NCBI GenBank assembly: GCA_002683315.1
Contig: NYTD01000068.1
Location: forward strand, 1 to 40,850
DNA from: Deltaproteobacteria bacterium
Lineage (GTDB): Bacteria; Myxococcota_A; UBA796
DNA length: 40,850 bases
Direction: 5' to 3'
Shown: piece after piece, positions 1-40,850 of the stretch
Position numbering within the stretch: position 1 is the stretch's first letter
Layout of the letters: each line of letters starts with the position of its first letter
Notes under the pieces: generated by a model
Database searches by the model: none
What the model was told of the DNA's origin: nothing
What the model saw: the letters and a program-made list of their open reading frames with translations, nothing else
Position numbers and translations under genes: made by a program

Positions 1-1182
1 CCTGGTATTTATCCCTTATTCTTCTGTGGTATCCCTGAGAATGAACCAACATGTGTTCCATATCGTGGTGTCGATGACATTGTAGAAGGCTCCACATCAT
101 ATACACAAGGCCCATCAAGCAGTGATTCTGATGGGGACGGTGTCGATGATGGTAGCGATAATTGTCCGAATATCTTCAATCCTACACGACCATTGGATAT
201 GGGCGGGCAATCTGATTTTGATGAAGATGGTGTTGGAGATGTTTGTGATCCATGTCCATTGGATCCTGACACCACTGAGTGCGAAAGCTTTGACCCCAAT
301 GATTTGGATAGAGATGGGATTCAAGATGATGAAGACAATTGTCTAGGGCTCAGTAATCCAGATCAAGCCGATACAGATGGCGATGGATTTGGTGATGCAT
401 GCGATGAATTCCCCAATGACAATACCGAACATCAAGACAGTGACGGAGATGGAATTGGAGACAACATTGACAATTGTTTGGAGACGGAAAATACAAGCCA
501 AGTCGATACCGATGGAGACGGCCTTGGAGATGCATGTGATGAATGTCCGGATATAGCAACAGGAAATCATAGCCCTCCTTACTCCATATATGATCTCCAA
601 AACTCATGCAGTAGCAATCATCCTCCAGAGGAAACCATCGTAACGGTTAACTGCTCTGTTACTGCAATTAAGACCAAATTGCAAAGCAATGGACAGTTTG
701 ATTACGAGACCTTTTGGTGTCAAGAACGCGAAGGAACGTCTCACTCAGGCATTTATGTTTTTTCAAAAAGCGAAGAAGGTTCTGTTGCACTCGGAAATGA
801 TGTTCAAGTACAAGGAACCTACGAAGAATACTATGATCTCGCAGAGTTAACCAATGTGACCATTACAGTAACAGATGCAAACGGTACAATGATTGAGCCA
901 ATTGTACTAGACCCAACCAATATACCAGACCCTGAAATCTATGAAGGAATGTTTATTCGTTTCGAAAATGTATCTGTTACTGCAGAAAATGCTGATTCTA
1001 ATGGTGATTATGACGAGTTTGCGGTCACTGGAGGGTTTCGCGTCGACGATTTTATATGGGAAGGCATGGACAACAACTATCCGGTCGGAACCACGTTTAC
1101 CTCCATCACCGGAATGATGCATTATTCATATTTACATTACAAACTCATACCGCGAAATGAAAACGATGTAATCTCCCCATAG
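1..1182 (+). CDS. Partial (5'-truncated) secreted-type protein with thrombospondin type 3 Ca-binding repeats and a C-terminal OB-fold/nuclease-associated region
   Basis: Frame 1 is open from base 1 (PGIYPLFFCGIPENEPTCVP...), so the start lies upstream of the window. It has repeated DxDGDGxGDxCDNC motifs. The C-terminal GNDVQVQGTYEEYYDLAEL and SITGMMHYSYLHYKLIPR segments resemble the OB-fold region of extracellular nucleases. Confidence 0.8.
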   Translation, partial: PGIYPLFFCGIPENEPTCVPYRGVDDIVEGSTSYTQGPSSSDSDGDGVDDGSDNCPNIFNPTRPLDMGGQSDFDEDGVGDVCDPCPLDPDTTECESFDPNDLDRDGIQDDEDNCLGLSNPDQADTDGDGFGDACDEFPNDNTEHQDSDGDGIGDNIDNCLETENTSQVDTDGDGLGDACDECPDIATGNHSPPYSIYDLQNSCSSNHPPEETIVTVNCSVTAIKTKLQSNGQFDYETFWCQEREGTSHSGIYVFSKSEEGSVALGNDVQVQGTYEEYYDLAELTNVTITVTDANGTMIEPIVLDPTNIPDPEIYEGMFIRFENVSVTAENADSNGDYDEFAVTGGFRVDDFIWEGMDNNYPVGTTFTSITGMMHYSYLHYKLIPRNENDVISP

Positions 1183-1459
1183 TGCGGTCCATGTTGAAGA
1201 GATGAAGAGTACAACGTATTTCTTTTTTTTACTATTTCTCTCGTCTTTTCTCTCCACATTTTTCCATTTCGGTTTTACTCGTACTATTCGATACGTGATC
1301 AGAATACGCTTGCGATATTTCACGTGTGTGACAAAAAAAAATATGGTGTGTACGCATCTACTGGATGGATAATTTTGAGATATGGAATAATGGATTGATT
1401 CGATAGCCGTTGGTGTTTTTTGTAAAACCCAACCCTCATCAAAAGGAGCTAGAAATCAT

Positions 1460-2059
1460 ATGAACGTTCAAGAGATCTCTGAAAGATACAAATCCCAATG
1501 GCTGAAGAAGGAAGAACAGGGAGAGCAAGAAGTACACAGGGTGATTGCTTTTTATGGAGATTTATTGCCAGAAGAGTCTCTTATCCAAGCTTCTTTGTCA
1601 AGCCTCCTCGTCTCGTACAAGCTTGATTTGGACAAAGTGCAGATTTATGATGTGCTTATCAGTCGAGACAGTTCCAATTATGGTATGCTGGATTGTTTTC
1701 TTTTTGGTCGTGTCGGACTTTTGGCCAAAGAAATCAATGGGGAGCAAAAGTGGATATACATATTGGAAAAAGGTTGGGAGCCCTATATTGATGAGAATCA
1801 TTCATACATCAACGCTTGTTTTCAAGAACACAAAAAAATCCATCGCAATCTTTTGTGTACAAAGGCAACAATGTTGTTGTCTGTAGATCCAAGCATAGAT
1901 GCAGACGAAAAACAAGCCGATGGTTGGGTGAAACAAAAAGGACTGAGGAATATTTTGAAGGTAATTCAACATCAAATTTCTCTGATTTGTCATCTTGAAA
2001 CAGAGATTCCTTTGGCTGATAACCCCTATATTCTACAGCTGGGTTCTCAAGTTCATTGA
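1460..2059 (+). CDS. Hypothetical protein (199 aa)
   Basis: Long ORF with AAGGAG shortly upstream of the ATG; no motif recognised. Confidence 0.7.
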   Translation: MNVQEISERYKSQWLKKEEQGEQEVHRVIAFYGDLLPEESLIQASLSSLLVSYKLDLDKVQIYDVLISRDSSNYGMLDCFLFGRVGLLAKEINGEQKWIYILEKGWEPYIDENHSYINACFQEHKKIHRNLLCTKATMLLSVDPSIDADEKQADGWVKQKGLRNILKVIQHQISLICHLETEIPLADNPYILQLGSQVH

Positions 2060-2207
2060 AGCAAGAGGGTCGAATTTAGACCAAACTCACAACAGTATTG
2101 TAACAGATAAAAGTCAGCCAATGAAGCCTCTTGGTACATTTAAGATGTCGTGGTCTCATTTCCAAACTTCTGGACTATGTTCCCTTGTTCTGTTGATCGG
2201 AAGAAAG

Positions 2208-2906
2208 TCATTTTTGTTTCGTTTTTGTTTGTATATTGTCAATTGGGCATGAATCGATATTTCCCAGAGCGATTCGTGTTGTTTGTAAGAAAACCCCCTT
2301 TCTGTTTTTCTTGATATTGCCCAAAACAGTTACGGTTTTTCCGACCCATTGTGATAATTCTGTTTTTTTTTCCGGTGGTTGAAAACTGTTTTTGGAAAGG
2401 AAGACACTGACTTCTTGTCCATCTTGGAGAAGAAGTGTGGCTTTGTCTTCGAAAGACGATTCTACTTCCACTTTTTGTATGTTTCCAACACAGTGGACCC
2501 ACATATGCACCCGTTGCTCCAGATCTTGTATGGTGAATGCTTTTGGTGGAATGGGAATGGTTTTTGGAATTGTAGAAAATGGTGTTTCTCCTGATGCAAG
2601 AGAGATTTCTTCCACTTCAAAATGTCTACCCATAACAGTTTGCACATATGGAGAGCTGGTATATGGCCTACCTTTGATCCGAACACGTTTGCCTGAAAAT
2701 TTGTATTCATCGACAATTGGACGATAGGAGCGAATCCAAGTAGCGCCAGAATCCAGTAAAAGAATGACTGCTTGAAGACGCTTTCCACCTGCGATAGGGG
2801 TGATAATATAACGAACTTCCATATCGACAGGGGCTTCATATATTGGTGCATATATGTCGATATCTGAGTCAATATCCCATGTGTTTTTATTCTCTTTTGA
2901 AGACAT
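2208..2906 (-). CDS. Hypothetical protein (232 aa), possibly two OB-fold-like modules
   Basis: AGGAG RBS upstream on the minus strand. Two GKxVx(I/V)xG strands (SGKRVRIKG, VGKTVTVLG) are typical of OB folds. Confidence 0.65.
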   Translation of the reverse strand: MSSKENKNTWDIDSDIDIYAPIYEAPVDMEVRYIITPIAGGKRLQAVILLLDSGATWIRSYRPIVDEYKFSGKRVRIKGRPYTSSPYVQTVMGRHFEVEEISLASGETPFSTIPKTIPIPPKAFTIQDLEQRVHMWVHCVGNIQKVEVESSFEDKATLLLQDGQEVSVFLSKNSFQPPEKKTELSQWVGKTVTVLGNIKKNRKGVFLQTTRIALGNIDSCPIDNIQTKTKQK

Positions 2907-3057
2907 ATAGACTCCTATATATTGTCTTGTGGGTGTATGAGATACAACGGTTTGTAATTATTCACAGCCGATAAAAGGAGAATTTATCCGGCCTGCATAT
3001 CCAGTCGAATCGATAATGAAACATTGCTGCTGCATATTTTTTTACGCCTCCGTAGAT

Positions 3058-4179
3058 TTATGTGTTGAGTAGTGACACAAAGGATGGACGAACTACGCGC
3101 CGCATACCTTGTTCGATTGCTTTATTGACATGCTTTCGGCTACACAATCCAAGCGTGAGAAGAGGAACTTCTGGAAAGTCAGCGGAACCAATATTCGGTT
3201 CTTCCATCATGATCTCACGAAGACGGTTACGAACATCTTCACCTCCCACATCAATGCACCATCGTAATGTTTTCCATGCGAGCTCAGCATGTCGTGATTC
3301 ATCACGAATCACACCCTCAAGGAATAGCTGGATTGCAGGATCTGTTGTTGCTTTGCGCTGTTCAGCTGCAATGAGTACAGCAAGTGTTTCGTTAATAGCG
3401 GCTTCGCGAGCAACGGTCTCAGCCAATTCGATAAGATTTTTAGAAAGAGTCAACTCCATGGGCATTGAGCTCGGTTCTCTTGTTTCTCCCAGAAGATCCG
3501 CAGCCAGTGAAAACGCTTGTTTTGCATGGCGCAATTCGTCGGTGATGGCTTCATGGGCAAGTTCAAGCAGCTCCACAGGAGCACCAAACTTCATCAATTC
3601 TAGAGAAAAATGATGAAATGCCGCGACAGAAGCATGTTCCATAAGCGCATTTCTTAGATAAAAATTTCCTGCTATTTTTCTTTGAGACACAGACAAACCT
3701 TCGACTTTCACTCTTATTGTATGCTTTTGCCAATCTTGAGTTGAAGTCATCTTGCTCTTCGCGCTGATTTGTTCCCCATCGCGCAGCATGGGTCGACCAA
3801 CGGACATGCACCAATCTGGTATGGGGCCAGGCTCATAATTTCCTTTGTAGGTACAATGGTCACCTTCGGGATCTTCATTGGGGTCATCCGAGATAGGGCC
3901 ATCGATGTAGTGAGGGTAGTCGTATCTTTGAATCAATTCCGTTACTTCAATAAAACGCTGGCCACTGCAATTAAACTCTTGTTCCGGTAAATTCTCATTT
4001 ACATCATTAAGAGAAGGACAATCTGCATCTTCTTCAATATTGAGGTAATACGTTCCTTCTTCCATTGATATTTCAAATTCGACTCCTGTATCGGTTTGTT
4101 TTTCTCCACATGCATTGAGAAGTAGCGGTGCGAGTACGATGATAAGATGGTTCTGTAAAAGCTGTTGTGTCTTGGTCAT
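3058..4179 (-). CDS. Lipoprotein with C-terminal ferritin-like di-iron domain (myxobacterial type)
   Basis: Lipobox-like LLNAC. GRP motif, then EHASVAAF, DELRHA, NETLA and DESRHAELAW, giving the E...ExxH...E...ExxH di-iron pattern. Confidence 0.8.
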   Translation of the reverse strand: MTKTQQLLQNHLIIVLAPLLLNACGEKQTDTGVEFEISMEEGTYYLNIEEDADCPSLNDVNENLPEQEFNCSGQRFIEVTELIQRYDYPHYIDGPISDDPNEDPEGDHCTYKGNYEPGPIPDWCMSVGRPMLRDGEQISAKSKMTSTQDWQKHTIRVKVEGLSVSQRKIAGNFYLRNALMEHASVAAFHHFSLELMKFGAPVELLELAHEAITDELRHAKQAFSLAADLLGETREPSSMPMELTLSKNLIELAETVAREAAINETLAVLIAAEQRKATTDPAIQLFLEGVIRDESRHAELAWKTLRWCIDVGGEDVRNRLREIMMEEPNIGSADFPEVPLLTLGLCSRKHVNKAIEQGMRRVVRPSFVSLLNT

Positions 4180-4262
4180 ATTTGATCCGTTTAGAAGTGG
4201 TTTTTATATGAGGATAGCAGATCATAAAATAAAATTACATGGAGACGTACTTTCTAATCTCC

Positions 4263-4279
4263 TAAAATCAGTGATTTTA
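4263..4279. promoter_or_regulatory. Perfect 8-1-8 palindrome, candidate operator in a divergent promoter region
   Basis: TAAAATCA-G-TGATTTTA between the divergent genes at 4179(-) and 4566(+). Confidence 0.35.
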
Positions 4280-4337
4280 ACGTCAAAAAAATCCATCCAA
4301 ACAAATCGGAGTATTATTTTTCTTGCACCAAATCTCA

Positions 4338-4434
4338 CGACAAGAAAAAAACAAAATAAAAGCAAAATTAGGGTAATTTGAGCATTCCAAAAACCACAAA
4401 TATTCGTTCGTGTGATTTTGGGTTTTTCTTGTCG
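4338..4434. repeat. Imperfect 20-bp inverted repeat (18/20) with 57-bp spacer
   Basis: 4338-4357 reads CGACAAGAAAAAAACAAAAT; the reverse complement of 4415-4434 reads CGACAAGAAAAACCCAAAAT. Confidence 0.6.
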
Positions 4435-4443
4435 CCATCATGA

Positions 4444-4473
4444 TGACAATATTATTCTTCACGTGACAATATT
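4444..4473. repeat. 10-bp direct repeat with 20-bp period
   Basis: TGACAATATT at 4444-4453 and 4464-4473. Confidence 0.55.
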
Positions 4474-4565
4474 GAATTAGAATATTTCGTAATCTGATTT
4501 GCGATACATAATGAGAAGTTCATACATATACATGTAGATGTTGTGTACCTTTTGGAGAAAAATCA

Positions 4566-5225
4566 ATGCCAAAGCAAATCGAGTCGAATTCCCTAGAAAA
4601 ACCCAAATTACGCGGATTTCTCCATCAATACGCTTTTTTCTTTTTTTTTCCTTTGGAAATCTGGCTGATGACTCTTGCAGAGGGACAAACAGAGGTAGTG
4701 GTAACGCTCATATATTGTCTTGGTCTGAGTTCGCTTCTTGCTACAAGTGCCCTCTATCATAGAATCAATTGGGCAGATAAACAGCGAGAGAGAATGCGTA
4801 AACTAGATCATACAATGATATTTGTTCAGATTGCCACCTCTTATACGCCTTTTGGTGTTCTGGCATTCTCGGGACTCAAAAATCAAATCGTTCTCTCTAT
4901 CTTGTGGATTTCGGTTGTCGTAGGGTTCATGATCAATATGATTTGGGGAGCTGCTCCCAAATGGGTTTCTGCGCTTCTATATGTATCTGTCGGTTGGACG
5001 GTAGTGGTGATGTTTCCAGAATTTTATCAATATACCGGATCGACCATATTCTATTTGATGCTCTTTGGAGGGATTTCCTACACGATAGGGGCTATGTTTT
5101 ATGCTGCGAAACGCCCCGATCTAAAACCTGGGATTTTTGGCTATCATGAGCTTTTTCATAGTTTTGTTATTCTTGGGGCAGGATTGCATTACGCTTCCAT
5201 TTACATGCTTATTACATCTGTATAG
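4566..5225 (+). CDS. Hemolysin III / PAQR family membrane protein
   Basis: KPKLRGFLH, SALYH, MRKLDHTMIFVQIATSYTP, GGISYTIGA and FGYHELFHSFV motifs; about 7 hydrophobic segments. Confidence 0.93.
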   Translation: MPKQIESNSLEKPKLRGFLHQYAFFFFFPLEIWLMTLAEGQTEVVVTLIYCLGLSSLLATSALYHRINWADKQRERMRKLDHTMIFVQIATSYTPFGVLAFSGLKNQIVLSILWISVVVGFMINMIWGAAPKWVSALLYVSVGWTVVVMFPEFYQYTGSTIFYLMLFGGISYTIGAMFYAAKRPDLKPGIFGYHELFHSFVILGAGLHYASIYMLITSV

Positions 5226-5645
5226 CTATAAATGAAAAGCCCACGACAAAAACCTTTAACTGTGATAGAAATTCCTGTAGAACGGATTTGGTGAAAGTAT
5301 TGAATACGGTTGCTAGCAACATGTTGATTCCTCTTTGGGATTTCGCTAGATCCATACTTTTGGAGATATAATAGGGTAGTGATGACGATTGTACGCTTAT
5401 CTTTTACTTTTATTTACGCCCAATCATTCTTAATTTTAGCGTACGATACAATAATTGTCCCCTTTCTGTTCCCAAAGATATTTCATGAGAAATATGATTT
5501 TTGGAAAGCGTGTATAATGGGTCACTGTACAAGGTTTTGGTATATCCATTCATCGATATCGAAACGTTTATTGAATTCAAACTTCTAATCATGAGAACAC
5601 GATTACATGTACATGATGTGCAATGATATTGGTATTATGGACTGT

Positions 5646-6371
5646 CTACTGGCAGTCGAATTCAGAATAGACTTCTGTCGTACTATTCTCATTTATTATT
5701 TTTGTTTCTAATAACGCTCCATATTGATTATATATGTAGTAACCGCCGTTTTCCGATTGCATGGTATTTCCATCCCATTGATGATCAATAACAATTCCAT
5801 CAGTGGTGGTACGAATGGTTTTGCACCAGTAGTTGTCACAATCATACTCATATAAATATTCTGTATCATCATTGTAGCCAACTGTTTTGGTAACATAGCC
5901 CATATCATTGTATTCACTGTATCCGTTATCGGACTCTTGTCTATTTCCTTCCCAGCTATAGTTTGTCACGATATCATCTATTGTTGTATCATCATAGTCG
6001 ATTTCGAACCGACGTACTTTACACCAATCAGCTTCAATATATTCTGTATAGTTACTGTATGAGTAGCCTGTTGTGTAGTTTATACGTAGTTCTTCTGCAC
6101 ATTTGTTATGATTCAGTTGGATATGCCCAGTATATAAGGTTGTGGAATTCATGGTGTTATACCAGATAAGCTCTGCTCTTTGGTTGTTCCAGGTATATTC
6201 GCCATCATATTCGTAGAGTATTTCTTGATCGGAGGCTGAATATGATGCTTGGTGACTGGATAGCAGATAGCAGTAGACAGAATCGAGATCTTCCTCATTC
6301 GTATTCTGTTCTTTCTCTTGTATACTGTCACCAATACCCAAACAACCGATTTGAAACAAAACCCAGATCAT
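5646..6371 (-). CDS. Putative lipoprotein with Tyr/Asn-rich internal repeats
   Basis: GAGGAG RBS and short signal MIWVLFQIGC. Duplicated unit WCK...(Y/H)xW(E/D)GNxxxS(D/E)NG.YxxYNxxG. Confidence 0.7.
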   Translation of the reverse strand: MIWVLFQIGCLGIGDSIQEKEQNTNEEDLDSVYCYLLSSHQASYSASDQEILYEYDGEYTWNNQRAELIWYNTMNSTTLYTGHIQLNHNKCAEELRINYTTGYSYSNYTEYIEADWCKVRRFEIDYDDTTIDDIVTNYSWEGNRQESDNGYSEYNDMGYVTKTVGYNDDTEYLYEYDCDNYWCKTIRTTTDGIVIDHQWDGNTMQSENGGYYIYNQYGALLETKIINENSTTEVYSEFDCQ

Positions 6372-6399
6372 GTTTATCTCCTCTATTAATGAATGACGC

Positions 6400-6431
6400 T
6401 GCCTTTATACTTCATTAGTAGTATAAAGGCA
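6400..6431. terminator. Perfect 12-bp hairpin (plus-strand terminator-like, or operator of the 6371 gene)
   Basis: TGCCTTTATACT-8 nt-AGTATAAAGGCA, followed by TATTTTTA on the plus strand. Confidence 0.5.
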
Positions 6432-6980
6432 TATTTTTATGTAGCTATAATCATGTTGTGGCAATCCAATTGTAATGTACCGAAACAAAAAAATGTGCGT
6501 TGTTTTGACGGCGATTCTACAGTGGGTGATGATAGAATAAGTGTATTAGAGTCATTTTGATATCATCGTAGTTTTTTCTTGTTGTACAAAAATAAGGGTT
6601 TGTCGATATCGTAATTCGTATAGAACAAGCCGTTGATAAGGCTTTGATTCCTCTATGAAACCATTTTAGGCTTTCAGTTTCTCAATCGATGATTGATCGA
6701 GATCAGTGGTATGAAAAAGGTTTTTGAACCTAGTAGGTATCTCCGTGTGGCTTCCTTAGGGACATTGCAAGAGTAATATTTATTGGATTCTCTGATTCTG
6801 AGATTTGATTTTTTTATACAGTTGTACCGGTATTATAATCAATTGTAAAAGGTAAATGGACAGGATTGATACTTTTGAATTATGACGATTCAGATGTACA
6901 TCTAATATTTGGTTTTATGAAGATTCATTCTCTTTGATTCACGATGGTTGTCCATCATCCAATTACATAATGAGGAATAT

Positions 6981-7355
6981 ATGAAGATAATTATTTTTTG
7001 GCTATTGGGGTGTGCAACCAAGTCGAATATTTCTAAGAAGCAAGACTCTTGTGGGAATCTATCTGATGCACTCGATAAAGTAGCACAGGCAGAAGATCCA
7101 CATAAGTATGCGCAAGAAAATAATCTTTTGGTCAATGAGGGATTGATTCGTGTCATGCTTACACTGAAAGATGGTGCTGAGGTTTTTTGGGTTTCGCCCA
7201 TCGAAACAGAGCTCTCTATTGCGGCGCGTCATCAACTTTTGGTTCCTCCAGGACATTTGTGTACGCTTGCACAAGATGTACGTGTTGTTTCTGTTGATAT
7301 GCCCAAAACAGGTTCTTCAAAAAAATCTCCATCCAAAAAAGTTTCTCCTAAGTAG
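6981..7355 (+). CDS. Small lipoprotein resembling a subtilase propeptide / inhibitor domain
   Basis: GAGGA RBS before the ATG at 6981 (preferred over 6948); signal MKIIIFWLLGC. The C-terminal part aligns without gaps to the prodomain of the adjacent S8 protease. Confidence 0.7.
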   Translation: MKIIIFWLLGCATKSNISKKQDSCGNLSDALDKVAQAEDPHKYAQENNLLVNEGLIRVMLTLKDGAEVFWVSPIETELSIAARHQLLVPPGHLCTLAQDVRVVSVDMPKTGSSKKSPSKKVSPK

Positions 7356-7357
7356 GT

Positions 7358-9139
7358 ATGTACATGCTGTATTTTTTTTCTTTGGCCTTTGCTGGGGCTC
7401 CTTGTGACCAATTTCCAAATGTAGATGCGACACTGCTTTATGCAGTGCAACAACCTCCTGTACATGCACGTAGTTTTCGCGAAAAGATTCTCAATCCTCA
7501 TCCACAAGTATTTCGTGTGATCACAACATTCGATTCACCCATCACTCCGGAGTATAAAAAAATACTTGAGTCTTTGGGAGATGTAGAGCTCATTTTGGAT
7601 AGCCGAGCTCAGATATTGATTCATAAAGATCGTATTGTTGAGCTTTCGCAACGTACAGGTGTGAATAGGATTCGCTTCCCTTATGTTCCTACCCAAAAAA
7701 CGACCAGTGAAGGACTAGAGCATATGGGGGTTTATGACTGGCACGATATGGGCCATAGCGGTTTGGATGTCAATGTCGGAGTGCTTGACACAGAATTCTT
7801 GCATTGGAATGATTTTGCGGGAACGTCTCTTCCAGCACTCTCTAGCGACCAGATTAGCTGGGCTCCATCAATAGGAGGTCCTGGAGAAGGAACACATGGC
7901 ACGGCTTGTGGCGAAATCATTCACGATATAGCTCCGGAAAGCACATTATATTTTGCCAACTTTGGTACCGATCTAGAGTATGAATCACAGCTTCTGTGGT
8001 TACAGGACAAGACAGATATTATCTCAGCTTCCATTGGTTTTGACAATACATATCCAATGGATGGAACATCAACAGTGGCACAGTTGGTCGAAAACCAATG
8101 GAATGAAGGCATTCTTTATGTTGGTGCAGCCGGTAATGAACAAACCCAATATTGGACAGGAGAATGGACTGATACCGATGATGATGGTAACCTAGACTTC
8201 ATTGCTGGAGATGATCAAAATGTGATTCCCATTTTGCTCAATACATATGGTGAGGATTGGGAAGAGCAAGTATATGCCAATGTTCGCTGGCTTGAAGATT
8301 TTGGAGCAGCCACGATCGATTTTGATGCCAAATTATATGTCGCTCGTATTTCTGATCCAACAACAATTGTAGAAGAGATTTATCTTTCGGAGAATACCCA
8401 AGATGGTACGGGAGATCCATTTGAAGAAATGTGGGGTTGGGCATATATGCCTCCTGATCACGGTGTTTTTTTACAGGTCAGCCTTTATGGTGGAGACCCA
8501 ACCAATATGACGCTAAAGGTGTTTAATGGAGCCTATGGTTTTGATGAAACACCAGAATATATTGTCCGTGAGGGTACACTTACCGCTCCCTCGGATGCAG
8601 AACATTGTATGGCTGTAGGTGCGGTTCAGCATTCGGATTTTGCTGTTGCACCCTACAGTTCACAAGGCCCTACCGATGATGATCGCCTTAAGCCCGATAT
8701 CTTTGCGATATCACATGTGAGTACCGAATCTACAGGACCATTTTATGATGATGACGATCCAGGATTTAATGGTACTTCTGCTGCTACACCACACATATCA
8801 GGTTTGGCTGCACTTTTATGGGAGTCACAGCCCCAATCCGAAAATCAAGATATCTGGGATTCTTTGATTGAGACCATTGATCCTTCTGTAATTACACAAG
8901 GGTATGTAGGAGAAGCAGGATTGGCAGTATTGGGGGATCCTCCAGGAGAGAGCGTAGAACCTTCTGCAGAGCCAACAGATGAGCCAACAGATGAGCCCAC
9001 AGATGAGCCTTCTGCAGAGCCCACTTCAGAACCAACATCAGAGTCTCCCAAGTCTGGTTGTGTGCATACGGTTTTTCCAAAAGAGACATATGTGTTGTGG
9101 ATCGGTATGCTGTTGGGGATTATTCGAAAAAGAAAATAG
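7358..9139 (+). CDS. Secreted S8 (subtilisin-like) serine protease with EP(S/T)x linker and MYXO-CTERM-like membrane anchor
   Basis: Catalytic motifs VGVLDT, HGTAC, AAGN (oxyanion) and GTSAATP; also YSSQGP and KPDI. The C-terminus is SGC, a hydrophobic stretch, then RKRK. Confidence 0.93.
   Translation: MYMLYFFSLAFAGAPCDQFPNVDATLLYAVQQPPVHARSFREKILNPHPQVFRVITTFDSPITPEYKKILESLGDVELILDSRAQILIHKDRIVELSQRTGVNRIRFPYVPTQKTTSEGLEHMGVYDWHDMGHSGLDVNVGVLDTEFLHWNDFAGTSLPALSSDQISWAPSIGGPGEGTHGTACGEIIHDIAPESTLYFANFGTDLEYESQLLWLQDKTDIISASIGFDNTYPMDGTSTVAQLVENQWNEGILYVGAAGNEQTQYWTGEWTDTDDDGNLDFIAGDDQNVIPILLNTYGEDWEEQVYANVRWLEDFGAATIDFDAKLYVARISDPTTIVEEIYLSENTQDGTGDPFEEMWGWAYMPPDHGVFLQVSLYGGDPTNMTLKVFNGAYGFDETPEYIVREGTLTAPSDAEHCMAVGAVQHSDFAVAPYSSQGPTDDDRLKPDIFAISHVSTESTGPFYDDDDPGFNGTSAATPHISGLAALLWESQPQSENQDIWDSLIETIDPSVITQGYVGEAGLAVLGDPPGESVEPSAEPTDEPTDEPTDEPSAEPTSEPTSESPKSGCVHTVFPKETYVLWIGMLLGIIRKRK
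8957..9040 (+). repeat. Coding 12-bp tandem repeat, 7 units (EPSA/EPTD/EPTS)
   Basis: GAGCCAACAGAT-type units encoding EPSA EPTD EPTD EPTD EPSA EPTS EPTS. Confidence 0.9.
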
Positions 9140-9236
9140 TATCAGAGATTGATATTCATTCTTTTACAACGTAATGGAGTCTCAGTATTTTGAGGAATCC
9201 AAATACGGGATGTATCAAGAAGGGGTACAACAGAGT

Positions 9237-9785
9237 TTATGAATTATTGATGGTGGTATCAAATAAGCGAGACAATTCATGAATAAGGAGGTCTAGATCT
9301 TTGGTTCCATCTATGATTATGGTATCTGAAGGACGATATTTTCTAATAAGGTGTTCATATATCTCAAAAGAATAGTTTTGAGATAAACTCTTTTGCGTAG
9401 ATAAGGGTTTTTGAGATTGACGGCACGTGCGTACTTCAGGTGGTACGTGTATTTCAATATTATATCCAATATCGGAGACATTCAATCCCAAAGCCAGTGT
9501 TCCTTCTATGATTAAGTGATAGCCATCTTTTTGAGCTTTGGATATTTGTTTATGGAGAAAAGGGGCCATAATCTTTGATTTTTGTGCAGCTGTGGATAGG
9601 CATGATAATCCACTTAGACCTTGTACGCCCAATTGACGCAAGACAACTTTTATGATGTCTGTGTGGATGAGCAAACAGTTGGATTTTTTTTGAATCTCTG
9701 ATGTTAATGCTGTTGCCAGTGTGGTTTTACCACATCCAGGATGACCATTGATGACAAGAATCATGTCTTTCCATATTTCATACAA
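9237..9785 (-). CDS. P-loop small-molecule kinase (2-phosphoglycerate kinase / AAA_33-like)
   Basis: Walker A GHPGCGKTT, followed by IHTDIIKVVLR and LIIEG. Confidence 0.75.
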   Translation of the reverse strand: MYEIWKDMILVINGHPGCGKTTLATALTSEIQKKSNCLLIHTDIIKVVLRQLGVQGLSGLSCLSTAAQKSKIMAPFLHKQISKAQKDGYHLIIEGTLALGLNVSDIGYNIEIHVPPEVRTCRQSQKPLSTQKSLSQNYSFEIYEHLIRKYRPSDTIIIDGTKDLDLLIHELSRLFDTTINNS

Positions 9786-9928
9786 TCTCAGACTTTATAT
9801 CTAACAACTTTTTCAATATTGATCGATAGGCCTTACTTGTTTGGAAGTCAGAGAACATGTAATGGAACAAGCATCACGATTATTTTCCGATAATGCAAAG
9901 ATCACCATAGGATAGGATTCTGGCTTCT

Positions 9929-10135
9929 TCATGTTTCATTGCAGATAGACAAGTGCATATGTAGGTCATAATTATTAGGATGAAAACCTTCGGGCCAAAT
10001 CGTCTTTTCATCATAAATAGAATTTTGTATGGCAGCATGATTAAGAGATGATTCTCTTAGATCAGATCCTGCAAAATCCACATTTTTGATCGTTGAACGT
10101 ACAAAAATCACCGCATTTTTTATACGCAAAACCAT
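9929..10135 (-). CDS. Short pentapeptide-repeat protein or C-terminal remnant of one
   Basis: AVIFV/RSTIK/NVDFA/GSDLR/ESSLN/HAAIQ periodicity, then the YDEKTIWPEGF capping motif. AGGA upstream; an in-frame stop lies just before the ATG. Confidence 0.5.
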   Translation of the reverse strand: MVLRIKNAVIFVRSTIKNVDFAGSDLRESSLNHAAIQNSIYDEKTIWPEGFHPNNYDLHMHLSICNET

Positions 10136-10167
10136 TTGTTATCTTCCTACTGATTGCGAATGGTAGA

Positions 10168-11322
10168 CTACGAATCCCAGACTTTGATCAAAGTACTCAG
10201 TTCACCATTATTATAGGCTATGGCGTGAAAGGGGCTATGAATTCCGGTAGCATGAAATGGTGTACCCAGATGCTGCCCTTCGTCCAGAATCTGGGTGTCG
10301 AATATGTCTCGTGCGACGAGCTGACGGAGTGTTGCGGATTTTTGATGGAGATAAAAGAATCTTTGATGGCGTTGGTGTGTTTGACCGATGAGTTGATGGG
10401 CTTTGAATTCGTGAAAGAATTTTTCTTTACCAATACTCTCCAATGCCGGGCGAGGAATTTGGTCTCGGCTTTTGCCTGATAGGAGGAGACTTTTATTATG
10501 CCATGTCATTCCCATCCAGCAGTGTAAATAACTTCTATACTCTCCCACACAGGTAAGGCTTTGATCAAAGAGGAGAATCCCTGTGCTGGGATTGCGAACA
10601 CCAAGAGGCTGCCATGCAATGGCAAGATGTCCTTGATTTGATCGTGCATGCGTGGTGTAGATACCCCCTTTTTTGGGTGAGGAGTACTGAAGTTTGATCT
10701 CTCCTGTCTGTGAATGTAATCCGATGATACTGATGGCTGAATGTGCGCCTGGAAACGAAAATGCACCCACACAAAAGACTCCATCTGTGTTGGAAAAAAA
10801 TCGAGGTGGGATCTTTTTCGGATTACAATAATTTTCTTGTAAGACAACGGAAGGGCATGGTGTCTTCCATACAACCGCTCCACTTGGATCAAATTGAGCG
10901 AAGTGAAAAGCATGATGTTCACGTGTCTTTTCGACATATAGTGCTGTAATTGAACCTGGGAATGAAGAGTAGAGCGCCCATACTTCCTTTTTAGAGATAT
11001 CTCCTTTGTGGGACCATAGTAGCTTTCCATCATGAGATAAGGCAAGAATCATTGGTGCAGAATGAGTTCGCTGAGCATTGTTGTATCGAAGTCCTCCCAG
11101 GTACACACCGTTTTCATCACAAGAGAAGGTCTGCACGTGAAAGGGGAGTTTTATATGCCATGTTGGGTTGGTGACGATACACGTTAAAATATGGATGGAG
11201 CCATGCTCTATGAGCAGATAGCTCTTTTCAGCAATGCTGTGTACACCCAAAATGGTTCCTTCGTGAGGTATGGAGATTGTTTCGTAACGCATGATCAAGA
11301 CAAACGTGAAAGAGGATCTCAA
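10168..11322 (-). CDS. Hypothetical protein, probable beta-propeller (PQQ/WD-like blades)
   Basis: ALSHDGKLLWS, QFDPSGAVVWK and GLHSQTGEIK are blade-like motifs. The TTG start overlaps the stop of the upstream cereblon-like gene. Confidence 0.6.
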   Translation of the reverse strand: MRSSFTFVLIMRYETISIPHEGTILGVHSIAEKSYLLIEHGSIHILTCIVTNPTWHIKLPFHVQTFSCDENGVYLGGLRYNNAQRTHSAPMILALSHDGKLLWSHKGDISKKEVWALYSSFPGSITALYVEKTREHHAFHFAQFDPSGAVVWKTPCPSVVLQENYCNPKKIPPRFFSNTDGVFCVGAFSFPGAHSAISIIGLHSQTGEIKLQYSSPKKGGIYTTHARSNQGHLAIAWQPLGVRNPSTGILLFDQSLTCVGEYRSYLHCWMGMTWHNKSLLLSGKSRDQIPRPALESIGKEKFFHEFKAHQLIGQTHQRHQRFFYLHQKSATLRQLVARDIFDTQILDEGQHLGTPFHATGIHSPFHAIAYNNGELSTLIKVWDS

Positions 11323-11756
11323 TCCTCCTTAACCGATCCTCTGCGAAGTCCGAAAAATACGATCGTTTCTTCTTGATAGGGTTGGTACGACCATCCCAAA
11401 TGATGACCGCATTGTGCACACAGACAAAAGCGCCATTTATATCCAGGAAACCATGAATCTGCAGGAACAGGCTGACCTGTAATGATCACCTGAAAGGCAC
11501 TTCTAACCGTGAAAATTTCATGAATATACCCATTTGGATTGATATGCATGCTTTCGACAGGAATATCTCCAACCGTAATCTCATCTCCAACGTGTGCAAT
11601 CGCATTAGAGCATGCGCGACATCGATACATCTTTTTTTCAGGATTTCCTGTTTCTTCTTTGGATGTGTTTTTTTGATGGATGGGTTTGGAAGGTCTTTTT
11701 CGAAGCAGATACAATGGGAAGCAGGGTGAATGATATGATGAAAATTGAGGGTTCAT
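11319..11756 (-). CDS. Bacterial cereblon-family (CULT / thalidomide-binding domain) protein
   Basis: CRAC...CAQC zinc ligands, INPNG, SWFPGYKW, HLGWSY and FFGL. Start chosen at the ATG (11756) that overlaps the crcB stop. Confidence 0.9.
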   Translation of the reverse strand: MNPQFSSYHSPCFPLYLLRKRPSKPIHQKNTSKEETGNPEKKMYRCRACSNAIAHVGDEITVGDIPVESMHINPNGYIHEIFTVRSAFQVIITGQPVPADSWFPGYKWRFCLCAQCGHHLGWSYQPYQEETIVFFGLRRGSVKED

Positions 11757-12130
11757 GAAACATCCAACAATCGCTGTGCCAATGTCATACCGATGAGCGT
11801 AAGGATTGCACCTGATATGATCTGGACAAAAAAGTATACCGCTGCCATCTTCCACTGATCGCGAAGTACAAATTGGAGCGTCTCAAATGAAAATGTCGAA
11901 AATGTGGTCAGTGCACCCAAAAATCCAGTGGATATAACAAGTTTCCACTCCGGAGTTATTTTGCTCGAGAGATAGGTTCCCAATAACCCCAACAAAAAGC
12001 ATCCGATTGCATTCGCACATAGTGTTCCAAAAGGAAATCCTTCTTGCTTATTGAGTGATGACGAGATCAAAAAACGACAGACAGCACCGAAGGCACCACC
12101 AATTCCAACATATATAATGGAGGTGATCAT
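11753..12130 (-). CDS. crcB: Fluoride efflux channel CrcB/Fluc
   Basis: GGAFGAVCRF, FPFGTLCANAIGCFLLG and TGFLGALTTFSTFSFE motifs; 125 aa with 4 TM segments. Confidence 0.95.
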   Translation of the reverse strand: MITSIIYVGIGGAFGAVCRFLISSSLNKQEGFPFGTLCANAIGCFLLGLLGTYLSSKITPEWKLVISTGFLGALTTFSTFSFETLQFVLRDQWKMAAVYFFVQIISGAILTLIGMTLAQRLLDVS

Positions 12131-12669
12131 CTGTGTGCGTTAACCTCAAACAGTAATGCAAGTGCAGTATCGCACCACATCTCCTCTGTAACCTGATTTT
12201 TTCCGGCACATAAAACACAAAGGGTATAGGCCAAAAATGCCGAGAGTAATTTTTTGTTTGGACACATGCGAGGAAGATTTGATTCGCAGTGTTGGATCAG
12301 TCTTTGAGAAGACAATGTAGAAGAGTTGTTGGAAATATCTTGAAATCGTTTGGATACCTGCTGTGTGTATACACGTGTATCTTCTATATATGGACCAAAG
12401 AAGAGCAAAAGTTTAGGTGCATGCACCATGATATCGCTCCATGATAACTGTCCTTTTTGAGATGCACATCGAGAGAAACCTTGGGAAAGCATTACAAGTA
12501 ACAGTTTTTTTTGTACGAAAGACAAAGGGTGATGCGTACAAAACTGATCGACAAGAATATGAAGATCTTTCTTTGTAATGAAGCCACATCCTCGGATGTC
12601 CAACGAAGCAAAAAAGACCGCAAGAGGACCAGGTGGTGGATGGAATTGATTTTCTAAAAGTGTTGACAT
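12127..12669 (-). CDS. Hypothetical protein with degenerate EF-hand-like motifs
   Basis: FASLDIRGCGFITKKDL resembles an EF-hand loop, with weaker echoes downstream. ATGA overlap with crcB. Confidence 0.55.
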   Translation of the reverse strand: MSTLLENQFHPPPGPLAVFFASLDIRGCGFITKKDLHILVDQFCTHHPLSFVQKKLLLVMLSQGFSRCASQKGQLSWSDIMVHAPKLLLFFGPYIEDTRVYTQQVSKRFQDISNNSSTLSSQRLIQHCESNLPRMCPNKKLLSAFLAYTLCVLCAGKNQVTEEMWCDTALALLFEVNAHR

Positions 12670-12729
12670 GACAATACTTTACATGAAAATTATCCATACT
12701 GTATGAAAAAAATAAAAATATTTTGGAAT

Positions 12730-13968
12730 CTATTCTGTCGCTGTGTCTTCTTGTGGATCTTCAACAGGTTCTTCGGCAGGCTCATCTTGATCTTCTGGAA
12801 GTGTTTCTTCAACCTCAGGCTGGGGAAGTGTAGGGGTTCCTGTCTTCATAAATTCCACAGCGCGTTGTGCGAGATCAAAGTCTCGATTCAAGAACACATG
12901 GCCACTTATATTTTGATCTTCAATCCATAAATCCGTAGCCTCTATTTCTTCTATGGTTTCTTCAAGTGCTTCTTTGGGCATCTTGCTGTCTCCATTGGAC
13001 CATAGTATGGCAATGCGATCGGGGTAGGTCACCCGGTTCCATGAAAAAAGAGATAAATCGGACAGTGGGTATCCTTCTTCACCAACAAAAACACGAGAGA
13101 TGGTTCCCGACTCGAGTGGAAATGCTTCAGCATCGTCGAGGTATGGTTGAAGATTGAGAGGAGAGCTATCGAATATGACAGATTTTGGAGGATTTGCTTG
13201 AACGCTTTCTAATTCAAGCAGACCAATGATTGCTCTACCCCCTTCACCCAATCCAATCCAGTGTTGTTCTTGAGCATTGATGGCCTGTGGAAAATCCAAT
13301 CCAAATTCTTCTGCATAGGCTGGATCAGAGATGGCTTTTAGCGTATGCTGTACCATCACTCTTCCATATCGTGTAAATGCACCAAATGGAGGAGGTTCCT
13401 CTGTTGATTCTTCTTGCACGCTTGTATCTTCTTCAGAGGAAGAATCATCTTGAGAATTCGAATCGTCTTGAGACATGAGTGCAATATGTTCAAAGTTGGG
13501 AAAGACATCTGGATCGGAATGCCAGTAATCTCCCCAACAATTTCCGGGATAGATCTGCACAAACCCACCATTGGTGAGTGCTGTTGGAAGATATCCTTGG
13601 TTTTGTTCGTATAGATCTTGTGGGGTTTTGGATAATCCGAGAGTTTCCCACAATTTATTTTCTACCCATGCGGCACTCAGGCGATCGGGTAGTTGGATAT
13701 TGCTTTGTTCGAAATCAGAGATGAAGGCAACAGGGTTGGAATGAAATACGATAGCGACGGGCAAGGGATCTTCTGATTGGGGATATACCACAAATATTGG
13801 AGCGGCTTGGCCATCGGGACAAGATAGATTGCTCTCTAATATCGACACAAAAGCAGGAGTGTCATTCAAAGAAGGATTTTCAAAAGGAATTTTTGCGATA
13901 TCCACTTGTGGAAGTTGTTCAAATTCTTTCCAACATCCCATAAATGAGGTCAAATAAATGAGTGTCAT
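12730..13968 (-). CDS. Acidic lipoprotein with alpha/beta-hydrolase-like fold, probably lacking the nucleophile
   Basis: GGAGAAGG RBS before the ATG at 13968; signal MTLIYLTSFMGC. Motifs PLPVAIVFH, WIGLGEGG elbow, ILWSNGD and SGHVF. Confidence 0.65.
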   Translation of the reverse strand: MTLIYLTSFMGCWKEFEQLPQVDIAKIPFENPSLNDTPAFVSILESNLSCPDGQAAPIFVVYPQSEDPLPVAIVFHSNPVAFISDFEQSNIQLPDRLSAAWVENKLWETLGLSKTPQDLYEQNQGYLPTALTNGGFVQIYPGNCWGDYWHSDPDVFPNFEHIALMSQDDSNSQDDSSSEEDTSVQEESTEEPPPFGAFTRYGRVMVQHTLKAISDPAYAEEFGLDFPQAINAQEQHWIGLGEGGRAIIGLLELESVQANPPKSVIFDSSPLNLQPYLDDAEAFPLESGTISRVFVGEEGYPLSDLSLFSWNRVTYPDRIAILWSNGDSKMPKEALEETIEEIEATDLWIEDQNISGHVFLNRDFDLAQRAVEFMKTGTPTLPQPEVEETLPEDQDEPAEEPVEDPQEDTATE

Positions 13969-14192
13969 ACCTTCTCCAGAGTTGAGTTTTGTATCAAGTA
14001 TAATAAAAAACAATGATACAAAGAGGATTTTGAATGTTTTTTTGTGTTTTTATGGGCCGAAAAGAAAACACCCAAGTACGGTACATATAAACATTGAAAA
14101 TATTTTGTAACCATTTGTATAGTTTTTGGACAAACGCATATATACAGATACATTTTTAGTGTAACATGTTGAAAAAAGTATTTGGAGTGACA

Positions 14193-14678
14193 ATGCGTTG
14201 GTTTCTGGTCGATACAATAGATCAGCTTATTTTGGGTGATTTTGCAGTAGGCACAAAGACCTATGCAGATACAGAACCCTTTTTTCAAGATCACTTTCCA
14301 AATTTTCCAGTGGTTCCCGGTGTTCTTATCATGGAGTCTTTGGCTCAGATATCGGGAAAGCTTATTGGGTATACGGTTCGTACAGATCGTGGAGACTGGC
14401 CTTTTCCCATCCTGAGTATGATGAATCGAGTCAAATTTCGAAAATTCATCCCTCCCAACACCTGCATCACGTTGGAAACAAAGATCAAAGTTCTCAAAGA
14501 TGAAAGCGCGCTTGTTGATGTCCGAGCTAAGGTAGCAGGAAAAGTTCATGCGCAAGCAGAGCAGCTTTTTGTGTTCAATTCGGTGCCATTGGAAGAAGGT
14601 GAGAGTGAAAGATTGGAAGAACTAGAAAGAACCGAACTTCTTCGACTTTGGAAAGATTGTCCGGAGCATCACTCATGA
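14193..14678 (+). CDS. fabZ: FabZ-type 3-hydroxyacyl-ACP dehydratase
   Basis: FFQDHFPNFPVVPGVLIMESLAQ and VKFRKFIPP. GGAG RBS before MRWFLVD (alternative start 14166). Confidence 0.9.
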   Translation: MRWFLVDTIDQLILGDFAVGTKTYADTEPFFQDHFPNFPVVPGVLIMESLAQISGKLIGYTVRTDRGDWPFPILSMMNRVKFRKFIPPNTCITLETKIKVLKDESALVDVRAKVAGKVHAQAEQLFVFNSVPLEEGESERLEELERTELLRLWKDCPEHHS

Positions 14679-15889
14679 GAGATGTCGTCATCACAGGAAT
14701 AGGAATGGTAACTCCATTGGGACTCAATGTTTCTCAAACATGGAACTCTTTAATAGAGGGAAAAAATGGGATTCATCGAATTCAACGATTCGATCCAGCG
14801 GGCTATCCAGTACGATTTGCAGCTGAAGTTCCAGATTTTGCATTGGAAGATATTTCTGTCTCTCCTCTTGCTACAAAGATCCTTCAGCAACTCAAAGGAA
14901 AATTTACATATCGTGCTGTACGAGAGGCTATACAGATGTCTGGAATCACGACAAAGAGTACTCGTGTTGGTATTTGTGTAGGTTCAGAAGCGGCTCGTCC
15001 TTCTCTTGATCATCTTGCTGAACAATTAAATGTACAAGCACCTCCTGATCTTGATGAAATGCGTTCAATGGCTCCATCAGCACCGATCGATCTGATAGAA
15101 GAAGTGTCGGGTGCTCTGGGTGGCTCTTCCGTAATATCAACAGCATGTACTTCTTCTTCTCAAGCTGTAGGAGAAGGATTATATCGGATTCGTAGAGGGG
15201 AAGTCGATGCGATGATTGTGGGAGGAGTCGATGTTCTCGTTGATCCGCTTATGGTTATGGGATTCTCTTTGCTCGGTGCTCTTTCCACAAGAAATGAAGC
15301 GCCAGAAAATGCGTCTCGTCCTTTTGATCTTGAACGAGATGGATTTGTTCTTGGAGAGGGTGCAGGTTTTCTTATTCTTGAAGAACAAGAAATGGCGAAA
15401 TTACGAGGTGCCGATATTTTAGGAAAACTCAGTGGTTTTGGCTGTTCTTCGAATGCATATCGAATCACAGACTCTCCACCAGATGGTCGCGGTGCAGCAC
15501 AATCTATGATGGCTGCTTTGCGTGACGCTCGACTTACTCCAGAACAAATTGGATATATCAATGCACATGGTACATCCACCAAAATGAATGATACGTCAGA
15601 GACGCGCGGCATTATAAAGGCAATTGGAAAAGATACACCAGTGAGTAGTACAAAGTCTATGATGGGACACCTGGTTGCAGCATGTGGTGCAGTGGAAACG
15701 ATTGTGTCATTACAGGCCATACGAAATGGAGTACTTCCTCCCACTCGTAATCTTGAATCTATAGATCCCGATTGCTCTTTACATCATATTCCTCATCATG
15801 CTCGTGAAGTCAAGATCGATCATGCTATCTCCAATGCCTTCGGTTTTGGAGGCTCTAATGGCACTGTAGTGGTATCCAAGTGGCAATAG
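14675..15889 (+). CDS. Beta-ketoacyl-ACP synthase (FabF/KAS II-like), catalytically intact
   Basis: VVITGIG, STACTSS, RPFDLERDGFVLGEG, INAHGTST, KSMMGH and SNAFGFGG. ATGA overlap with fabZ. Confidence 0.93.
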   Translation: MRDVVITGIGMVTPLGLNVSQTWNSLIEGKNGIHRIQRFDPAGYPVRFAAEVPDFALEDISVSPLATKILQQLKGKFTYRAVREAIQMSGITTKSTRVGICVGSEAARPSLDHLAEQLNVQAPPDLDEMRSMAPSAPIDLIEEVSGALGGSSVISTACTSSSQAVGEGLYRIRRGEVDAMIVGGVDVLVDPLMVMGFSLLGALSTRNEAPENASRPFDLERDGFVLGEGAGFLILEEQEMAKLRGADILGKLSGFGCSSNAYRITDSPPDGRGAAQSMMAALRDARLTPEQIGYINAHGTSTKMNDTSETRGIIKAIGKDTPVSSTKSMMGHLVAACGAVETIVSLQAIRNGVLPPTRNLESIDPDCSLHHIPHHAREVKIDHAISNAFGFGGSNGTVVVSKWQ

Positions 15890-16740
15890 TCCTTCATAAG
15901 ATTGGCTTGGCAACTCCTCTTGGACATGATTGTGATGACTTTGTTAACAAAATTGAACACCAAACATCGGTGATCACATCTTTAGAGCCTCTCGCTTTGT
16001 TAGCATGTCCACAAGGGTCAATGGTTCAAGATCTTTCCATCCGTTCAATTATCAAGAAACGAAAAGAGATAAAACTCTACACTCGAGCCGCAAAACTGGC
16101 TCTTTTGGCTGCCTATAGATGTGTTGGGCAGATAAGCAAACTTGATACTGCTCTTTTTGTCGCGGTAGGAAGAGAGCCCCCTGATGAAGGCTCTGCAGAG
16201 AAGTGTCTTATTGCTTCGCAGAGAGATGGTATTTTTGATGAATCTTTGTTGGCAGATAAGGGACGATCACTGTATCCACCATTACTACCCTTGAGAACTC
16301 TTCCCAATATGATTTTGGCTCATATATCCATTCAATTGGAAATTATGGGAGAGAATGCATGTTGGGCTGGAGGAGAAGAGACAGGGATTCAGGCTTTTCA
16401 ATCTGGTTTTTGGGCCATAAAAGAAGGGCGATGTACACAGGCTTTGGTTGGAGCAGCCGATAGCTTTATCTCTTTGGGAGCAGCACGAGATCTTCATCGC
16501 ACCCAAATCATACCACCATCAGAAGCAGGGGTATTCTTTCTGCTGAAAGAAAAAGAGACACCAGAAATAGGAGATATTGTTGTGCGTCCCAATCAAAAAG
16601 AGCATGAGATGCGCCATTATCTATTGGATTGTATTGGCTATGCAGGAGCTGCACAACAACTCCTAGAACTAGTTTTTTCTTTGCATACACAGGAAAATAT
16701 TTCTTGGGGAGGTCTTTCTTTTCAAAAGCAGTTACAATAA
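15880..16740 (+). CDS. Truncated non-catalytic ketosynthase partner (chain-length-factor-like)
   Basis: KS N-terminal half (PPLLPLRTLPN, ALVGAADS, PSEAGVFFLL). The Cys position is occupied by Glu (GENACWAGGEETG versus GGSSVISTACTSS). No HGT motif. Confidence 0.75.
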   Translation: MAIVLHKIGLATPLGHDCDDFVNKIEHQTSVITSLEPLALLACPQGSMVQDLSIRSIIKKRKEIKLYTRAAKLALLAAYRCVGQISKLDTALFVAVGREPPDEGSAEKCLIASQRDGIFDESLLADKGRSLYPPLLPLRTLPNMILAHISIQLEIMGENACWAGGEETGIQAFQSGFWAIKEGRCTQALVGAADSFISLGAARDLHRTQIIPPSEAGVFFLLKEKETPEIGDIVVRPNQKEHEMRHYLLDCIGYAGAAQQLLELVFSLHTQENISWGGLSFQKQLQ

Positions 16741-16760
16741 TTGACGCTATTGGTTGGTGT

Positions 16761-18566
16761 ATGTCAAAGAAACGGCGATTTCAGTTTTTGAAAATGATTG
16801 CTACAGGAGGCTTTGGAGAGGTATATCTCTGCAAAGAGATCAATACCAATGGTATTGATCGCCTTGTAGCAGTAAAAGTGCTTAAGTCAGATTGGGTTGA
16901 CAATATTGATGTTGTCAATCGGTTGCGCGACGAAGCCAAGCTACTGGCTCTCCTCCGTCACAAAAATATCATTAATGTGTTTGATCTGACATCCATCAAT
17001 GGTCGAGCATCTATTGTGATGGAGTATATCGAAGGTGCGGATATGTCTATCATCATCGAAACGATGCGCTCCAATCGAAGACGGACTCCAATTTCTGTTT
17101 CTTTACAGGTGTGTGCAAAGGTAGCCGCTGCGTTGGATGCTGCATATAACCAATCCCCATTCCCCGGAGAAGCATCATTAAAGGTTGTTCATCGCGATAT
17201 AAAACCAGGAAATATCATGATCGACAAAGAAGGTATGATCAAAGTTCTTGATTTTGGTGTTGCCTACTCAATGTTTGAACAGCGTGTTTCCAATACTACA
17301 GAAATTCGATTTGGCTCTCTAGAGTATATGGCTCCAGAACGCTTGTTGTTTGAGCCAGAAACTCCTGCCTCGGATATCTATGCCCTCGCACTGGTTCTAT
17401 ACGAAAGTATTACAGGAGAGCCTTTTGGAGAAGCATCGAAGCAAGATGACGAGCATGAAGCCCTAATAAAAAATCGACTGCATCATCTTGAGAGTGTAAT
17501 TCATCTCCCAATCGCACAAGAACAAGAATTGATCTCGTTGCTTCGTACGACACTTGCGTACGAGCCAGATGATCGTTGTTCTCCTCTTGAGTTTTATCAA
17601 AGAGCGCGCGCCTTATCTCGCATGATACAAGGGGCGGATCTAATTCCATGGGCAGAGAAAGCGATCCCTATTATTCGTAAGGCACAGCCGCAGATTGTAG
17701 ATGGTGATGCTGGGTTGTTTCTTGGAAATATATTTGAAGAGGATACACTGACAGATGATACTCGTCTTCCTGCACCGATGGGTGATGATGAAACAGAAGT
17801 CCGGATTGTTTCCGAAGAAGAGCCTCGTGCACTCGTTTCATTTGTTGAAGTACAACCTCTTCCAGAAGAAGAGGAGCAGGGAACAGAGATTTTTGTGGCA
17901 GTGGAACGCACAGAGTTTGAGCGAGGAAACCCTTCTTATTTTCAAGGAGACTCGACAATGTCGATCCTTGGAAAAGCTGACGAAGAATATGTAGATAAAG
18001 ATGATGAAACAGAAGTAAGAGGATTTTCTTCGGAAGAACGTTTTCCAGAAGAAGAGTCTGTCGTCAGTGTTGTTGTTCAGCCTGTGCCATTCTCAGAACC
18101 AAAAACACAAGTCTATCGTTCTTGGTGGATGATCCTTTTTTTTGGTACTCTGTTTGGTATATCTATTGCGGGAGGGTTCTTTTTTCGAGAGGATTTATCG
18201 ATTTTGGTGAAGCTAGCTGCAGAAAATATTTTTGAAGAGGAGTCCAAAGATTCCCAACCAGAAAGTGTCGATACGCAAGACTCTACAGAAATTCCCAAAG
18301 AAAAAGAGATCCCCAATAAAGCGATTGTTTTCTCTGTTCTTGAGGATACAGGAACCCTTAGCGTTCGATGTGATGGGGAACGTAGACGAAACAAGCAAGT
18401 ACATGAAGATGAGATTCGTATATTTTTTGAACAAACATCATTTGACAAGTGCAAAGTACGGTATACCTCTTCCGAAGGAAAAGTAATGAAGAGCACAATA
18501 AAAGATGTAACATCAGGAACTTTTGTATGTTTCGTTGAAAATGGGAAAGAATGTGCGCGAGAATGA
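16761..18566 (+). CDS. Hanks-type Ser/Thr protein kinase with acidic linker, one TM helix and small extracytoplasmic domain
   Basis: IATGGFGEVY, VAVKVLK, HRDIKPGN, DFG, YMAPE and SDIYALA. TM segment WWMILFFGTLFGISIAGGFFF. Start taken at MSKKRRF. Confidence 0.93.
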   Translation: MSKKRRFQFLKMIATGGFGEVYLCKEINTNGIDRLVAVKVLKSDWVDNIDVVNRLRDEAKLLALLRHKNIINVFDLTSINGRASIVMEYIEGADMSIIIETMRSNRRRTPISVSLQVCAKVAAALDAAYNQSPFPGEASLKVVHRDIKPGNIMIDKEGMIKVLDFGVAYSMFEQRVSNTTEIRFGSLEYMAPERLLFEPETPASDIYALALVLYESITGEPFGEASKQDDEHEALIKNRLHHLESVIHLPIAQEQELISLLRTTLAYEPDDRCSPLEFYQRARALSRMIQGADLIPWAEKAIPIIRKAQPQIVDGDAGLFLGNIFEEDTLTDDTRLPAPMGDDETEVRIVSEEEPRALVSFVEVQPLPEEEEQGTEIFVAVERTEFERGNPSYFQGDSTMSILGKADEEYVDKDDETEVRGFSSEERFPEEESVVSVVVQPVPFSEPKTQVYRSWWMILFFGTLFGISIAGGFFFREDLSILVKLAAENIFEEESKDSQPESVDTQDSTEIPKEKEIPNKAIVFSVLEDTGTLSVRCDGERRRNKQVHEDEIRIFFEQTSFDKCKVRYTSSEGKVMKSTIKDVTSGTFVCFVENGKECARE

Positions 18567-19752
18567 GATTTGGGTAACTGGTATAGGAATAGCTTGTTCT
18601 GCCGGTACTTCCTTTACAGAGGTCACACAATCGATCTTGGACCATCGTCTGTGTGCCCAACCGACAGGGCTCACGCTTCCTGTTCCAATGTGGGGTGTCT
18701 GCCCGAATGAGATTCCATCACACCCCCATTTTGTTGATGACCGAAAGTCTTTGTTGGGACTCTTTGCAGTAGAACAAGCGATGCATGATGCGAAATCCCC
18801 GAATGGGCCATATTCGATATTTATGGGAACTGGTTTGTCTTCGATTACTCCAGCTCAGCTTGAAGAAGACCTATATCCATTTGTGAAAGATGGTATTTTT
18901 GATCGGGAAGCGATGGCACAAGATCTTCATAGACAAACAGCCGCTCCTGCTCGTCACGATCCTCATCGGTTTGTTCGATTTCTCAAGGAGAAGTATAATG
19001 CTACCGGACCGTGTGGAACCAACTTTTCGGCTTGTGCAGCTGCGTCTCAGGCAATTGCAGAAGGTATGCGCGTGTTGAGACGGGGACAGGCAAAGGTGGC
19101 GATTGTTGGAGGGCATGATAGCATGGCACATCCCATGGGGATGCTTTCTTTTGTTGTTCTCGGAGCACTAAGCTCTACAAGATGCCGTCCCTTTGATAAG
19201 CGTCGCGATGGATTCATGCTTGGAGAAGGAAGTGCGGTATTGATTTTGGAGCGTGCGGAAGATGCTCTAAAAAGGGGGGTGATACCCTATGCTCGTTTGT
19301 GTGGAGCGGGAAGTAGTATTGATGCGTGGAATGTTACTGCCCCACATCCACAAGGAGTGGGAGCGGAGCGTTCGATGATCAATGCACTTCGTGATTCTGG
19401 TTTGCATCATTCCGACATCGACTATATCAATGCACATGGAACAGGAACTCCACTGGGAGATATAGCTGAATCTTCTGCCATATCAAGAGTCTTTGGCGAA
19501 CATACTCCTGTTTCTTCTATTAAAGGAGCATTAGGGCATTGTATTGCAGCCGCAGGTGCTATTGAAGCGGTCGTATGTCTTGCGGCATTACAAAAACAGT
19601 TTCTTCCGGGTACCTTTGGGTTAGAAGAGGAAGAAAATTTTGAAATTAATGTGGTGAAAAACGCACAATTGATTTCGATCAGTTATACACTGTCGAATTC
19701 TTTTGGTTTTGGTGGTCAAAACAGCACGTTAATCTTTGGAGCAATCAATTAA
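18541..19752 (+). CDS. Second beta-ketoacyl-ACP synthase (FabF-like), catalytically intact
   Basis: IWVTGIG, FSACAAA, RPFDKRRDGFMLGEG, INAHGTGT, KGALGH and SNSFGFGG. Start uncertain (18523, 18541 or GTG 18553); all overlap the kinase end. Confidence 0.92.
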   Translation: MGKNVRENEIWVTGIGIACSAGTSFTEVTQSILDHRLCAQPTGLTLPVPMWGVCPNEIPSHPHFVDDRKSLLGLFAVEQAMHDAKSPNGPYSIFMGTGLSSITPAQLEEDLYPFVKDGIFDREAMAQDLHRQTAAPARHDPHRFVRFLKEKYNATGPCGTNFSACAAASQAIAEGMRVLRRGQAKVAIVGGHDSMAHPMGMLSFVVLGALSSTRCRPFDKRRDGFMLGEGSAVLILERAEDALKRGVIPYARLCGAGSSIDAWNVTAPHPQGVGAERSMINALRDSGLHHSDIDYINAHGTGTPLGDIAESSAISRVFGEHTPVSSIKGALGHCIAAAGAIEAVVCLAALQKQFLPGTFGLEEEENFEINVVKNAQLISISYTLSNSFGFGGQNSTLIFGAIN

Positions 19753-20477
19753 TGATTCTAAAAAATGTACGTCTTGTGTCAGTAAAAGGTCTTTTCTCTG
19801 GTGATGATAATTTTGTACAGTATCGTCTAAAAAAGCTCATACCAGACAGAAAGAGTATCAAGTTGATGAATCGTACTGTTCAACTTGGAATTGTTGCTGC
19901 TCGGATGACTCTTGAAGAAAGTGATGTGTGGAAAAAATTTCCACCATCTCGTCGTGGAATGTTTGTTTCAGCAAGTCCTGCGATTCGAGGTCAAGATGAC
20001 CTTCATAATGCACTTATGGCTTCCATGGTAGAAGGGAAGTTTTCCTATAAATCTTTTGCAGAGCAAGGAAGAACCCATATTCATCCTTTGTGGTTGGTAC
20101 GAGGATTAAGCAATAATATTTTAGGATTTGGAACTGCATTTTGGGATTTTCAGGGCGAAAACATGAATTATTGCCAAGGTCGAAGTGGAGGAAAACATGC
20201 ACTGATTCAGGCTGCACATGCCATTTGTGAAGGACGATTGGATGTCGCACTTGTGGGCGGAGCAGATTCTTTGATCGAAGCAGAAGAATTTTTGCATAAG
20301 CCATGTGCAGAAGGGGCCGCATTTGCTCTGTTGGTTTCCTCCAAAACCGACTTAAAACTTGATCTTGATTCGATTGAAAAACATGAACAGAAATTATCTG
20401 AATTGGGTGCGGGGAGTTGGTCAATTGCTTTTTGGAAAGCATATGAATCCAACAAATGCGTGTTAATGACAGAGTGA
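19752..20477 (+). CDS. Second truncated non-catalytic ketosynthase partner (CLF-like)
   Basis: HPLWLVRGLSNN, ALVGGADS and AEGAAFALL. The Cys position is occupied by Arg (GENMNYCQGRSGG). Only 241 aa. Confidence 0.75.
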   Translation: MILKNVRLVSVKGLFSGDDNFVQYRLKKLIPDRKSIKLMNRTVQLGIVAARMTLEESDVWKKFPPSRRGMFVSASPAIRGQDDLHNALMASMVEGKFSYKSFAEQGRTHIHPLWLVRGLSNNILGFGTAFWDFQGENMNYCQGRSGGKHALIQAAHAICEGRLDVALVGGADSLIEAEEFLHKPCAEGAAFALLVSSKTDLKLDLDSIEKHEQKLSELGAGSWSIAFWKAYESNKCVLMTE

Positions 20478-20531
20478 TTTTTGATATTGTGTTAAACTCC
20501 AACAACATCAATGATATTGAAGGAGTTTGAT

Positions 20532-20954
20532 ATGACCATTGCACTGGCGACACAAAGTGATGACGTTCAAAAAGATATTTGGGAAAAAGTATCCATAGCA
20601 TTTCAAGAGGCACTTGGACTTGATGAAGACGAAGTAGAGTTTGACATGACGATCATTGAAGATTTGGATGCTGAGTCCCTTGATCTTCTTGATATAACAT
20701 TTCAACTTGAGCGCTCGTTCGATATATCTATACCTCGTGGCGGAATTCAAAAAACAGCACAAGAAGGTGCAGATAATGATGGTTTACAATCGGATGGAAC
20801 CTTGACAGACAACGCCCTGGTTCGTCTTGCCGAAGCGATGCCAGAAATTCCAAAAGAAAAATTTGTACAAGGCTTAAAGCCCAATGATATCCCCAATTTG
20901 TTTGTGGTTGGAACCTTTTATAATCTTGTGGTTCGACTTCTAAACGAAAAATAG
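20532..20954 (+). CDS. Acyl carrier protein with a large C-terminal insertion
   Basis: DLDAESLDLLDITFQLERSFDISIP core with the Ser intact. About 50 extra residues precede LFVVGTFYNLV. AAGGAG RBS before the ATG at 20532. Confidence 0.88.
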   Translation: MTIALATQSDDVQKDIWEKVSIAFQEALGLDEDEVEFDMTIIEDLDAESLDLLDITFQLERSFDISIPRGGIQKTAQEGADNDGLQSDGTLTDNALVRLAEAMPEIPKEKFVQGLKPNDIPNLFVVGTFYNLVVRLLNEK

Positions 20955-21901
20955 TGAAGCGATTCTTATTTTTGGTTCATCCTCTTTCGAACCCACACCG
21001 TACACTTATGTCGCTTCGATGTCGGTTTTGGAAAAGTTTGATTACGGAAACATATACACAAGCAGAGATTGCCACACTATGTCGTTTTCGATGGGAAGAT
21101 ACAATAGAGGGTGTGGTCATGTCGATCCCACTTCTTCCCAATGAGATGATTGAAAACCAAGAGCGCGCTCTTTCTTTATTGCATAGAGCATATCGGATTG
21201 GTCTGGCTAAATACGGGAATATTGATGCCGTGGGGTTGGGATCGTTATGCTCTGTTGTAGCGAGTCGAGGAGTTGAGTTACAAAAGATAATTCCTGTTCC
21301 AGTAACAACGGGTAATGCTGCTACGGCTTGGTGCATGTACGCCCATATACAAAAGAGAAACATATCCGATCCGATCGCTGTATTGGGTTCATTATCTCCT
21401 GTTGGACAGGTGCTTTGTCGTCTATTACATCAAGCGGGATATGAGTTACGTGTCGATAAAAAACGTGCGGCCAAAAAGTATGGTTGGAATCATGGTGAAC
21501 CAGAAGATATTGTACGCGAAGCTTCTTTGGTTATCGGTTGTGGGCCAACTGGACCTGTGTTGGATGGACAAGCATTGCTCCCCAATGCTGAGGTGATTGA
21601 TGTGGCACTTCCTGGAAGTATTCAAGGATTCGTACACAATATGGTCTATCAAGGAGAAGGGATGTCAATGCCTGTCTCATGGAAAAGAGGTTTTTGGGGA
21701 CCCTTGTATCATCTTGTGTCTGGTTATGGGTGGAACACTGTTTTGGCTTGCTTGATTGAGCCCTTGATCGTTGTTTCCTTGGGTCGAAAAGAAGGTTTGG
21801 CATTAGGAAGTAAGATCGATCCGCAGGCCGTTCTTGATTTTGGTGGAGAAGCGAAGCGTCTCGGATTTGAGCCCAAACTTATTGTTCATCGGATGGGATG
21901 A
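20954..21901 (+). CDS. Acyl-ACP reductase-like oxidoreductase (AAR / COG5322 type)
   Basis: N-terminal FLFLVHPL, GLGSLCSVV and VTTGNAATA; Rossmann-like IAVLG; VIDVALP; VLACLIE; C-terminal AKRLGFEP. This matches the motif order of cyanobacterial AAR. Confidence 0.75.
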   Translation: MKRFLFLVHPLSNPHRTLMSLRCRFWKSLITETYTQAEIATLCRFRWEDTIEGVVMSIPLLPNEMIENQERALSLLHRAYRIGLAKYGNIDAVGLGSLCSVVASRGVELQKIIPVPVTTGNAATAWCMYAHIQKRNISDPIAVLGSLSPVGQVLCRLLHQAGYELRVDKKRAAKKYGWNHGEPEDIVREASLVIGCGPTGPVLDGQALLPNAEVIDVALPGSIQGFVHNMVYQGEGMSMPVSWKRGFWGPLYHLVSGYGWNTVLACLIEPLIVVSLGRKEGLALGSKIDPQAVLDFGGEAKRLGFEPKLIVHRMG

Positions 21902-22381
21902 TTACCCAACAAGATAAGTGGCCACACCGCTTGCGATTTGAATATTTTGCTCGTTGTGTAATGCTACGCGAAATACACCTATTTTATTGCCCATTCGTTC
22001 GATTTGTGCACTTGCGGTGAAACATGTTCCTTTTCCCGGGCGAAGAAAGTCGACGTGTAGGTTGACCGTTCCGAGCTTGGAAAATCGTTCGTTGAATTCT
22101 GCAATGGTGCATTCTTGTGTATCGATAAACAAAGAGCGTGCAGCAATAAGGCCACCTACGGTGTCAAGTGCAGAAGAGATCACACCACCATGAAGAATAT
22201 TTTGCATTTGGTTTCCGATAAATTCATCTCTTCTATCAAAAATAAGTTCGGCACGATTGTTTGTTATCTTTCCAATGCGGTAGTGAAAAAGAGTGTTAAA
22301 AGGCAGGACTTCAAGAAATATCTGAGAGATTTTCTCCAATATCTGTGGATTTTTGAGAATTGTTTCGTGTGGTGTGTTCAT
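21902..22381 (-). CDS. PaaI/YigI-family hotdog acyl thioesterase
   Basis: FIGN...ILHGGVISSALDTVGG, LGTVNLHVDFLRPG and IASGVATYLVG. Confidence 0.9.
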   Translation of the reverse strand: MNTPHETILKNPQILEKISQIFLEVLPFNTLFHYRIGKITNNRAELIFDRRDEFIGNQMQNILHGGVISSALDTVGGLIAARSLFIDTQECTIAEFNERFSKLGTVNLHVDFLRPGKGTCFTASAQIERMGNKIGVFRVALHNEQNIQIASGVATYLVG

Positions 22382-22532
22382 GAAGGATACAAGATAAAAA
22401 TAAAGACATTCTACTCTAACATCTATCTATGTTTTATACATATGTTTGTGACGGAAGTGTTCATATTGTGTAGTTGGATAGACAATACGAAGAAAATCGG
22501 ATAAAAAAGAAAGTTGTAATTGGAGGATAGGG

Positions 22533-23861
22533 ATGAAAAAAGCCTACATACGAACCTTTGGGTGTCAAATGAATGTGTATGACACAGGAAAGATGCTCGC
22601 ACTCCTAAAAAATGATGGGTATGAAGAAACACATGAAATGGACGAAGCAGATCTTGTGATTGTGAATACCTGTTCCATCCGAGAGAAGCCAGAGCTAAAA
22701 GTGCACTCCTTTTTGGGGGAAGCGCGAAAGATCAAACGCAACCGGCCAAAAAAAGATATGACCATCGCGATATCTGGTTGTGTTGCACAGCAAGAGGGGC
22801 AAAATCTCCTCAATCGTTATCCGGATGTTAATCTTGTTTTTGGTCCAGATGCTGTACCGAATATCTCTACTTTGCTCTCTGCAACATACAATCAAAAGCA
22901 GGTCTTGGATACTACATTTCTCGATGAAGCAGACTACGTGTTTGCCTCTGATATTGATCCCAATGCAACACAGCGTGTGGGGGCATTTGTTACCATTCAA
23001 AAAGGATGTGACAACAAGTGTACATTTTGTATTGTACCCACAACAAGAGGAAAAGAAGTTTCTCGCCCATCCGATCAGATTGTGGCAGAAGTTCGCGCGC
23101 TGGTCGAGCAAGGGATCAAAGAAATTACGCTTATCGGACAAAATGTAAACTCATATGGTCTTAAGAAGAGTGGAGAGAGGACTTTTGCACAGCTTTTGTA
23201 TGCAGTGGCAGATGTTCCAGGAGTTGAGCGAATTCGATATACGACCTCGCATCCGCGTGATATGGGACTGGATGTGATGCAGGCCTATCGCGATTTACCA
23301 CAGTTATGCAGCCAGCTCCATCTTCCCGTTCAATCTGGATCGTCGCGGATTCTTAGACGAATGAAGCGATTCTATACACGAGAACGTTATCTTGAGGTTG
23401 TGGACCAGCTTCGTTCTGCACGTCCAGATATTGTACTGAGCACAGATTTTATCATTGGATTTCCCGGAGAAACGGATGCAGACTTTGAGCAGACGATGTC
23501 TCTTTTGGAAGACGTTCGCTTTCATTCTTCCTTTTCATTCAAGTATTCAGAGCGTCCCGGAACCCCAGCATTGAGGCTTGTTGAAAGAGATCCCATCGAT
23601 CAGATCTTAGCGGGAGAACGTCTAATGCATTTGCAAAAGCGTCAGAGAGAAATCGCGCAAGAAGAACATATGCTTCTCGAGGGAATGGTAGTCCCTGTTC
23701 TTGTAGAGGGACCAAGTCGACATGATGAGGGTGTAATTTGTGGACGAACGCATACATTCAAAACAGTGAATTTTCCTGGTGATGTGGCGTGGGTAGGACA
23801 AACCCGTAAAATACGCATCACCAAAGCATTTGCAAACTCTCTGCGTGGTGAGGCTGTTTGA
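22533..23861 (+). CDS. miaB: tRNA-2-methylthio-N6-dimethylallyladenosine synthase MiaB
   Basis: TFGCQMNVYD, NTCSIRE, GCVAQ, radical-SAM CDNKCTFC, RYTTSHP, HLPVQSGS and C-terminal TRAM domain. GGAGG RBS. Confidence 0.95.
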   Translation: MKKAYIRTFGCQMNVYDTGKMLALLKNDGYEETHEMDEADLVIVNTCSIREKPELKVHSFLGEARKIKRNRPKKDMTIAISGCVAQQEGQNLLNRYPDVNLVFGPDAVPNISTLLSATYNQKQVLDTTFLDEADYVFASDIDPNATQRVGAFVTIQKGCDNKCTFCIVPTTRGKEVSRPSDQIVAEVRALVEQGIKEITLIGQNVNSYGLKKSGERTFAQLLYAVADVPGVERIRYTTSHPRDMGLDVMQAYRDLPQLCSQLHLPVQSGSSRILRRMKRFYTRERYLEVVDQLRSARPDIVLSTDFIIGFPGETDADFEQTMSLLEDVRFHSSFSFKYSERPGTPALRLVERDPIDQILAGERLMHLQKRQREIAQEEHMLLEGMVVPVLVEGPSRHDEGVICGRTHTFKTVNFPGDVAWVGQTRKIRITKAFANSLRGEAV

Positions 23862-25138
23862 GCAAAATGAATCCATATTGGACCATTGTCCAAAAAGAAA
23901 AGCAACGGAGTCCTATCTCGTGGGCACCATTGATTCTTTTTGTTGTGGCTGTGTGTCTTGCTCCATTCTCAGCTCCAGCATTGCTTCACTTCCTAAAATA
24001 TCCAAACCCTCTTCCAGGAATGGAAGGGTTGGCTTTTCGCTTGAGTGCTTTGATTGGTGCAGCGGTGGCGATGTGGAGCTATCAGCAAATCATTCGTACA
24101 CCCGAGCGCGCGATTCTTGGGCTCCATCCTATTCAGCCTTTGTTGTGGTTTTCGGCATTATTTAGAAAGACGATACGTTCTACTTGGACATGGCCTTGTA
24201 CTGTTTCGGCTTTGGCATGGCCTTTGATACAAGCGGGTTTTGTAAAAGAGTATGGATTGATGTGTTTGATTGTGCTTATTGGATGGATATCCATGCTGTG
24301 TATCGGCTATGCCGTTCATCTTGGAAGTGTCTGGGTTGCTCGATCCCCGCACTGGGAATCCACATTGGACATGATTCGAGGAAATAACCCACGCGAGCAA
24401 GCGGCATTTATTTATGCACCAGGATTTGCATTGTTCTTTTGTGGAATGATTATGATGCTGTGTTCTTTTTCCATGGATGGTGTACTGCAAGGATATCCTC
24501 CGGCAATCGCACTTTTATTTGCTCCTCTGGGTGTCGCGTTTGCAGCCTTTGTCGCTGCACGAAAACTTTGTCTCACACAACTGGTTCCTGCATCTGCTAT
24601 TCTTGCAGAAGTTGATGCACGATGGGCTGTACTTGAAGAAGGTCAAGAAGAAGAAGAAGTGTATCTTGAATGGCTTGCCAATGATAGAAGAGAGTTGTTA
24701 CGCGCACTAAGGCAAGGGTGGCGAGATCTTCGTGTTTGGCCCATGGGTATTTGGGCTCTGGGGCTTTTCGCATTTGTTTCGGGATGGACAGGAGATCTAG
24801 AAAATGCACTATTGTTTGCTTCTATTGGTGGAATAGGGGGATGTACCATTGCAGTTGTTTTGGCACAAAAAAATCCGATATGGCTTGATGATCATCTTGG
24901 TGTGCAAGGAGTCGAGCTTTTGTGGGCGCGTTTTTGGCTGTGTGTCTTCTATGCTCAAGGAGCCATTATTCCAATTGTATTCTTTGTTTCGGGTGCTTTT
25001 TTGCGGCTGGCTATGATTGAGCTTTGTGTGGTAATATGTGCGATGTCTAGCTCGTACTTGTCTGTATATCATCGCAAGCATGGTGTTCTTGTGTTTCCAC
25101 CGATTGCATTGATTTTCATTTTTTTGGGGGTACTATGA
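23858..25138 (+). CDS. Multi-pass membrane protein, probable ABC exporter permease
   Basis: About 10 hydrophobic segments; overlaps the miaB stop and the following ABC ATPase start. Start may be the ATG at 23867. Confidence 0.7.
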   Translation: MSKMNPYWTIVQKEKQRSPISWAPLILFVVAVCLAPFSAPALLHFLKYPNPLPGMEGLAFRLSALIGAAVAMWSYQQIIRTPERAILGLHPIQPLLWFSALFRKTIRSTWTWPCTVSALAWPLIQAGFVKEYGLMCLIVLIGWISMLCIGYAVHLGSVWVARSPHWESTLDMIRGNNPREQAAFIYAPGFALFFCGMIMMLCSFSMDGVLQGYPPAIALLFAPLGVAFAAFVAARKLCLTQLVPASAILAEVDARWAVLEEGQEEEEVYLEWLANDRRELLRALRQGWRDLRVWPMGIWALGLFAFVSGWTGDLENALLFASIGGIGGCTIAVVLAQKNPIWLDDHLGVQGVELLWARFWLCVFYAQGAIIPIVFFVSGAFLRLAMIELCVVICAMSSSYLSVYHRKHGVLVFPPIALIFIFLGVL

Positions 25139-25803
25139 GCATAAAAGCTGTTTCTTTATGTAAGCAGTTTGGTCGCGTTCATGCTGTGAAAGAAGTTTCG
25201 TTCAGCATTGAAGCGGGAGAATTTGTTGGTCTTGTTGGTCCCAATGGGGCTGGAAAGTCTACAACCATAAAAATGCTCACCGGCCAATTGCTTCCGACAT
25301 CAGGAGCTGTACAGATTTGTGGTATTGATATCAGTGCACAACCCAATGAAGGAAGAGCTGAATTAGGATATGTCCCAGAATTTCCTGAGTTGTACACCTA
25401 TTTGAGTGCACGAGAGATGATTTCATTTGTTGCAGATATTCGAGGAAGGGGAAATGTGGAATGGGCTCTGTCTTTGACCGGTCTTGGAGATGATGCAGAT
25501 CGTCTCATTCGAGAGTATTCACAGGGAATGAGACGAAAAACGGCGATCGCTTGTGCGATGGTAGCAAAGCCCAAAGTCCTTATTTTGGATGAAGCACTGA
25601 ACGGGTTGGATCCACCTTCAGTGGAGCGTGTTCTACGCGCTCTCAACGAAGTTCGTGCAGAAGGAACAGCTGTAGTATTATCTACACACGTATTGGATAC
25701 GTTGGAAAAAATTGCAACACGAATCATCATGCTCAAGGATGGATCAGTAGAACATGACTGTCTTCCTTCTTCACTCCAAGATATTCGTAAGCAGTTCACA
25801 TAG
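25135..25803 (+). CDS. ABC transporter ATP-binding protein (ABC-2/drug exporter type)
   Basis: GPNGAGKST, YSQGM signature, LILDEALNGLDP and STH. Confidence 0.95.
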   Translation: MSIKAVSLCKQFGRVHAVKEVSFSIEAGEFVGLVGPNGAGKSTTIKMLTGQLLPTSGAVQICGIDISAQPNEGRAELGYVPEFPELYTYLSAREMISFVADIRGRGNVEWALSLTGLGDDADRLIREYSQGMRRKTAIACAMVAKPKVLILDEALNGLDPPSVERVLRALNEVRAEGTAVVLSTHVLDTLEKIATRIIMLKDGSVEHDCLPSSLQDIRKQFT

Positions 25804-25808
25804 AAAAA

Positions 25809-26390
25809 TTATGATTCTTGTGTGAGTTGACGAGAGAGGAATAATCTACGATCGGTTCGAACCATTCCGTCAGTGCGGCGAGATGAGACCTCTGTGTATA
25901 CGCCCGTATCATCGAAGTTCATAGAGAGATACATTTGATAAGAGCTATCTTTGACCACACTGGTTCGTAAAACAACATCATTATAGGCATCAGTGTCGAT
26001 GAGGTTGATCCTCCACTGCGTAAGAGTGCGACCGATTCCCTTTCTTCTATATAGATCCAAAACCCCCAATTCTGCAAGATAAAATGTGTGTTGAATGGGC
26101 AGAAGTCCTCTAAGTTTACTGGTAATGGATTGTCGACTACGAAGAGGAATAGCAAATGCAAATCCCACGACAGATTCTTTGTTTACCGCAAGAAGAGTAA
26201 TATTTTCAGGGGTGTGGAGGTTTGAGTCAAATATGGCCTCCGCTTCCATGGGATAGAATCGTTCGCTATACGGTGGTTCAGCGAAGATGCTTTGATAGGC
26301 TCCAACAAAGGATGTCCGGTACGGAAGTGCTTCTTCTTTTGTATACAGACGGATGATGTCGATATTGTCGCGTTGTTCAAGCCGATCCAT
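25809..26390 (-). CDS. GNAT family N-acyltransferase
   Basis: VVGFAFA, FYLAELGVLDLYRRKGIGRTL (motif A) and YQMYLSMNF. AAGGAG RBS; 20 nt downstream of the PKS stop. Confidence 0.88.
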   Translation of the reverse strand: MDRLEQRDNIDIIRLYTKEEALPYRTSFVGAYQSIFAEPPYSERFYPMEAEAIFDSNLHTPENITLLAVNKESVVGFAFAIPLRSRQSITSKLRGLLPIQHTFYLAELGVLDLYRRKGIGRTLTQWRINLIDTDAYNDVVLRTSVVKDSSYQMYLSMNFDDTGVYTEVSSRRTDGMVRTDRRLFLSRQLTQES

Positions 26391-26410
26391 TCTTTCTCCT
26401 TTTCGATAGC

Positions 26411-29400
26411 TTACCCGATTTTACGAAAATGTATACACTCTTTACGTTTGATGTGTGCAAGAGCAAAGCAAAGATGATCTCGATAGGAAAACTTTACTGC
26501 AATTTCAAGATAGCTATATTGTCCAAGATGATTGTATAATGTGACATTTGCCCGAAAAGGGGAGCACATGGTGATTTCAATATCAGTTGTGGCGATGCGA
26601 AGACCAATGCCGAGGAGTTTTGAAACAGCTTCTTTGGCACACCATATGGCTGTAGTCCTATGATGCGTTATCGCTTGTTTTTGTTCATGTAGAGTGAAGC
26701 AGTGTCGAACAAAGCTTATGGGGCGTGGTACAATCTCATCTACATCAAGTCCAATAGGTCCATGGAACGAGAGAGCAGCAAATCCTTTATGATTTGTGTG
26801 TGAAATGCTGATCGCATATTTAGGATGTTTTTCGAGGTATGGTGCACCGAGGGAATTATTAAAAACAGAAGAAGAGGAAAGTCCTTGATTTTGTAAGAGT
26901 TTTGCAACAGCCTTTCTGCCAAGAATTCGATCCTGTCGTCTTTTTTGGGCATGTTGCGTGATTTCAAAAGAACCCAATTCATCAGGAATAGATGCTTCTT
27001 GTGGAACCAATAGGCTTTCAGTCCACCCTTTCTGTGGAATAGGGAGTTTATCTCCATCGGGCAGAGGACCCAAGATAGAAAATTTTAATCCACGTAAACG
27101 AAGAACAACAATATGAGCTGTGTCGATATCGACATGATATCGATCACCCTCTTTATAGACGACAATTTGTAGTGGTTCACCATCTTTTGGTGCTTCAATA
27201 AATTCCAACTCTGCAAATCCAGCGGGTAAACCGACTTGATTACTCTGGCTCATAAGGTGGAGTCCAGCAGCTTGAAAGGCTGCCTCAAGAGCCAAAGGTG
27301 CGGTAGATAAGGGGTTTGGATGGAGCTTGGTGTGATATACTGCTCCTTCACAGCTTAAGAAATCAGTGGACAATTCATAAACCTGATCAAGAACTTGAAA
27401 TGTTGGTCCATGGAAAAATCGCGCGTAGATCTCTTCTTTGGTGAGGATATAATCTGTCCCATATCGTTGTGACAAGTCGCTTGTCTCTGGTTTGGGCATC
27501 AGTTGAACGATCGCCCGAAAGTGCTCTGTTTCCTTGTTTTTTCCATTTGCAAGGATTCGATGACTGTAGAGAGTACAAGAAACCACTCCTTTTCGAACAG
27601 CTTTGGTTCGAACTTCCAAAGAAAGTGTATCAAAGAGTTTTATGGGAGTATCATATTCTACAGAAGATGCACCGCAAAAGCGTGTTCCTGGCCAGATATG
27701 CTTGGCGGCATTTACCATGATTTCAAGACCAATCACACCAGGAAGTACGGGTCGTGTATTGATACAATGATCTTTTAGCCAAGGGGTGTTTTCAAGATTT
27801 AACTCCACAAAACAACGTTGATGATCTCCCCAGAGTTGCACACGATCAATAAACGGCTCGCATGATGGTCGATCAAAATCCCCAAGTTGATCGGTTATGA
27901 TAATCTCATTGCTCCAATTTTCTCGGATGAGGGAGACCATGAGCTCGGCACATGGTTGCGCCTGCAGAAGAAGAATTCCACGCTGTTGCAAAGCAAAGCT
28001 CATTCCTCCCCTTGTAGCCATACCAACTCCATCCCAAGCGCTCCAATCGATATGCAATGCGTTGGGATGTCCAGAGCATAGTCTTGCAAGACCATCATTG
28101 GCTGACGCATAGTCTGCTTGACCGGTATTTCCAAATCGACCCGCAATAGAGCCCATGGATATGAATTTGGTACTTTTGGGAAGAGAATGAAGCAAGTACA
28201 TACCTCCAAGTGCTTTGGGAGTGTATACAGAACGGAACTCTTGGATTGTTTTTTCCGATATGCGTTTGGAGATTTCTATTCCCGCGCCATGAATACAGAT
28301 ATCTATGGTTCCCCACATCTTTGTGATTTTTTGAATTGTTTCAGATACATCACGCTTGTTTCCAACATCTAAAGCGTAAAATACCACATCTGCACCGAGT
28401 TCTTGTATGTCTTCGATTGTTCTTCTGGCCTCTTCGGCACGCATAAATGGAGCCATGTGCTCTCGAATGATTGCGGGCGTAACATGTTCATTTTTTTCTT
28501 TTAGGAGAGTCTTTATGTTCTCCTTCTCTTTGTCAATATCTAATGGAGATTGTGCTGGAGGAGTGCGTGACAACAGTGCAATTCGAACATTTGAGTAGCG
28601 AGCAAAGGCACGGGCTATTTCAGAACACACCCCACGAGTTCCACCAGTAATCACAATTGTTTTGGTCTCTGTAGATTTTTCTGTGGGCAGAGGTGGTATA
28701 GGCTGAAGCTGAATCTCGGTTCGAGAGCGAAGTCCATCACTCCAAAAAACTTCTTGCGTAGGCTCAGATGTTTGGAGCTCCTCTAGTATGTGTTCGCATT
28801 TTTGTTGAATGGTATATTGCGGAGATAGATCAACAACACGAATTTGTGTGTTTTCCCACTCTCGGCTTAGTGTTTTACACAGTCCGGCTCTGGAACCTGA
28901 TTCCAAACGAGTTTGGGGTGCAACGTTATGCGGTGTCGTCCCGATTGAGGTTATACACATCCAAAATTTGGGTTGTATTCCATGCTGCGCTGTTAAGAAT
29001 CCAGCTTCTGGATTGGAGCTAAGATCGATGACTAAATCTGGATTGGATGATTCTATCATGCCGTATGAAGTCAGTGTCTTTGTGAGCATGTCGACAAGCT
29101 GACCGTTACCTATGATGGCAAAGGAGGAGAATTTATTGGAATATCCCTTTTGAATGGGGTGTGGAATTCGCACGACACTATATATTTGTGTTGTTGTTGG
29201 TAGGTCATGCTGTATATAAGATCGGACAGGTTCTTTTGATGCCGATTCTGTAATGAGGTCTTTGGATATCGGCTGTGTAAGTTCTTCTGTGCTGGAAAGA
29301 TGCGAAGATAATGAACGTCTTTTATTTTTTCTGGGAACAAGGAGAGATTCGGTGACGGAAGAGATTGTATCTGTTGATTCTGTTATGACTGAATCAGTGA

Positions 29401-32400
29401 TTTCTAGGTCAAGGTTTTGCAGGGGAATGTCATTTTCTTGTACCACAGAAGAATGATGATCTGGTGTTGTTTGTTGGACTTCAGGCTTTGCTTTTTCCAG
29501 TGATGCAGTATGGGGATTTTCTTCAAACCAAGAACAAAGAGCACGAATGGTTGGAACTTCTGTAAGAACCAAATCGGTCTGTGTTGGAATTTGAAAGATA
29601 TCGCGTAATGTGGAAAAGATTTCCGCTTGTTTTACAGTATCAATTCCTAGGTCTGCCTCTAGTTCATAGTCCAACTCAAGATCTTGTCGATCATATCCAG
29701 TGGTTTGTGCGATACAATCCAAGACTTGATCTTGGATTGATTTTGTAGGAGTCTTCATGGAGATACTGTCTTTTATTTCTACTTGCGGCAAAGAAGAGAT
29801 CTGTGTTTGTTGATTTGGAATCAGTCGTAAAACGTGATCTTGTACTTTAAGAGTTGCGGGGTGATCGTACAGTGAAGAAAACCATTGTTTTTGACGGTCG
29901 GTATCAAAGCATCGATTCGACGGTGCATCTTGCGGAACGATGGTTTTCCATAGTAAGAAAGCAATTTGAGAGCCAAAACCCGCAGCAAGTCGTAGTGCAT
30001 ATGTTCCGGTGAATGTTCCTCCTTTTGAAAGAGAGATGTTTCCAAGTTCAGGATCAACTTCCTTGTAATTGGGGATGGGGGGAACTGTTCGGTGCTCCAA
30101 TGCTTTTACAGCCAAAACATCTTCAATACCTGCTCCCATAGAATGCCCAGTAGCTCCTTTGCTGTTGCAAATAAGGATTTGATCGATGTTTGATCCAAAT
30201 GTTTGTCGCAATCCTTTTATTTCTGCGGAGGCAGATCCTCCTCGTGCTGGAGTATAGGTTTCATGTGAAACGAAGAGCGTCTTTGAAGCAATATCTGAAG
30301 GAGTGGTATTATTTTTTGTACAGGTCTTTTCTACAAATTCCTGTAGTGCGTCTGCAATGTCATCTTCATTTAGGCGCGTACCGTGGAATGCACTATTGGA
30401 AAAGTGTGATCCAAGAAGTTCAGCTATGGGATATTGTCCTCTTTGTTCTACATCGATGCGTCGTTCTAGAACCATTCCAACAGCACCCATACCCAAAATC
30501 ATTCCATTTCTTCGTTTGTCAAACGGAAGGGCTGCTTCTTCTACATCTGATTTGGTTGTCGCTGCACCGACGCTCAAAAATCCTGCACCAATCCACTCAA
30601 ACATTTCTTCATTGGTCACATCATCAGCTGCAATGACAATGACACGTTCAGCTCTTTGGGTTTGGAGCCAATCTTGTGCGATGGCGATGGCTTGGGTTGT
30701 TGAAGCACATGCCGCATTTACGTAGGTGTTGGGACCTTTTGCACCAATATATTGTGCAAATTGTGTATGTCCCATGCTTAATATCTGAAACAAAAACTTG
30801 CGGTTGAATTCTTTTGGTGGCGTTTTGATACTGGCTATGAGGTTGCTATATCCAGGAAAGGCACTGGCAAAAATAATGCCCGTTCCTTTTTGTAGATTTT
30901 GGGGGAGTATCCAACCGTCTTGAATGGACGTCCCTTTTCTATATCGAGGGACGAGTGGTATGCGCGCATCTGTTAATGCTTCTAGTCCCGCAGCAAATGC
31001 TAGCTTTGTAGTGATATCAAATGTTTGAAGAAGTTCTTCTGGGATATCGTAATCACGGAGTGAGAAGTATGATTTTTGTCCAGCCAGTTGGATGACTTTT
31101 TCTGTGTCTGAAACATGTTCAAACCCTCCTTGGCCCGTCTGCGCATTTTTGCTGACGCGAACGATATTTTTGTTTAGGAATCGTTTTTTTGCTTCTTCCG
31201 TAATGGAGGAAATACGATTTTCTCCTCGAAGCAGTGCATCGATATTATCTGTCGAGAAGACAGAAGTTCCACCTGGCAATCCAACGGATGCTCCGGAGCA
31301 AACAACTTGGATCCTCTGTGGAAGTTGAGTGGATTGTGTGATGGGTTGGGGCTGGAGGGGGTTTTTTACGTCCTTTTGTGTGATGGCATGTAATAAGGAT
31401 TCAAATCGTTGATCTAAAATTTGGTTGAGCTCTTGTTTGGTTACACTGTGCTTTTCGATCGGCTTTATGAGTGGATTTTCAGCCAAAGGAGAGTCCTTCT
31501 GTATAAAAGACTTTCCTTTTATGGCACGGAAACCAGCAATACATTGCATGAAGGATCGTTGTTCACCTGTTTTGGGGTGATTCGTATTTAAGATGTAATG
31601 ATGTCGTTTTTTTAGAATGTTGCTGACAAGGCCGGTTAATACACGTTGAGGACCACATTCTACAAATACTCGCGCCCCTGCATCATACATCGTCTCAATT
31701 TGTGTGATCCATTCAACAGGATGTGTGACTTGTGCAGTAAGTGTATCGATGATGGAGTTTGGGTCAGTAGAAAGCCAAGATCCTGTCACGTTGGTTGTCA
31801 TGGGTATTTGAGGGATAGAAATGGTCCGCTTTTCAAGAACTTTACGCAATGGCTCTGTCGCAGGTGCTACGATCTTAGAGTGGAATGCATGACTCACAGG
31901 AAGAACCTTACATCGAAATCCTTTTTCCTTACACATTTTAAGTATAGATTGAACTCCAGCACTTGAACCGGCAATTACTGTTTGGTTGGGACTATTGTTG
32001 TTGGCGGCGATGACATAGTCTTCTGATTTTTCCAGCAGCGGAGTCAAAGCTTCCGCCTGCGCAAAGATTCCAGCCATCATTCCAGGATCATCAAGGTGAA
32101 TATTTGCCATTTCGCGACCACGAACAGTGACAGAGATAAGTGCATCTTCAAAGCTCATCACTCCCGCTGCAACTGCTGCTGCATATTCTCCAAGAGAATG
32201 CCCCGCAACCATATCTGGCTCTATCCCATGTTCTTTGAGCAGGCGAAATAACGCGATATCCATGCACAATGTGGCAGGTTGTGCAATTTTTGTATCCGAG
32301 AGCATGGAAAACTGCTCTTGTGAAGAGAGAGAAGGATCGGAATAGATATAATCAATAAATGGTTTGTCAAGTTGCCCTTCTAGAAAAGTGTTGGCTTGGT

Positions 32401-35020
32401 CAAAAGTCTTTTTGACAATAGGAAATAGGTCACATAGCTCTTTTCCCATGTCCAGATATTGGCTTCCTTGACCGGTAAATAAAAAAGCTACTTTTCCTGC
32501 TGGTTTTCTTCGGTCGATAACATATATGCCTCTTCCTCGAAGCAGTGCAGGATTCTTGTTGGATGTATGTGTTTTTTGTATGCGAACAGATTGCTCTGTA
32601 TATTCAGCAAGATTTTGGGCATATGCGCAGGTAATCCATGTGTCGGATGAAGCCACGCTCCAATCACGAAGATTGATTTTTCGAACAAGATCTGAAAAAG
32701 AAGCGCCTCCCACCGACCAAATATTTGGAAATTTTGATTCTGTAGAAGAAAGTGTCTTGGTGTCATGTTGAGTAGGCGTATTCTCTTTTGGTACAGAGCT
32801 CATACAAAGATGAAAATTGGTTCCTCCAAACCCAAAAGCACTGACTCCAGCTCTTCGTATAGATGAAGACCAATCTTCTGTTTGGGTTTGAATTTTGATA
32901 GGCCCTAATTCGATATCGGTTCTTGGTGTTGTGTAATTGGCTGTTGGAGGGAATTTTTTATGATAGATGGCCAATGCTGTTTTGATGACACTTGCCGCAG
33001 CTGCCGCACTTTTTAGGTGTCCAATATTGGATTTGACCGAACCTACTCGAAGAGGAGTTGTGCGATTCGATGGCTGGATATCTCGAAGAGTTTCCAATTC
33101 TACTTGATCTCCAACGATTGTGCTGGTTCCATGGCATTCTACAAGCTCAATACTTCCAGCTTCAATATTGGAAGCTGCATAGGCTCGCTCCAAGGCATAT
33201 CGTTGTCCAATTGGATTGGGCGCTGTTATTCCTTTTCCTTTTCCATCACTGGAAGCACCCATACCATCGATGACGGCATAGATTTTATCGCCATCACGCT
33301 GAGCATCGCGTAATCTCTTCAAGATGAGAATGCCACAGCCTTCGCCCATCACAAATCCATTGGCCCGCTGATCAAATGGAGAGGAATGGGTCGGAGAGAG
33401 TGCTCCGATTTTACTAAATTTAACATAGGTTGGAATTCCCATGCTATGATCAGATCCACCTGTTACGACCATATCGAATTCTCTGTCTCGTAATCCTTTT
33501 ATTGAGGCTTGAATGGCGGCCATAGATGATGCACATGCTGCATCAAGAGTATAATTTGGACCGTTAAAATTGAACGCGTTGGCTACTCTTCCAGCAATAA
33601 CGTTGGAGAGTTCTCCTGGCATAGAATCTGAATTCAGCTTGGGTAGTGTCTCTTTGATCTGCGTACGAACTCTTGCGATCATTGCATCGCGATCTTGGCT
33701 GGAGAGAGATTGAATGACAGGGTCGCGTAAAAATGCTTGTTCAAACTCAGGAAGTCTCGTTCTCAATGTATAGTCTTGAGAGACCTCTCCTCCCATAGAA
33801 TTGCCCAAGATTACAGCCGTTCGTGAACGGTCAAAATCTCGGTCATGATACCGTGCATCAGCAAGAGCATCTTCTGTACTGGCAAGTGTAAGTTGTTGGA
33901 CGAGATCTACTTGCTGGAGTACGAATGGGGGGATTCGAAACGGTTTTGGGTCGAATGTAAAAGAACGAATGAAGCCACCAACTTTGGAATATGTTTTGTC
34001 TTCTTTTTGAGGGTCTGGATCCCAAAAAAGACTTGAATCCCATCGGTTTGTTGGTACTTCGATAATAGAAGATTTTTGATTGATGATATTGTTCCAGAAA
34101 TCTTGTGGATTATTTGCATCGGGAAAACGACACCCCATACCGATGATCGCGATTGGTTCTTGGTGTGTAGAAGAAGGGGAAGCGGTAGTTGAAATAATCG
34201 CGATTGGTTCTTTTTTAAATTCTGGAGGCTTTGTGATTTTTTTAGGAGAAGGATTCTTTGGCTCTACCAATGTACTTGGATCACCTTTGTAGGCTCTTAG
34301 AAGATGTGCGATGGAAGGATAATGTTTGGCTATATCAGGAGCATGAAGAATGGATGAGCCAAAAGGCGCAGGGCAGGTGGCAGGATCTGATTTTTGAAAC
34401 CATTCTGTACAGGTCTTCCACCAATTTTTTTCGAGAGCGATCGTCTCTATGCCTGCTGAAAGTGCGGGAGCAAAGATAGATACATTTTTGTGTCTTTGGC
34501 AAAGAGAAGGATCTTGTTTTTCTATCAGTTTTTTCCATGCTGTAGGAAGGAGCATTTCGGGCAGAGCCATGAGATATTCATGGAGTATAATCCCTTCGAT
34601 ATTATTGTTCTCTACTTTGTCCATGTCGGTAGGTAGCAATGCACAATCCAACATGATTCTTTGATCAGGTGTCCGTTTGCTCAACCGATCCCATATGTCT
34701 GTGTTACCCGCTTGTCCTCCGACATTTGGACCGCGAAGAATAATTCCGGCAAATCCTTTTGGTGTTTTTTTGTATCGAGAGGTTTCAAGCCATGTGTCGC
34801 GATTTCGAATGGGTAGCTTGTGATTTTCCCCAGCGAGAATTACGGGGCCTTTGCCCGGTACAGCTCTACGTACTCTTGTGCGTACCCAAGCACCAGCTGG
34901 AATGGCGACCCGATCTCCAAGAGATATATCAATAACGGGAATCCCTCCTGCCTTTACAACATTTGAGGCTAGGTTACTACGTGCAGAGGGTAAGAAACAA
35001 AGGATTTGTGGTGTGGACAT
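26411..35020 (-). CDS. Type I PKS/FAS megasynthase: degenerate FMN-barrel(ER-like)-KS-AT-KS-ACP(Thr)-KR-DH-PPTase
   Basis: KS1 DAAC496ASS, ECHGTST, NIGHLK. AT GHS942LG, VSHAFHS. KS2 NAAC1438AST, VSHETYT, TGHSMG. Carrier ADLGIDT1795VKQ. KR ITGGTRG, GQADYASAN. DH LKDHCINTRPVLPG, HGPTFQ. PPTase GAP...ISISHT, IGLDVD, WCAKEA. Confidence 0.92.
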   Translation of the reverse strand: MSTPQILCFLPSARSNLASNVVKAGGIPVIDISLGDRVAIPAGAWVRTRVRRAVPGKGPVILAGENHKLPIRNRDTWLETSRYKKTPKGFAGIILRGPNVGGQAGNTDIWDRLSKRTPDQRIMLDCALLPTDMDKVENNNIEGIILHEYLMALPEMLLPTAWKKLIEKQDPSLCQRHKNVSIFAPALSAGIETIALEKNWWKTCTEWFQKSDPATCPAPFGSSILHAPDIAKHYPSIAHLLRAYKGDPSTLVEPKNPSPKKITKPPEFKKEPIAIISTTASPSSTHQEPIAIIGMGCRFPDANNPQDFWNNIINQKSSIIEVPTNRWDSSLFWDPDPQKEDKTYSKVGGFIRSFTFDPKPFRIPPFVLQQVDLVQQLTLASTEDALADARYHDRDFDRSRTAVILGNSMGGEVSQDYTLRTRLPEFEQAFLRDPVIQSLSSQDRDAMIARVRTQIKETLPKLNSDSMPGELSNVIAGRVANAFNFNGPNYTLDAACASSMAAIQASIKGLRDREFDMVVTGGSDHSMGIPTYVKFSKIGALSPTHSSPFDQRANGFVMGEGCGILILKRLRDAQRDGDKIYAVIDGMGASSDGKGKGITAPNPIGQRYALERAYAASNIEAGSIELVECHGTSTIVGDQVELETLRDIQPSNRTTPLRVGSVKSNIGHLKSAAAAASVIKTALAIYHKKFPPTANYTTPRTDIELGPIKIQTQTEDWSSSIRRAGVSAFGFGGTNFHLCMSSVPKENTPTQHDTKTLSSTESKFPNIWSVGGASFSDLVRKINLRDWSVASSDTWITCAYAQNLAEYTEQSVRIQKTHTSNKNPALLRGRGIYVIDRRKPAGKVAFLFTGQGSQYLDMGKELCDLFPIVKKTFDQANTFLEGQLDKPFIDYIYSDPSLSSQEQFSMLSDTKIAQPATLCMDIALFRLLKEHGIEPDMVAGHSLGEYAAAVAAGVMSFEDALISVTVRGREMANIHLDDPGMMAGIFAQAEALTPLLEKSEDYVIAANNNSPNQTVIAGSSAGVQSILKMCKEKGFRCKVLPVSHAFHSKIVAPATEPLRKVLEKRTISIPQIPMTTNVTGSWLSTDPNSIIDTLTAQVTHPVEWITQIETMYDAGARVFVECGPQRVLTGLVSNILKKRHHYILNTNHPKTGEQRSFMQCIAGFRAIKGKSFIQKDSPLAENPLIKPIEKHSVTKQELNQILDQRFESLLHAITQKDVKNPLQPQPITQSTQLPQRIQVVCSGASVGLPGGTSVFSTDNIDALLRGENRISSITEEAKKRFLNKNIVRVSKNAQTGQGGFEHVSDTEKVIQLAGQKSYFSLRDYDIPEELLQTFDITTKLAFAAGLEALTDARIPLVPRYRKGTSIQDGWILPQNLQKGTGIIFASAFPGYSNLIASIKTPPKEFNRKFLFQILSMGHTQFAQYIGAKGPNTYVNAACASTTQAIAIAQDWLQTQRAERVIVIAADDVTNEEMFEWIGAGFLSVGAATTKSDVEEAALPFDKRRNGMILGMGAVGMVLERRIDVEQRGQYPIAELLGSHFSNSAFHGTRLNEDDIADALQEFVEKTCTKNNTTPSDIASKTLFVSHETYTPARGGSASAEIKGLRQTFGSNIDQILICNSKGATGHSMGAGIEDVLAVKALEHRTVPPIPNYKEVDPELGNISLSKGGTFTGTYALRLAAGFGSQIAFLLWKTIVPQDAPSNRCFDTDRQKQWFSSLYDHPATLKVQDHVLRLIPNQQTQISSLPQVEIKDSISMKTPTKSIQDQVLDCIAQTTGYDRQDLELDYELEADLGIDTVKQAEIFSTLRDIFQIPTQTDLVLTEVPTIRALCSWFEENPHTASLEKAKPEVQQTTPDHHSSVVQENDIPLQNLDLEITDSVITESTDTISSVTESLLVPRKNKRRSLSSHLSSTEELTQPISKDLITESASKEPVRSYIQHDLPTTTQIYSVVRIPHPIQKGYSNKFSSFAIIGNGQLVDMLTKTLTSYGMIESSNPDLVIDLSSNPEAGFLTAQHGIQPKFWMCITSIGTTPHNVAPQTRLESGSRAGLCKTLSREWENTQIRVVDLSPQYTIQQKCEHILEELQTSEPTQEVFWSDGLRSRTEIQLQPIPPLPTEKSTETKTIVITGGTRGVCSEIARAFARYSNVRIALLSRTPPAQSPLDIDKEKENIKTLLKEKNEHVTPAIIREHMAPFMRAEEARRTIEDIQELGADVVFYALDVGNKRDVSETIQKITKMWGTIDICIHGAGIEISKRISEKTIQEFRSVYTPKALGGMYLLHSLPKSTKFISMGSIAGRFGNTGQADYASANDGLARLCSGHPNALHIDWSAWDGVGMATRGGMSFALQQRGILLLQAQPCAELMVSLIRENWSNEIIITDQLGDFDRPSCEPFIDRVQLWGDHQRCFVELNLENTPWLKDHCINTRPVLPGVIGLEIMVNAAKHIWPGTRFCGASSVEYDTPIKLFDTLSLEVRTKAVRKGVVSCTLYSHRILANGKNKETEHFRAIVQLMPKPETSDLSQRYGTDYILTKEEIYARFFHGPTFQVLDQVYELSTDFLSCEGAVYHTKLHPNPLSTAPLALEAAFQAAGLHLMSQSNQVGLPAGFAELEFIEAPKDGEPLQIVVYKEGDRYHVDIDTAHIVVLRLRGLKFSILGPLPDGDKLPIPQKGWTESLLVPQEASIPDELGSFEITQHAQKRRQDRILGRKAVAKLLQNQGLSSSSVFNNSLGAPYLEKHPKYAISISHTNHKGFAALSFHGPIGLDVDEIVPRPISFVRHCFTLHEQKQAITHHRTTAIWCAKEAVSKLLGIGLRIATTDIEITMCSPFRANVTLYNHLGQYSYLEIAVKFSYRDHLCFALAHIKRKECIHFRKIG

Positions 35021-35107
35021 CTCATACCTTTGGTGTGGATGGTTCTGTGCAAATGTGTGCCAAACACTGGATTTTTGAATAGATCAGATCACAGAAGGGA
35101 GATCCAG

Positions 35108-36337
35108 ATGAATTGTGAACATAAGGACAAGCCTCATGTGTATATAAAAGAAAACAAGATTGTCGTTCAAAAGGACGATCAAGTTATTTCTATTAACCTA
35201 TCTGATGCGCAAATGCTTGTTCAAGAAATCATCGAAGCGAACCAAATTTTACATAAGATGGAAGAAAAAAAGAAAAGTCGTATAGAAGAATTTCGTGTAC
35301 GACTAAAAAAATGTTCCTCGGGTATCATAACGTCTGATCGAATGTCACATATTCTCCGATGGAATGACCGATTCTTACACAAGGCTTCGGTCAATATTTT
35401 GGCTTCTTGTTTCTCTCTAGATGATGATGGGTGGGCTGTGGTGATTCCAGAATTGACACGATATGGTCGTGTGGGTTTATTTTTTGCAATATCTACCCAC
35501 GAAGATCAAGATATCGTCTCTGAATTGTGGAATTGGGGAGCTTTTGATGAAATTCTCTGCTCCACATTGTGGGATCTTCCTTCTACGCAGATCCCACAAA
35601 CCTTTCAGACGAGGCTTGTTCCTTTTGTGTCTCAAGAATGCTTTATTCCTGCAGGAGATTTTATGATGGGCTCTGAAGGAATGGAAGCCTTACCTTGCGA
35701 ATATCCAAAGAGAAAGATTACGCAATCGCGTGATATATACATGACACGATTTCCCATGACCCAATTGCAATACTGGTCTTTGACCGATCAAGAGCCATCT
35801 CATTTTCAAGGAGCGTTGAGGCCCGTGGATTCGATCTCTTGGTTGGATGCCGTACAAGCTTGTAATCTTTATTCGTTGGCAATGGGGTACAAGCCAGCAT
35901 ATCGCATAGAAAAAGAAGGAGCTGTTCTTTGGGATCAAAGTGCAAATGGGTATAGGCTTCCTACAGAAGCGGAGTGGGAATCTGCAGCACGTGCGGATCA
36001 AGATTGTTATTTCTCTGGAAGTGATGACCCATGCAAGGTGGCCTGGTTTTCAGATAATGCAACGGAAACAAAGCGTGTAGGAGCTAAAGAACCCAACTCT
36101 GCACACCTGTATGATATGACTGGAAATGTGTGGGAGTGGGTCTTTGATGCATATGATGAAGAAGCATACAGAAAGACTCCTACGATAGATCCGGTTGTAG
36201 AAGAAGGAACATACCGAGTATGTCGTGGTGGAGCATTTACCAGCTCCGCAGAGAGTTCTCGAATCAGTATTCGTGGAGCATATGAACCAGATGAGCGTAA
36301 TTGGGCGGTAGGATTTCGGATGGTTCGTTTTGCCTAA
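35108..36337 (+). CDS. FGE-sulfatase (SUMF1-like) domain protein without the FGE catalytic cysteines
   Basis: IPAGDFMMGS, MTQLQY, RPVDSISWLDA, YRLPTEAEWESAAR, LYDMTGNVWEW, RVCRGG and VGFR. GGGAG RBS before the ATG at 35108. Confidence 0.88.
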   Translation: MNCEHKDKPHVYIKENKIVVQKDDQVISINLSDAQMLVQEIIEANQILHKMEEKKKSRIEEFRVRLKKCSSGIITSDRMSHILRWNDRFLHKASVNILASCFSLDDDGWAVVIPELTRYGRVGLFFAISTHEDQDIVSELWNWGAFDEILCSTLWDLPSTQIPQTFQTRLVPFVSQECFIPAGDFMMGSEGMEALPCEYPKRKITQSRDIYMTRFPMTQLQYWSLTDQEPSHFQGALRPVDSISWLDAVQACNLYSLAMGYKPAYRIEKEGAVLWDQSANGYRLPTEAEWESAARADQDCYFSGSDDPCKVAWFSDNATETKRVGAKEPNSAHLYDMTGNVWEWVFDAYDEEAYRKTPTIDPVVEEGTYRVCRGGAFTSSAESSRISIRGAYEPDERNWAVGFRMVRFA

Positions 36338-36338
36338 T

Positions 36339-37763
36339 TCACCATGGTGAAGGAGTACCTGTAATACCTTTCCGGACTTTTTTTCCTAGTATACGTATAT
36401 CGGGGTGTAGTACTTGATCATCGCTCCAAAATTGCACCTGATCTCTAATTTGAGCATGGATCTTTGCAATGCGAGGCGGAAGAGGAAGATGATCTGTTTG
36501 CATCCGTAGATCCAATGCTTGTGCAGCGAGTAAAAGTTCGATGGCGACAATGTCTGCGAGGCATTCTAGTATTTCTAAGGTATGTCTTGCGGATATGGGA
36601 GCCATGGAAACATGATCTTCATGATGCTGAACGGTTGGAATTGAATCGACACTCGCTGGCATTGTAAGACCTTTGCATTCCGAAGCAAGTGCAGCCGCAG
36701 TGTATTGTGCAAGCATAAATCCAGAATTTAGTCCTGTACCTTGTACCAAAAAACTGGGTAGATCTTTGGATAGTTTTTCATGTGTGAGGCGAAACGTACG
36801 TCGTTCAGAGAGAGTTGCAAGTTGGGTTAGAGCGATCTTAAGATGATCAAGAGCGAGTGCGATTTGTGTACCGTGAAAATGTCCCGCTTCGATCCACTCT
36901 CCATCAATGAGTAAAGGATTATCAGAACAGCCATTGAGTTCTTGTTCCATAATTTTTTTTGTGTGGTTGATGGCGAGTAATGTTGATCCCATGACAGATG
37001 GTCCACATCGTATGGAGAAGGCATCTGGTTTTCGCTGTGGACCGACACGTTCAGAGTCTTGAAGTAAAGCCCGCAGTTGAGCTCCTATTTCTATACACTC
37101 TGGATGTCCTCTTAGGGTTAATGCTTTTTTATGGATGCACTGATTTTGCGCATAAATAGCCTCCATGGTCATTGATGCAGCAATAATGGCGGCGTCTAAA
37201 ACTTTTTGTGCACGCACAACAGCAATCGATCCTAGAGCAGTACTTAGTGATACGCCATTGATAAGAGAAAGACACTCTTTGGCCGTGGGCTCAAGAGGAG
37301 TAAAAGTATCAGGGTGAGCTATATACCCACATACCACTGCTGCAATATGTGCCATGGGAGCCAGATCTCCTGCTGCTCCAACACTACCTTGTGATGGAAC
37401 ATCGGGAATATCATTGTTGTTGATTAATTCCAATATTTTTTGTGCAGCAATCGGCCTAGAACCAGTGAATCCTGAAGCCAAGACGTTGATCCTTGCAGCC
37501 ATTGCGGCTCGAACATACTCTTTGGGCAAGAGTTCACCAACACCTGCACAGTGCCCGAGGATGAATTCCTTTTTTAGGTTTTCACTTTGGGTCTGTTCTT
37601 CTCCAAGTAGCCATGCTCTTTTGCTTTCGAGAATGGTAGACGGAGTGTGTAGCGCATTTTCTTCCATCTTTTGAAGAGAGGATTTTGCGATAGAGCATGG
37701 TTCTCCATGTGCGATGCGATGTAAAATATCACATGTCAGACTGGTTCCATCAATAAGATTCAT
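36339..37763 (-). CDS. Aromatic amino acid ammonia-lyase paralog lacking MIO serine (probable pseudoenzyme)
   Basis: HCAGVG, GSVGAAGDLAP (AAG rather than ASG), LINGV, PDAFSIRC, SDNPL, GLNSGFM and HEDHVSM. The YGVNTGFG loop is absent. Confidence 0.85.
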   Translation of the reverse strand: MNLIDGTSLTCDILHRIAHGEPCSIAKSSLQKMEENALHTPSTILESKRAWLLGEEQTQSENLKKEFILGHCAGVGELLPKEYVRAAMAARINVLASGFTGSRPIAAQKILELINNNDIPDVPSQGSVGAAGDLAPMAHIAAVVCGYIAHPDTFTPLEPTAKECLSLINGVSLSTALGSIAVVRAQKVLDAAIIAASMTMEAIYAQNQCIHKKALTLRGHPECIEIGAQLRALLQDSERVGPQRKPDAFSIRCGPSVMGSTLLAINHTKKIMEQELNGCSDNPLLIDGEWIEAGHFHGTQIALALDHLKIALTQLATLSERRTFRLTHEKLSKDLPSFLVQGTGLNSGFMLAQYTAAALASECKGLTMPASVDSIPTVQHHEDHVSMAPISARHTLEILECLADIVAIELLLAAQALDLRMQTDHLPLPPRIAKIHAQIRDQVQFWSDDQVLHPDIRILGKKVRKGITGTPSPW

Positions 37764-39298
37764 GAAGACTCCTCTGTGGAGATGGCAAAAGCTCCTTTTT
37801 GTACTTGATTGGCAATATGTTCGATTTGATGTGCGATTAAAGTATTGGACGATTGCTCAAACAGGATATCGTGTACCATTTGGTATCCTTTTTTTGTACC
37901 CTTTCCCAGTTTGTGCTTGGGGTTTTTATCGATTCGGTACGATAATGCATGGCCTGCGGTCAATAGCTCGATCGCAATCACACGACGAGCATTGTCAAAC
38001 ACTTTCCGACAACGTCGTGCGGCCACGGTACTCATGGCAATATGATCTTCTTGATCTTCACACGTGGGAATAGAATCTACACTCGCCGGCCAAGCCAGAG
38101 ATTTATTTTCGGAAACCAGTGCAGCGGCTGTGGTTTGTGGAACCATCATTCCCAATGCAGGCTTGTCTTTTCCAACCAAGCCAGGAGGCAGTCTTTGTGA
38201 AAGATTCCCTGTAGTGAGGCGGTATAATCGACGTTCTGATATTGAGGCAAGTTCGCAAATGGCTATTTTTAGACTATCGATAGCCATGCCGATTGGTTCC
38301 CCATGAAACATACCCGCACTAAATGCTTTGTTTTCATCGGGTTCTTCGAGTAAGATCAGTGGATTGTCTGTGGCAGCATTAAGCTCAATCGATATCTGCG
38401 AAGAGACAAAGTCATACATATCTCGTACAGAGCCCAAAACTTGAGGGGTGCATCGTAGACTGTATGCGTCTTGTACTTTTTCAGGGACAGAGTCGATAAG
38501 TGTAGAGCCTTGAATGTGATTGCGAATTTGTCTCGCACATTCTATCGCTCCACGATAGGGTCGAAGCTTATGCACAGAGGCATGAAAGGCACGAGAAACA
38601 CCCAAAAGAGCTTCGATACTCATGGAAGCAGCAAGTTCGGCACTTTTTATAAGAGAACGTACGTCTTCGCACAGTAACGCCGCGAGGGCTGTCGAGAGTT
38701 GAGCTCCATTTGTGATGGCAAGTCCATCTTTTGCTTCAAGTAGAATCGGTTCAAGGCCTATTTTTTTCAGTGCTTCTGGTGCAGAGATCTTTTCTCCATG
38801 TACAATCGCTTCTCCAAGTGGATCTCCGATCAGAACCAATCCAAGATGTGCCAGAGGAGCAAGATCACCAGAAGATCCACAGCTCCCTTGCATGGGGATC
38901 ACTGGAAGAAGATTATGATTGAGAAATGCGATCAGATACTCCACCAATAGAGGTCGACAACCGCTGACTCCTTTTGACAGAGCATTGGCACGTAGTAGCA
39001 TCATTGCACGCGTGACATCTGGTGGAGCAATGGGTCCGACACCAGCCGCATGAGAACGAATAAGATTTCTTGAAAGGAGTGAAGACTGTTCTGGAGGAAT
39101 GCGCAATCGTGCCAACGAACCAAATCCTGTGTTTACCCCATAGATTGCACGATCACCCAAAGAAGCATCACGTACCCACATATAGCTGTTTTGCATATTT
39201 TCACGAGCCTGTGAGCTTAAGGCAACTTCTTTATTTTGTCGTGCAACAGCGACAACATCTTCGATGGTCAATGTGTTGCCGGTTAGGTACAATGGCAT
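37760..39298 (-). CDS. hutH: Histidine ammonia-lyase
   Basis: AIYGVNTGFG, LIRSHAAGVG (SH specificity pair of HAL), GSCGSSGDLAPL, QDAYSLRC, TDNPL and QEDH. Confidence 0.8.
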   Translation of the reverse strand: MPLYLTGNTLTIEDVVAVARQNKEVALSSQARENMQNSYMWVRDASLGDRAIYGVNTGFGSLARLRIPPEQSSLLSRNLIRSHAAGVGPIAPPDVTRAMMLLRANALSKGVSGCRPLLVEYLIAFLNHNLLPVIPMQGSCGSSGDLAPLAHLGLVLIGDPLGEAIVHGEKISAPEALKKIGLEPILLEAKDGLAITNGAQLSTALAALLCEDVRSLIKSAELAASMSIEALLGVSRAFHASVHKLRPYRGAIECARQIRNHIQGSTLIDSVPEKVQDAYSLRCTPQVLGSVRDMYDFVSSQISIELNAATDNPLILLEEPDENKAFSAGMFHGEPIGMAIDSLKIAICELASISERRLYRLTTGNLSQRLPPGLVGKDKPALGMMVPQTTAAALVSENKSLAWPASVDSIPTCEDQEDHIAMSTVAARRCRKVFDNARRVIAIELLTAGHALSYRIDKNPKHKLGKGTKKGYQMVHDILFEQSSNTLIAHQIEHIANQVQKGAFAISTEESS

Positions 39299-39380
39299 AT
39301 GTGGTTCCTCTAGAGGAAATTATCATACAACTTGTCTCTTTTCAAGGCATCTCTTTTATGTATCTTTGGGTTCTCTGATC

Positions 39381-40850
39381 ATGATTCTTCCATTCGTCTT
39401 TTATTCTTGTACACCCGATCTCCCGGAAAAATATACCAAAGAAGAGGTTGTATCAACGAAAATAAATATTTTGCTCGTTACCATTGATACGCTTCGTGCT
39501 GATCGTGTCGGTGCGTATGGGGATACAAAAGCACAAACAAAAACAATTGATCTGCTTGCGCAAAAAGGAGTTTTATTTCGAGAAGCACATAGTCTATCTC
39601 CACTCACTCTCCCATCCCATTCTTCTATTTTAACAGGATTATACCCTAAAGAACATGGAGTACGTGATAATGCTGGTTTTGTTCTTCCCAATAAGATCCA
39701 CACAATCGCAGAAGCATTGAAAACAGGTGGATATGAGACATCAGCGTTCGTTTCAGCTTTTGTATTGGAACATTCTTGGGGATTGTCACAAGGATTCGAT
39801 CGATACCATGATCCATTTCATCCAAAAGATCTCTCTAAAGTTTCAGCACTTGGAGAAGCTCAGATTCCTTCATCAGATACCATCAATGCAGCACAAGCGT
39901 GGTGGAAAAAAACAAAAGGTCCCAAATTCTCATGGGTTCATTTGTACGATCCACATACGCCTTGGGAGACCAAAACGGGAGATCCATATCGAGGAGATAT
40001 TGCACAAGCAGATCAGAATCTTGCACGGTTGATCGCGCAAACAGATTCTTCCGATTTGATCATCATTACCTCTGATCATGGAGAAAGTTTATGGGAGCAC
40101 GGTGAGCGAGAGCACGGAGTTCTTCTTCATAGATCAGTGACACGAGTCCCTTTGATTATTCGTCCTCCGGGGACAATAAACGGGGTTACAGAACCACCTC
40201 CAAGAAATTCTATTTTGGAGGTCCAACGACCAGAAGGGGTTGATCCTCGTTTGATTCTAGAACCTGTCAAAGATGCTCCAAAAGCTGGTTATGTTGTGGA
40301 TGATGTGGTTCGTCTTATCGATATCGCACCGACAATAGCAGACTATGCGGATGTACCCTTTTCTGCTTCTGGATTATCGTTACGTCCTTTTATAGAAGGT
40401 AAGTCACAGCCTTCTCGTATCGCGTATGCCGAGACTCTATTTCCCTACTACCATTTGGGTTGGTCATTTATGACAATGGTGCAAAATGCTCAAAGGCGTG
40501 TTGAAAAAGGTATTGATACTCGAGCAATGCTATGGAAAAGTGCACAAAAAACATTACCGACATCTGTGTTACTTAATGAGATGGACATGAGGTTCGGTTC
40601 CGATATACCTATACCAGGGGCTGTAACAAGTGCTCAGCAAGAAGCGTTACAAACGTTGGGGTATATGTCAGGAACGGAGACGATTAAGCAGGACATGGAT
40701 CCTCGTGACCACATTCATGTCTTATCCGATCTTTTCCAAGCTCAAGAACTTCCTCACGAACAGGCTATTCCTGCTCTAATTGACTTGATAAACAAGTATC
40801 CCAACATGATTCATGCATACACAGCTTTGACATTACATTATGTACAAGCA
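39381..40850 (+). CDS. Partial (3'-truncated) sulfatase-like hydrolase of the alkaline phosphatase superfamily, putative lipoprotein
   Basis: Read directly from the DNA because it is absent from the ORF track (no stop in window). MILPFVFYSC, ILLVTIDTLRADRVGAYG, PLTLPSHSSILTGLYP, WVHLYDPH, TSDHGE, RVPLII, DIAPTI and LQTLGY. Confidence 0.88.
   Translation, partial: MILPFVFYSCTPDLPEKYTKEEVVSTKINILLVTIDTLRADRVGAYGDTKAQTKTIDLLAQKGVLFREAHSLSPLTLPSHSSILTGLYPKEHGVRDNAGFVLPNKIHTIAEALKTGGYETSAFVSAFVLEHSWGLSQGFDRYHDPFHPKDLSKVSALGEAQIPSSDTINAAQAWWKKTKGPKFSWVHLYDPHTPWETKTGDPYRGDIAQADQNLARLIAQTDSSDLIIITSDHGESLWEHGEREHGVLLHRSVTRVPLIIRPPGTINGVTEPPPRNSILEVQRPEGVDPRLILEPVKDAPKAGYVVDDVVRLIDIAPTIADYADVPFSASGLSLRPFIEGKSQPSRIAYAETLFPYYHLGWSFMTMVQNAQRRVEKGIDTRAMLWKSAQKTLPTSVLLNEMDMRFGSDIPIPGAVTSAQQEALQTLGYMSGTETIKQDMDPRDHIHVLSDLFQAQELPHEQAIPALIDLINKYPNMIHAYTALTLHYVQA

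Follow-up and report, generated by a model that had tools for sequence, protein, structure and literature searches.

A type II FAS/PKS-like operon with two ketosynthase/half-size partner pairs, an extended ACP, and an AAR-like reductase in an uncultured marine myxobacterium

Gene organization of the locus

The window (the whole stretch of DNA analysed, 40,850 nt) originates from an uncultured marine myxobacterium (Myxococcota) and carries, between positions 14166 and 21901, eight plus-strand genes that run in the same direction and are joined via start/stop overlaps (Table 1). The genes are arranged in the order FabZ-like dehydratase, ketosynthase (KS1), half-size partner (P1), Ser/Thr kinase, second ketosynthase (KS2), second partner (P2), ACP, and reductase, and the description of eight co-oriented, mostly overlapping genes in an earlier note on this DNA was borne out by ORF, Pfam, and NCBIfam analysis. 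KS1 probably starts at ATG 14675, where the sequence ATGA is shared with the stop codon of the dehydratase; the P1 and KS1 genes overlap by 10 nt, P2 starts inside a TAATG overlap with KS2, and the reductase begins with a GTG that overlaps the stop codon of the ACP gene (TAGTG). Position 14193, taken earlier as the start of the dehydratase, is an internal ATG in the same frame as the ORF from 14166. As the earlier note had also reported, no KR, AT, or ER was found among the eight operon proteins in Pfam and NCBIfam searches, and a PPTase is likewise absent from the operon genes.

Table 1. Positions of the operon genes and of two flanking genes in the window
Feature	Coordinates	Strand	Evidence and remarks
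FabZ-like 3-hydroxyacyl-ACP dehydratase, 170 aa	14166..14678	+	Pfam FabA; alternative ATG 14193
KS1, active-type beta-ketoacyl-ACP synthase	14675..15889	+	both KS Pfam domains; ORF from 14648
P1, half-size KS-like partner, 286 aa	15880..16740	+	KS N-terminal domain only
Hanks-type Ser/Thr kinase	16761..18566	+	Pkinase; ORF from 16629, conserved part from ATG 16761
KS2, second active-type ketosynthase	18541..19752	+	both KS domains
P2, half-size KS-like partner, 241 aa	19752..20477	+	KS N-terminal domain
Dedicated ACP with C-terminal extension, 140 or 147 aa	20532 or 20511 to 20954	+	PP-binding
AAR/PigE-N-like thioester reductase, 315 aa, GTG start	20954..21901	+	profile and fold matches
Conserved neighbour, 427 aa, divergently transcribed	12730..14013	-	no Pfam/NCBIfam match
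Hotdog-fold thioesterase, convergent	21902..22381	-	4HBT 46.6 bits; NF008675 169 bits vs cut-off 107

Of 20 related loci, 12 contain the full set of eight genes in an identical order; the arrangement is far beyond chance. The kinase gene is located between P1 and KS2 in 15 of the 20 loci (16 loci in six families with L130 added), and the dehydratase gene heads the operon in the relatives as well. The related records are without exception uncultured Myxococcota MAGs, and the operon has been inherited across a Myxococcota order, adjoining miaB. Seven contigs from one marine RNA library are at least 99% identical to the dehydratase, KS1, P1, KS2, and miaB genes, a finding compatible with expression of the operon rather than proof of it.

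Variants of the operon also occur. Some relatives have a FabD-like or FabG-like gene within it: L034 carries an inserted FabD-like AT (Pfam) and shares its two extra ORFs with L036, as judged there from a reading of the sequence alone, and an SDR/KR is found inside the kinase-less version L113. In all tabulated loci with a whole reductase, the ACP gene immediately precedes that of the reductase, except L114 (a fused form with no ACP match) and L130/L132 (which end just before the ACP). In another Myxococcota family the ACP-reductase pair occurs by itself, flanked by rny and ybeY-phoH and lacking KS genes in its vicinity, and a solitary pair is also seen in L025, L033, and L038. Since the pair occurs by itself in some relatives, it may serve chains of another origin.

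The two flanking genes differ in their conservation. In L026, L028, L029, L032, L039, L130, and L133, the 427-aa neighbour is found ahead of the dehydratase gene in divergent orientation; the Atlas points to alpha/beta hydrolases as a lead only (0.94, 165 shared features), and a functional link to the operon is possible. At E < 1e-5, none of the 20 related loci had the thioesterase gene beside the reductase, and it is probably outside the conserved unit.

Ketosynthases and their Cys-less partners

Both ketosynthases have an intact Cys-His-His triad. All 13 KS1 orthologues keep the residues C167, H307, and H341, while KS2, divergent in its N-terminal third, displays the motifs SACAAAS, NAHGTGT, and GALGH in its translation. 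Against the NCBIfam fabF model KS1 scored 403.6 bits, under the equivalog cut-off of 493.75, and KS2 scored 279.4 bits, also under the cut-off. P1 and P2 are paralogues of each other that span only the N-terminal thiolase half without the active-site Cys: the KS N-terminal domain was the only Pfam match of P1 (27.9 bits), and the same domain was matched in P2 (29 bits). The position of the FabF Cys is occupied by Glu in P1 (in a column that is variable among 16 orthologues) and by Arg in P2, in which the IHPLWLVRGLSNN motif is kept in 17 orthologues.

The predicted KS1:P1 complex scored 0.92, versus 0.01 for the best of three controls; among solved complexes 58 of 80 attained this mark, and among mismatched pairs 2 of 110. 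At least 80% of the contacts agree between runs, and the pLDDT of the partner is at least 84. This high score may stem from likeness to solved KS-CLF structures. Taken together, the alignments of the Cys-less partners and the KS1:P1 prediction support the pairing of each KS with a half-size partner that had been proposed earlier, and we infer that KS1-P1 and KS2-P2 work as heterodimers.

Separation from primary fatty acid synthesis

In the KS tree, KS1 forms a clade of its own (support 100/99), and KS2 forms another (100/99) with ApeO of E. coli CFT073 as its sister (98/93), on a long ApeO branch (1.97) whose placement is unsure. The FabF proteins of four relatives group together at 100/99 and join E. 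coli FabF with support of 94/54 in the drawn tree and 98/83 in the tool's group table; neither KS1 nor KS2 falls with these housekeeping enzymes. A canonical adjacent acpP-fabF locus, with fabF scores of 589-617 bits, is located elsewhere in four of five near-complete relatives carrying the operon.

A housekeeping role, with the operon as the main fatty acid synthase of the organism or as its second copy, is very improbable. KS1 does resemble FabF (42% identity to the E. coli protein, and 403.1 bits versus the PRK07314 subfamily cut-off of 387), and in the window's own genome, which is 59% complete, no further fabF or acpP was found to exceed the cut-offs. Set against this are the KS1 score under the fabF equivalog cut-off, the separate KS clades, the acpP-fabF loci of the relatives, the lack of fabH, fabD, fabG, and fabI in the operon, and the presence of a releasing reductase and a non-standard ACP, which are ill-suited to primary FAS. 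The clades and the acpP-fabF loci thus agree with the earlier view of a pathway distinct from primary FAS, and for the source organism itself the relatives suggest the same separation.

The position of KS2 beside ApeO raises the possibility of an aryl-polyene (APE) or other polyene pigment, in which an ApeO/ApeC-like heterodimer would iteratively make a conjugated polyene. APE clusters pair a KS with a half-size, Cys-less CLF (PMC8358021), and the operon encodes such KS/partner sets, together with a dehydratase and no ER. The partners themselves point elsewhere, since P1 and P2 gave no BLASTP match to E. coli ApeC and no match to a CLF model in Pfam or NCBIfam, where PF00109 and KS models accounted for all hits, and are thus outside the ApeC family to which aryl-polyene-type partners would belong; PF13723-rich clusters also rank low in the Atlas. 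With the annotated E. coli CFT073 APE cluster as reference, no aryl-activating ligase, ApeQ-type KR, LolA/MMPL export, glycosyltransferase, or acyltransferase gene adjoins the operon in the window. To our knowledge, APE pathways have not been described as ending in a reductase. Given also the unsure placement of ApeO, we consider a pigment of this kind improbable, and nothing links the operon to the ladderanes with which it had been compared.

Dehydratase and carrier protein

The dehydratase matched Pfam FabA (56.7 bits) and TIGR01750 fabZ (84.8 bits, under the cut-off of 155), and it carries the DHFP...ESLAQ motif. The ACP has a PP-binding domain (25.4 bits in Pfam), an NCBIfam score of 42.8 versus an equivalog cut-off of 70.45, and a GAESLD motif whose Ser is invariant in the alignment. 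It is oversized, as noted earlier, because of a conserved C-terminal extension of approximately 65 aa that is missing in E. coli AcpP; public gene calls give it a length of 140 aa.

The AAR-like reductase

The family profile of the reductase gave full-length matches to the PigE N-terminal domain (4ppm, 5.9e-37) and to AAR (6jzq, 4.6e-14). Its C266, invariant in 48 of 48 sequences, aligns with PigE and with the catalytic Cys of AAR, which in 6jzq belongs to a FACFAE motif; that this Cys is C294 of AAR is indicated by the title of 6jzz ('AAR-C294S'). The glycine-rich loop is partly AAR-like, with G145, V150, and G151 invariant. A model of the protein (pLDDT 92.3) returned AAR chains at Foldseek ranks 1-3 and 5-7 (TM 0.73-0.76, E about 1e-16 to 1e-15), the best of them with TM values of 0.75-0.76 and 17-20% identity. 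None of the NCBIfam AAR models was reached, the only match at E <= 0.01 being the PigE model (73.7 bits vs 850), and no aminotransferase domain (PF00202) was detected in the 315-aa protein by Pfam or NCBIfam. C266, the profile, the model, and the Foldseek matches support the identification of the last gene as an AAR-like thiol-dependent reductase. The PigE N-terminal domain is reported in an excerpt of PMC8341465 to reduce a thioester to an aldehyde, and an aldehyde is the expected product here.

An AAR fold with its catalytic Cys would also suit a hydrocarbon pathway like that of cyanobacteria, where an aldehyde-deformylating oxygenase (ADO) takes over from the reductase to give alkanes, and automated surveys list faar/ado annotations in marine Myxococcota MAGs (excerpt of PMC13488336). 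The ADO family PF11266 was found in none of the 41 genomes of the order sample (23 of them at least 90% complete; control positive in Synechococcus), and this pathway is highly improbable.

The membrane kinase

The kinase matched PF00069 (Pkinase) at 147.1 bits versus a cut-off of 31.7, and its translation contains the GxGxxG G-loop, VAVK, HRD, DFG, and APE motifs. Besides the catalytic domain, the protein has an acidic linker that varies, a single TM helix, and, on the extracytoplasmic side, a four-Cys beta-sandwich of approximately 80 aa. Each of the 17 copies retains the TM helix and the C-terminal domain, and none of the four Cys varies (15 of 15). The model (pLDDT 89.7) gave no PDB match at E <= 0.001 in Foldseek, and the outer domain differs from PASTA repeats, NF033483 being matched only over positions 7-207 of 563 (181 bits vs 450). 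Of the embedded receptor kinase proposed earlier, the membrane anchor and the outside domain stand, while 'receptor' is conjectural, as no ligand-binding family was recognised. It is the position of the gene that suggests a regulatory role.

Proposed pathway

We propose, as a reasonably probable reading, that the operon encodes a dedicated pathway of the type II FAS/PKS kind, with an extended ACP of its own, two KS/partner pairs, reductive aldehyde release, and kinase coupling. The gene identities, catalytic residues, synteny, and separation from housekeeping FAS rest on sequence, fold, or comparison. In the proposed pathway the KS1-P1 and KS2-P2 heterodimers would extend an acyl chain by malonyl units on the dedicated ACP, ketoreduction and malonyl transfer presumably being supplied in trans by enzymes encoded elsewhere. 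The FabZ-like enzyme would dehydrate the intermediate, and, as the operon lacks an enoyl reductase, the chain probably remains unsaturated, at least in part. The stand-alone reductase would load the chain on its conserved Cys and free the aldehyde with NAD(P)H, and the membrane kinase most likely ties pathway activity to a cell-envelope signal. The product is most likely a special fatty chain, built on its own carrier and freed as an aldehyde.

Comparison with known systems

The earlier note did not recognise the gene set as a described cluster, and this view needs to be amended, because the kec genes for koreenceine in Pseudomonas (P. koreensis/P. putida) share a similar logic as described in an excerpt of PMC6498172: an ACP, KecB/KecC and KecD/KecE (each a KS plus partial KS, with two heterodimers proposed), and KecF with a COG5322 reductase domain. 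According to an excerpt of PMC12490732, P. putida PP_2777-PP_2784 contains four sequential KSs and an ACP of unusual predicted structure, as the ACP here is unusual in being extended. In addition, the third-nearest Atlas cluster of P2 is a 291-aa KS-N-domain family found most often in Pseudomonadota (0.95, 189 shared features), which is no more than a lead. On these grounds the operon could make a koreenceine-like alkaloid, each heterodimer adding one malonyl unit to a medium-chain primer from primary FAS, and the released aldehyde being converted by an unlinked aminotransferase into an amine that cyclises. This we regard as unlikely. The reductase is stand-alone, whereas KecF is fused to an aminotransferase, and fused relatives of the operon's reductase are only 20-31% identical to it (best BLASTP segment); no counterparts of the KecG/H reductases or of kecIJK were recognised among the genes of the operon, which adds a FabZ-like dehydratase and a Ser/Thr kinase; and vertical conservation across a Myxococcota order beside miaB fits a core lipid better than an antibiotic.

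A dedicated pathway to a special fatty chain, the reading that we prefer, has partial counterparts in three other systems. As in ApeO-ApeC (PDB 6QSP), an active KS is accompanied by a half-size partner with a single thiolase fold and neither system has an enoyl reductase; unlike APE clusters, which have one pair plus ApeR, the operon has two KS/partner pairs, and its chain ends in a reductase. The reductase shares its fold with AAR (PDB 6JZQ/6JZU) and the PigE N-terminal domain (PDB 4PPM), yet it has no ADO partner, unlike cyanobacterial AAR, and is paired with its own extended ACP. Mycobacterial FAS-II enzymes are reportedly regulated by Hanks-type Ser/Thr kinases, and here too a eukaryote-like kinase is associated with specialised-lipid type II ketosynthases; the differences are that the kinase gene is inside the biosynthetic operon and that a small four-Cys beta-sandwich outside the membrane replaces the PASTA domains. 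The chemistry thus resembles known pathways in a form uncharacterised so far, and the operon is a real version of that known chemistry whose closest described logic is that of koreenceine kec.

Organization of the operon and its surroundings

Open reading frames on the window (contig C68 of a 3.55 Mb assembly in 337 contigs, completeness estimate 59%) bear out the eight plus-strand genes listed in the earlier note, in its order: a FabZ-like dehydratase, a ketosynthase (KS1) and its half-size partner (P1), a Ser/Thr kinase, a second ketosynthase (KS2) and partner (P2), an extended acyl carrier protein (ACP), and a reductase resembling acyl-ACP reductase (AAR) and the N-terminal part of PigE. 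The note's statement that ketoreductase (KR), acyltransferase (AT) and enoyl reductase are absent also stands, none being found in the eight operon proteins with Pfam or NCBIfam. The dehydratase/KS1 junction is ATGA, the KS1 and P1 genes overlap by 10 nt, a 20-nt gap separates P1 from the conserved ATG of the kinase gene at 16761, the kinase and KS2 genes overlap by 26 nt, and the KS2/P2 and ACP/reductase junctions are TAATG and TAGTG, respectively. In a promoter and terminator consensus scan, sites were not above shuffled sequence (15 vs 17.9 and 8 vs 6.9, respectively); one promoter-like site (10/12 match, 14094-14123) is located directly ahead of the first gene. Seven contigs of one marine RNA library match the dehydratase, KS1, P1, KS2 and miaB genes at 99% identity or more, which is compatible with expression of the operon, short of proof; parts of the operon have no contig cover in that one library, which is uninformative either way.

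Features of the window, with the evidence for their assignment
Feature	Coordinates	Strand	Basis
Other neighbours: thrombospondin type 3 repeat protein, hemolysin-III family protein, S8 subtilase with PT repeat, zeta-toxin/P-loop kinase-like protein, CrcB fluoride channel, FGE-sulfatase domain protein, sulfatase	1-12130 and 35006-40850
427-aa protein, acidic low-complexity insert and tail	12730-14013	-	no family match
Eight-gene operon	14166-21901	+	open reading frames
miaB, then 426-aa polytopic membrane protein, then DrrA/GldA-like ABC ATPase	22533-25803	+	no family match for the membrane protein
PfaA-like (PUFA-synthase type) PKS, single ORF, 2869 aa	26411-35020	-	Pfam; TIGR02813 814 bits vs cut-off 1010
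Two tandem aromatic-amino-acid ammonia-lyase paralogues, 512 aa and 474 aa	36339-39298	-

Seven related loci also have the gene for the 427-aa protein ahead of the operon in divergent orientation, and an Atlas hint to an alpha/beta hydrolase (0.94, 165 shared features) is taken as a lead only. The miaB gene follows the operon in 7 of 20 related loci; it is present alone or with the membrane protein gene in L021, L026 and L028 (in the stretch fetched), and in L110 and L111 the complete trio comes after the ACP-reductase pair. The trio may constitute an exporter, or merely inherited synteny. In the PfaA-like PKS, Pfam recognises KS and AT domains, a second KS-like region, ACP, KR and DH domains and, at the C-terminus, a 4'-phosphopantetheinyl transferase; this last domain could modify the operon's ACP as well. 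A single cluster comprising the PKS and the operon was considered and rejected, since giant ORFs with two KS hits are carried on non-operon contigs in five related genomes (G002, G005, G016, G022 and G026). The 512-aa ammonia-lyase scores just over the HutH model cut-off (540 vs 539.15 bits) and the 474-aa paralogue under it (399 bits), the latter also resembling aminomutases and TAL.

Conservation of the operon in Myxococcota

Of 41 genomes representing the genus, family and order, 31 contain a homologue of the reductase. Among 20 related loci compared by tblastn, 12 contain all eight genes in the window's order, three are broken off by contig ends yet consistent with it, one (L030) lacks the first two genes, which are found with their upstream neighbour on another contig of the same genome (L133), one is rearranged to ACP-reductase-kinase-KS2 (L035/L131), and three carry ACP-reductase alone. 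L034 has two additional genes between KS2 and P2, for a serpin and for a FabD-like acyltransferase (5349-7600, by Pfam), and the same pair was read at that position from the sequence of L036 (7334-8915). By title, all 63 loci drawn from the species-genome collection are from metagenome-assembled genomes (MAGs), and marine metagenomes contain near-identical DNA.

Across the phylum, 44 of 301 genomes match the reductase profile (E <= 1e-20). Twenty-four belong to the window's order, with matches of at least 260 bits except for the partial one in G037; thirteen belong to another family, in which the ACP-reductase pair alone is found, between rny and ybeY-phoH; five plus one have long open frames (691-802 aa); and the remaining one is L113, a kinase-less version of the operon. 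In that family, at L106 (10449-15464) and L107 (2850-5998), the genes for the extended ACP and the reductase stand as a pair flanked by the RNase Y gene and ybeY-phoH, and no ketosynthase genes are present in the 16 kb fetched.

Separation from housekeeping fatty acid synthesis

The first gene product is FabZ-like (Pfam FabA, 56.7 bits; TIGR01750, 84.8 bits vs a cut-off of 155). KS1 and KS2 each contain both ketosynthase domains; C167, H307 and H341 of KS1 are invariant in 13 of 13 orthologues, and the same catalytic motifs were read from the KS2 translation. Against the fabF equivalog model (cut-off 493.75), KS1 scores 403.6 bits and KS2 279.4 bits. In a maximum-likelihood tree (LG+G4, 44 rows, four high-GC reference genes taken from tblastn segments, and, as outgroup, a KS domain from the type I PKS in the window), the KS1 orthologues form one clade (100/99), as do the KS2 orthologues (100/99) and the canonical FabFs of four relatives (100/99); those four and E. 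coli FabF are joined by a split of 94/54 in the drawn tree and 98/83 in the group table. KS2 is placed as sister to ApeO of E. coli CFT073 (98/93), the ApeO branch being long. In four of five near-complete operon-bearing relatives, a canonical fabF (589-617 bits) has a canonical acpP as its immediate neighbour, the two lying on another contig or distant from the operon, and in the fifth (G005, 93% complete) no canonical fabF or acpP over the cut-off was detected. Because the operon ketosynthases form clades of their own and fabF-acpP is located elsewhere in relatives, the earlier proposal of a pathway distinct from primary fatty acid synthesis is retained, with the caveat that in the window's own genome, 59% complete, no other fabF or acpP was found. 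Nothing was found that ties the operon to the ladderane-type systems named in the earlier note; a comparison of KS1 with PDB 9S5H gave E 4.5e-71, ranked under many FabFs.

A second family of half-size ketosynthase partners

Matches of P1 (286 aa) and P2 (241 aa) in Pfam and NCBIfam are confined to the N-terminal half of ketosynthases, and alignment to solved FabF structures places Glu (P1) and Arg (P2) at the position of the active-site Cys, a column that varies among the orthologues of both. The two are paralogues (31% identity over 180 residues, E 9e-17). With each protein supplied as an alignment, KS1:P1 gave a median co-fold score of 0.92 in three runs (best control, 0.01), at least 80% of contacts agreeing between runs and partner pLDDT being at least 84; 58 of 80 solved complexes attain that mark, as do 2 of 110 mismatched pairs. 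The predicted interface takes in KS1 residues 161-166, beside the active-site Cys. Complexes of like kind, ApeO-ApeC and the actinorhodin ketosynthase-chain length factor (KS-CLF), have been solved, and for that reason the modeled pair shows likeness to known heterodimers, not binding.

BLASTP matched neither P1 nor P2 to ApeC of E. coli (240 aa), and neither hit a CLF model in Pfam or NCBIfam; by sequence the two are not detectably ApeC-like. An exhaustive profile search with P2 returned 2435 representatives at E <= 0.001, about a dozen of them P2-sized; many are 400-440-aa proteins aligned over the N-terminal half only, and the few named matches are ketosynthase family proteins of 'Deltaproteobacteria' MAGs. 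No match to P2 was found by tblastn in 72,556 plasmids, and its Atlas neighbour hint serves as a lead only. The kinase-less operon L113 (4868-11006, minus strand), from outside the order, encodes a full-length P2-like protein of 430 aa with both KS domains, and this suggests that the half-size partner arose through loss of the C-terminal half. The same locus has an SDR/KR gene ahead of ACP and a family-2 glycosyltransferase gene upstream. P1 and P2 represent a second family of truncated ketosynthase subunits beside ApeC.

A kinase gene fixed inside the operon

The kinase domain is complete (Pkinase, 147.1 bits) and has the usual catalytic motifs. The 17 copies examined are all built alike: the kinase domain is followed by a variable linker, acidic in many cases, then by a single hydrophobic helix and a further 110-144 residues. 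Four Cys in the last ~80 residues are invariant in 15 of 15 sequences, and the C-terminal domain is modeled as an all-beta sandwich (pLDDT 89.7) for which Foldseek found no PDB match at E <= 0.001. Together, the helix, the Cys residues and the beta-sandwich model indicate a membrane kinase with a small outside domain that is probably disulfide-bonded. Its link to the pathway rests on conserved gene position: of the 20 loci, 15 have the gene between P1 and KS2, as does L130, and together these loci cover six of the order's seven sampled families; in the rearranged L131, too, it precedes KS2.

The carrier protein and the reductase

The ACP carries its Ser in an invariant GAESLD context and has a C-terminal extension of ~65 residues that is absent from E. 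coli AcpP. Mean column identity is 57% (18 sequences), and none of its 88 cluster-level relatives is under the name of a cultured organism.

The reductase has no Pfam match, and in NCBIfam it matches only the PigE model, over the N-terminal part. A profile built from 48 homologues aligns nearly end to end with PigE (4ppm, E 5.9e-37) and cyanobacterial AAR (6jzq, E 4.6e-14), and the invariant C266 is aligned with the Cys of the AAR FACFAE motif. Among PDB structures, the AlphaFold model (pLDDT 92.3) is closest to AAR chains (TM 0.73-0.76) and after them to the 'TAD' domain of the carmabin pathway. The near-invariance of residues 6-11 among family members favours the GTG start at 20954 over the shorter public gene call. 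Longer, fused relatives carry in addition a class III aminotransferase, NRPS-like domains or a saccharopine-dehydrogenase-like domain, with only 20-31% identity to the reductase (best BLASTP segment). The reductase matched 134 plasmid records; the two loci opened among them proved to be of PigD/PigE type and not kec-like (koreenceine-type). TabE of the tambjamine pathway was discarded as a relative, being an unrelated ALDH-type enzyme.

Proposed pathway

In the proposed pathway the extended ACP would be loaded with malonyl by a FabD-type enzyme, acting in trans here and operon-encoded in L034, and the acyl chain would be extended by KS1-P1 and KS2-P2. By analogy with the kec model, two different heterodimers would suggest two defined elongation steps, not one iterative synthase. 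The keto group would be reduced by a FabG-type KR, in trans here (a candidate scoring 268 bits is present on contig C53) and operon-encoded in L113, and the intermediate would be dehydrated by the FabZ-like enzyme. No enoyl reductase is present in any operon version seen, and therefore the chain probably remains unsaturated. It would then pass to C266 of the reductase and leave as an aldehyde. Alkane formation by the cyanobacterial route is unlikely, because aldehyde-deformylating oxygenase was found in none of 41 relatives. A convergent thioesterase gene, considered as encoding an editing enzyme, is not conserved beside the operon and was set aside.

The main proposal of the earlier note, a specialised acyl-chain pathway with reductive release, is upheld to the limit of sequence, fold and comparative evidence. 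A joint reading that we put forward tentatively, and consider doubtful as a whole, is that of a kinase-gated lipid-aldehyde pathway that would be a core trait, passed on vertically, of a mainly aquatic order of Myxococcota known only from uncultured members. A eukaryote-like receptor kinase encoded within the operon would switch two non-iterative KS/half-KS modules, and these would take a primary fatty acyl chain on to an unsaturated aldehyde (e.g. one of the 2,4-dienal type, as an envelope lipid precursor or as a signal). The chain would be made on the extended ACP, which with its AAR-like reductase would constitute an ancient two-gene unit of two separate lineages of the phylum. If true, an AAR-type reductase would have a role beyond cyanobacterial alkane synthesis and pigment/alkaloid pathways: standing alone, it would act in chain release together with an unusual carrier protein of its own, the pair being kept in two separate Myxococcota lineages. 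The operon would also offer a clear instance of lipid-biosynthetic genes with a Hanks-type kinase gene fixed among them, making phosphorylation control of type II synthases testable beyond mycobacteria, and abundant, uncultured marine and freshwater myxobacteria would make an undescribed aldehyde or a lipid derived from one.

Comparison with known systems

In the full text of the open-access literature, no description was found of the Myxococcota operon or of the ACP-reductase pair; one survey lists faar/ado annotations in marine Myxococcota MAGs without analysis (PMC13488336). The nearest described gene set is the koreenceine cluster kec, compared here through published descriptions of the Kec proteins. 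In it, kecA encodes an ACP, kecB and kecD ketosynthases, and kecC and kecE partial ketosynthases proposed as CLFs; KecF, an aminotransferase with a COG5322 domain, is proposed to reduce the ACP-bound chain, and further genes encode the KecG/H reductases and kecIJK (PMC6498172). In P. putida the cluster is PP_2777-PP_2784, for which a second source speaks of 'four sequential KSs' and credits the ACP with an 'unusual predicted structure' (PMC12490732). By these descriptions the Myxococcota operon has the same core gene content as kec, from which it differs in its stand-alone reductase, dehydratase, kinase and vertical inheritance.

The earlier remark that the gene set is not recognised as a described cluster therefore holds for the operon itself and not for its core logic. 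The operon is not a new kind of system, because that logic has precedents in kec, in aryl polyene clusters and in AAR/PigE; its own features are the kinase fixed inside it, the stand-alone reductase and extended ACP found in two separate lineages, and the second half-size family.

What the first reader, a model, noticed from the sequence alone, without database searches (positions are those of the whole stretch)
26411..35020. Self-priming megasynthase with two catalytically complete KS domains around one AT and a single carrier
Seen: domain order ER-like, KS1, AT, KS2, ACP, KR, DH, PPTase. Both KSs keep Cys-His-His, but KS2 has VSHETYTPARGG in place of the usual EAHGTGT. The AT has the malonyl-type HAFH motif, and there is no TE. 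Known: enediyne PKSE is KS-AT-ACP-KR-DH-PPTase and PfaA is KS-AT-ACPn-KR-DH; neither has a second KS between AT and ACP. Inference: an uncharacterised iterative synthase in which KS2 may condense two chains or release the product.
Basis: partly seen in the sequence, partly recalled or inferred. Interest (0 to 1): 0.85.

Follow-up and report, generated by a model that had tools for sequence, protein, structure and literature searches.

The report
Two-ketosynthase lipid synthase with threonine carrier
This giant gene is a real member of a widespread but never-characterised family of lipid-building enzymes with two chain-extending domains, and its carrier domain has a threonine where all studied carriers have the serine that holds the working arm.

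Summary
ORF 26411-35020 (-) encodes 2869 aa in the stated order: FabK/NMO-like domain, KS1, malonyl-type AT, KS2, one carrier, KR, DH, Sfp-type PPTase, and no TE. Both KSs keep Cys-His-His.

The layout is not unprecedented. Shulse and Allen (2011) catalogued KS-MAT-'CLF'-ACPn-KR plus a PPTase gene as the uncharacterised 'Type R' secondary lipid synthase. This scan met the same layout earlier on other DNA (note e1-3165369). Homologues number in the thousands, in Myxococcota, Chloroflexota, Acidobacteriota, Heimdallarchaeota and Thermoplasmatota. The window's gene is a marine Myxococcota subtype with the ER-like domain and the PPTase fused on, and only one carrier.

KS2 is a very divergent FabF-like KS, not a CLF. 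Cys, His, Lys, His and the signature SHET(Y/F)TPA(R/K/Q)GGS are kept in 120 of 120 homologues. That fits a second decarboxylating elongation KS better than chain joining or release.

The new point is the carrier. It has Thr (ACT) at the phosphopantetheine site. This holds family-wide (387 Thr to 3 Ser in 120 proteins). Canonical PfaA-like synthases in related genomes have Ser in 10 of 10 carriers. I found no report of this.

The product and the release step are unknown. A GNAT gene follows the synthase in 16 of 20 Myxococcota-type loci.

The parts
26411..35020 (-). Whole synthase gene, 2869 aa plus stop
   Evidence: ORF list, translation, Pfam architecture.
34271..35020 (-). N-terminal FabK/NMO-like (ER-like) domain, residues 1-250. 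The canonical EAGGH motif reads NVGGQ.
   Evidence: No Pfam hit. Model pLDDT 90.5. Foldseek best matches are FabK, FabX and NMO. hhalign gives 97% probability to the NMO-bearing archaeal N-termini. Profile alignment to FabK.
32735..34159 (-). KS1, a PKS/PfaA-type ketosynthase with its KS-AT linker, residues 288-762. C496, H630, H668.
   Evidence: Pfam. Alignment to CurL 4mz0. Groups with PfaA and PfaC KS in the tree.
31607..32485 (-). Acyltransferase, residues 846-1138, with GHSLGE and HAFH (malonyl type)
   Evidence: Pfam. FabD TIGR00128 at 1.3e-68. Motif positions. Alignment to CurL AT.
29921..31333 (-). KS2, a divergent FabF-like ketosynthase, residues about 1230-1700. C1438, H1586, K1621, H1626. 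Signature SHETYTPARGGS.
29528..29731 (-). Single carrier (PP-binding) domain, residues 1764-1831
   Evidence: Pfam 26.2 bits against a cut-off of 20.8. Only one ACP hit by phmmer.
29636..29638 (-). Codon ACT = Thr1795, at the position of the phosphopantetheine-bearing Ser
   Evidence: DNA read. Alignment to solved ACPs. Family counts.
28031..28660 (-). Ketoreductase, residues 2121-2330
   Evidence: Pfam KR at 6.3e-25. GGTRGV at 2126 and YASAN at 2304.
27071..27826 (-). PKS-type dehydratase, residues 2399-2650, with His2418 in HCINTRPVLPG
   Evidence: Pfam PKS_DH_N and PS-DH. Motif.
26414..26962 (-). Fused Sfp-type phosphopantetheinyl transferase, residues 2687-2869
   Evidence: Pfam ACPS 35.3 bits against a cut-off of 25. 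Model pLDDT 84.9. Foldseek match to Sfp 4mrt_A at E 7e-11. Invariant Asp, Glu, Lys, Trp and His in alignment A3.
25809..26390 (-). GNAT-family gene 20 nt downstream on the same strand; a recurrent partner
   Evidence: Pfam Acetyltransf_1 at 1.1e-5. A homologue follows the synthase in 16 of 50 loci with room downstream, all of them Myxococcota-type.

Best explanation
The gene encodes a Myxococcota-subtype member of the widespread 'Type R'-like family of PfaA-related iterative type I fatty-acid/polyketide ('secondary lipid') synthases.

Shown:
- All the domains for reductive chain building sit on one polypeptide: a PKS-type KS1, a malonyl-type AT, a second and very divergent FabF-type KS2 with an intact Cys-His-His-Lys set, one carrier domain, KR, a PKS-type DH and a fused Sfp-fold PPTase.
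- The N-terminal FabK-like domain lacks the canonical EAGGH motif.
- The carrier has Thr at the prosthetic-group position, as do nearly all carriers of the family.

Inferred:
- The fused PPTase primes the synthase's own Thr-carrier.
- The AT loads malonyl units.
- KS1 and KS2 both carry out decarboxylative elongation and divide the cycles by chain length or intermediate type, as the two KSs of PUFA synthases do.
- KR and DH process each beta-keto group. Enoyl reduction is either absent, which would give a polyene-like or hydroxy chain, or supplied in an unknown way.
- There is no TE, so the chain leaves through a partner. The GNAT enzyme encoded just downstream is the leading candidate.

The product is unknown. 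A long-chain specialised lipid is most likely.
For: Architecture and catalytic residues.

Family membership:
- 4020 proteins at E <= 1e-3 among 8000 scored candidates. All of the best 120 are multidomain synthases with the same Pfam set.
- 558 of 600 pattern stretches in species-representative genomes were confirmed.
- Chloroflexota and Acidobacteriota loci read KS1-AT-KS2-ACP(3-5)-KR-DH followed by a separate PPTase ORF. Myxococcota loci read N-KS1-AT-(ACP)-KS2-ACPn-KR-DH-PPT. This matches the Type R description (PMC3098273).
- 32 of 41 genomes of the same order, G000 included, have a KS2 match at E <= 1e-100.

KS2 as an active condensing enzyme:
- Cys, His, Glu, Lys and His are invariant in 120 of 120 homologues.
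- The SHETYTPARGGS signature is present in a further 120 of 120.
- KS2 lies on the FabF side of the tree (SH-aLRT 98), apart from PfaC CLF.
- There is a precedent for two KSs with divided labour (PMC11962503, abstract).

PPTase: fold match to Sfp and invariant Asp, Glu and Lys.

Thr carrier under selection:
- 387 Thr to 3 Ser in the 120 best homologues
- 216 Thr to 3 Ser in 80 loci
- 299 Thr to 0 Ser in a second set of 120 proteins
- all four Thr codons are used.

GNAT partner: within 20-209 nt of the stop in 14 loci, and after a split ORF in 2 more, out of 50 loci with room downstream.
Against: - No product, expression or biochemical data exist for this gene or, as far as my searches reach, for any family member.
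- In E. coli the ACP S36T mutant cannot be phosphopantetheinylated (PMC3340395, passages). So priming of a Thr carrier is an inference, not a known reaction.
- The N-terminal ER-like domain lacks the His of EAGGH and the Gly-rich stretches that align with FabK, so the reduction state of the product is open.
- The GNAT is generic (best NCBIfam hit 23 bits). It is missing from 4 of 20 Myxococcota-type loci and from all other clades.
- The KS tree is a quick LG+G4 tree, and KS2 sits on a very long stem (2.03). The tool warns of long-branch attraction.
- I did not compare the gene directly with the five strains named as Type R.
- The protein sets and the locus sets may overlap, so their counts should not be added together.
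Confidence: 0.6

Rival explanations
1. One reading: KS2 is not an elongation KS. Instead it joins two chains head-to-head or releases the product.
For: There is no TE domain. KS2 carries an unusual, strictly conserved motif, SHETYTPARGGS, beside the first catalytic His. Most Myxococcota homologues have an extra carrier between AT and KS2, in 77 of 120 proteins, so KS2 could in principle receive chains from two carriers.
Against: KS2 keeps the Cys-His-His-Lys set that serves malonyl decarboxylation in FabF-type enzymes in 120 of 120 homologues. From recalled knowledge, non-decarboxylating head-to-head condensing enzymes such as OleA use a different catalytic set. The window's protein has only one carrier. 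Two elongating KSs already have a precedent in PUFA synthases.
Confidence: 0.1
2. KS2 is a non-catalytic chain-length-factor-like partner of KS1, as the 'CLF' label in the 2011 catalogue implies.
For: Shulse and Allen label the domain CLF. KS and CLF pairs occur in PfaC and in type II PKSs.
Against: From recalled knowledge, a CLF is defined by loss of the active-site Cys. KS2 keeps Cys, both His and Lys in 120 of 120 homologues. In the tree it does not group with the two PfaC CLF domains taken from related genomes.
Confidence: 0.1
3. The Thr-carrier is not primed. Either the carrier-like domains are structural and the synthase uses a separate Ser-type carrier in trans, or the family has some other, non-synthase role.
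For: E. coli ACP S36T cannot receive 4'-phosphopantetheine (PMC3340395). No report of Thr priming was found. A stand-alone Ser-type ACP lies 5.5 kb away at 20511-20954.
Against: The carriers occur in tandem arrays of 2-5 copies, as in PUFA synthases. Thr is held by selection across four synonymous codons and many phyla. A PPTase is fused to the synthase or encoded directly after it in most complete loci and keeps its catalytic residues. The stand-alone ACP is not conserved beside the synthase in relatives.
Confidence: 0.15
4. The two-KS layout is an assembly chimera of two genes.
For: The window is a low-coverage metagenome contig. None of the Logan contig pieces listed (the table was truncated) bridges position 31361, which lies in the AT-KS2 linker.
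Against: The same domain order is found in the 120 best homologues, which come from many independent assemblies. It is also found in 80 loci from named MAGs of many phyla, some on contigs of several Mb. The KS1 and KS2 subtrees are congruent. No joints or indels appear in four runs.
Confidence: 0.01

Closest known systems
Type R secondary lipid synthase gene cluster (Shulse and Allen 2011, PLoS One 6:e20146)
   Same: A single pfaA-like gene with a second KS-like domain between the malonyl transferase and the carriers, followed by KR, and with an associated PPTase. The product is uncharacterised. Homologues of the window's KS2 from Chloroflexota and Acidobacteriota have exactly this layout. They come from the same families as the named Type R hosts.
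   Different: The window's gene has one carrier instead of 3-6. Its PPTase is fused rather than encoded by a separate gene. It has an extra N-terminal FabK-like domain. The paper labels the second domain CLF, although it keeps Cys-His-His. The paper's text mentions neither the DH nor the Thr in the carriers ('threonine' and 'serine' each occur 0 times). No direct comparison with the five named strains was made.
PfaA and PfaC of bacterial PUFA synthases
   Same: KS1-AT and the KR-DH part are PfaA-like (TIGR02813 is the best NCBIfam hit at 814 bits). An iterative system that uses two KS domains has a precedent there.
   Different: The score is below the PfaA cut-off of 1010 bits. KS2 is FabF-like and is not a PfaC KS or CLF. 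There are no FabA-type dehydratase/isomerase domains and no separate PfaB, PfaC or PfaD genes at the locus. Canonical PfaA-like carriers in related genomes have Ser in 10 of 10 cases, whereas this family has Thr.
Enediyne polyketide synthase PKSE (KS-AT-ACP-KR-DH-PPTase)
   Different: PKSE has no second KS and no N-terminal FabK-like domain. No enediyne family appears among the 25 best of the 154 NCBIfam matches listed. No enediyne cassette genes were seen among the neighbours.
FabF (beta-ketoacyl-ACP synthase II)
   Same: FabF is the closest solved and curated relative of KS2 (2gqd E 5.5e-24; TIGR03150 E 2e-39). It has the same catalytic Cys, His, Lys and His.
   Different: KS2 scores 135 bits against a cut-off of 494. 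It sits on a very long branch. It reads HETYTPARGGS where FabF reads HGTSTPVGD. It is embedded in a megasynthase.

Membership tests
Type R secondary lipid synthase (Shulse and Allen 2011) | One pfaA homologue with the order KS-MAT-second KS-like ('CLF')-ACP-KR | tested here: met
   Pfam and phmmer give the order KS1-AT-KS2-ACP-KR(-DH-PPT). The definition was read in PMC3098273.
Type R secondary lipid synthase (Shulse and Allen 2011) | Tandem carriers, ACP(3-6) | tested here: not met
   There is only one PP-binding/ACP hit. Six of the 120 best homologues, this protein included, share the single-carrier layout.
Type R secondary lipid synthase (Shulse and Allen 2011) | PPTase encoded by a separate downstream gene | tested here: not met
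   The PPTase is fused at the C-terminus. A separate PPTase ORF is seen in the Chloroflexota and Acidobacteriota loci.
Type R secondary lipid synthase (Shulse and Allen 2011) | The KS domain groups with the Type R KS clade (the types were defined on a KS tree) | tested here: inconclusive
   KS1 forms one group (SH-aLRT 84) with the KS1 of Chloroflexota, Acidobacteriota and archaeal homologues that have the Type R layout. The five named Type R strains themselves were not in my data. Their accession numbers may be in supplements that I could not see.
PfaA (NCBIfam TIGR02813) | Whole-protein score above the curated cut-off | tested here: not met
   814.2 bits against a cut-off of 1010.1.
Chain length factor (CLF) | KS-like fold that lacks the active-site cysteine (definition recalled) | tested here: not met
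   C1438 aligns with the FabF Cys and is invariant in 120 of 120 homologues. KS2 does not group with PfaC CLF.
FabF (NCBIfam TIGR03150) | Score above the curated cut-off | tested here: not met
   KS2 alone scores 135.4 bits against a cut-off of 493.75. It is still the closest family.
FabK/NMO-type FMN enoyl reductase | TIM-barrel fold of the family | tested here: met
   Foldseek best matches are FabK, FabX and NMO, with TM about 0.6. hhalign gives 97% probability to NMO-bearing homologues.
FabK/NMO-type FMN enoyl reductase | Pfam NMO match and the EAGGH / AGGI / GT motifs (the roles of these motifs are recalled) | tested here: not met
   No Pfam hit for the window's domain. Only 3 of 26 relatives match NMO, weakly, with best E 0.012. 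The window has NVGGQ where FabK has ESGGH, and the family consensus lacks the His.
Sfp-type 4'-phosphopantetheinyl transferase | ACPS family match, two-lobed Sfp fold and conserved acidic and Lys residues | tested here: met
   PF01648 at 35.3 bits against a cut-off of 25. Foldseek match to 4mrt_A at E 7e-11. Invariant D, E, K, W and H in 31 sequences.
Acyl carrier protein (PF00550) | Family match above the cut-off | tested here: met
   26.2 bits against a cut-off of 20.8.
Acyl carrier protein (PF00550) | Conserved Ser that bears 4'-phosphopantetheine | tested here: not met
   Thr1795 (codon ACT) aligns with the Ser of PigH and mitochondrial ACPs.
Enediyne PKSE | KS-AT-ACP-KR-DH-PPTase with a single KS, plus an enediyne cassette | tested here: not met
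   A second KS and an N-terminal domain are present. The neighbours show no cassette-like genes. No PKSE reference sequence was compared.

The most novel reading that the evidence does not exclude
This family, thousands of synthases in bacteria and archaea, uses threonine rather than serine as the attachment site of 4'-phosphopantetheine. Its dedicated PPTase, fused or encoded next door, has co-evolved to prime Thr-carriers that housekeeping PPTases would not touch. That would be a natural orthogonal carrier/PPTase pair and, as far as I could find, the first Thr-linked phosphopantetheine. The strictly conserved KS2 motif SHETYTPARGGS may be a second adaptation of the same unusual machinery.
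Probability: 0.5. Interest if true: 0.85.

Novelty: new variant of a known kind. Interest (0 to 1): 0.62.

Why it matters
The two-KS layout belongs to one of the most widespread megasynthase families that still has no known product. It occurs in soil Acidobacteriota, Chloroflexota, marine Myxococcota and Asgard archaea. Any handle on its chemistry would therefore annotate thousands of genes.

The Thr at the carrier site is a sharp and cheap hypothesis to test. One mass-spectrometry experiment on a co-expressed carrier and PPTase domain would show whether phosphopantetheine can sit on threonine.

If it does:
- the textbook rule for carrier proteins would change
- it would explain why this family always carries its own PPTase
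- it would offer an orthogonal tagging and priming pair for synthase engineering.

If it does not, the family must work in a way that no current model of type I synthases covers.

Tried and rejected
- Assembly chimera: rejected, because the same layout recurs in independent assemblies and the KS1 and KS2 subtrees are congruent.
- Sequencing runs: no RNA holder was listed. The four runs laid were Logan contigs of marine or seawater metagenomes at low depth. They showed no joints or indels, but no listed piece bridges position 31361 and the tables were truncated. They therefore say nothing on expression and little on continuity.
- Functional link to the type II KS cluster upstream (14166-22381) or its 4HBT thioesterase: none of those genes recurs beside the synthase in 11 relatives or in 80 loci. 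The many KS hits are to the synthase's own KS domains.
- Aromatic amino acid lyase pair as supplier of a starter unit: the pair recurs near the synthase in only 4 of 11 relatives and 3 of 80 loci. One copy passes the HutH cut-off. I treat this as synteny.
- Trans ER from PfaD: PfaD-family genes exist in 37 of 41 related genomes, but on other contigs, beside canonical Pfa clusters. None was found in G000, which is 59% complete.
- The synthase as the sole FAS: E. coli FabD, AcpP and PlsX queries found nothing outside the window in G000, while FabH and FabG were found. With 59% completeness this is uninformative.
- Naming the GNAT: only generic matches.
- Direct link to Koribacter: a search seeded with a Korobacteraceae KS2 returned 120 Acidobacteriota fragments but no named type strain.
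- Literature: ten searches found no characterisation of this family and no report of Thr phosphopantetheinylation. Subscription journals are mostly outside that library.
- Complex prediction was not used. A PPTase-carrier or KS1-KS2 pass would come from likeness to solved complexes and would not tell Thr from Ser.
Full report
**What is there.** The window (40850 bases, about 43% G+C) is a whole contig, C68, of a 3.55-Mb genome bin that is 59% complete. A single uninterrupted ORF runs from 35020 down to 26411 on the minus strand and encodes 2869 aa.

Pfam places these domains:
- a PKS-type KS at 288-696, with the KS-AT linker family at 699-762
- an acyltransferase at 846-1138
- a second ketoacyl-synthase match
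- one PP-binding domain at 1764-1831
- KR at 2121-2330
- PKS_DH_N and PS-DH at 2399-2650
- an ACPS-family PPTase at 2755-2836.

No thioesterase family is listed. The best NCBIfam model is PfaA (TIGR02813) at 814 bits, below its cut-off of 1010.

- KS1-AT is an ordinary type I didomain. Its best solved relative is CurL (4mz0, E 1.7e-123), and C496, H630, H668, GHSLGE (940) and HAFH (1044) all align.
- KS2 scanned alone matches both halves of the KS fold and FabF TIGR03150 at 2e-39.
- Its best solved relatives are FabF enzymes (2gqd, E 5.5e-24). C1438, H1586, K1621 and H1626 align with the FabF catalytic Cys, His, Lys and His.
- The motif VSHETYTPARGG is present.
- The N-terminal 285 residues match no Pfam or NCBIfam model. 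An alignment of 26 relatives gave a confident model (pLDDT 90.5). Its best PDB matches are FabK enoyl-ACP reductases, FabX and nitronate monooxygenases.
- The N-terminal profile aligns at 97% probability with the N-terminus of archaeal homologues, where Pfam NMO scores 77.5 bits.
- So 'ER-like' is correct as a fold. However, where FabK has ESGGH the window has NVGGQ and the family consensus has no His. The Gly-rich stretches that align with FabK's AGGI and GT are also replaced. The roles of those FabK motifs are recalled, not tested here. Whether this domain reduces anything is open.
- The C-terminal domain is only marginally similar in sequence to solved PPTases. Its model (pLDDT 84.9) matches Sfp in complex with CoA and a carrier (4mrt_A, E 7e-11), AASDHPPT and PptT. 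Asp, Glu, Lys, Trp and His positions are invariant in 31 family sequences.

**It is not a one-off.**
- A search with the KS2 region found 4020 proteins at E <= 1e-3 among 8000 scored candidates. The best 120 are all 1865-3781 aa synthases with the same Pfam set. Source names include Myxococcota, Deltaproteobacteria, Heimdallarchaeota, Thorarchaeota, Bathyarchaeia and Zixibacteria.
The best 80 come from MAGs of Myxococcota (nearest at 62% identity), Bradymonadales, Heimdallarchaeota, Thermoplasmatota, Chloroflexota, Acidobacteriota, Calditrichota, Verrucomicrobiia and Actinomycetota.
- Within the window's own order, 32 of 41 genomes (G000 included) have a KS2 match at E <= 1e-100.

**Link to Type R.** I read the passages (PMC3098273). 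Type R is one pfaA homologue, KS-MAT-CLF-ACP(3-6)-KR, followed by a PPTase gene. It is found in Koribacter, Solibacter, Elusimicrobium and Roseiflexus, and its product is unknown.

My own domain mapping shows three layouts:
- Chloroflexota and Acidobacteriota loci read KS1-AT-KS2-ACP(3-5)-KR-DH followed by a separate PPTase ORF. This is the Type R layout.
- Myxococcota loci read N-KS1-AT-(ACP)-KS2-ACP(1-4)-KR-DH-PPT in one ORF.
- Archaeal loci carry a long NMO-bearing N-terminus and a fused PPTase.

In 77 of the 120 best homologues an extra carrier lies between AT and KS2. The window's layout, with no such carrier and a single carrier after KS2, is shared by 6 of 120.

So this gene is a reduced Myxococcota subtype of a catalogued but uncharacterised family. 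I could not compare it directly with the five named strains. A search seeded from a Korobacteraceae locus returned only unnamed or MAG fragments.

**What KS2 is.** In 120 of 120 homologues the Cys, the first His, the Glu after it, the Lys and the second His are invariant, and the motif reads SHET(Y/F)TPA(R/K/Q)GGS. A second, Acidobacteriota-centred set shows SHETYTPARGGS in 120 of 120.

I built a quick maximum-likelihood tree of 62 KS domains. It held:
- KS1 and KS2 from 23 family members
- PfaA-like KS, PfaC-like KS and CLF taken from canonical Pfa clusters of related genomes
- FabF-like genes, and E. coli FabF.

The tree shows:
- KS1 sits with the PfaA and PfaC KS clade (SH-aLRT 98-99).
- KS2 forms its own clade (100) on a very long stem (2.03), on the FabF side (98), apart from PfaC CLF.
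- The tool warns of long-branch effects, so the exact attachment is unsure.
- The KS1 and KS2 subtrees have the same internal groupings. The two domains have therefore travelled together since the family arose.

That result, and the recurrence of the layout in independent assemblies, rules out a chimera.

A full Cys-His-His-Lys set is the machinery of decarboxylative Claisen condensation (established knowledge of FabF-type enzymes, recalled). This argues against both a CLF-like silent partner and a head-to-head joining or release role. PUFA synthases give a precedent for two KSs that divide the elongation cycles by chain length (PMC11962503, abstract).

**The unexpected point: the carrier.**
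- The single carrier reads EADLGIDTVKQAEIF. The codon at 29636-29638 (minus strand) is ACT, giving Thr1795.
- In alignments to solved carriers (PigH 5y08 and mitochondrial ACPs) this Thr lies exactly on the Ser that bears 4'-phosphopantetheine.
- It is not a private mutation. With the strict motif DLGxD?[LIVM][KR], the 120 best homologues have Thr 387 times and Ser 3 times. Of those proteins, 116 have Thr only, 3 have both and 1 has no motif.
- The 80 genome loci have Thr 216 times and Ser 3 times, with 4 carriers lacking the motif.
- The second protein set has Thr 299 times and Ser 0 times, in 95 proteins; the other 25 are fragments without the motif. These sets may overlap, so the counts should not be added.
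- All four Thr codons are used: ACC 109, ACG 76, ACT 19, ACA 12. The three Ser cases in the loci (AGC, AGC, TCC) are all in the extra carrier between AT and KS2.
- As a control, canonical PfaA-like synthases in four related genomes have LGIDSIKRVE, with Ser, in 10 of 10 carriers.
- In E. coli the ACP S36T mutant 'cannot be post-translationally modified by 4'-PP' (PMC3340395, passages).
- Six phrasings of Thr phosphopantetheinylation found 0 papers in the searchable library. The text of the 2011 catalogue contains neither 'threonine' nor 'serine'. Its supplements, which I could not open, may hold alignments.

A family under this much purifying selection must make something, and type I chemistry needs a thiol arm. 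The most economical reading is that Thr is the attachment site and that the family's own PPTase is adapted to it. That would also explain why a PPTase is fused or adjacent in most complete loci. This is inference, and it is the most novel reading that the data allow.

**Surroundings.**
- The only neighbour that recurs is a 193-aa GNAT-family gene (25809-26390) that starts 20 nt after the synthase stop, on the same strand.
- Homologues at 42-63% identity follow the synthase in 16 of the 50 loci that have at least 700 nt of room downstream. In 14 the gap is 20-209 nt. In 2 the synthase frame is split. All 16 lie among the 20 Myxococcota-type loci with room.
- The family assignment of the GNAT is generic. 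From recalled knowledge, GNAT-fold enzymes can off-load acyl chains onto amines or prime chains by decarboxylation. Either role would fit a synthase without a TE.
- A pair of histidine-ammonia-lyase-like genes recurs in only a few relatives.
- The type II KS cluster upstream does not recur at all.
- PfaD-type reductases exist in 37 of 41 related genomes, but beside canonical Pfa clusters on other contigs.

**Habitat and reads.** The only run holding most of the gene, and the three others laid, are marine or seawater metagenomes kept as assembled contigs. They show no joints or indels. They cannot speak to expression, and they do not bridge every position.

**Verdict.**
The synthase is uncharacterised and iterative, but the layout has been catalogued since 2011, and the proposed KS2 role is not the best-supported one.
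- The gene is a new variant of a known but unstudied kind.
- What raises it above ordinary is the family-wide threonine at the carrier site, together with the invariant odd motif in KS2.
- Ten literature searches found no biochemical study of the family. A 2025 preprint states that only a handful of secondary lipids have been identified (10.1101/2025.10.24.682833, passages). A 2020 paper notes an uncharacterised PUFA-like KS in Heimdallarchaeota (PMC7472256, passages).

Noticed in passing
window 14166-22381: A type II, aryl-polyene-like lipid cluster. It holds a FabA-like dehydratase (14166-14678), then a FabF-like KS (14648-15889; 308 bits to E. coli FabF) with a short KS-like partner (15880-16740). 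A Ser/Thr kinase (16629-18566) follows, then a second KS (18523-19752) with its own short partner (19752-20477). The cluster ends with a stand-alone Ser-type ACP (20511-20954), a protein like the N-terminal part of PigE (20954-21901) and a 4HBT thioesterase (21902-22381, minus strand). None of these genes recurs beside the synthase in relatives.
   Followed up: partly
L033, L035, L058 (carrier upstream of KS2); 77 of the 120 best homologues: Most Myxococcota-type homologues have an extra carrier between AT and KS2, which the window's protein lacks. The only three Ser-type carriers among the 80 loci are this extra carrier, in three related loci. A subclade therefore mixes one Ser carrier with Thr carriers.
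   Followed up: partly
window 36339-39298 (minus strand): Two tandem aromatic amino acid lyase genes. One passes the HutH cut-off (540 against 539 bits). The other is a shorter paralogue below the cut-off. A similar pair lies near the synthase in 4 of 11 relatives and in 3 of 80 loci.
   Followed up: partly
window 35006-36337 (+) and 39264-40850 (+): An FGE-sulfatase-domain protein and a sulfatase. The first ORF's listed TTG start overlaps the synthase start codon region by 15 nt in divergent orientation, so one of the two starts is probably further in.
   Followed up: no
L046, L054, L057, L062, L071, L082, L083, L099, L103 (archaeal MAG loci): The same two-KS synthase with Thr carriers occurs in Heimdallarchaeota and Thermoplasmatota MAGs at about 50% KS2 identity to the bacterial forms. 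In the tree the archaeal KS1 and KS2 form matching subclades, which points to transfer between domains of life.
   Followed up: partly
L036, L040, L087, L078: In several relatives the synthase reading frame is split into two or more ORFs, which could be frameshifts, real splits or assembly errors. L087 is broken into many pieces.
   Followed up: no
G000 whole genome: E. coli FabD, AcpP and PlsX queries found no match outside the window, while FabH and FabG homologues were found. With the bin 59% complete this cannot be interpreted.
   Followed up: partly

What the first reader, a model, noticed from the sequence alone, without database searches (positions are those of the whole stretch)
29520..29735. 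The only carrier domain of the megasynthase has Thr where the phosphopantetheine Ser should be
Seen: ELEADLGIDTVKQAEI, with the Thr1795 codon ACT at 29638-29636, and no other GxDS carrier motif spotted in the protein. The rest of the gene, including the PPTase, looks intact. Known: carrier proteins are phosphopantetheinylated on Ser. Inference: either a Thr-linked phosphopantetheine installed by the dedicated cis PPTase (a non-canonical modification), or a non-loaded docking domain with a trans ACP such as the one at 20532. ACT is one base from a Ser codon, so an error is possible.
Basis: partly seen in the sequence, partly recalled or inferred. Interest (0 to 1): 0.8.

Follow-up and report, generated by a model that had tools for sequence, protein, structure and literature searches.

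The report
Threonine replaces serine in carrier domains
A giant lipid-building enzyme, and its whole widespread bacterial family, has threonine where carrier domains normally have the serine that holds their cofactor arm, which points to an undescribed threonine-linked form of this modification.

Summary
Thr1795 (ACT, 29638-29636, minus strand) sits at the phosphopantetheine (Ppant) serine position of the only carrier domain in a 2869-aa megasynthase (26411-35020). The order is NMO-like?-KS-AT-KS-ACP-KR-DH-PPTase.

It is not a sequencing error. The enzyme belongs to the uncharacterised 'Type R secondary lipid synthase' family (Shulse & Allen 2011), and Thr is a family trait:
- 589 of 589 carriers in 120 homologues have Thr.
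- 213 of 213 complete motifs in 80 genome loci, found by ketosynthase motifs alone, have Thr.
- 344 of 370 carrier hits in 150 KS2-selected representatives have Thr.
- All four Thr codons are used.

The only real alternative is Ser (14 domains). It arose at least five times inside Thr clades, and once within a mixed Ser-Thr-Ser array.

A catalytically intact Sfp-type PPTase is fused or lies downstream in 48 of 51 complete loci. No other carrier is present in the synthases.

Best reading (about 0.7): the Thr hydroxyl is phosphopantetheinylated by the dedicated PPTase. This is inferred, not shown. Ten literature searches found no report of Thr-linked Ppant. E. coli ACP S36T is reported to be unmodifiable.

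Earlier scan notes described this family's second ketosynthase on other DNA. None that my look-ups returned mentioned the Thr. Read support could not be checked.

The parts
26411..35020 (-). Megasynthase gene, 2869 aa (P0001): N-terminal domain, KS, AT, second KS, one carrier domain, KR, DH, PPTase
   Evidence: ORF list and translation; Pfam domains; homologues with the same order
34166..35020 (-). N-terminal domain (residues 1-285), possibly a nitronate-monooxygenase/FabK-like flavin reductase; weak lead only
   Evidence: No Pfam or NCBIfam hit. Atlas feature scores were 0.84-0.89, and most of the rows shown carry PF03060 NMO (the tool's threshold for more than a lead is 0.9). Present only in a subclade: L006, L007, L013 and L029 match from residue 1
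32933..34159 (-). Ketosynthase 1 (residues 288-696)
   Evidence: PF00109/PF02801; C496, H630 and H668 are invariant in A1
31607..32485 (-). Acyltransferase (residues 846-1138)
   Evidence: PF00698 151.9 bits; the GHSLGE residues G940-E945 are invariant
29801..31168 (-). Second ketosynthase (residues 1285-1740), the hallmark of the family; Cys-His-His retained
   Evidence: C1438, H1586 and H1626 are invariant in A1. 512 representatives at E<=1e-30
29528..29731 (-). Carrier (ACP) domain, residues 1764-1831, motif LEADLGIDTVKQAE
   Evidence: PF00550; AlphaFold model with the ACP fold; PigH alignment
29636..29638 (-). ACT codon of Thr1795, at the canonical Ppant-serine position (first residue of helix II)
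   Evidence: invariant T45 in A2
28031..28660 (-). Ketoreductase (residues 2121-2330)
   Evidence: PF08659 88.6 bits; S2291, Y2304 and N2308 are invariant
27071..27826 (-). Dehydratase (residues 2399-2650)
   Evidence: PF21089 and PF14765; H2418, P2427 and G2428 are invariant
26513..26962 (-). Fused Sfp-type 4'-phosphopantetheinyl transferase (Pfam match at residues 2687-2836; domain modelled from 2655 to 2869)
   Evidence: PF01648 35.3 bits, cut-off 25. G103, D105, W139, K142, E143 and K147 are invariant and E107 is nearly invariant in A3. Model pLDDT 85.2; best structural match is Sfp-CoA-PCP 4mrt_A. It is the only PF01648 hit in the 59%-complete genome

Best explanation
The domain is a working acyl carrier whose 4'-phosphopantetheine (Ppant) arm is attached to the hydroxyl of Thr1795 instead of a serine. 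The Sfp-type PPTase fused to the C-terminus of the same protein transfers Ppant from CoA onto this Thr. The holo-carrier then shuttles malonyl and acyl thioesters between KS, AT, KS2, KR and DH, as in PUFA-type synthases.

This is not special to the window. It is the rule for the whole 'Type R' lipid-synthase family, whose carriers share the near-invariant motif LEADLG[IV]DTVKQAE.

Shown here:
- Thr sits at the serine position in a true ACP fold.
- Thr is invariant across the family and is exchanged only with Ser.
- A PPTase is constantly linked to the synthase and is intact.
- No other carrier is present.

Inferred: that the Thr is actually phosphopantetheinylated, and that this PPTase does it.

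Speculative: that Thr keeps these carriers apart from the housekeeping AcpS and ACP hydrolase, or makes the linkage more stable.
For: 1. Position. Thr1795 aligns with the Ppant Ser of both PigH carriers. It is the first residue of helix II in a confident ACP-fold model.

2. Invariance.
- 589 of 589 carrier domains in the 120 listed homologues have Thr.
- 213 of 213 complete motifs in 80 loci have Thr; these loci were found with KS1 motifs only, so the pick is independent of the carrier.
- 26 of 26 motifs in 10 loci of the window's own order have Thr.
- 344 of 370 carrier hits in 150 representatives chosen by the KS2 domain alone have Thr.
- The codons are ACG 101, ACC 88, ACT 14 and ACA 10 of 213, so the amino acid is kept while the codon drifts.

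3. The only functional-looking alternative is Ser.
- There are 14 Ser domains in 6 proteins, in almost the same motif (EADLGIDS[VI]KQAE). One array is Ser-Thr-Ser.
- On KS2 trees the five all-Ser proteins lie in five different Thr clades (supports 99-100).
- The AU test rejects a single Ser clade (p 0.00036).

4. A PPTase homologous to the fused one is fused or lies within about 8 kb downstream in 48 of 51 loci with a complete KR-DH end. Its GxDxE and WxxKEAxxK residues are invariant or nearly so.

5. No other carrier.
- The window protein has one carrier motif only.
- Family synthases show no Ser-type carrier motif.
- Five family genomes show no stand-alone ACP next to the synthase.

6. All catalytic domains keep their active-site residues, so a carrier is needed.

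7. The same genomes keep ordinary Ser carriers elsewhere. Examples are 5 copies of LEADLGVDSIKRVEIL in another synthase of G004, AcpP-like genes, and DLGFDSL, GGDSL and DAESLD in the window's own genome. Thr is therefore specific to this system and not a habit of the organism.

8. Complex model of PPTase domain, carrier, CoA and Mg.
- ipSAE 0.80 (runs 0.79, 0.80, 0.86); best of 3 controls 0.00.
- The runs agree in at least 90% of contacts, and the partner's pLDDT is at least 79.
- In calibration, 58 of 80 solved complexes and 2 of 110 mismatched pairs reached the mark. The tool says these counts hold only roughly here: my own alignments were used, and the calibration held no small molecule riding along.
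- The interface lists contain carrier residues 44-46 (D-T-V) and PPTase E107, W139 and E143.
- Sfp-PCP-CoA is solved (4mrt), so this pass shows likeness to that complex and not proof of binding.
Against: - No chemistry was measured; the modification is inferred from sequence only.
[quoted passage not shown] So Thr is not accepted in the best-studied AcpS/AcpP pair.
- Ser and Thr are both good helix N-caps, so a purely structural constraint could explain part of the Ser/Thr-only pattern.
- One Gln and one Gly occur at the site, in degenerate-looking extra copies within arrays.
- 3 of 51 complete loci (L020, L062, L078) showed no PPTase in the DNA held.
- In G002 the adjacent PPTase is the only PF01648 hit in the genome. 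There it may simply be the cell's general PPTase and not a dedicated one.
- The first homologue search picks candidates by shared words and could favour the Thr motif. The two later samples do not share this bias.
- The window genome is 59% complete, so another PPTase or carrier may be unassembled.
Confidence: 0.7

Rival explanations
1. The Thr-type domains are not loaded with any cofactor. They serve as docking or scaffold modules, and a separate Ser-type ACP, primed by the PPTase, carries the chain in trans.
For: E. coli ACP S36T is reported as unmodifiable (PMC3340395 passages). A Ser-type ACP gene lies 9 kb away in the window (20511-20954). Family genomes also have AcpP-like genes. Serine-less ACP folds used as binding modules were noted elsewhere in this scan (unchecked notes).
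Against: - A docking module would be free to take Ala, Asp, Asn or Gly at this site. Instead the site is Thr in 344 and Ser in 14 of 370 hits, with one Gln, one Gly and 10 fragments or degenerate copies.
- Ser returns repeatedly.
- The carriers stand in tandem arrays of up to 7 copies, in the position of PfaA carriers.
- No stand-alone ACP is conserved beside the synthase.
- The window's ACP sits inside a separate FabF-like KS gene set.
- The PPTase is fused to a protein whose only carrier is the Thr type.
Confidence: 0.13
2. The Thr hydroxyl is used in another way. It could be acylated directly as an oxoester by the AT domain, or it could receive a different group (a CoA-derived variant or a phosphate), so that the domain is a carrier of a chemically different kind.
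For: A strictly kept hydroxyl (Thr or Ser) fits any O-linked chemistry. The family's product is unknown (PMC3098273 passages).
Against: - A PPTase with intact CoA/Mg catalytic motifs is kept with the synthase in 48 of 51 loci.
- From general knowledge of PKS and FAS enzymes, KS, KR and DH active sites are reached through the roughly 20 A Ppant arm, and KS chemistry uses thioesters.
- The complex model places the D-T-V turn at the PPTase active site (with its caveats).
Confidence: 0.1
3. Thr1795 is a sequencing or assembly error, or a recent inactivating mutation, of a Ser codon.
For: ACT is one base from TCT.
Against: Thr is present in P0002, P0003, a same-genus genome and every other family sample. 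All four Thr codons are used. The gene is otherwise intact.
Confidence: 0.01

Closest known systems
'Type R' secondary lipid synthase gene cluster (Shulse & Allen 2011, PLoS One 6:e20146, PMC3098273; passages read)
   Same: A pfaA homologue described as KS-MAT-CLF-ACP(3-6)-KR followed by a PPTase gene. It occurs in Acidobacteria, Elusimicrobia and Chloroflexi, sometimes with acetyl-CoA carboxylase genes, and its product is unknown. My loci show the same order, phyla and neighbours.
   Different: The window's member has one carrier instead of 3-6, a fused PPTase instead of a separate one, and an extra N-terminal domain. The 'CLF' keeps Cys-His-His. The word 'threonine' occurs 0 times in the paper's main text, so the Thr carriers were not described there. 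Its supplements were not seen. I did not check the paper's named strains individually.
PfaA of PUFA synthases (NCBIfam TIGR02813) and their tandem ACPs
   Same: KS-AT, tandem carriers, then KR-DH, with a dedicated Sfp-type PPTase. The carrier motif is closely similar: LEADLGVDSIKRVEIL in another synthase of genome G004.
   Different: Those carriers have Ser. The window protein scores 814 bits against a cut-off of 1010. It also has a second active KS between AT and the carriers.
PigH tandem ACP of prodigiosin synthesis (PDB 5y08)
   Same: The closest solved sequence relative of the carrier domain (E 1.1e-14). It has the same helix I-loop-helix II pattern...TGY...LE.DLG[VI]D....
   Different: PigH has DS where this family has DT, and it belongs to a different pathway.
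E. coli AcpP S36T with AcpS
   Same: The same Ser-to-Thr substitution at the cofactor site of an ACP.
   Different: In E. coli it is an engineered mutant reported as unmodifiable and non-functional (PMC3340395 passages). Here Thr is the natural, conserved state, kept together with an Sfp-type PPTase and not an AcpS-type one.
Megasynthases with a fused PPTase: enediyne PKSE (KS-AT-ACP-KR-DH-PPTase) and the fungal FAS alpha subunit (architectures recalled from memory; fungal FAS PPT domains also appear as hits)
   Same: A self-priming layout, with the PPTase at the C-terminus of the protein that holds its carrier.
   Different: As I recall, those carriers use Ser. This was not tested here. PKSE has no second KS.

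Membership tests
Carrier protein domain (Pfam PF00550, PP-binding) | Profile match above the curated cut-off | tested here: met
   26.2 bits against 20.8; 33.2 bits in the genome scan
Carrier protein domain (Pfam PF00550, PP-binding) | Four-helix ACP fold | tested here: met
   AlphaFold pLDDT 85.4, long helices 12-24, 45-59 and 75-84 with a short turn at 69-71. Foldseek: AcpP 4etw_B, TM 0.87 by target length, rmsd 1.6 A
Carrier protein domain (Pfam PF00550, PP-binding) | Serine at the start of helix II as the attachment site | tested here: not met
   Thr1795 occupies that position. No Ser is invariant or nearly invariant in the 44-sequence domain alignment
Carrier protein domain (Pfam PF00550, PP-binding) | Actually carries 4'-phosphopantetheine | not testable with these tools
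   Needs mass spectrometry
Type R secondary lipid synthase (Shulse & Allen 2011) | pfaA homologue with the order KS-MAT-'CLF'(second KS)-ACP-KR | tested here: met
   Pfam order. The KS2 domain finds the family (512 representatives at E<=1e-30), and the window protein nests within it on the KS2 tree
Type R secondary lipid synthase (Shulse & Allen 2011) | 3-6 tandem ACPs | tested here: not met
   One carrier only in P0001, P0002 and P0003. Other members have 1-7
Type R secondary lipid synthase (Shulse & Allen 2011) | PPTase encoded directly downstream | tested here: met
   Here it is fused to the C-terminus. It is fused or downstream in 48 of 51 complete loci
PfaA, polyketide-type PUFA synthase (TIGR02813) | Score above the curated cut-off | tested here: not met
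   814.2 bits against 1010.1; best stretch covers residues 287-1144 only
Sfp-type 4'-phosphopantetheinyl transferase (PF01648) | Profile match above cut-off and a two-lobed Sfp-like fold | tested here: met
   35.3 bits against 25. Model pLDDT 85.2; best match is Sfp 4mrt_A, E 1e-10. Profile against PDB: Sfp 1qr0, E 1.2e-13
Sfp-type 4'-phosphopantetheinyl transferase (PF01648) | Mg/CoA catalytic motifs GxDxE and WxxKEAxxK (motif names recalled) | tested here: met
   G103, D105, W139, K142, E143 and K147 are invariant and E107 is nearly invariant in 22 sequences

The most novel reading that the evidence does not exclude
An entire, widespread family of bacterial lipid megasynthases (Type R) uses O-(4'-phosphopantetheinyl)-threonine. 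The family has hundreds of clusters across Acidobacteriota, Chloroflexota, Elusimicrobiota, Myxococcota, Actinomycetota and others. This would be the first natural Thr-linked Ppant. It would be installed by a co-evolved Sfp-type PPTase that accepts, or prefers, Thr. The Thr may insulate these carriers from the housekeeping AcpS and ACP hydrolase, or stabilise the linkage.
Probability: 0.65. Interest if true: 0.87.

Novelty: new variant of a known kind. Interest (0 to 1): 0.8.

Why it matters
Attachment of phosphopantetheine to a conserved serine is treated as universal for fatty-acid, polyketide and non-ribosomal peptide carriers. Annotation rules, domain models and carrier-labelling tools assume it.

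A large natural family that uses Thr would have several consequences:
- It would add a new post-translational linkage.
- It would define PPTases with a new acceptor specificity, which could serve as an orthogonal tagging pair beside Sfp and Ser tags.
- It would correct pipelines that call such domains inactive.
- It would draw attention to an abundant, still uncharacterised lipid pathway. A match to the synthase's KS2-carrier part was found in 32 of 41 genomes of the window's own order and in many soil and gut phyla.

The claim can be tested directly with one co-expression and a mass spectrum.

Tried and rejected
- Literature: ten searches.
  - Searches for Thr-linked Ppant, for the motif strings DTVKQAE and GIDT, and for phrases such as 'phosphopantetheinylated threonine' returned no paper on the subject.
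  - The exceptions were Shulse & Allen 2011 for the family and S36T papers for the baseline.
  - The library omits most subscription journals, and supplements were closed. Absence from print is therefore not shown.
- Earlier scan notes: notes exist on Type R's second KS and on serine-less ACPs of phages. None returned mentions Thr carriers.
- Stand-alone Thr-type ACPs: 24 short hits, all carrying the Thr motif where inspected (11 of 24 read). They look like fragments of arrays, with frameshifted pieces or several on one contig. I found no evidence for free Thr-type ACPs.
- N-terminal domain: no Pfam or NCBIfam family. There is only a sub-threshold NMO-like lead.
- Aromatic-lyase genes upstream as a source of a phenylpropanoid starter unit: the 512-aa one reaches the hutH cut-off (540.0 against 539.15), so ordinary histidine catabolism is the simpler reading.
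- A first protein-atlas call failed on a size limit and was repeated with the part alone.
- A covariation test between PPTase residues and the Ser/Thr state was not attempted. Only three Ser-type proteins with a PPTase domain were available.
Full report
**What is there**

The window holds a 2869-aa ORF on the minus strand, 26411-35020. Pfam gives this order:
- KS, residues 288-696
- AT, 846-1138
- a second KS, about 1285-1740
- PP-binding, 1764-1831 (26.2 bits, cut-off 20.8)
- KR, 2121-2330
- DH, 2399-2650
- a PPTase, 2687-2836 (35.3 bits, cut-off 25)

The first 285 residues match no family. It is the only PP-binding hit and the only G-x-D-[ST] motif in the protein.

**Is Thr really at the serine position?**

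- The one PDB sequence hit of the domain is the double ACP of PigH (5y08_A, E 1.1e-14). The DS serine of both its carriers aligns with the DT threonine.
- An AlphaFold model built on 44 family sequences has pLDDT 85.4 and long helices at 12-24, 45-59 and 75-84. Thr (residue 45 of the piece) is the first residue of helix II.
- Foldseek matches ACPs; E. coli AcpP 4etw_B gives TM 0.87 (by target length) and rmsd 1.6 A.

So this is a true ACP fold with Thr at the cofactor site.

**Error or trait?**

I took three samples, plus one from the window's own order.

(a) A homologue search on residues 1250-1900 listed 120 proteins.
- phmmer with the carrier domain gave 591 domain rows. I dropped 2 with E>1e-5.
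- All 589 remaining carriers have Thr.
- This search picks candidates by shared words, so it could favour the motif.

(b) search for related loci built its patterns from KS1 motifs ([FY]GFGGTNF and GKGITAPN[PI]), which are independent of the carrier.
- It returned the best 80 of 590 confirmed stretches from species genomes of many phyla.
- Of 229 carrier hits in these loci, 213 hold a complete motif and all 213 have Thr.
- The other 16 are truncated, frameshifted or, in one case, degenerate.
- A regular expression for Ser-type motifs found none inside the synthases. It found only one NRPS-like GGDS in a neighbouring ORF of L052.

(c) A full-library search with the KS2 domain alone gave 512 representatives (50% clusters) at E<=1e-30.
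- In the best 150, 19 have no carrier, mostly because they are fragments.
- The other 131 hold 370 carrier hits: Thr 344, Ser 14, Gln 1, Gly 1, and 10 fragments or degenerate copies.

(d) In the window's own order the synthase is found in 32 of 41 genomes searched (18 of 23 of high quality). In the 10 loci returned, G000's own included, 26 of 26 carrier motifs have Thr.

At the 213 sites of sample (b), all four Thr codons occur: ACG 101, ACC 88, ACT 14 and ACA 10. Thr is therefore a selected family trait. A sequencing error is excluded, even though reads could not be inspected.

**The exceptions are informative**

The 14 Ser domains lie in six proteins, in almost the same motif (for example IEADLGIDSIKQAEIL). 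One protein, P0216, has the array Ser-Thr-Ser.
- On a FastTree of 152 KS2 domains the Ser state needs 5 changes. I dropped rows under 300 aa, and 21 rows without carriers were not counted.
- I then built an IQ-TREE of 56 rows: the 6 Ser or mixed rows, their 5 nearest Thr rows each, P0001-3 and 18 random others.
- On this tree each of the 5 all-Ser proteins lies in a different Thr clade (supports 99-100).
- The AU test rejects one Ser clade (p 0.00036; log-likelihood 842 lower).

Ser and Thr have thus replaced each other repeatedly, and almost nothing else has. This is what one expects if the hydroxyl is the functional group. It is not what one expects of an unloaded docking module.

**The PPTase**

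In the window it is fused, and it is the only PF01648 hit in the 59%-complete genome.
- 51 of the 80 loci hold a complete KR-DH end; the other 29 are cut by contig ends and were not counted.
- In 48 of these 51, a homologue of the fused PPTase is fused, lies directly downstream (4-123 nt), or lies within about 8 kb. Often it follows an acetyl-CoA carboxylase gene.
- L020, L062 and L078 showed none.
- I aligned the window domain with 21 of the 49 PPTase hits, taking those that cover most of the profile. G103, D105, W139, K142, E143 and K147 are invariant and E107 is nearly so.
- The model (pLDDT 85.2) matches Sfp in complex with CoA and a PCP best (4mrt_A, E 1e-10). The sequence profile also finds Sfp (1qr0, E 1.2e-13).

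I also ran a complex prediction of PPTase domain, carrier, CoA and Mg.
- It scored ipSAE 0.80 (runs 0.79, 0.80, 0.86), against 0.00 for the best of three controls.
- The runs agree in at least 90% of contacts, and the partner's pLDDT is at least 79.
- In the tool's calibration, 58 of 80 solved complexes and 2 of 110 mismatched pairs reached the mark. The tool says these counts hold only roughly here: my own alignments were used, and the calibration held no small molecule riding along.
- The interface lists include carrier residues 44-46 (D-T-V) and PPTase E107, W139 and E143.
- A like complex is solved, so this shows likeness to the Sfp-PCP mode and is not proof.

**Other carriers**

The same genomes keep ordinary Ser carriers in other systems.
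- In the window's genome: DLGFDSL, GGDSL and DAESLD.
- In G004: five copies of LEADLGVDSIKRVEIL in another synthase. In G001: MESDLGIDSIKRVDIL. In G002: an AcpP-like NDLGADSLDTVEL.
- None of five family genomes has a stand-alone ACP beside the Thr-type synthase.
- Three of these five (G001, G003, G005) also hold a short AcpS-size PF01648 hit, and G004 has a second hit in a 394-aa frame. G002 shows only the PPTase next to the synthase, so there it may serve both carrier types, if that genome is complete.

**What the family is**

Passages of Shulse & Allen 2011 (PMC3098273) describe a 'Type R' secondary lipid synthase cluster. It is one pfaA homologue, KS-MAT-CLF-ACP(3-6)-KR, followed by a PPTase gene. 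It occurs in Koribacter, Solibacter, Elusimicrobium and Roseiflexus, sometimes with an acetyl-CoA carboxylase gene, and its product is unknown.

My loci show the same order, phyla and neighbours: acyl-CoA dehydrogenase with ETF upstream, and PPTase and carboxylase downstream. The 'CLF' keeps Cys-His-His, as earlier notes of this scan also say.

The window's member is a variant with one carrier, a fused PPTase and an extra N-terminal domain. It shares these features with P0002 and P0003. It misses the PfaA model's cut-off (814 against 1010 bits). The word 'threonine' does not occur in the paper's main text; I could not see its supplements.

**Most likely mechanism (about 0.7)**

The fused PPTase transfers Ppant from CoA to the Thr1795 hydroxyl, and the holo-carrier serves KS, AT, KS2, KR and DH.

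Shown:
- the position, fold and invariance of the Thr
- exchange with Ser only
- the linked, intact PPTase
- the absence of any other carrier

Inferred: the modification itself.

Against:
- E. coli ACP S36T is reported as unmodifiable (passages of PMC3340395).
- Ser and Thr are both good helix N-caps.
- Three loci lack a PPTase in the DNA held.
- The complex pass may come from the model's memory of solved structures.

Rivals:
- an unloaded docking domain with a trans ACP (0.13)
- another O-linked chemistry, such as direct acylation (0.1)
- a sequencing error (0.01)

**Novelty**

The family and its layout are known. Thr in place of the cofactor Ser in its carriers is not described in anything my ten searches reached, and the library is incomplete. 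I rate it a new variant of a known kind. It would surprise specialists and can be tested with one mass spectrum.

**Host**

The host is probably a low-GC lineage affiliated with Myxococcota. The nearest named relatives of the window's MiaB are Myxococcota and 'Deltaproteobacteria' MAGs at 69-74% identity.

Noticed in passing
window 29801-31168 (-): The second KS keeps Cys1438, His1586 and His1626, all invariant in the family alignment. It is therefore probably an active ketosynthase and not the 'CLF' of the 2011 catalogue. Earlier scan notes on other genomes say the same.
   Followed up: partly
window 34166-35020 (-): The N-terminal 285 residues have no Pfam or NCBIfam family. There is a weak language-model likeness to nitronate monooxygenase/FabK-type flavoenzymes (scores 0.84-0.89). 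The domain might replace the acyl-CoA dehydrogenase/ETF genes that precede the synthase in other members. It is present only in a subclade (L006, L007, L013, L029).
   Followed up: partly
window 14648-22381: A separate gene set. It holds two FabF-like KS genes, each followed by a short KS-like ORF, with a Ser/Thr protein kinase gene between the pairs. It also holds a 147-aa ACP with a DAESLD site (20511-20954), a 315-aa protein weakly like the N-terminal part of PigE, and a 4HBT thioesterase on the other strand.
   Followed up: no
window 36339-39298 (-): Two aromatic amino-acid lyase paralogues lie upstream of the synthase on the same strand. The 512-aa one just reaches the hutH cut-off. The 474-aa one is N-terminally shorter and falls below all cut-offs.
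   Followed up: partly
window 35006-36337 (+) and 39264-40850 (+): An FGE-sulfatase-domain protein with a 200-aa N-terminal part of no known family sits between the lyases and the synthase, on the opposite strand. Its longest ORF overlaps the synthase start by 15 nt. A sulfatase gene lies further on.
   Followed up: no
window 193-1182, 11319-11855, 16629-18566: Domains more familiar from eukaryotes occur in this bacterial window: thrombospondin type 3 repeats, a Yippee/Mis18-like zinc-binding domain (24.2 bits, just under the Pfam cut-off of 26.6) and a Pkinase-type kinase.
   Followed up: no
P0216 (2353 aa), carriers at 1121, 1227 and 1338: One family member has a tandem array reading Ser-Thr-Ser at the attachment site. 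It is a natural test case for whether one PPTase loads both residues.
   Followed up: partly
G002 (genome of L047, 1.5 Mb), C42:26529-26702: The PPTase next to the Thr-type synthase is the only PF01648 match in this genome, which also has an AcpP-like Ser carrier. If the genome is complete, this PPTase must prime both Ser and Thr carriers.
   Followed up: no
L042 7203-9924 and 18513-25004; L056 8141-9931 and 19568-23484; L047 19457-21746: Recurrent neighbours of the family synthase are an acyl-CoA dehydrogenase (with ETF alpha in L042) upstream, and a PPTase plus acyl-CoA carboxylase subunits downstream. Together they look like a self-contained lipid factory with its own malonyl-CoA supply and possibly a trans enoyl reductase.
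   Followed up: partly
P0005, P0007, P0008 and others, about residues 1300-1390; L092, L093, L099: Many members have an extra carrier between AT and the second KS. It has a variant motif, DLGIDTVRQAE[LIV]VA, and also carries Thr. The window protein lacks this copy.
   Followed up: no

Follow-up and report, generated by a model that had tools for sequence, protein, structure and literature searches.

The window analysed here (the whole 40,850-nucleotide stretch of DNA) carries on its minus strand two overlapping genes that code for paralogous proteins of the histidine ammonia-lyase (HAL) type. The upstream copy, HAL-A (37760..39298; 512 aa), is a complete histidine ammonia-lyase-type protein, and the downstream copy, HAL-B (36339..37763; 474 aa), is a catalytically stripped paralog. 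Each of the two proteins has decayed where the other is intact, and this reciprocal decay, which is the new element of the present analysis, suggests at the sequence level that an enzyme otherwise known only as a tetramer of one protein has here taken a two-protein form. On balance we lean, by a modest degree, towards a heterotetramer in which HAL-B is a non-catalytic subunit that completes the active sites of HAL-A. No paper on this pair was found in the literature searched.

Sequence anatomy of the two paralogs

Both proteins belong to the PF00221 family (569.5 bits for HAL-A and 404.1 bits for HAL-B, against a cut-off of 27.3) and share 38% identity over 374 residues. HAL-A matches positions 1-464 of the profile, whereas the match of HAL-B is restricted to positions 60-465, leaving its N-terminal lid part unmatched. 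HAL-A also exceeds the cut-off of NCBIfam PRK09367 (566.4 versus 524) and passes that of the hutH equivalog model TIGR01225 at the borderline (540.0 versus 539.15); HAL-B, with 399.3, falls under the latter and is hence not filed as HutH. Automatic annotation, as reflected in the source names of the homologues, calls both genes 'histidine ammonia-lyase', and its use for HAL-B, which cannot be a lyase, is a warning on such annotation.

HAL-A retains the equivalents of Tyr53, His83, Asn195, Gln277, Tyr280, Arg283, Phe329 and Glu414. Its predicted MIO-forming position is a Ser-Ser-Gly triad (38867..38875, minus strand), and all 40 partner A genes that could be assessed have SSG. Ser is accepted as the first residue of the X-Ser-Gly triad according to the available text of PMC9002059, and the triad of HAL-A conforms to this pattern while the Ala-Ala-Gly of HAL-B does not. 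The Tyr-lid YGVNTGFG (39119..39142, minus) contains the Tyr53 equivalent, and Y53, G54, N56, T57, G58 and G60 are invariant in 25 A sequences. The copy in the window further displays the motifs QDAYSLRC and EDHIAM. Residues 373-386 (38141..38182, minus) constitute a degenerate, variable form of the canonical F..G.NSGFML pocket loop, with column entropies of 1.1-2.7 bits across 60 A sequences, and the window's own HAL-A still has the pocket-loop Met in the form ALGMM. His83 and Glu414, which in the accessible part of a recent preprint are the imidazole-binding residues of the HAL-type pocket (bioRxiv 10.1101/2025.08.13.670108), as against those of the PAL/TAL type, are present in both HAL-A and HAL-B.

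In HAL-B the MIO triad is replaced by Ala-Ala-Gly at residues 130-132 (37368..37376, minus), a replacement found in 42 of 42 loci with A130, A131 and G132 invariant. A 12-residue deletion at approximately residues 52-55 (37599..37610, minus) removes the Tyr-lid, and the lid motif is recovered in 0 of 120 homologues. The segment PDAFSIRC (37005..37028, minus) aligns to P. putida HAL with Pro at the position of Gln277 and Phe at that of Tyr280, with Arg283 retained; F249 and R252 are invariant, and Phe occupies the Tyr280 position in all 102 B homologues, out of 120, that were matched by the motif search. Thus, HAL-B is without both the Tyr53 lid and the Tyr280 that typify HutH, and HAL-A has both. 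In contrast to the relaxed loop of the A family, the canonical pocket loop PSFLV..GTGLNSGFMLAQY (residues 336-354; 36702..36758, minus) is invariant in the B family (Met 74/74, Gly 74/74, Phe 72/74), as are H380, H381, E382, D383, H384, S386 and M387 in the Glu414-equivalent motif HHEDHVSM (36603..36626, minus). The equivalents of His83, Asn195, Arg283, Phe329 and Glu414 all define invariant columns of the HAL-B family. The initial annotation had already pointed out the overlap of the genes (see below), the Ala-Ala-Gly triplet at 37376-37368, the lack of the YGVNTGFG lid, PDAFSIRC in place of the QDAYSLRC of HAL-A, and an intact 474-aa frame with GLNSGFM and EDHVSM against ALGMM and EDHIAM in HAL-A. 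All of these were found in the sequence, with the alignment locating the 12-residue deletion exactly at the Tyr-lid loop.

The closest solved relative of HAL-B is P. putida HAL, and the ergothionase 6S7J is a distant match in both sequence and structure comparisons. The monomer model of HAL-B (pLDDT 87.3, pTM 0.90) has a TM score of 0.87 to the HAL structure 7TQR, and that of HAL-A is a confident HAL fold. Both models are of low pLDDT in the lid and pocket loops and hence uninformative on assembly.

The initial annotation had also considered that HAL-B might be a MIO-independent lyase. By analogy with ergothionase, its substrate would then be a histidine derivative carrying a good leaving group, such as hercynine or ergothioneine. 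HAL-B does combine loss of the MIO Ser with retention of the imidazole- and carboxylate-binding residues, and MIO-less members of the superfamily such as the ergothionase 6S7J and the hercynine trimethylammonia-lyase Swoo_3913 are active enzymes, as stated in the accessible part of bioRxiv 10.1101/2025.08.13.670108. However, the same text has these lyases retaining the catalytic Tyr as the acceptor of the beta-proton, whereas in HAL-B the Tyr loop is deleted and Tyr280 is replaced by Phe family-wide; it is this difference that disfavours a MIO-independent reaction, which we consider very improbable. HAL-B also scores far higher against HAL (252 bits) than against ergothionase (96 bits). A gene adjoining the pair codes for an FGE-sulfatase domain of the EgtB/OvoA kind, which would sit well with such chemistry, but it scores far under the EgtB cut-off (56.7 bits versus 360) and is kept only in the closest relatives (loci L117 and L118). 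An EgtB-like role for this neighbor was rejected on these two grounds.

Overlap of the two genes

The two frames overlap by the tetranucleotide ATGA (37760..37763, minus), in which the TGA stop of HAL-A and the ATG of HAL-B are superimposed. A Shine-Dalgarno-like GAGGAG (37769..37774, minus) lies within the end of HAL-A, 5 nt 5' of the HAL-B ATG. This arrangement recurs widely: a 4-nt NTGA overlap is seen in 52 of 67 distinct A/B junctions, and an overlap of 1-8 nt in 62 of them. A purine-rich 4-mer is found 5-18 nt 5' of the B start in 59 of the 67, a raw count from genomes many of which are GC-rich. No A-B fusion was detected among 8 B-matching proteins longer than 830 aa, which is weak evidence against the heterotetramer reading. 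These long proteins are instead fusions of HAL to urocanase, amidohydrolase or other domains.

Conservation, pairing and selection

The Ala-Ala-Gly replacement is present in 118 of the 120 best database homologues of HAL-B (53-100% identity) and the lid is absent in all 120, indicating that neither loss is a matter of chance or a sequencing slip. Among 40 genomes of relatives, 32 have a B-type gene, and in 29 of these an SSG-type A gene lies immediately upstream on the same strand. Of the remaining B-bearing genomes, two of one genus (G027 and G032) have A on another contig, so unlinked from B with both genes still kept, and one is ambiguous owing to masked bases (G031). In the relatives devoid of B, the HAL homologues are of the ACG or ASG type and in no case of the A-type. 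A is followed by B on one strand in 51 of the 54 assessable loci from a set of 71 metagenome loci, and in 21 of 22 species-representative loci. Overall, conservation of the pair extends over an order-level group of uncultured marine Myxococcota-type bacteria; as the genome sets behind these counts overlap and the genomes are kin, the counts do not represent independent events.

A few loci depart from this pattern. A and B are divergently oriented in two (L168 and L172), and in two others (L056 and L148) no A gene was found within 5.4-6 kb upstream of B. In these orphan contexts and a further one (L030), B has no recurrent partner, its neighbors being Band_7 proteins, ion channels, a kinase and an RNase J-type protein. 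The unlinked, divergent and B-only loci count against the heterotetramer reading.

Estimates of dN/dS point to strong purifying selection on the Ala-Ala-Gly copy. Most pairs are saturated (dS undefined or >2), and in the GC-rich genomes NG86 gives dS values of 0.6-0.9 at only 67-75% amino acid identity, inflating omega to 0.2-0.5; hence, we relied on the ten pairs whose amino acid identity is 90% or higher, in which omega is 0.034-0.126 for B and 0.024-0.079 for A. Comparison of the window with L117 gives an omega of 0.041-0.051 for HAL-B, and that of L118 with L119 one of 0.074-0.078 at a dS of 0.10-0.11. Even across all 106 usable B pairs omega remains below 0.5, with a median of 0.278 as against 0.228 for 55 A pairs. 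In phylogenetic analysis A and B each form a single clade (support 100 each), and the two group together apart from the canonical set (93), with a stem of 0.98 for B versus 0.35 for A.

These observations bear on the notion that HAL-B is no more than a duplicate on its way to becoming a pseudogene, as its loss of four catalytic features might suggest at first sight. The frame is intact at every locus, 118 columns are invariant among 27 HAL-B sequences, close pairs give an omega of 0.03-0.13 and conservation of the gene spans seven family-level groups. The chance of a nonfunctional duplicate is thus practically nil, this being refuted by the recurrence of Ala-Ala-Gly, the invariant columns and the low dN/dS. 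The scenario contemplated in the initial annotation, of an Ala-Ala-Gly copy unique to one genome and drifting neutrally, is likewise rejected by the order-level conservation and the strong purifying selection.

Reciprocal decay of the A and B families

Canonical HALs have 169 conserved columns, of which A retains 43 that B has lost, and B retains 27 that A has lost. Seven of these 27 fall in a single 14-residue loop, namely the pocket loop described above. Met380 is conserved in all the bacterial HALs described in the available text of PMC11432326. The pocket-loop Met is found in 58/58 members of a first canonical set, 90/91 of an independent one and 74/74 B proteins, but in only 41/60 A proteins, so that the NSGFM loop with its HAL-conserved Met is a feature of the B family and not of the A family. 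The initial annotation had called this loop more canonical in HAL-B, and at the family level the description holds, as it is invariant in B and relaxed in A. An unbiased scan in 10-column segments ranks the pocket loop first among regions that are more variable in A than in canonical HALs, and the Tyr-lid segment first among those more variable in B, with both canonical sets. The first of these sets had been retrieved by peptide patterns lying inside the tested loop, which makes its use circular, and the comparison was therefore repeated with 91 independent representatives; these keep the ranking with a small excess of +0.14 bit per column, the smallness being due to the much greater diversity of that set. 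The Q.LDLR helix, kept by canonical HALs and B, is also relaxed in A. On the other hand, the Glu414 motif of the A family (TCEDQEDHVAM) is invariant and not relaxed.

The invariance of the loop in B and its relaxation in A provide indirect support for the divided active-site heterotetramer that was one of the options put forward in the initial annotation. Conversely, HAL-A may work alone rather than as part of an obligate heteromer, since none of the catalytic residues named in the literature is missing from it and its score exceeds the hutH cut-off. This leads to a different explanation, under which A would be a self-sufficient homotetrameric HAL, and B a separate non-catalytic oligomer, merely co-expressed, whose ligand would be histidine, urocanate or a related imidazole compound and whose function could be in sensing, buffering or regulation. 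Apart from the completeness of A, it accounts for the invariance of B at the ligand-binding His83, Asn195, Arg283, Phe329 and Glu414 positions, and for both the unlinked genes of G027 and G032 and the B genes without an A in L056 and L148. Nevertheless, it leaves unexplained why A has relaxed the NSGFM loop and Q.LDLR helix that canonical HALs and B keep, why stop and start overlap in 62 of 67 junctions and why no A-type gene occurs without B in 40 relatives. Accordingly we regard a separate B as rather unlikely. A regulatory pseudoenzyme role for B, a further option of the initial annotation, is compatible with the data.

Functional context of the gene pair

The pair probably serves histidine catabolism, as 38 of 41 genomes encode urocanase (among them all 15 of the same family), hutI is encoded in the genome of the window (348.8 versus a cut-off of 298.15), and a third HAL-like fragment beyond A and B is seen in only two pair-bearing genomes (G010 and G014). 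Urocanase is never adjacent to the pair and is without a hutH neighbor in all four loci examined. Urocanase and FTCD were not found in the window's genome, which is 59% complete, and a formiminotransferase-cyclodeaminase gene adjoins the pair in one relative (G005). As regards expression, a search for sequencing runs listed no RNA run carrying the pair.

A neighboring gene for a PfaA-like synthase raises the alternative that the pair serves this enzyme, either by delivering a building block (urocanate or a related acid) or through B as an adaptor. In 8 of 12 species-representative loci with at least 6 kb of downstream sequence, B is followed on its own strand by a synthase homologue, and the distance is 144-185 nt in L047, L142, L149, L162, L168 and L172; in two of these, L168 and L172, A is divergent but B has remained beside the synthase. 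Across the 40 relatives, B and the N-terminal domain of the synthase are both present in 28 (on the same contig in 12 of these), B alone in 4, the domain alone in 1 and neither in 7. This co-occurrence is, however, confounded by kinship, with one family (f3) being devoid of both. Furthermore, the AT of the synthase is of the malonyl type and no domain for starter loading (adenylation, CoA-ligase or other) is present, a gene on the opposite strand separates B from the synthase in the window, and pair and synthase are unlinked on several long contigs (G005, G026 and G035). Given that urocanase and hutI point to catabolism, a link to the synthase appears improbable.

A proposed mechanism for the heterotetramer

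In the heterotetramer that we favor, HAL-A and HAL-B would be two subunits of one histidine ammonia-lyase, with translational coupling supplying them in equal amounts and an A2B2-type association, of inferred stoichiometry, built on the plan of the HAL homotetramer. The available text of PMC11432326 describes HAL as a homotetramer with four sites, each formed by three monomers. [quoted passage not shown] A would furnish the chemistry, namely the MIO from Ser-Ser-Gly, the Tyr53 lid base and the Gln277/Tyr280/Arg283 set, and B would have none of its own. B would rather give the pocket elements that a neighboring subunit provides in the homotetramer, i.e. the NSGFM loop with its Met, the Glu414 motif and the Q.LDLR helix; for the NSGFM loop and Glu414, the neighboring subunit is taken to be the donor in line with structural papers on HAL, PAL and TAL. 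With B lacking chemistry and donating pocket elements, turnover would be confined to the A-centred sites. The B-centred pockets, which hold the equivalents of His83, Asn195, Arg283 and Phe329, might be idle or might bind a ligand in a regulatory capacity. The product, urocanate, would most likely enter the ordinary route of histidine degradation.

If the neighbor-donated elements of A were idle, the invariance of its Glu414 motif would be unexpected; it fits better if the B-centred pockets function. A more far-reaching proposal, possible though doubtful in our estimate, is that of an obligate two-gene MIO enzyme which arose by complementary losses after duplication, and in which the two B-centred pockets, with every ligand-binding residue retained and no catalytic one, act as allosteric sensors of histidine or urocanate that gate two live sites. 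Neither copy alone would then form a fully canonical site.

Comparison with known systems

The nearest characterised system is P. putida HutH (PDB 1B8F/1GKM/1GKJ; PF00221; TIGR01225, PRK09367), whose fold and family are common to HAL-A and HAL-B, and with which HAL-A shares the full catalytic set and the HAL-type substrate residues His83 and Glu414. Its tetramer with shared active sites, as described in the available text of PMC11432326, is the template for the mechanism proposed here. However, HutH is a homotetramer of one gene product, whereas here a second, stripped paralog is co-encoded and co-conserved; moreover, the triad is ASG in HutH and SSG in HAL-A, and HAL-A has lost the canonical NSGFM loop that HAL-B keeps. 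The T. denticola ergothionase (6S7J) and the histidine-betaine trimethylammonia-lyase Swoo_3913 belong to the same superfamily and, as far as their accessible description goes, resemble HAL-B in keeping ligand-binding residues in the absence of a functional X-Ser-Gly. Unlike HAL-B they are active and retain the catalytic Tyr; HAL-B has neither the triad Ser nor the Tyr loop that an ergothionase-type protein would combine with its loss, is without Tyr280, is nearer to HAL and travels with a MIO-competent partner.

In the literature searched, the characterised MIO enzymes (HAL, PAL, TAL and the aminomutases) are all homotetramers or facultative mixes of active isoforms, and no dead-paralog heteromer was found among them. 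Reichert, He and Dixon reportedly observed in 2009 that different gene products of tobacco PAL isoforms mix in one tetramer; these isoforms are said to be all catalytically complete and each active as a homotetramer, the mixing being facultative. The present pair, by contrast, combines a dead partner with complementary losses. The obligate pair proposed above, if real, would be the first obligate hetero-oligomeric MIO enzyme as far as the literature searched shows.

Heteromers of an enzyme with a dead paralog are exemplified by the trypanosomatid AdoMetDC with its 'prozyme' and by HisZ with HisG, where the dead paralog completes or regulates the active partner. In argininosuccinate lyase, each active site is formed jointly by three subunits, and intragenic complementation between two chains with different defects is possible for this reason. 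All these proteins are unrelated to the MIO family. Should the obligate reading be true, HAL-A and HAL-B would constitute a fixed, wild-type counterpart of the intragenic complementation seen in mutant lyases, and a clean natural case of multi-subunit active sites permitting duplication followed by reciprocal degeneration.

Anatomy of the two paralogs

Sequence profile searches with Pfam place both HAL-A (37760..39298, minus strand, 512 aa) and HAL-B (36339..37763, minus strand, 474 aa) in the aromatic-amino-acid-lyase family PF00221 (569.5 and 404.1 bits, respectively), with the first 59 profile positions unmatched in HAL-B; the two proteins are 38% identical. HAL-A displays Ser-Ser-Gly (SSG) at the position of the MIO-forming triad, together with the YGVNTGFG lid, QDAYSLRC and the Glu414 motif (P. 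putida HAL numbering throughout). Its stop codon and the HAL-B start codon share the ATGA at 37760-37763, the 4-nt junction of the initial annotation. The features which that annotation ascribed to HAL-B are likewise all present, namely an intact ORF of 474 aa with Ala-Ala-Gly (AAG) in place of the MIO triad (37376-37368), PDAFSIRC where HAL-A has QDAYSLRC, and no Tyr lid, this loop being taken out by a 12-residue deletion in the alignment. Compared with P. putida HAL, Tyr53, Ser143, Gln277 and Tyr280 are missing, and His83, Asn195, Arg283, Phe329 and Glu414 are retained. The top solved-structure match is 1GKJ, a Y280F mutant entry, and the predicted structure is a confident HAL fold (pLDDT 87.3, pTM 0.90; TM 0.87 to the HAL 7TQR).

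Conservation and selection

The tandem pair proves genuine, and it is both conserved and under selection. The AAG copy, which might have been unique to this genome, belongs to a B-type family present in 32 of 40 relatives' genomes (3 partial; 8 genomes are without B), and in 29 of these 32 its immediate upstream neighbour, in the same orientation, is an SSG-type A; in two further genomes of one genus (G027 and G032; loci L195-L198) A and B are on different contigs, and in one the position of A is obscured by masked bases. The 22 best loci in a species-representative collection, all of them in MAGs of uncultured organisms that carry labels such as Myxococcota and Deltaproteobacteria, are B genes, with A then B in 21. 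The arrangement could be judged at 54 of 71 metagenome loci, where the upstream DNA reaches far enough: at 51 of them A comes before B in the same orientation, at two A is divergent (L168 and L172, with B still about 150-185 nt ahead of the synthase described below) and at one it is absent (L148). At L148 and another locus, L056, no A occurs within 5.4-6 kb upstream of B. Because the organisms are related and some genomes are shared between the sets, these counts represent one conserved lineage trait rather than many independent events.

Among the 120 top database homologues of B (53-100% identity), the AAG context recurs in 118 and the lid motif in none, and in the 102 that a motif search matched Tyr280 is always replaced by Phe; 118 invariant columns are common to an alignment of 27 diverse B members. 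At 42 of 42 loci B carries AAG, and all 40 assessable partner A proteins carry SSG and the full catalytic set. The 67 distinct A/B junctions include overlaps of 4 nt (52), 8 nt (6), 7 nt (1) and 1 nt (3), the sole real spacer being 75 nt. None of the 8 proteins longer than 830 aa that match B is an A-B fusion. B accounts for only about twelve of the 150 top-ranked entries of a 50%-identity clustered library, indicating a small, lineage-restricted family.

Neutral evolution of the AAG copy, considered in the initial annotation, does not agree with its dN/dS, which is 0.034-0.126 in the ten locus pairs with at least 90% amino-acid identity (0.024-0.079 for A); purifying selection on B is thus nearly as strong as on A. 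Individual values are 0.041-0.051 for the window against L117 (dS 1.3-1.6) and 0.074-0.078 for L118 against L119 (dS 0.10-0.11), all three being loci of relatives. All 106 usable B pairs range over 0.034-0.497 (median 0.278), the high values arising from GC-rich genomes in which dS is plainly under-estimated. In a tree with 58 canonical HALs, which is unrooted and built on a biased canonical sample, A and B each form one clade (support 100 each) and lie together on one side of a branch with support 93. The stem of B is long (0.98 substitutions per site vs 0.35 for A), with similar crown depths (0.71 vs 0.61), a pattern that would fit a single duplication with rapid change in B at first and stasis afterwards.

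Reciprocal decay of A and B

Sequences of 60 A, 74 B and 58 canonical HALs were compared column by column. Counted on a smaller sequence set, 169 columns are conserved in canonical HALs, of which 43 are kept in A and lost in B and 27 are kept in B and lost in A. The losses of B include the lid, Ser143, Tyr280 and Gln277. The losses of A are concentrated in the pocket loop reading F..G.NSGFML in canonical HALs (the NSGFM loop). The initial annotation had described this segment as more canonical in B than in A, and this holds family-wide: the loop is invariant in B (Phe 72/74, Gly 74/74, Met 74/74) and variable within the A family (Met 41/60; column entropies 1.1-2.7 bits). When all 10-column windows were scanned for variability with no motif preselected, the NSGFM loop ranked first for the excess of A over canonical HALs (+0.70 bit per column) and over B (+1.02), and the lid ranked first for the excess of B over canonical HALs (+1.18). 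Second place for A goes to a helix in which the canonical Q.LDLR signature is lost in A and retained in B (Gln 74/74). Since the first canonical set had been retrieved with peptide patterns from the loop itself, the scan was repeated against 91 independent representatives from a profile search (loop Met 90/91, Gly 90/91). Against this much more diverse set the loop again ranked first for A, as the sole window where A exceeds the set (+0.14), and the lid again ranked first for B (+0.62). According to PMC11432326 all bacterial HALs conserve the Met of this loop, and the homologous PAL segment is described as containing Ile460 of the substrate pocket (PMC9226071). The reciprocal decay of A and B is a new result.

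A proposed two-subunit enzyme

Of the readings considered, these sequence patterns best support an obligate heteromeric HAL in which a non-catalytic subunit completes the active sites; we consider its chances slightly better than even. In HAL, PAL and TAL structures the MIO, Tyr53, His83 and Asn195 would come from one chain, Gln277, Tyr280 and Arg283 from another, and the NSGFM-loop Met and Glu414 from a third. HAL is described as a homotetramer with four active sites and three monomers per site (PMC11432326); the residue-by-chain assignment finds its nearest support in a PAL model that puts residue 420 of chain C beside residue 150 of chain A, close to the MIO (PMC3903478). If this assignment is right, an A2B2 tetramer would have its A chains swap first- and second-chain elements with each other and B donate the third-chain elements, yielding two live sites; the two B-centred pockets would be without electrophile and without base. 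The third-chain loop of A would then face a dead pocket only, which would explain its relaxed constraint. The Glu414 motif of A, however, is invariant, suggesting that the B-centred pockets are unlikely to be empty spaces only. Given the conservation of His83, Asn195, Arg283 and Phe329 in B and Glu414 in A, a ligand-binding, possibly regulatory role is the natural guess for these putative sites. The conserved stop/start overlap would fit equimolar synthesis of A and B; a search of sequencing runs recovered no RNA data.

Physiological role and gene neighborhood

Urocanase occurs in 38 of the 41 genomes of the group, adjoining the pair in none and standing alone among unrelated genes in 4/4 loci examined. 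A HAL-like fragment beyond A and B was found in only two pair-bearing genomes (G010 and G014), and relatives without B have ordinary ASG HALs (adjoining urocanase in G024) or an ACG-type homologue. These distributions suggest that, most simply, the pair is the HutH of this lineage. In this genome (59% complete) hutI scores above cut-off, and urocanase and formiminotransferase-cyclodeaminase (FTCD) were not found. FTCD acts in the last step of histidine degradation of the eukaryote type, and its gene lies beside the pair in the relative G005 (L023:5329-7095, contig C17), with all three FTCD domains and convergent to the pair; this arrangement was seen in one genus of the same family. In a family without the pair (f3), the HAL-family proteins with Ala-Cys-Gly (L188, L189, L191 and L194, in G017, G023, G029 and G039) are about 37% identical to A; motif search recovered the Glu414-type motif in 0/4 and failed to recover the lid motif in 2/4. 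The ACG triad is also seen in 3/58 canonical loci.

Downstream in the window lies a PfaA-like synthase (26411-35020, minus strand; 2,869 aa, KS-AT-KS-like-ACP-KR-DH-PPTase, the PPTase being C-terminal). A competing reading links the pair to this synthase. It draws on a synthase homologue that comes after B in the same orientation at 8 of 12 representative loci with at least 6 kb downstream, sometimes after a gap of only about 150 nt, and on the co-occurrence of B with the synthase N-terminal domain (both in 28 genomes, on one contig in 12 of them; B only in 4, the domain only in 1, neither in 7). However, the synthase is without a starter-loading domain, an opposite-strand gene separates it from HAL-B in the window, and the two are unlinked on several long contigs, making a biosynthetic link improbable. 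Its 285-aa N-terminal domain, which heads large open frames in 30/41 genomes of the group, was assigned to no family by Pfam or NCBIfam; weak indications from language-model features (0.84-0.89) favour barrels of the nitronate-monooxygenase/enoyl-reductase type.

The intervening gene (35105-36337, plus strand) encodes 410 aa, of which the C-terminal part is an FGE-sulfatase domain (124.6 bits) and the N-terminal 170 residues are unassigned; it is divergent from the synthase and convergent with HAL-B, with 1 base between the stop codons, and is kept in the closest relatives only (82% in L117, 53% in L118). On the other side, a sulfatase-family gene (39264-40850, plus strand) is divergent from HAL-A and recurs in L023, L037, L048, L119 and L124 (44-67% identity); as listed it overlaps the HAL-A start by 35 nt, so that a later sulfatase start is likely. 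Elsewhere in the window, two pairs of KS and short KS-like (chain-length-factor-like) genes surround a 645-aa Ser/Thr protein kinase (14648-21901, plus strand); genes for an ACP-like protein and for a family-less protein of 315 aa come next, and a 4HBT thioesterase lies on the opposite strand (21902-22381). Eukaryote-flavoured domains comprise thrombospondin type 3 repeats (1-1182, plus strand) and a weak Yippee/Mis18-like zinc-binding match (11319-11855, minus strand; 24.2 bits, below the cut-off of 26.6).

Comparison with known MIO-family enzymes

The closest family of the pair is HutH, to which HAL-A belongs by its scores against the NCBIfam HAL model PRK09367 (566.4, cut-off 524) and, narrowly, the hutH equivalog (540.0, cut-off 539.15); its SSG is one of the triad variants listed in PMC9002059. 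HAL-B misses three defining HutH features (the triad Ser, Tyr53 and Tyr280) and the equivalog cut-off, indicating a HAL-fold pseudoenzyme rather than a HAL. Plant PAL isoforms reportedly form heterotetramers, but there, unlike in the A/B pair, every isoform is active. A search of the literature, with subscription journals mostly outside it, recovered nothing relevant on a bacterial HAL pseudoenzyme, heterotetramer, paralog or Ala-Ala-Gly form. The initial annotation had also entertained HAL-B as an MIO-independent lyase; however, the MIO-less relatives ergothionase and hercynine lyase are described as retaining the catalytic Tyr (bioRxiv 10.1101/2025.08.13.670108), whereas in HAL-B it is gone, which argues against an independent lyase activity of this protein.
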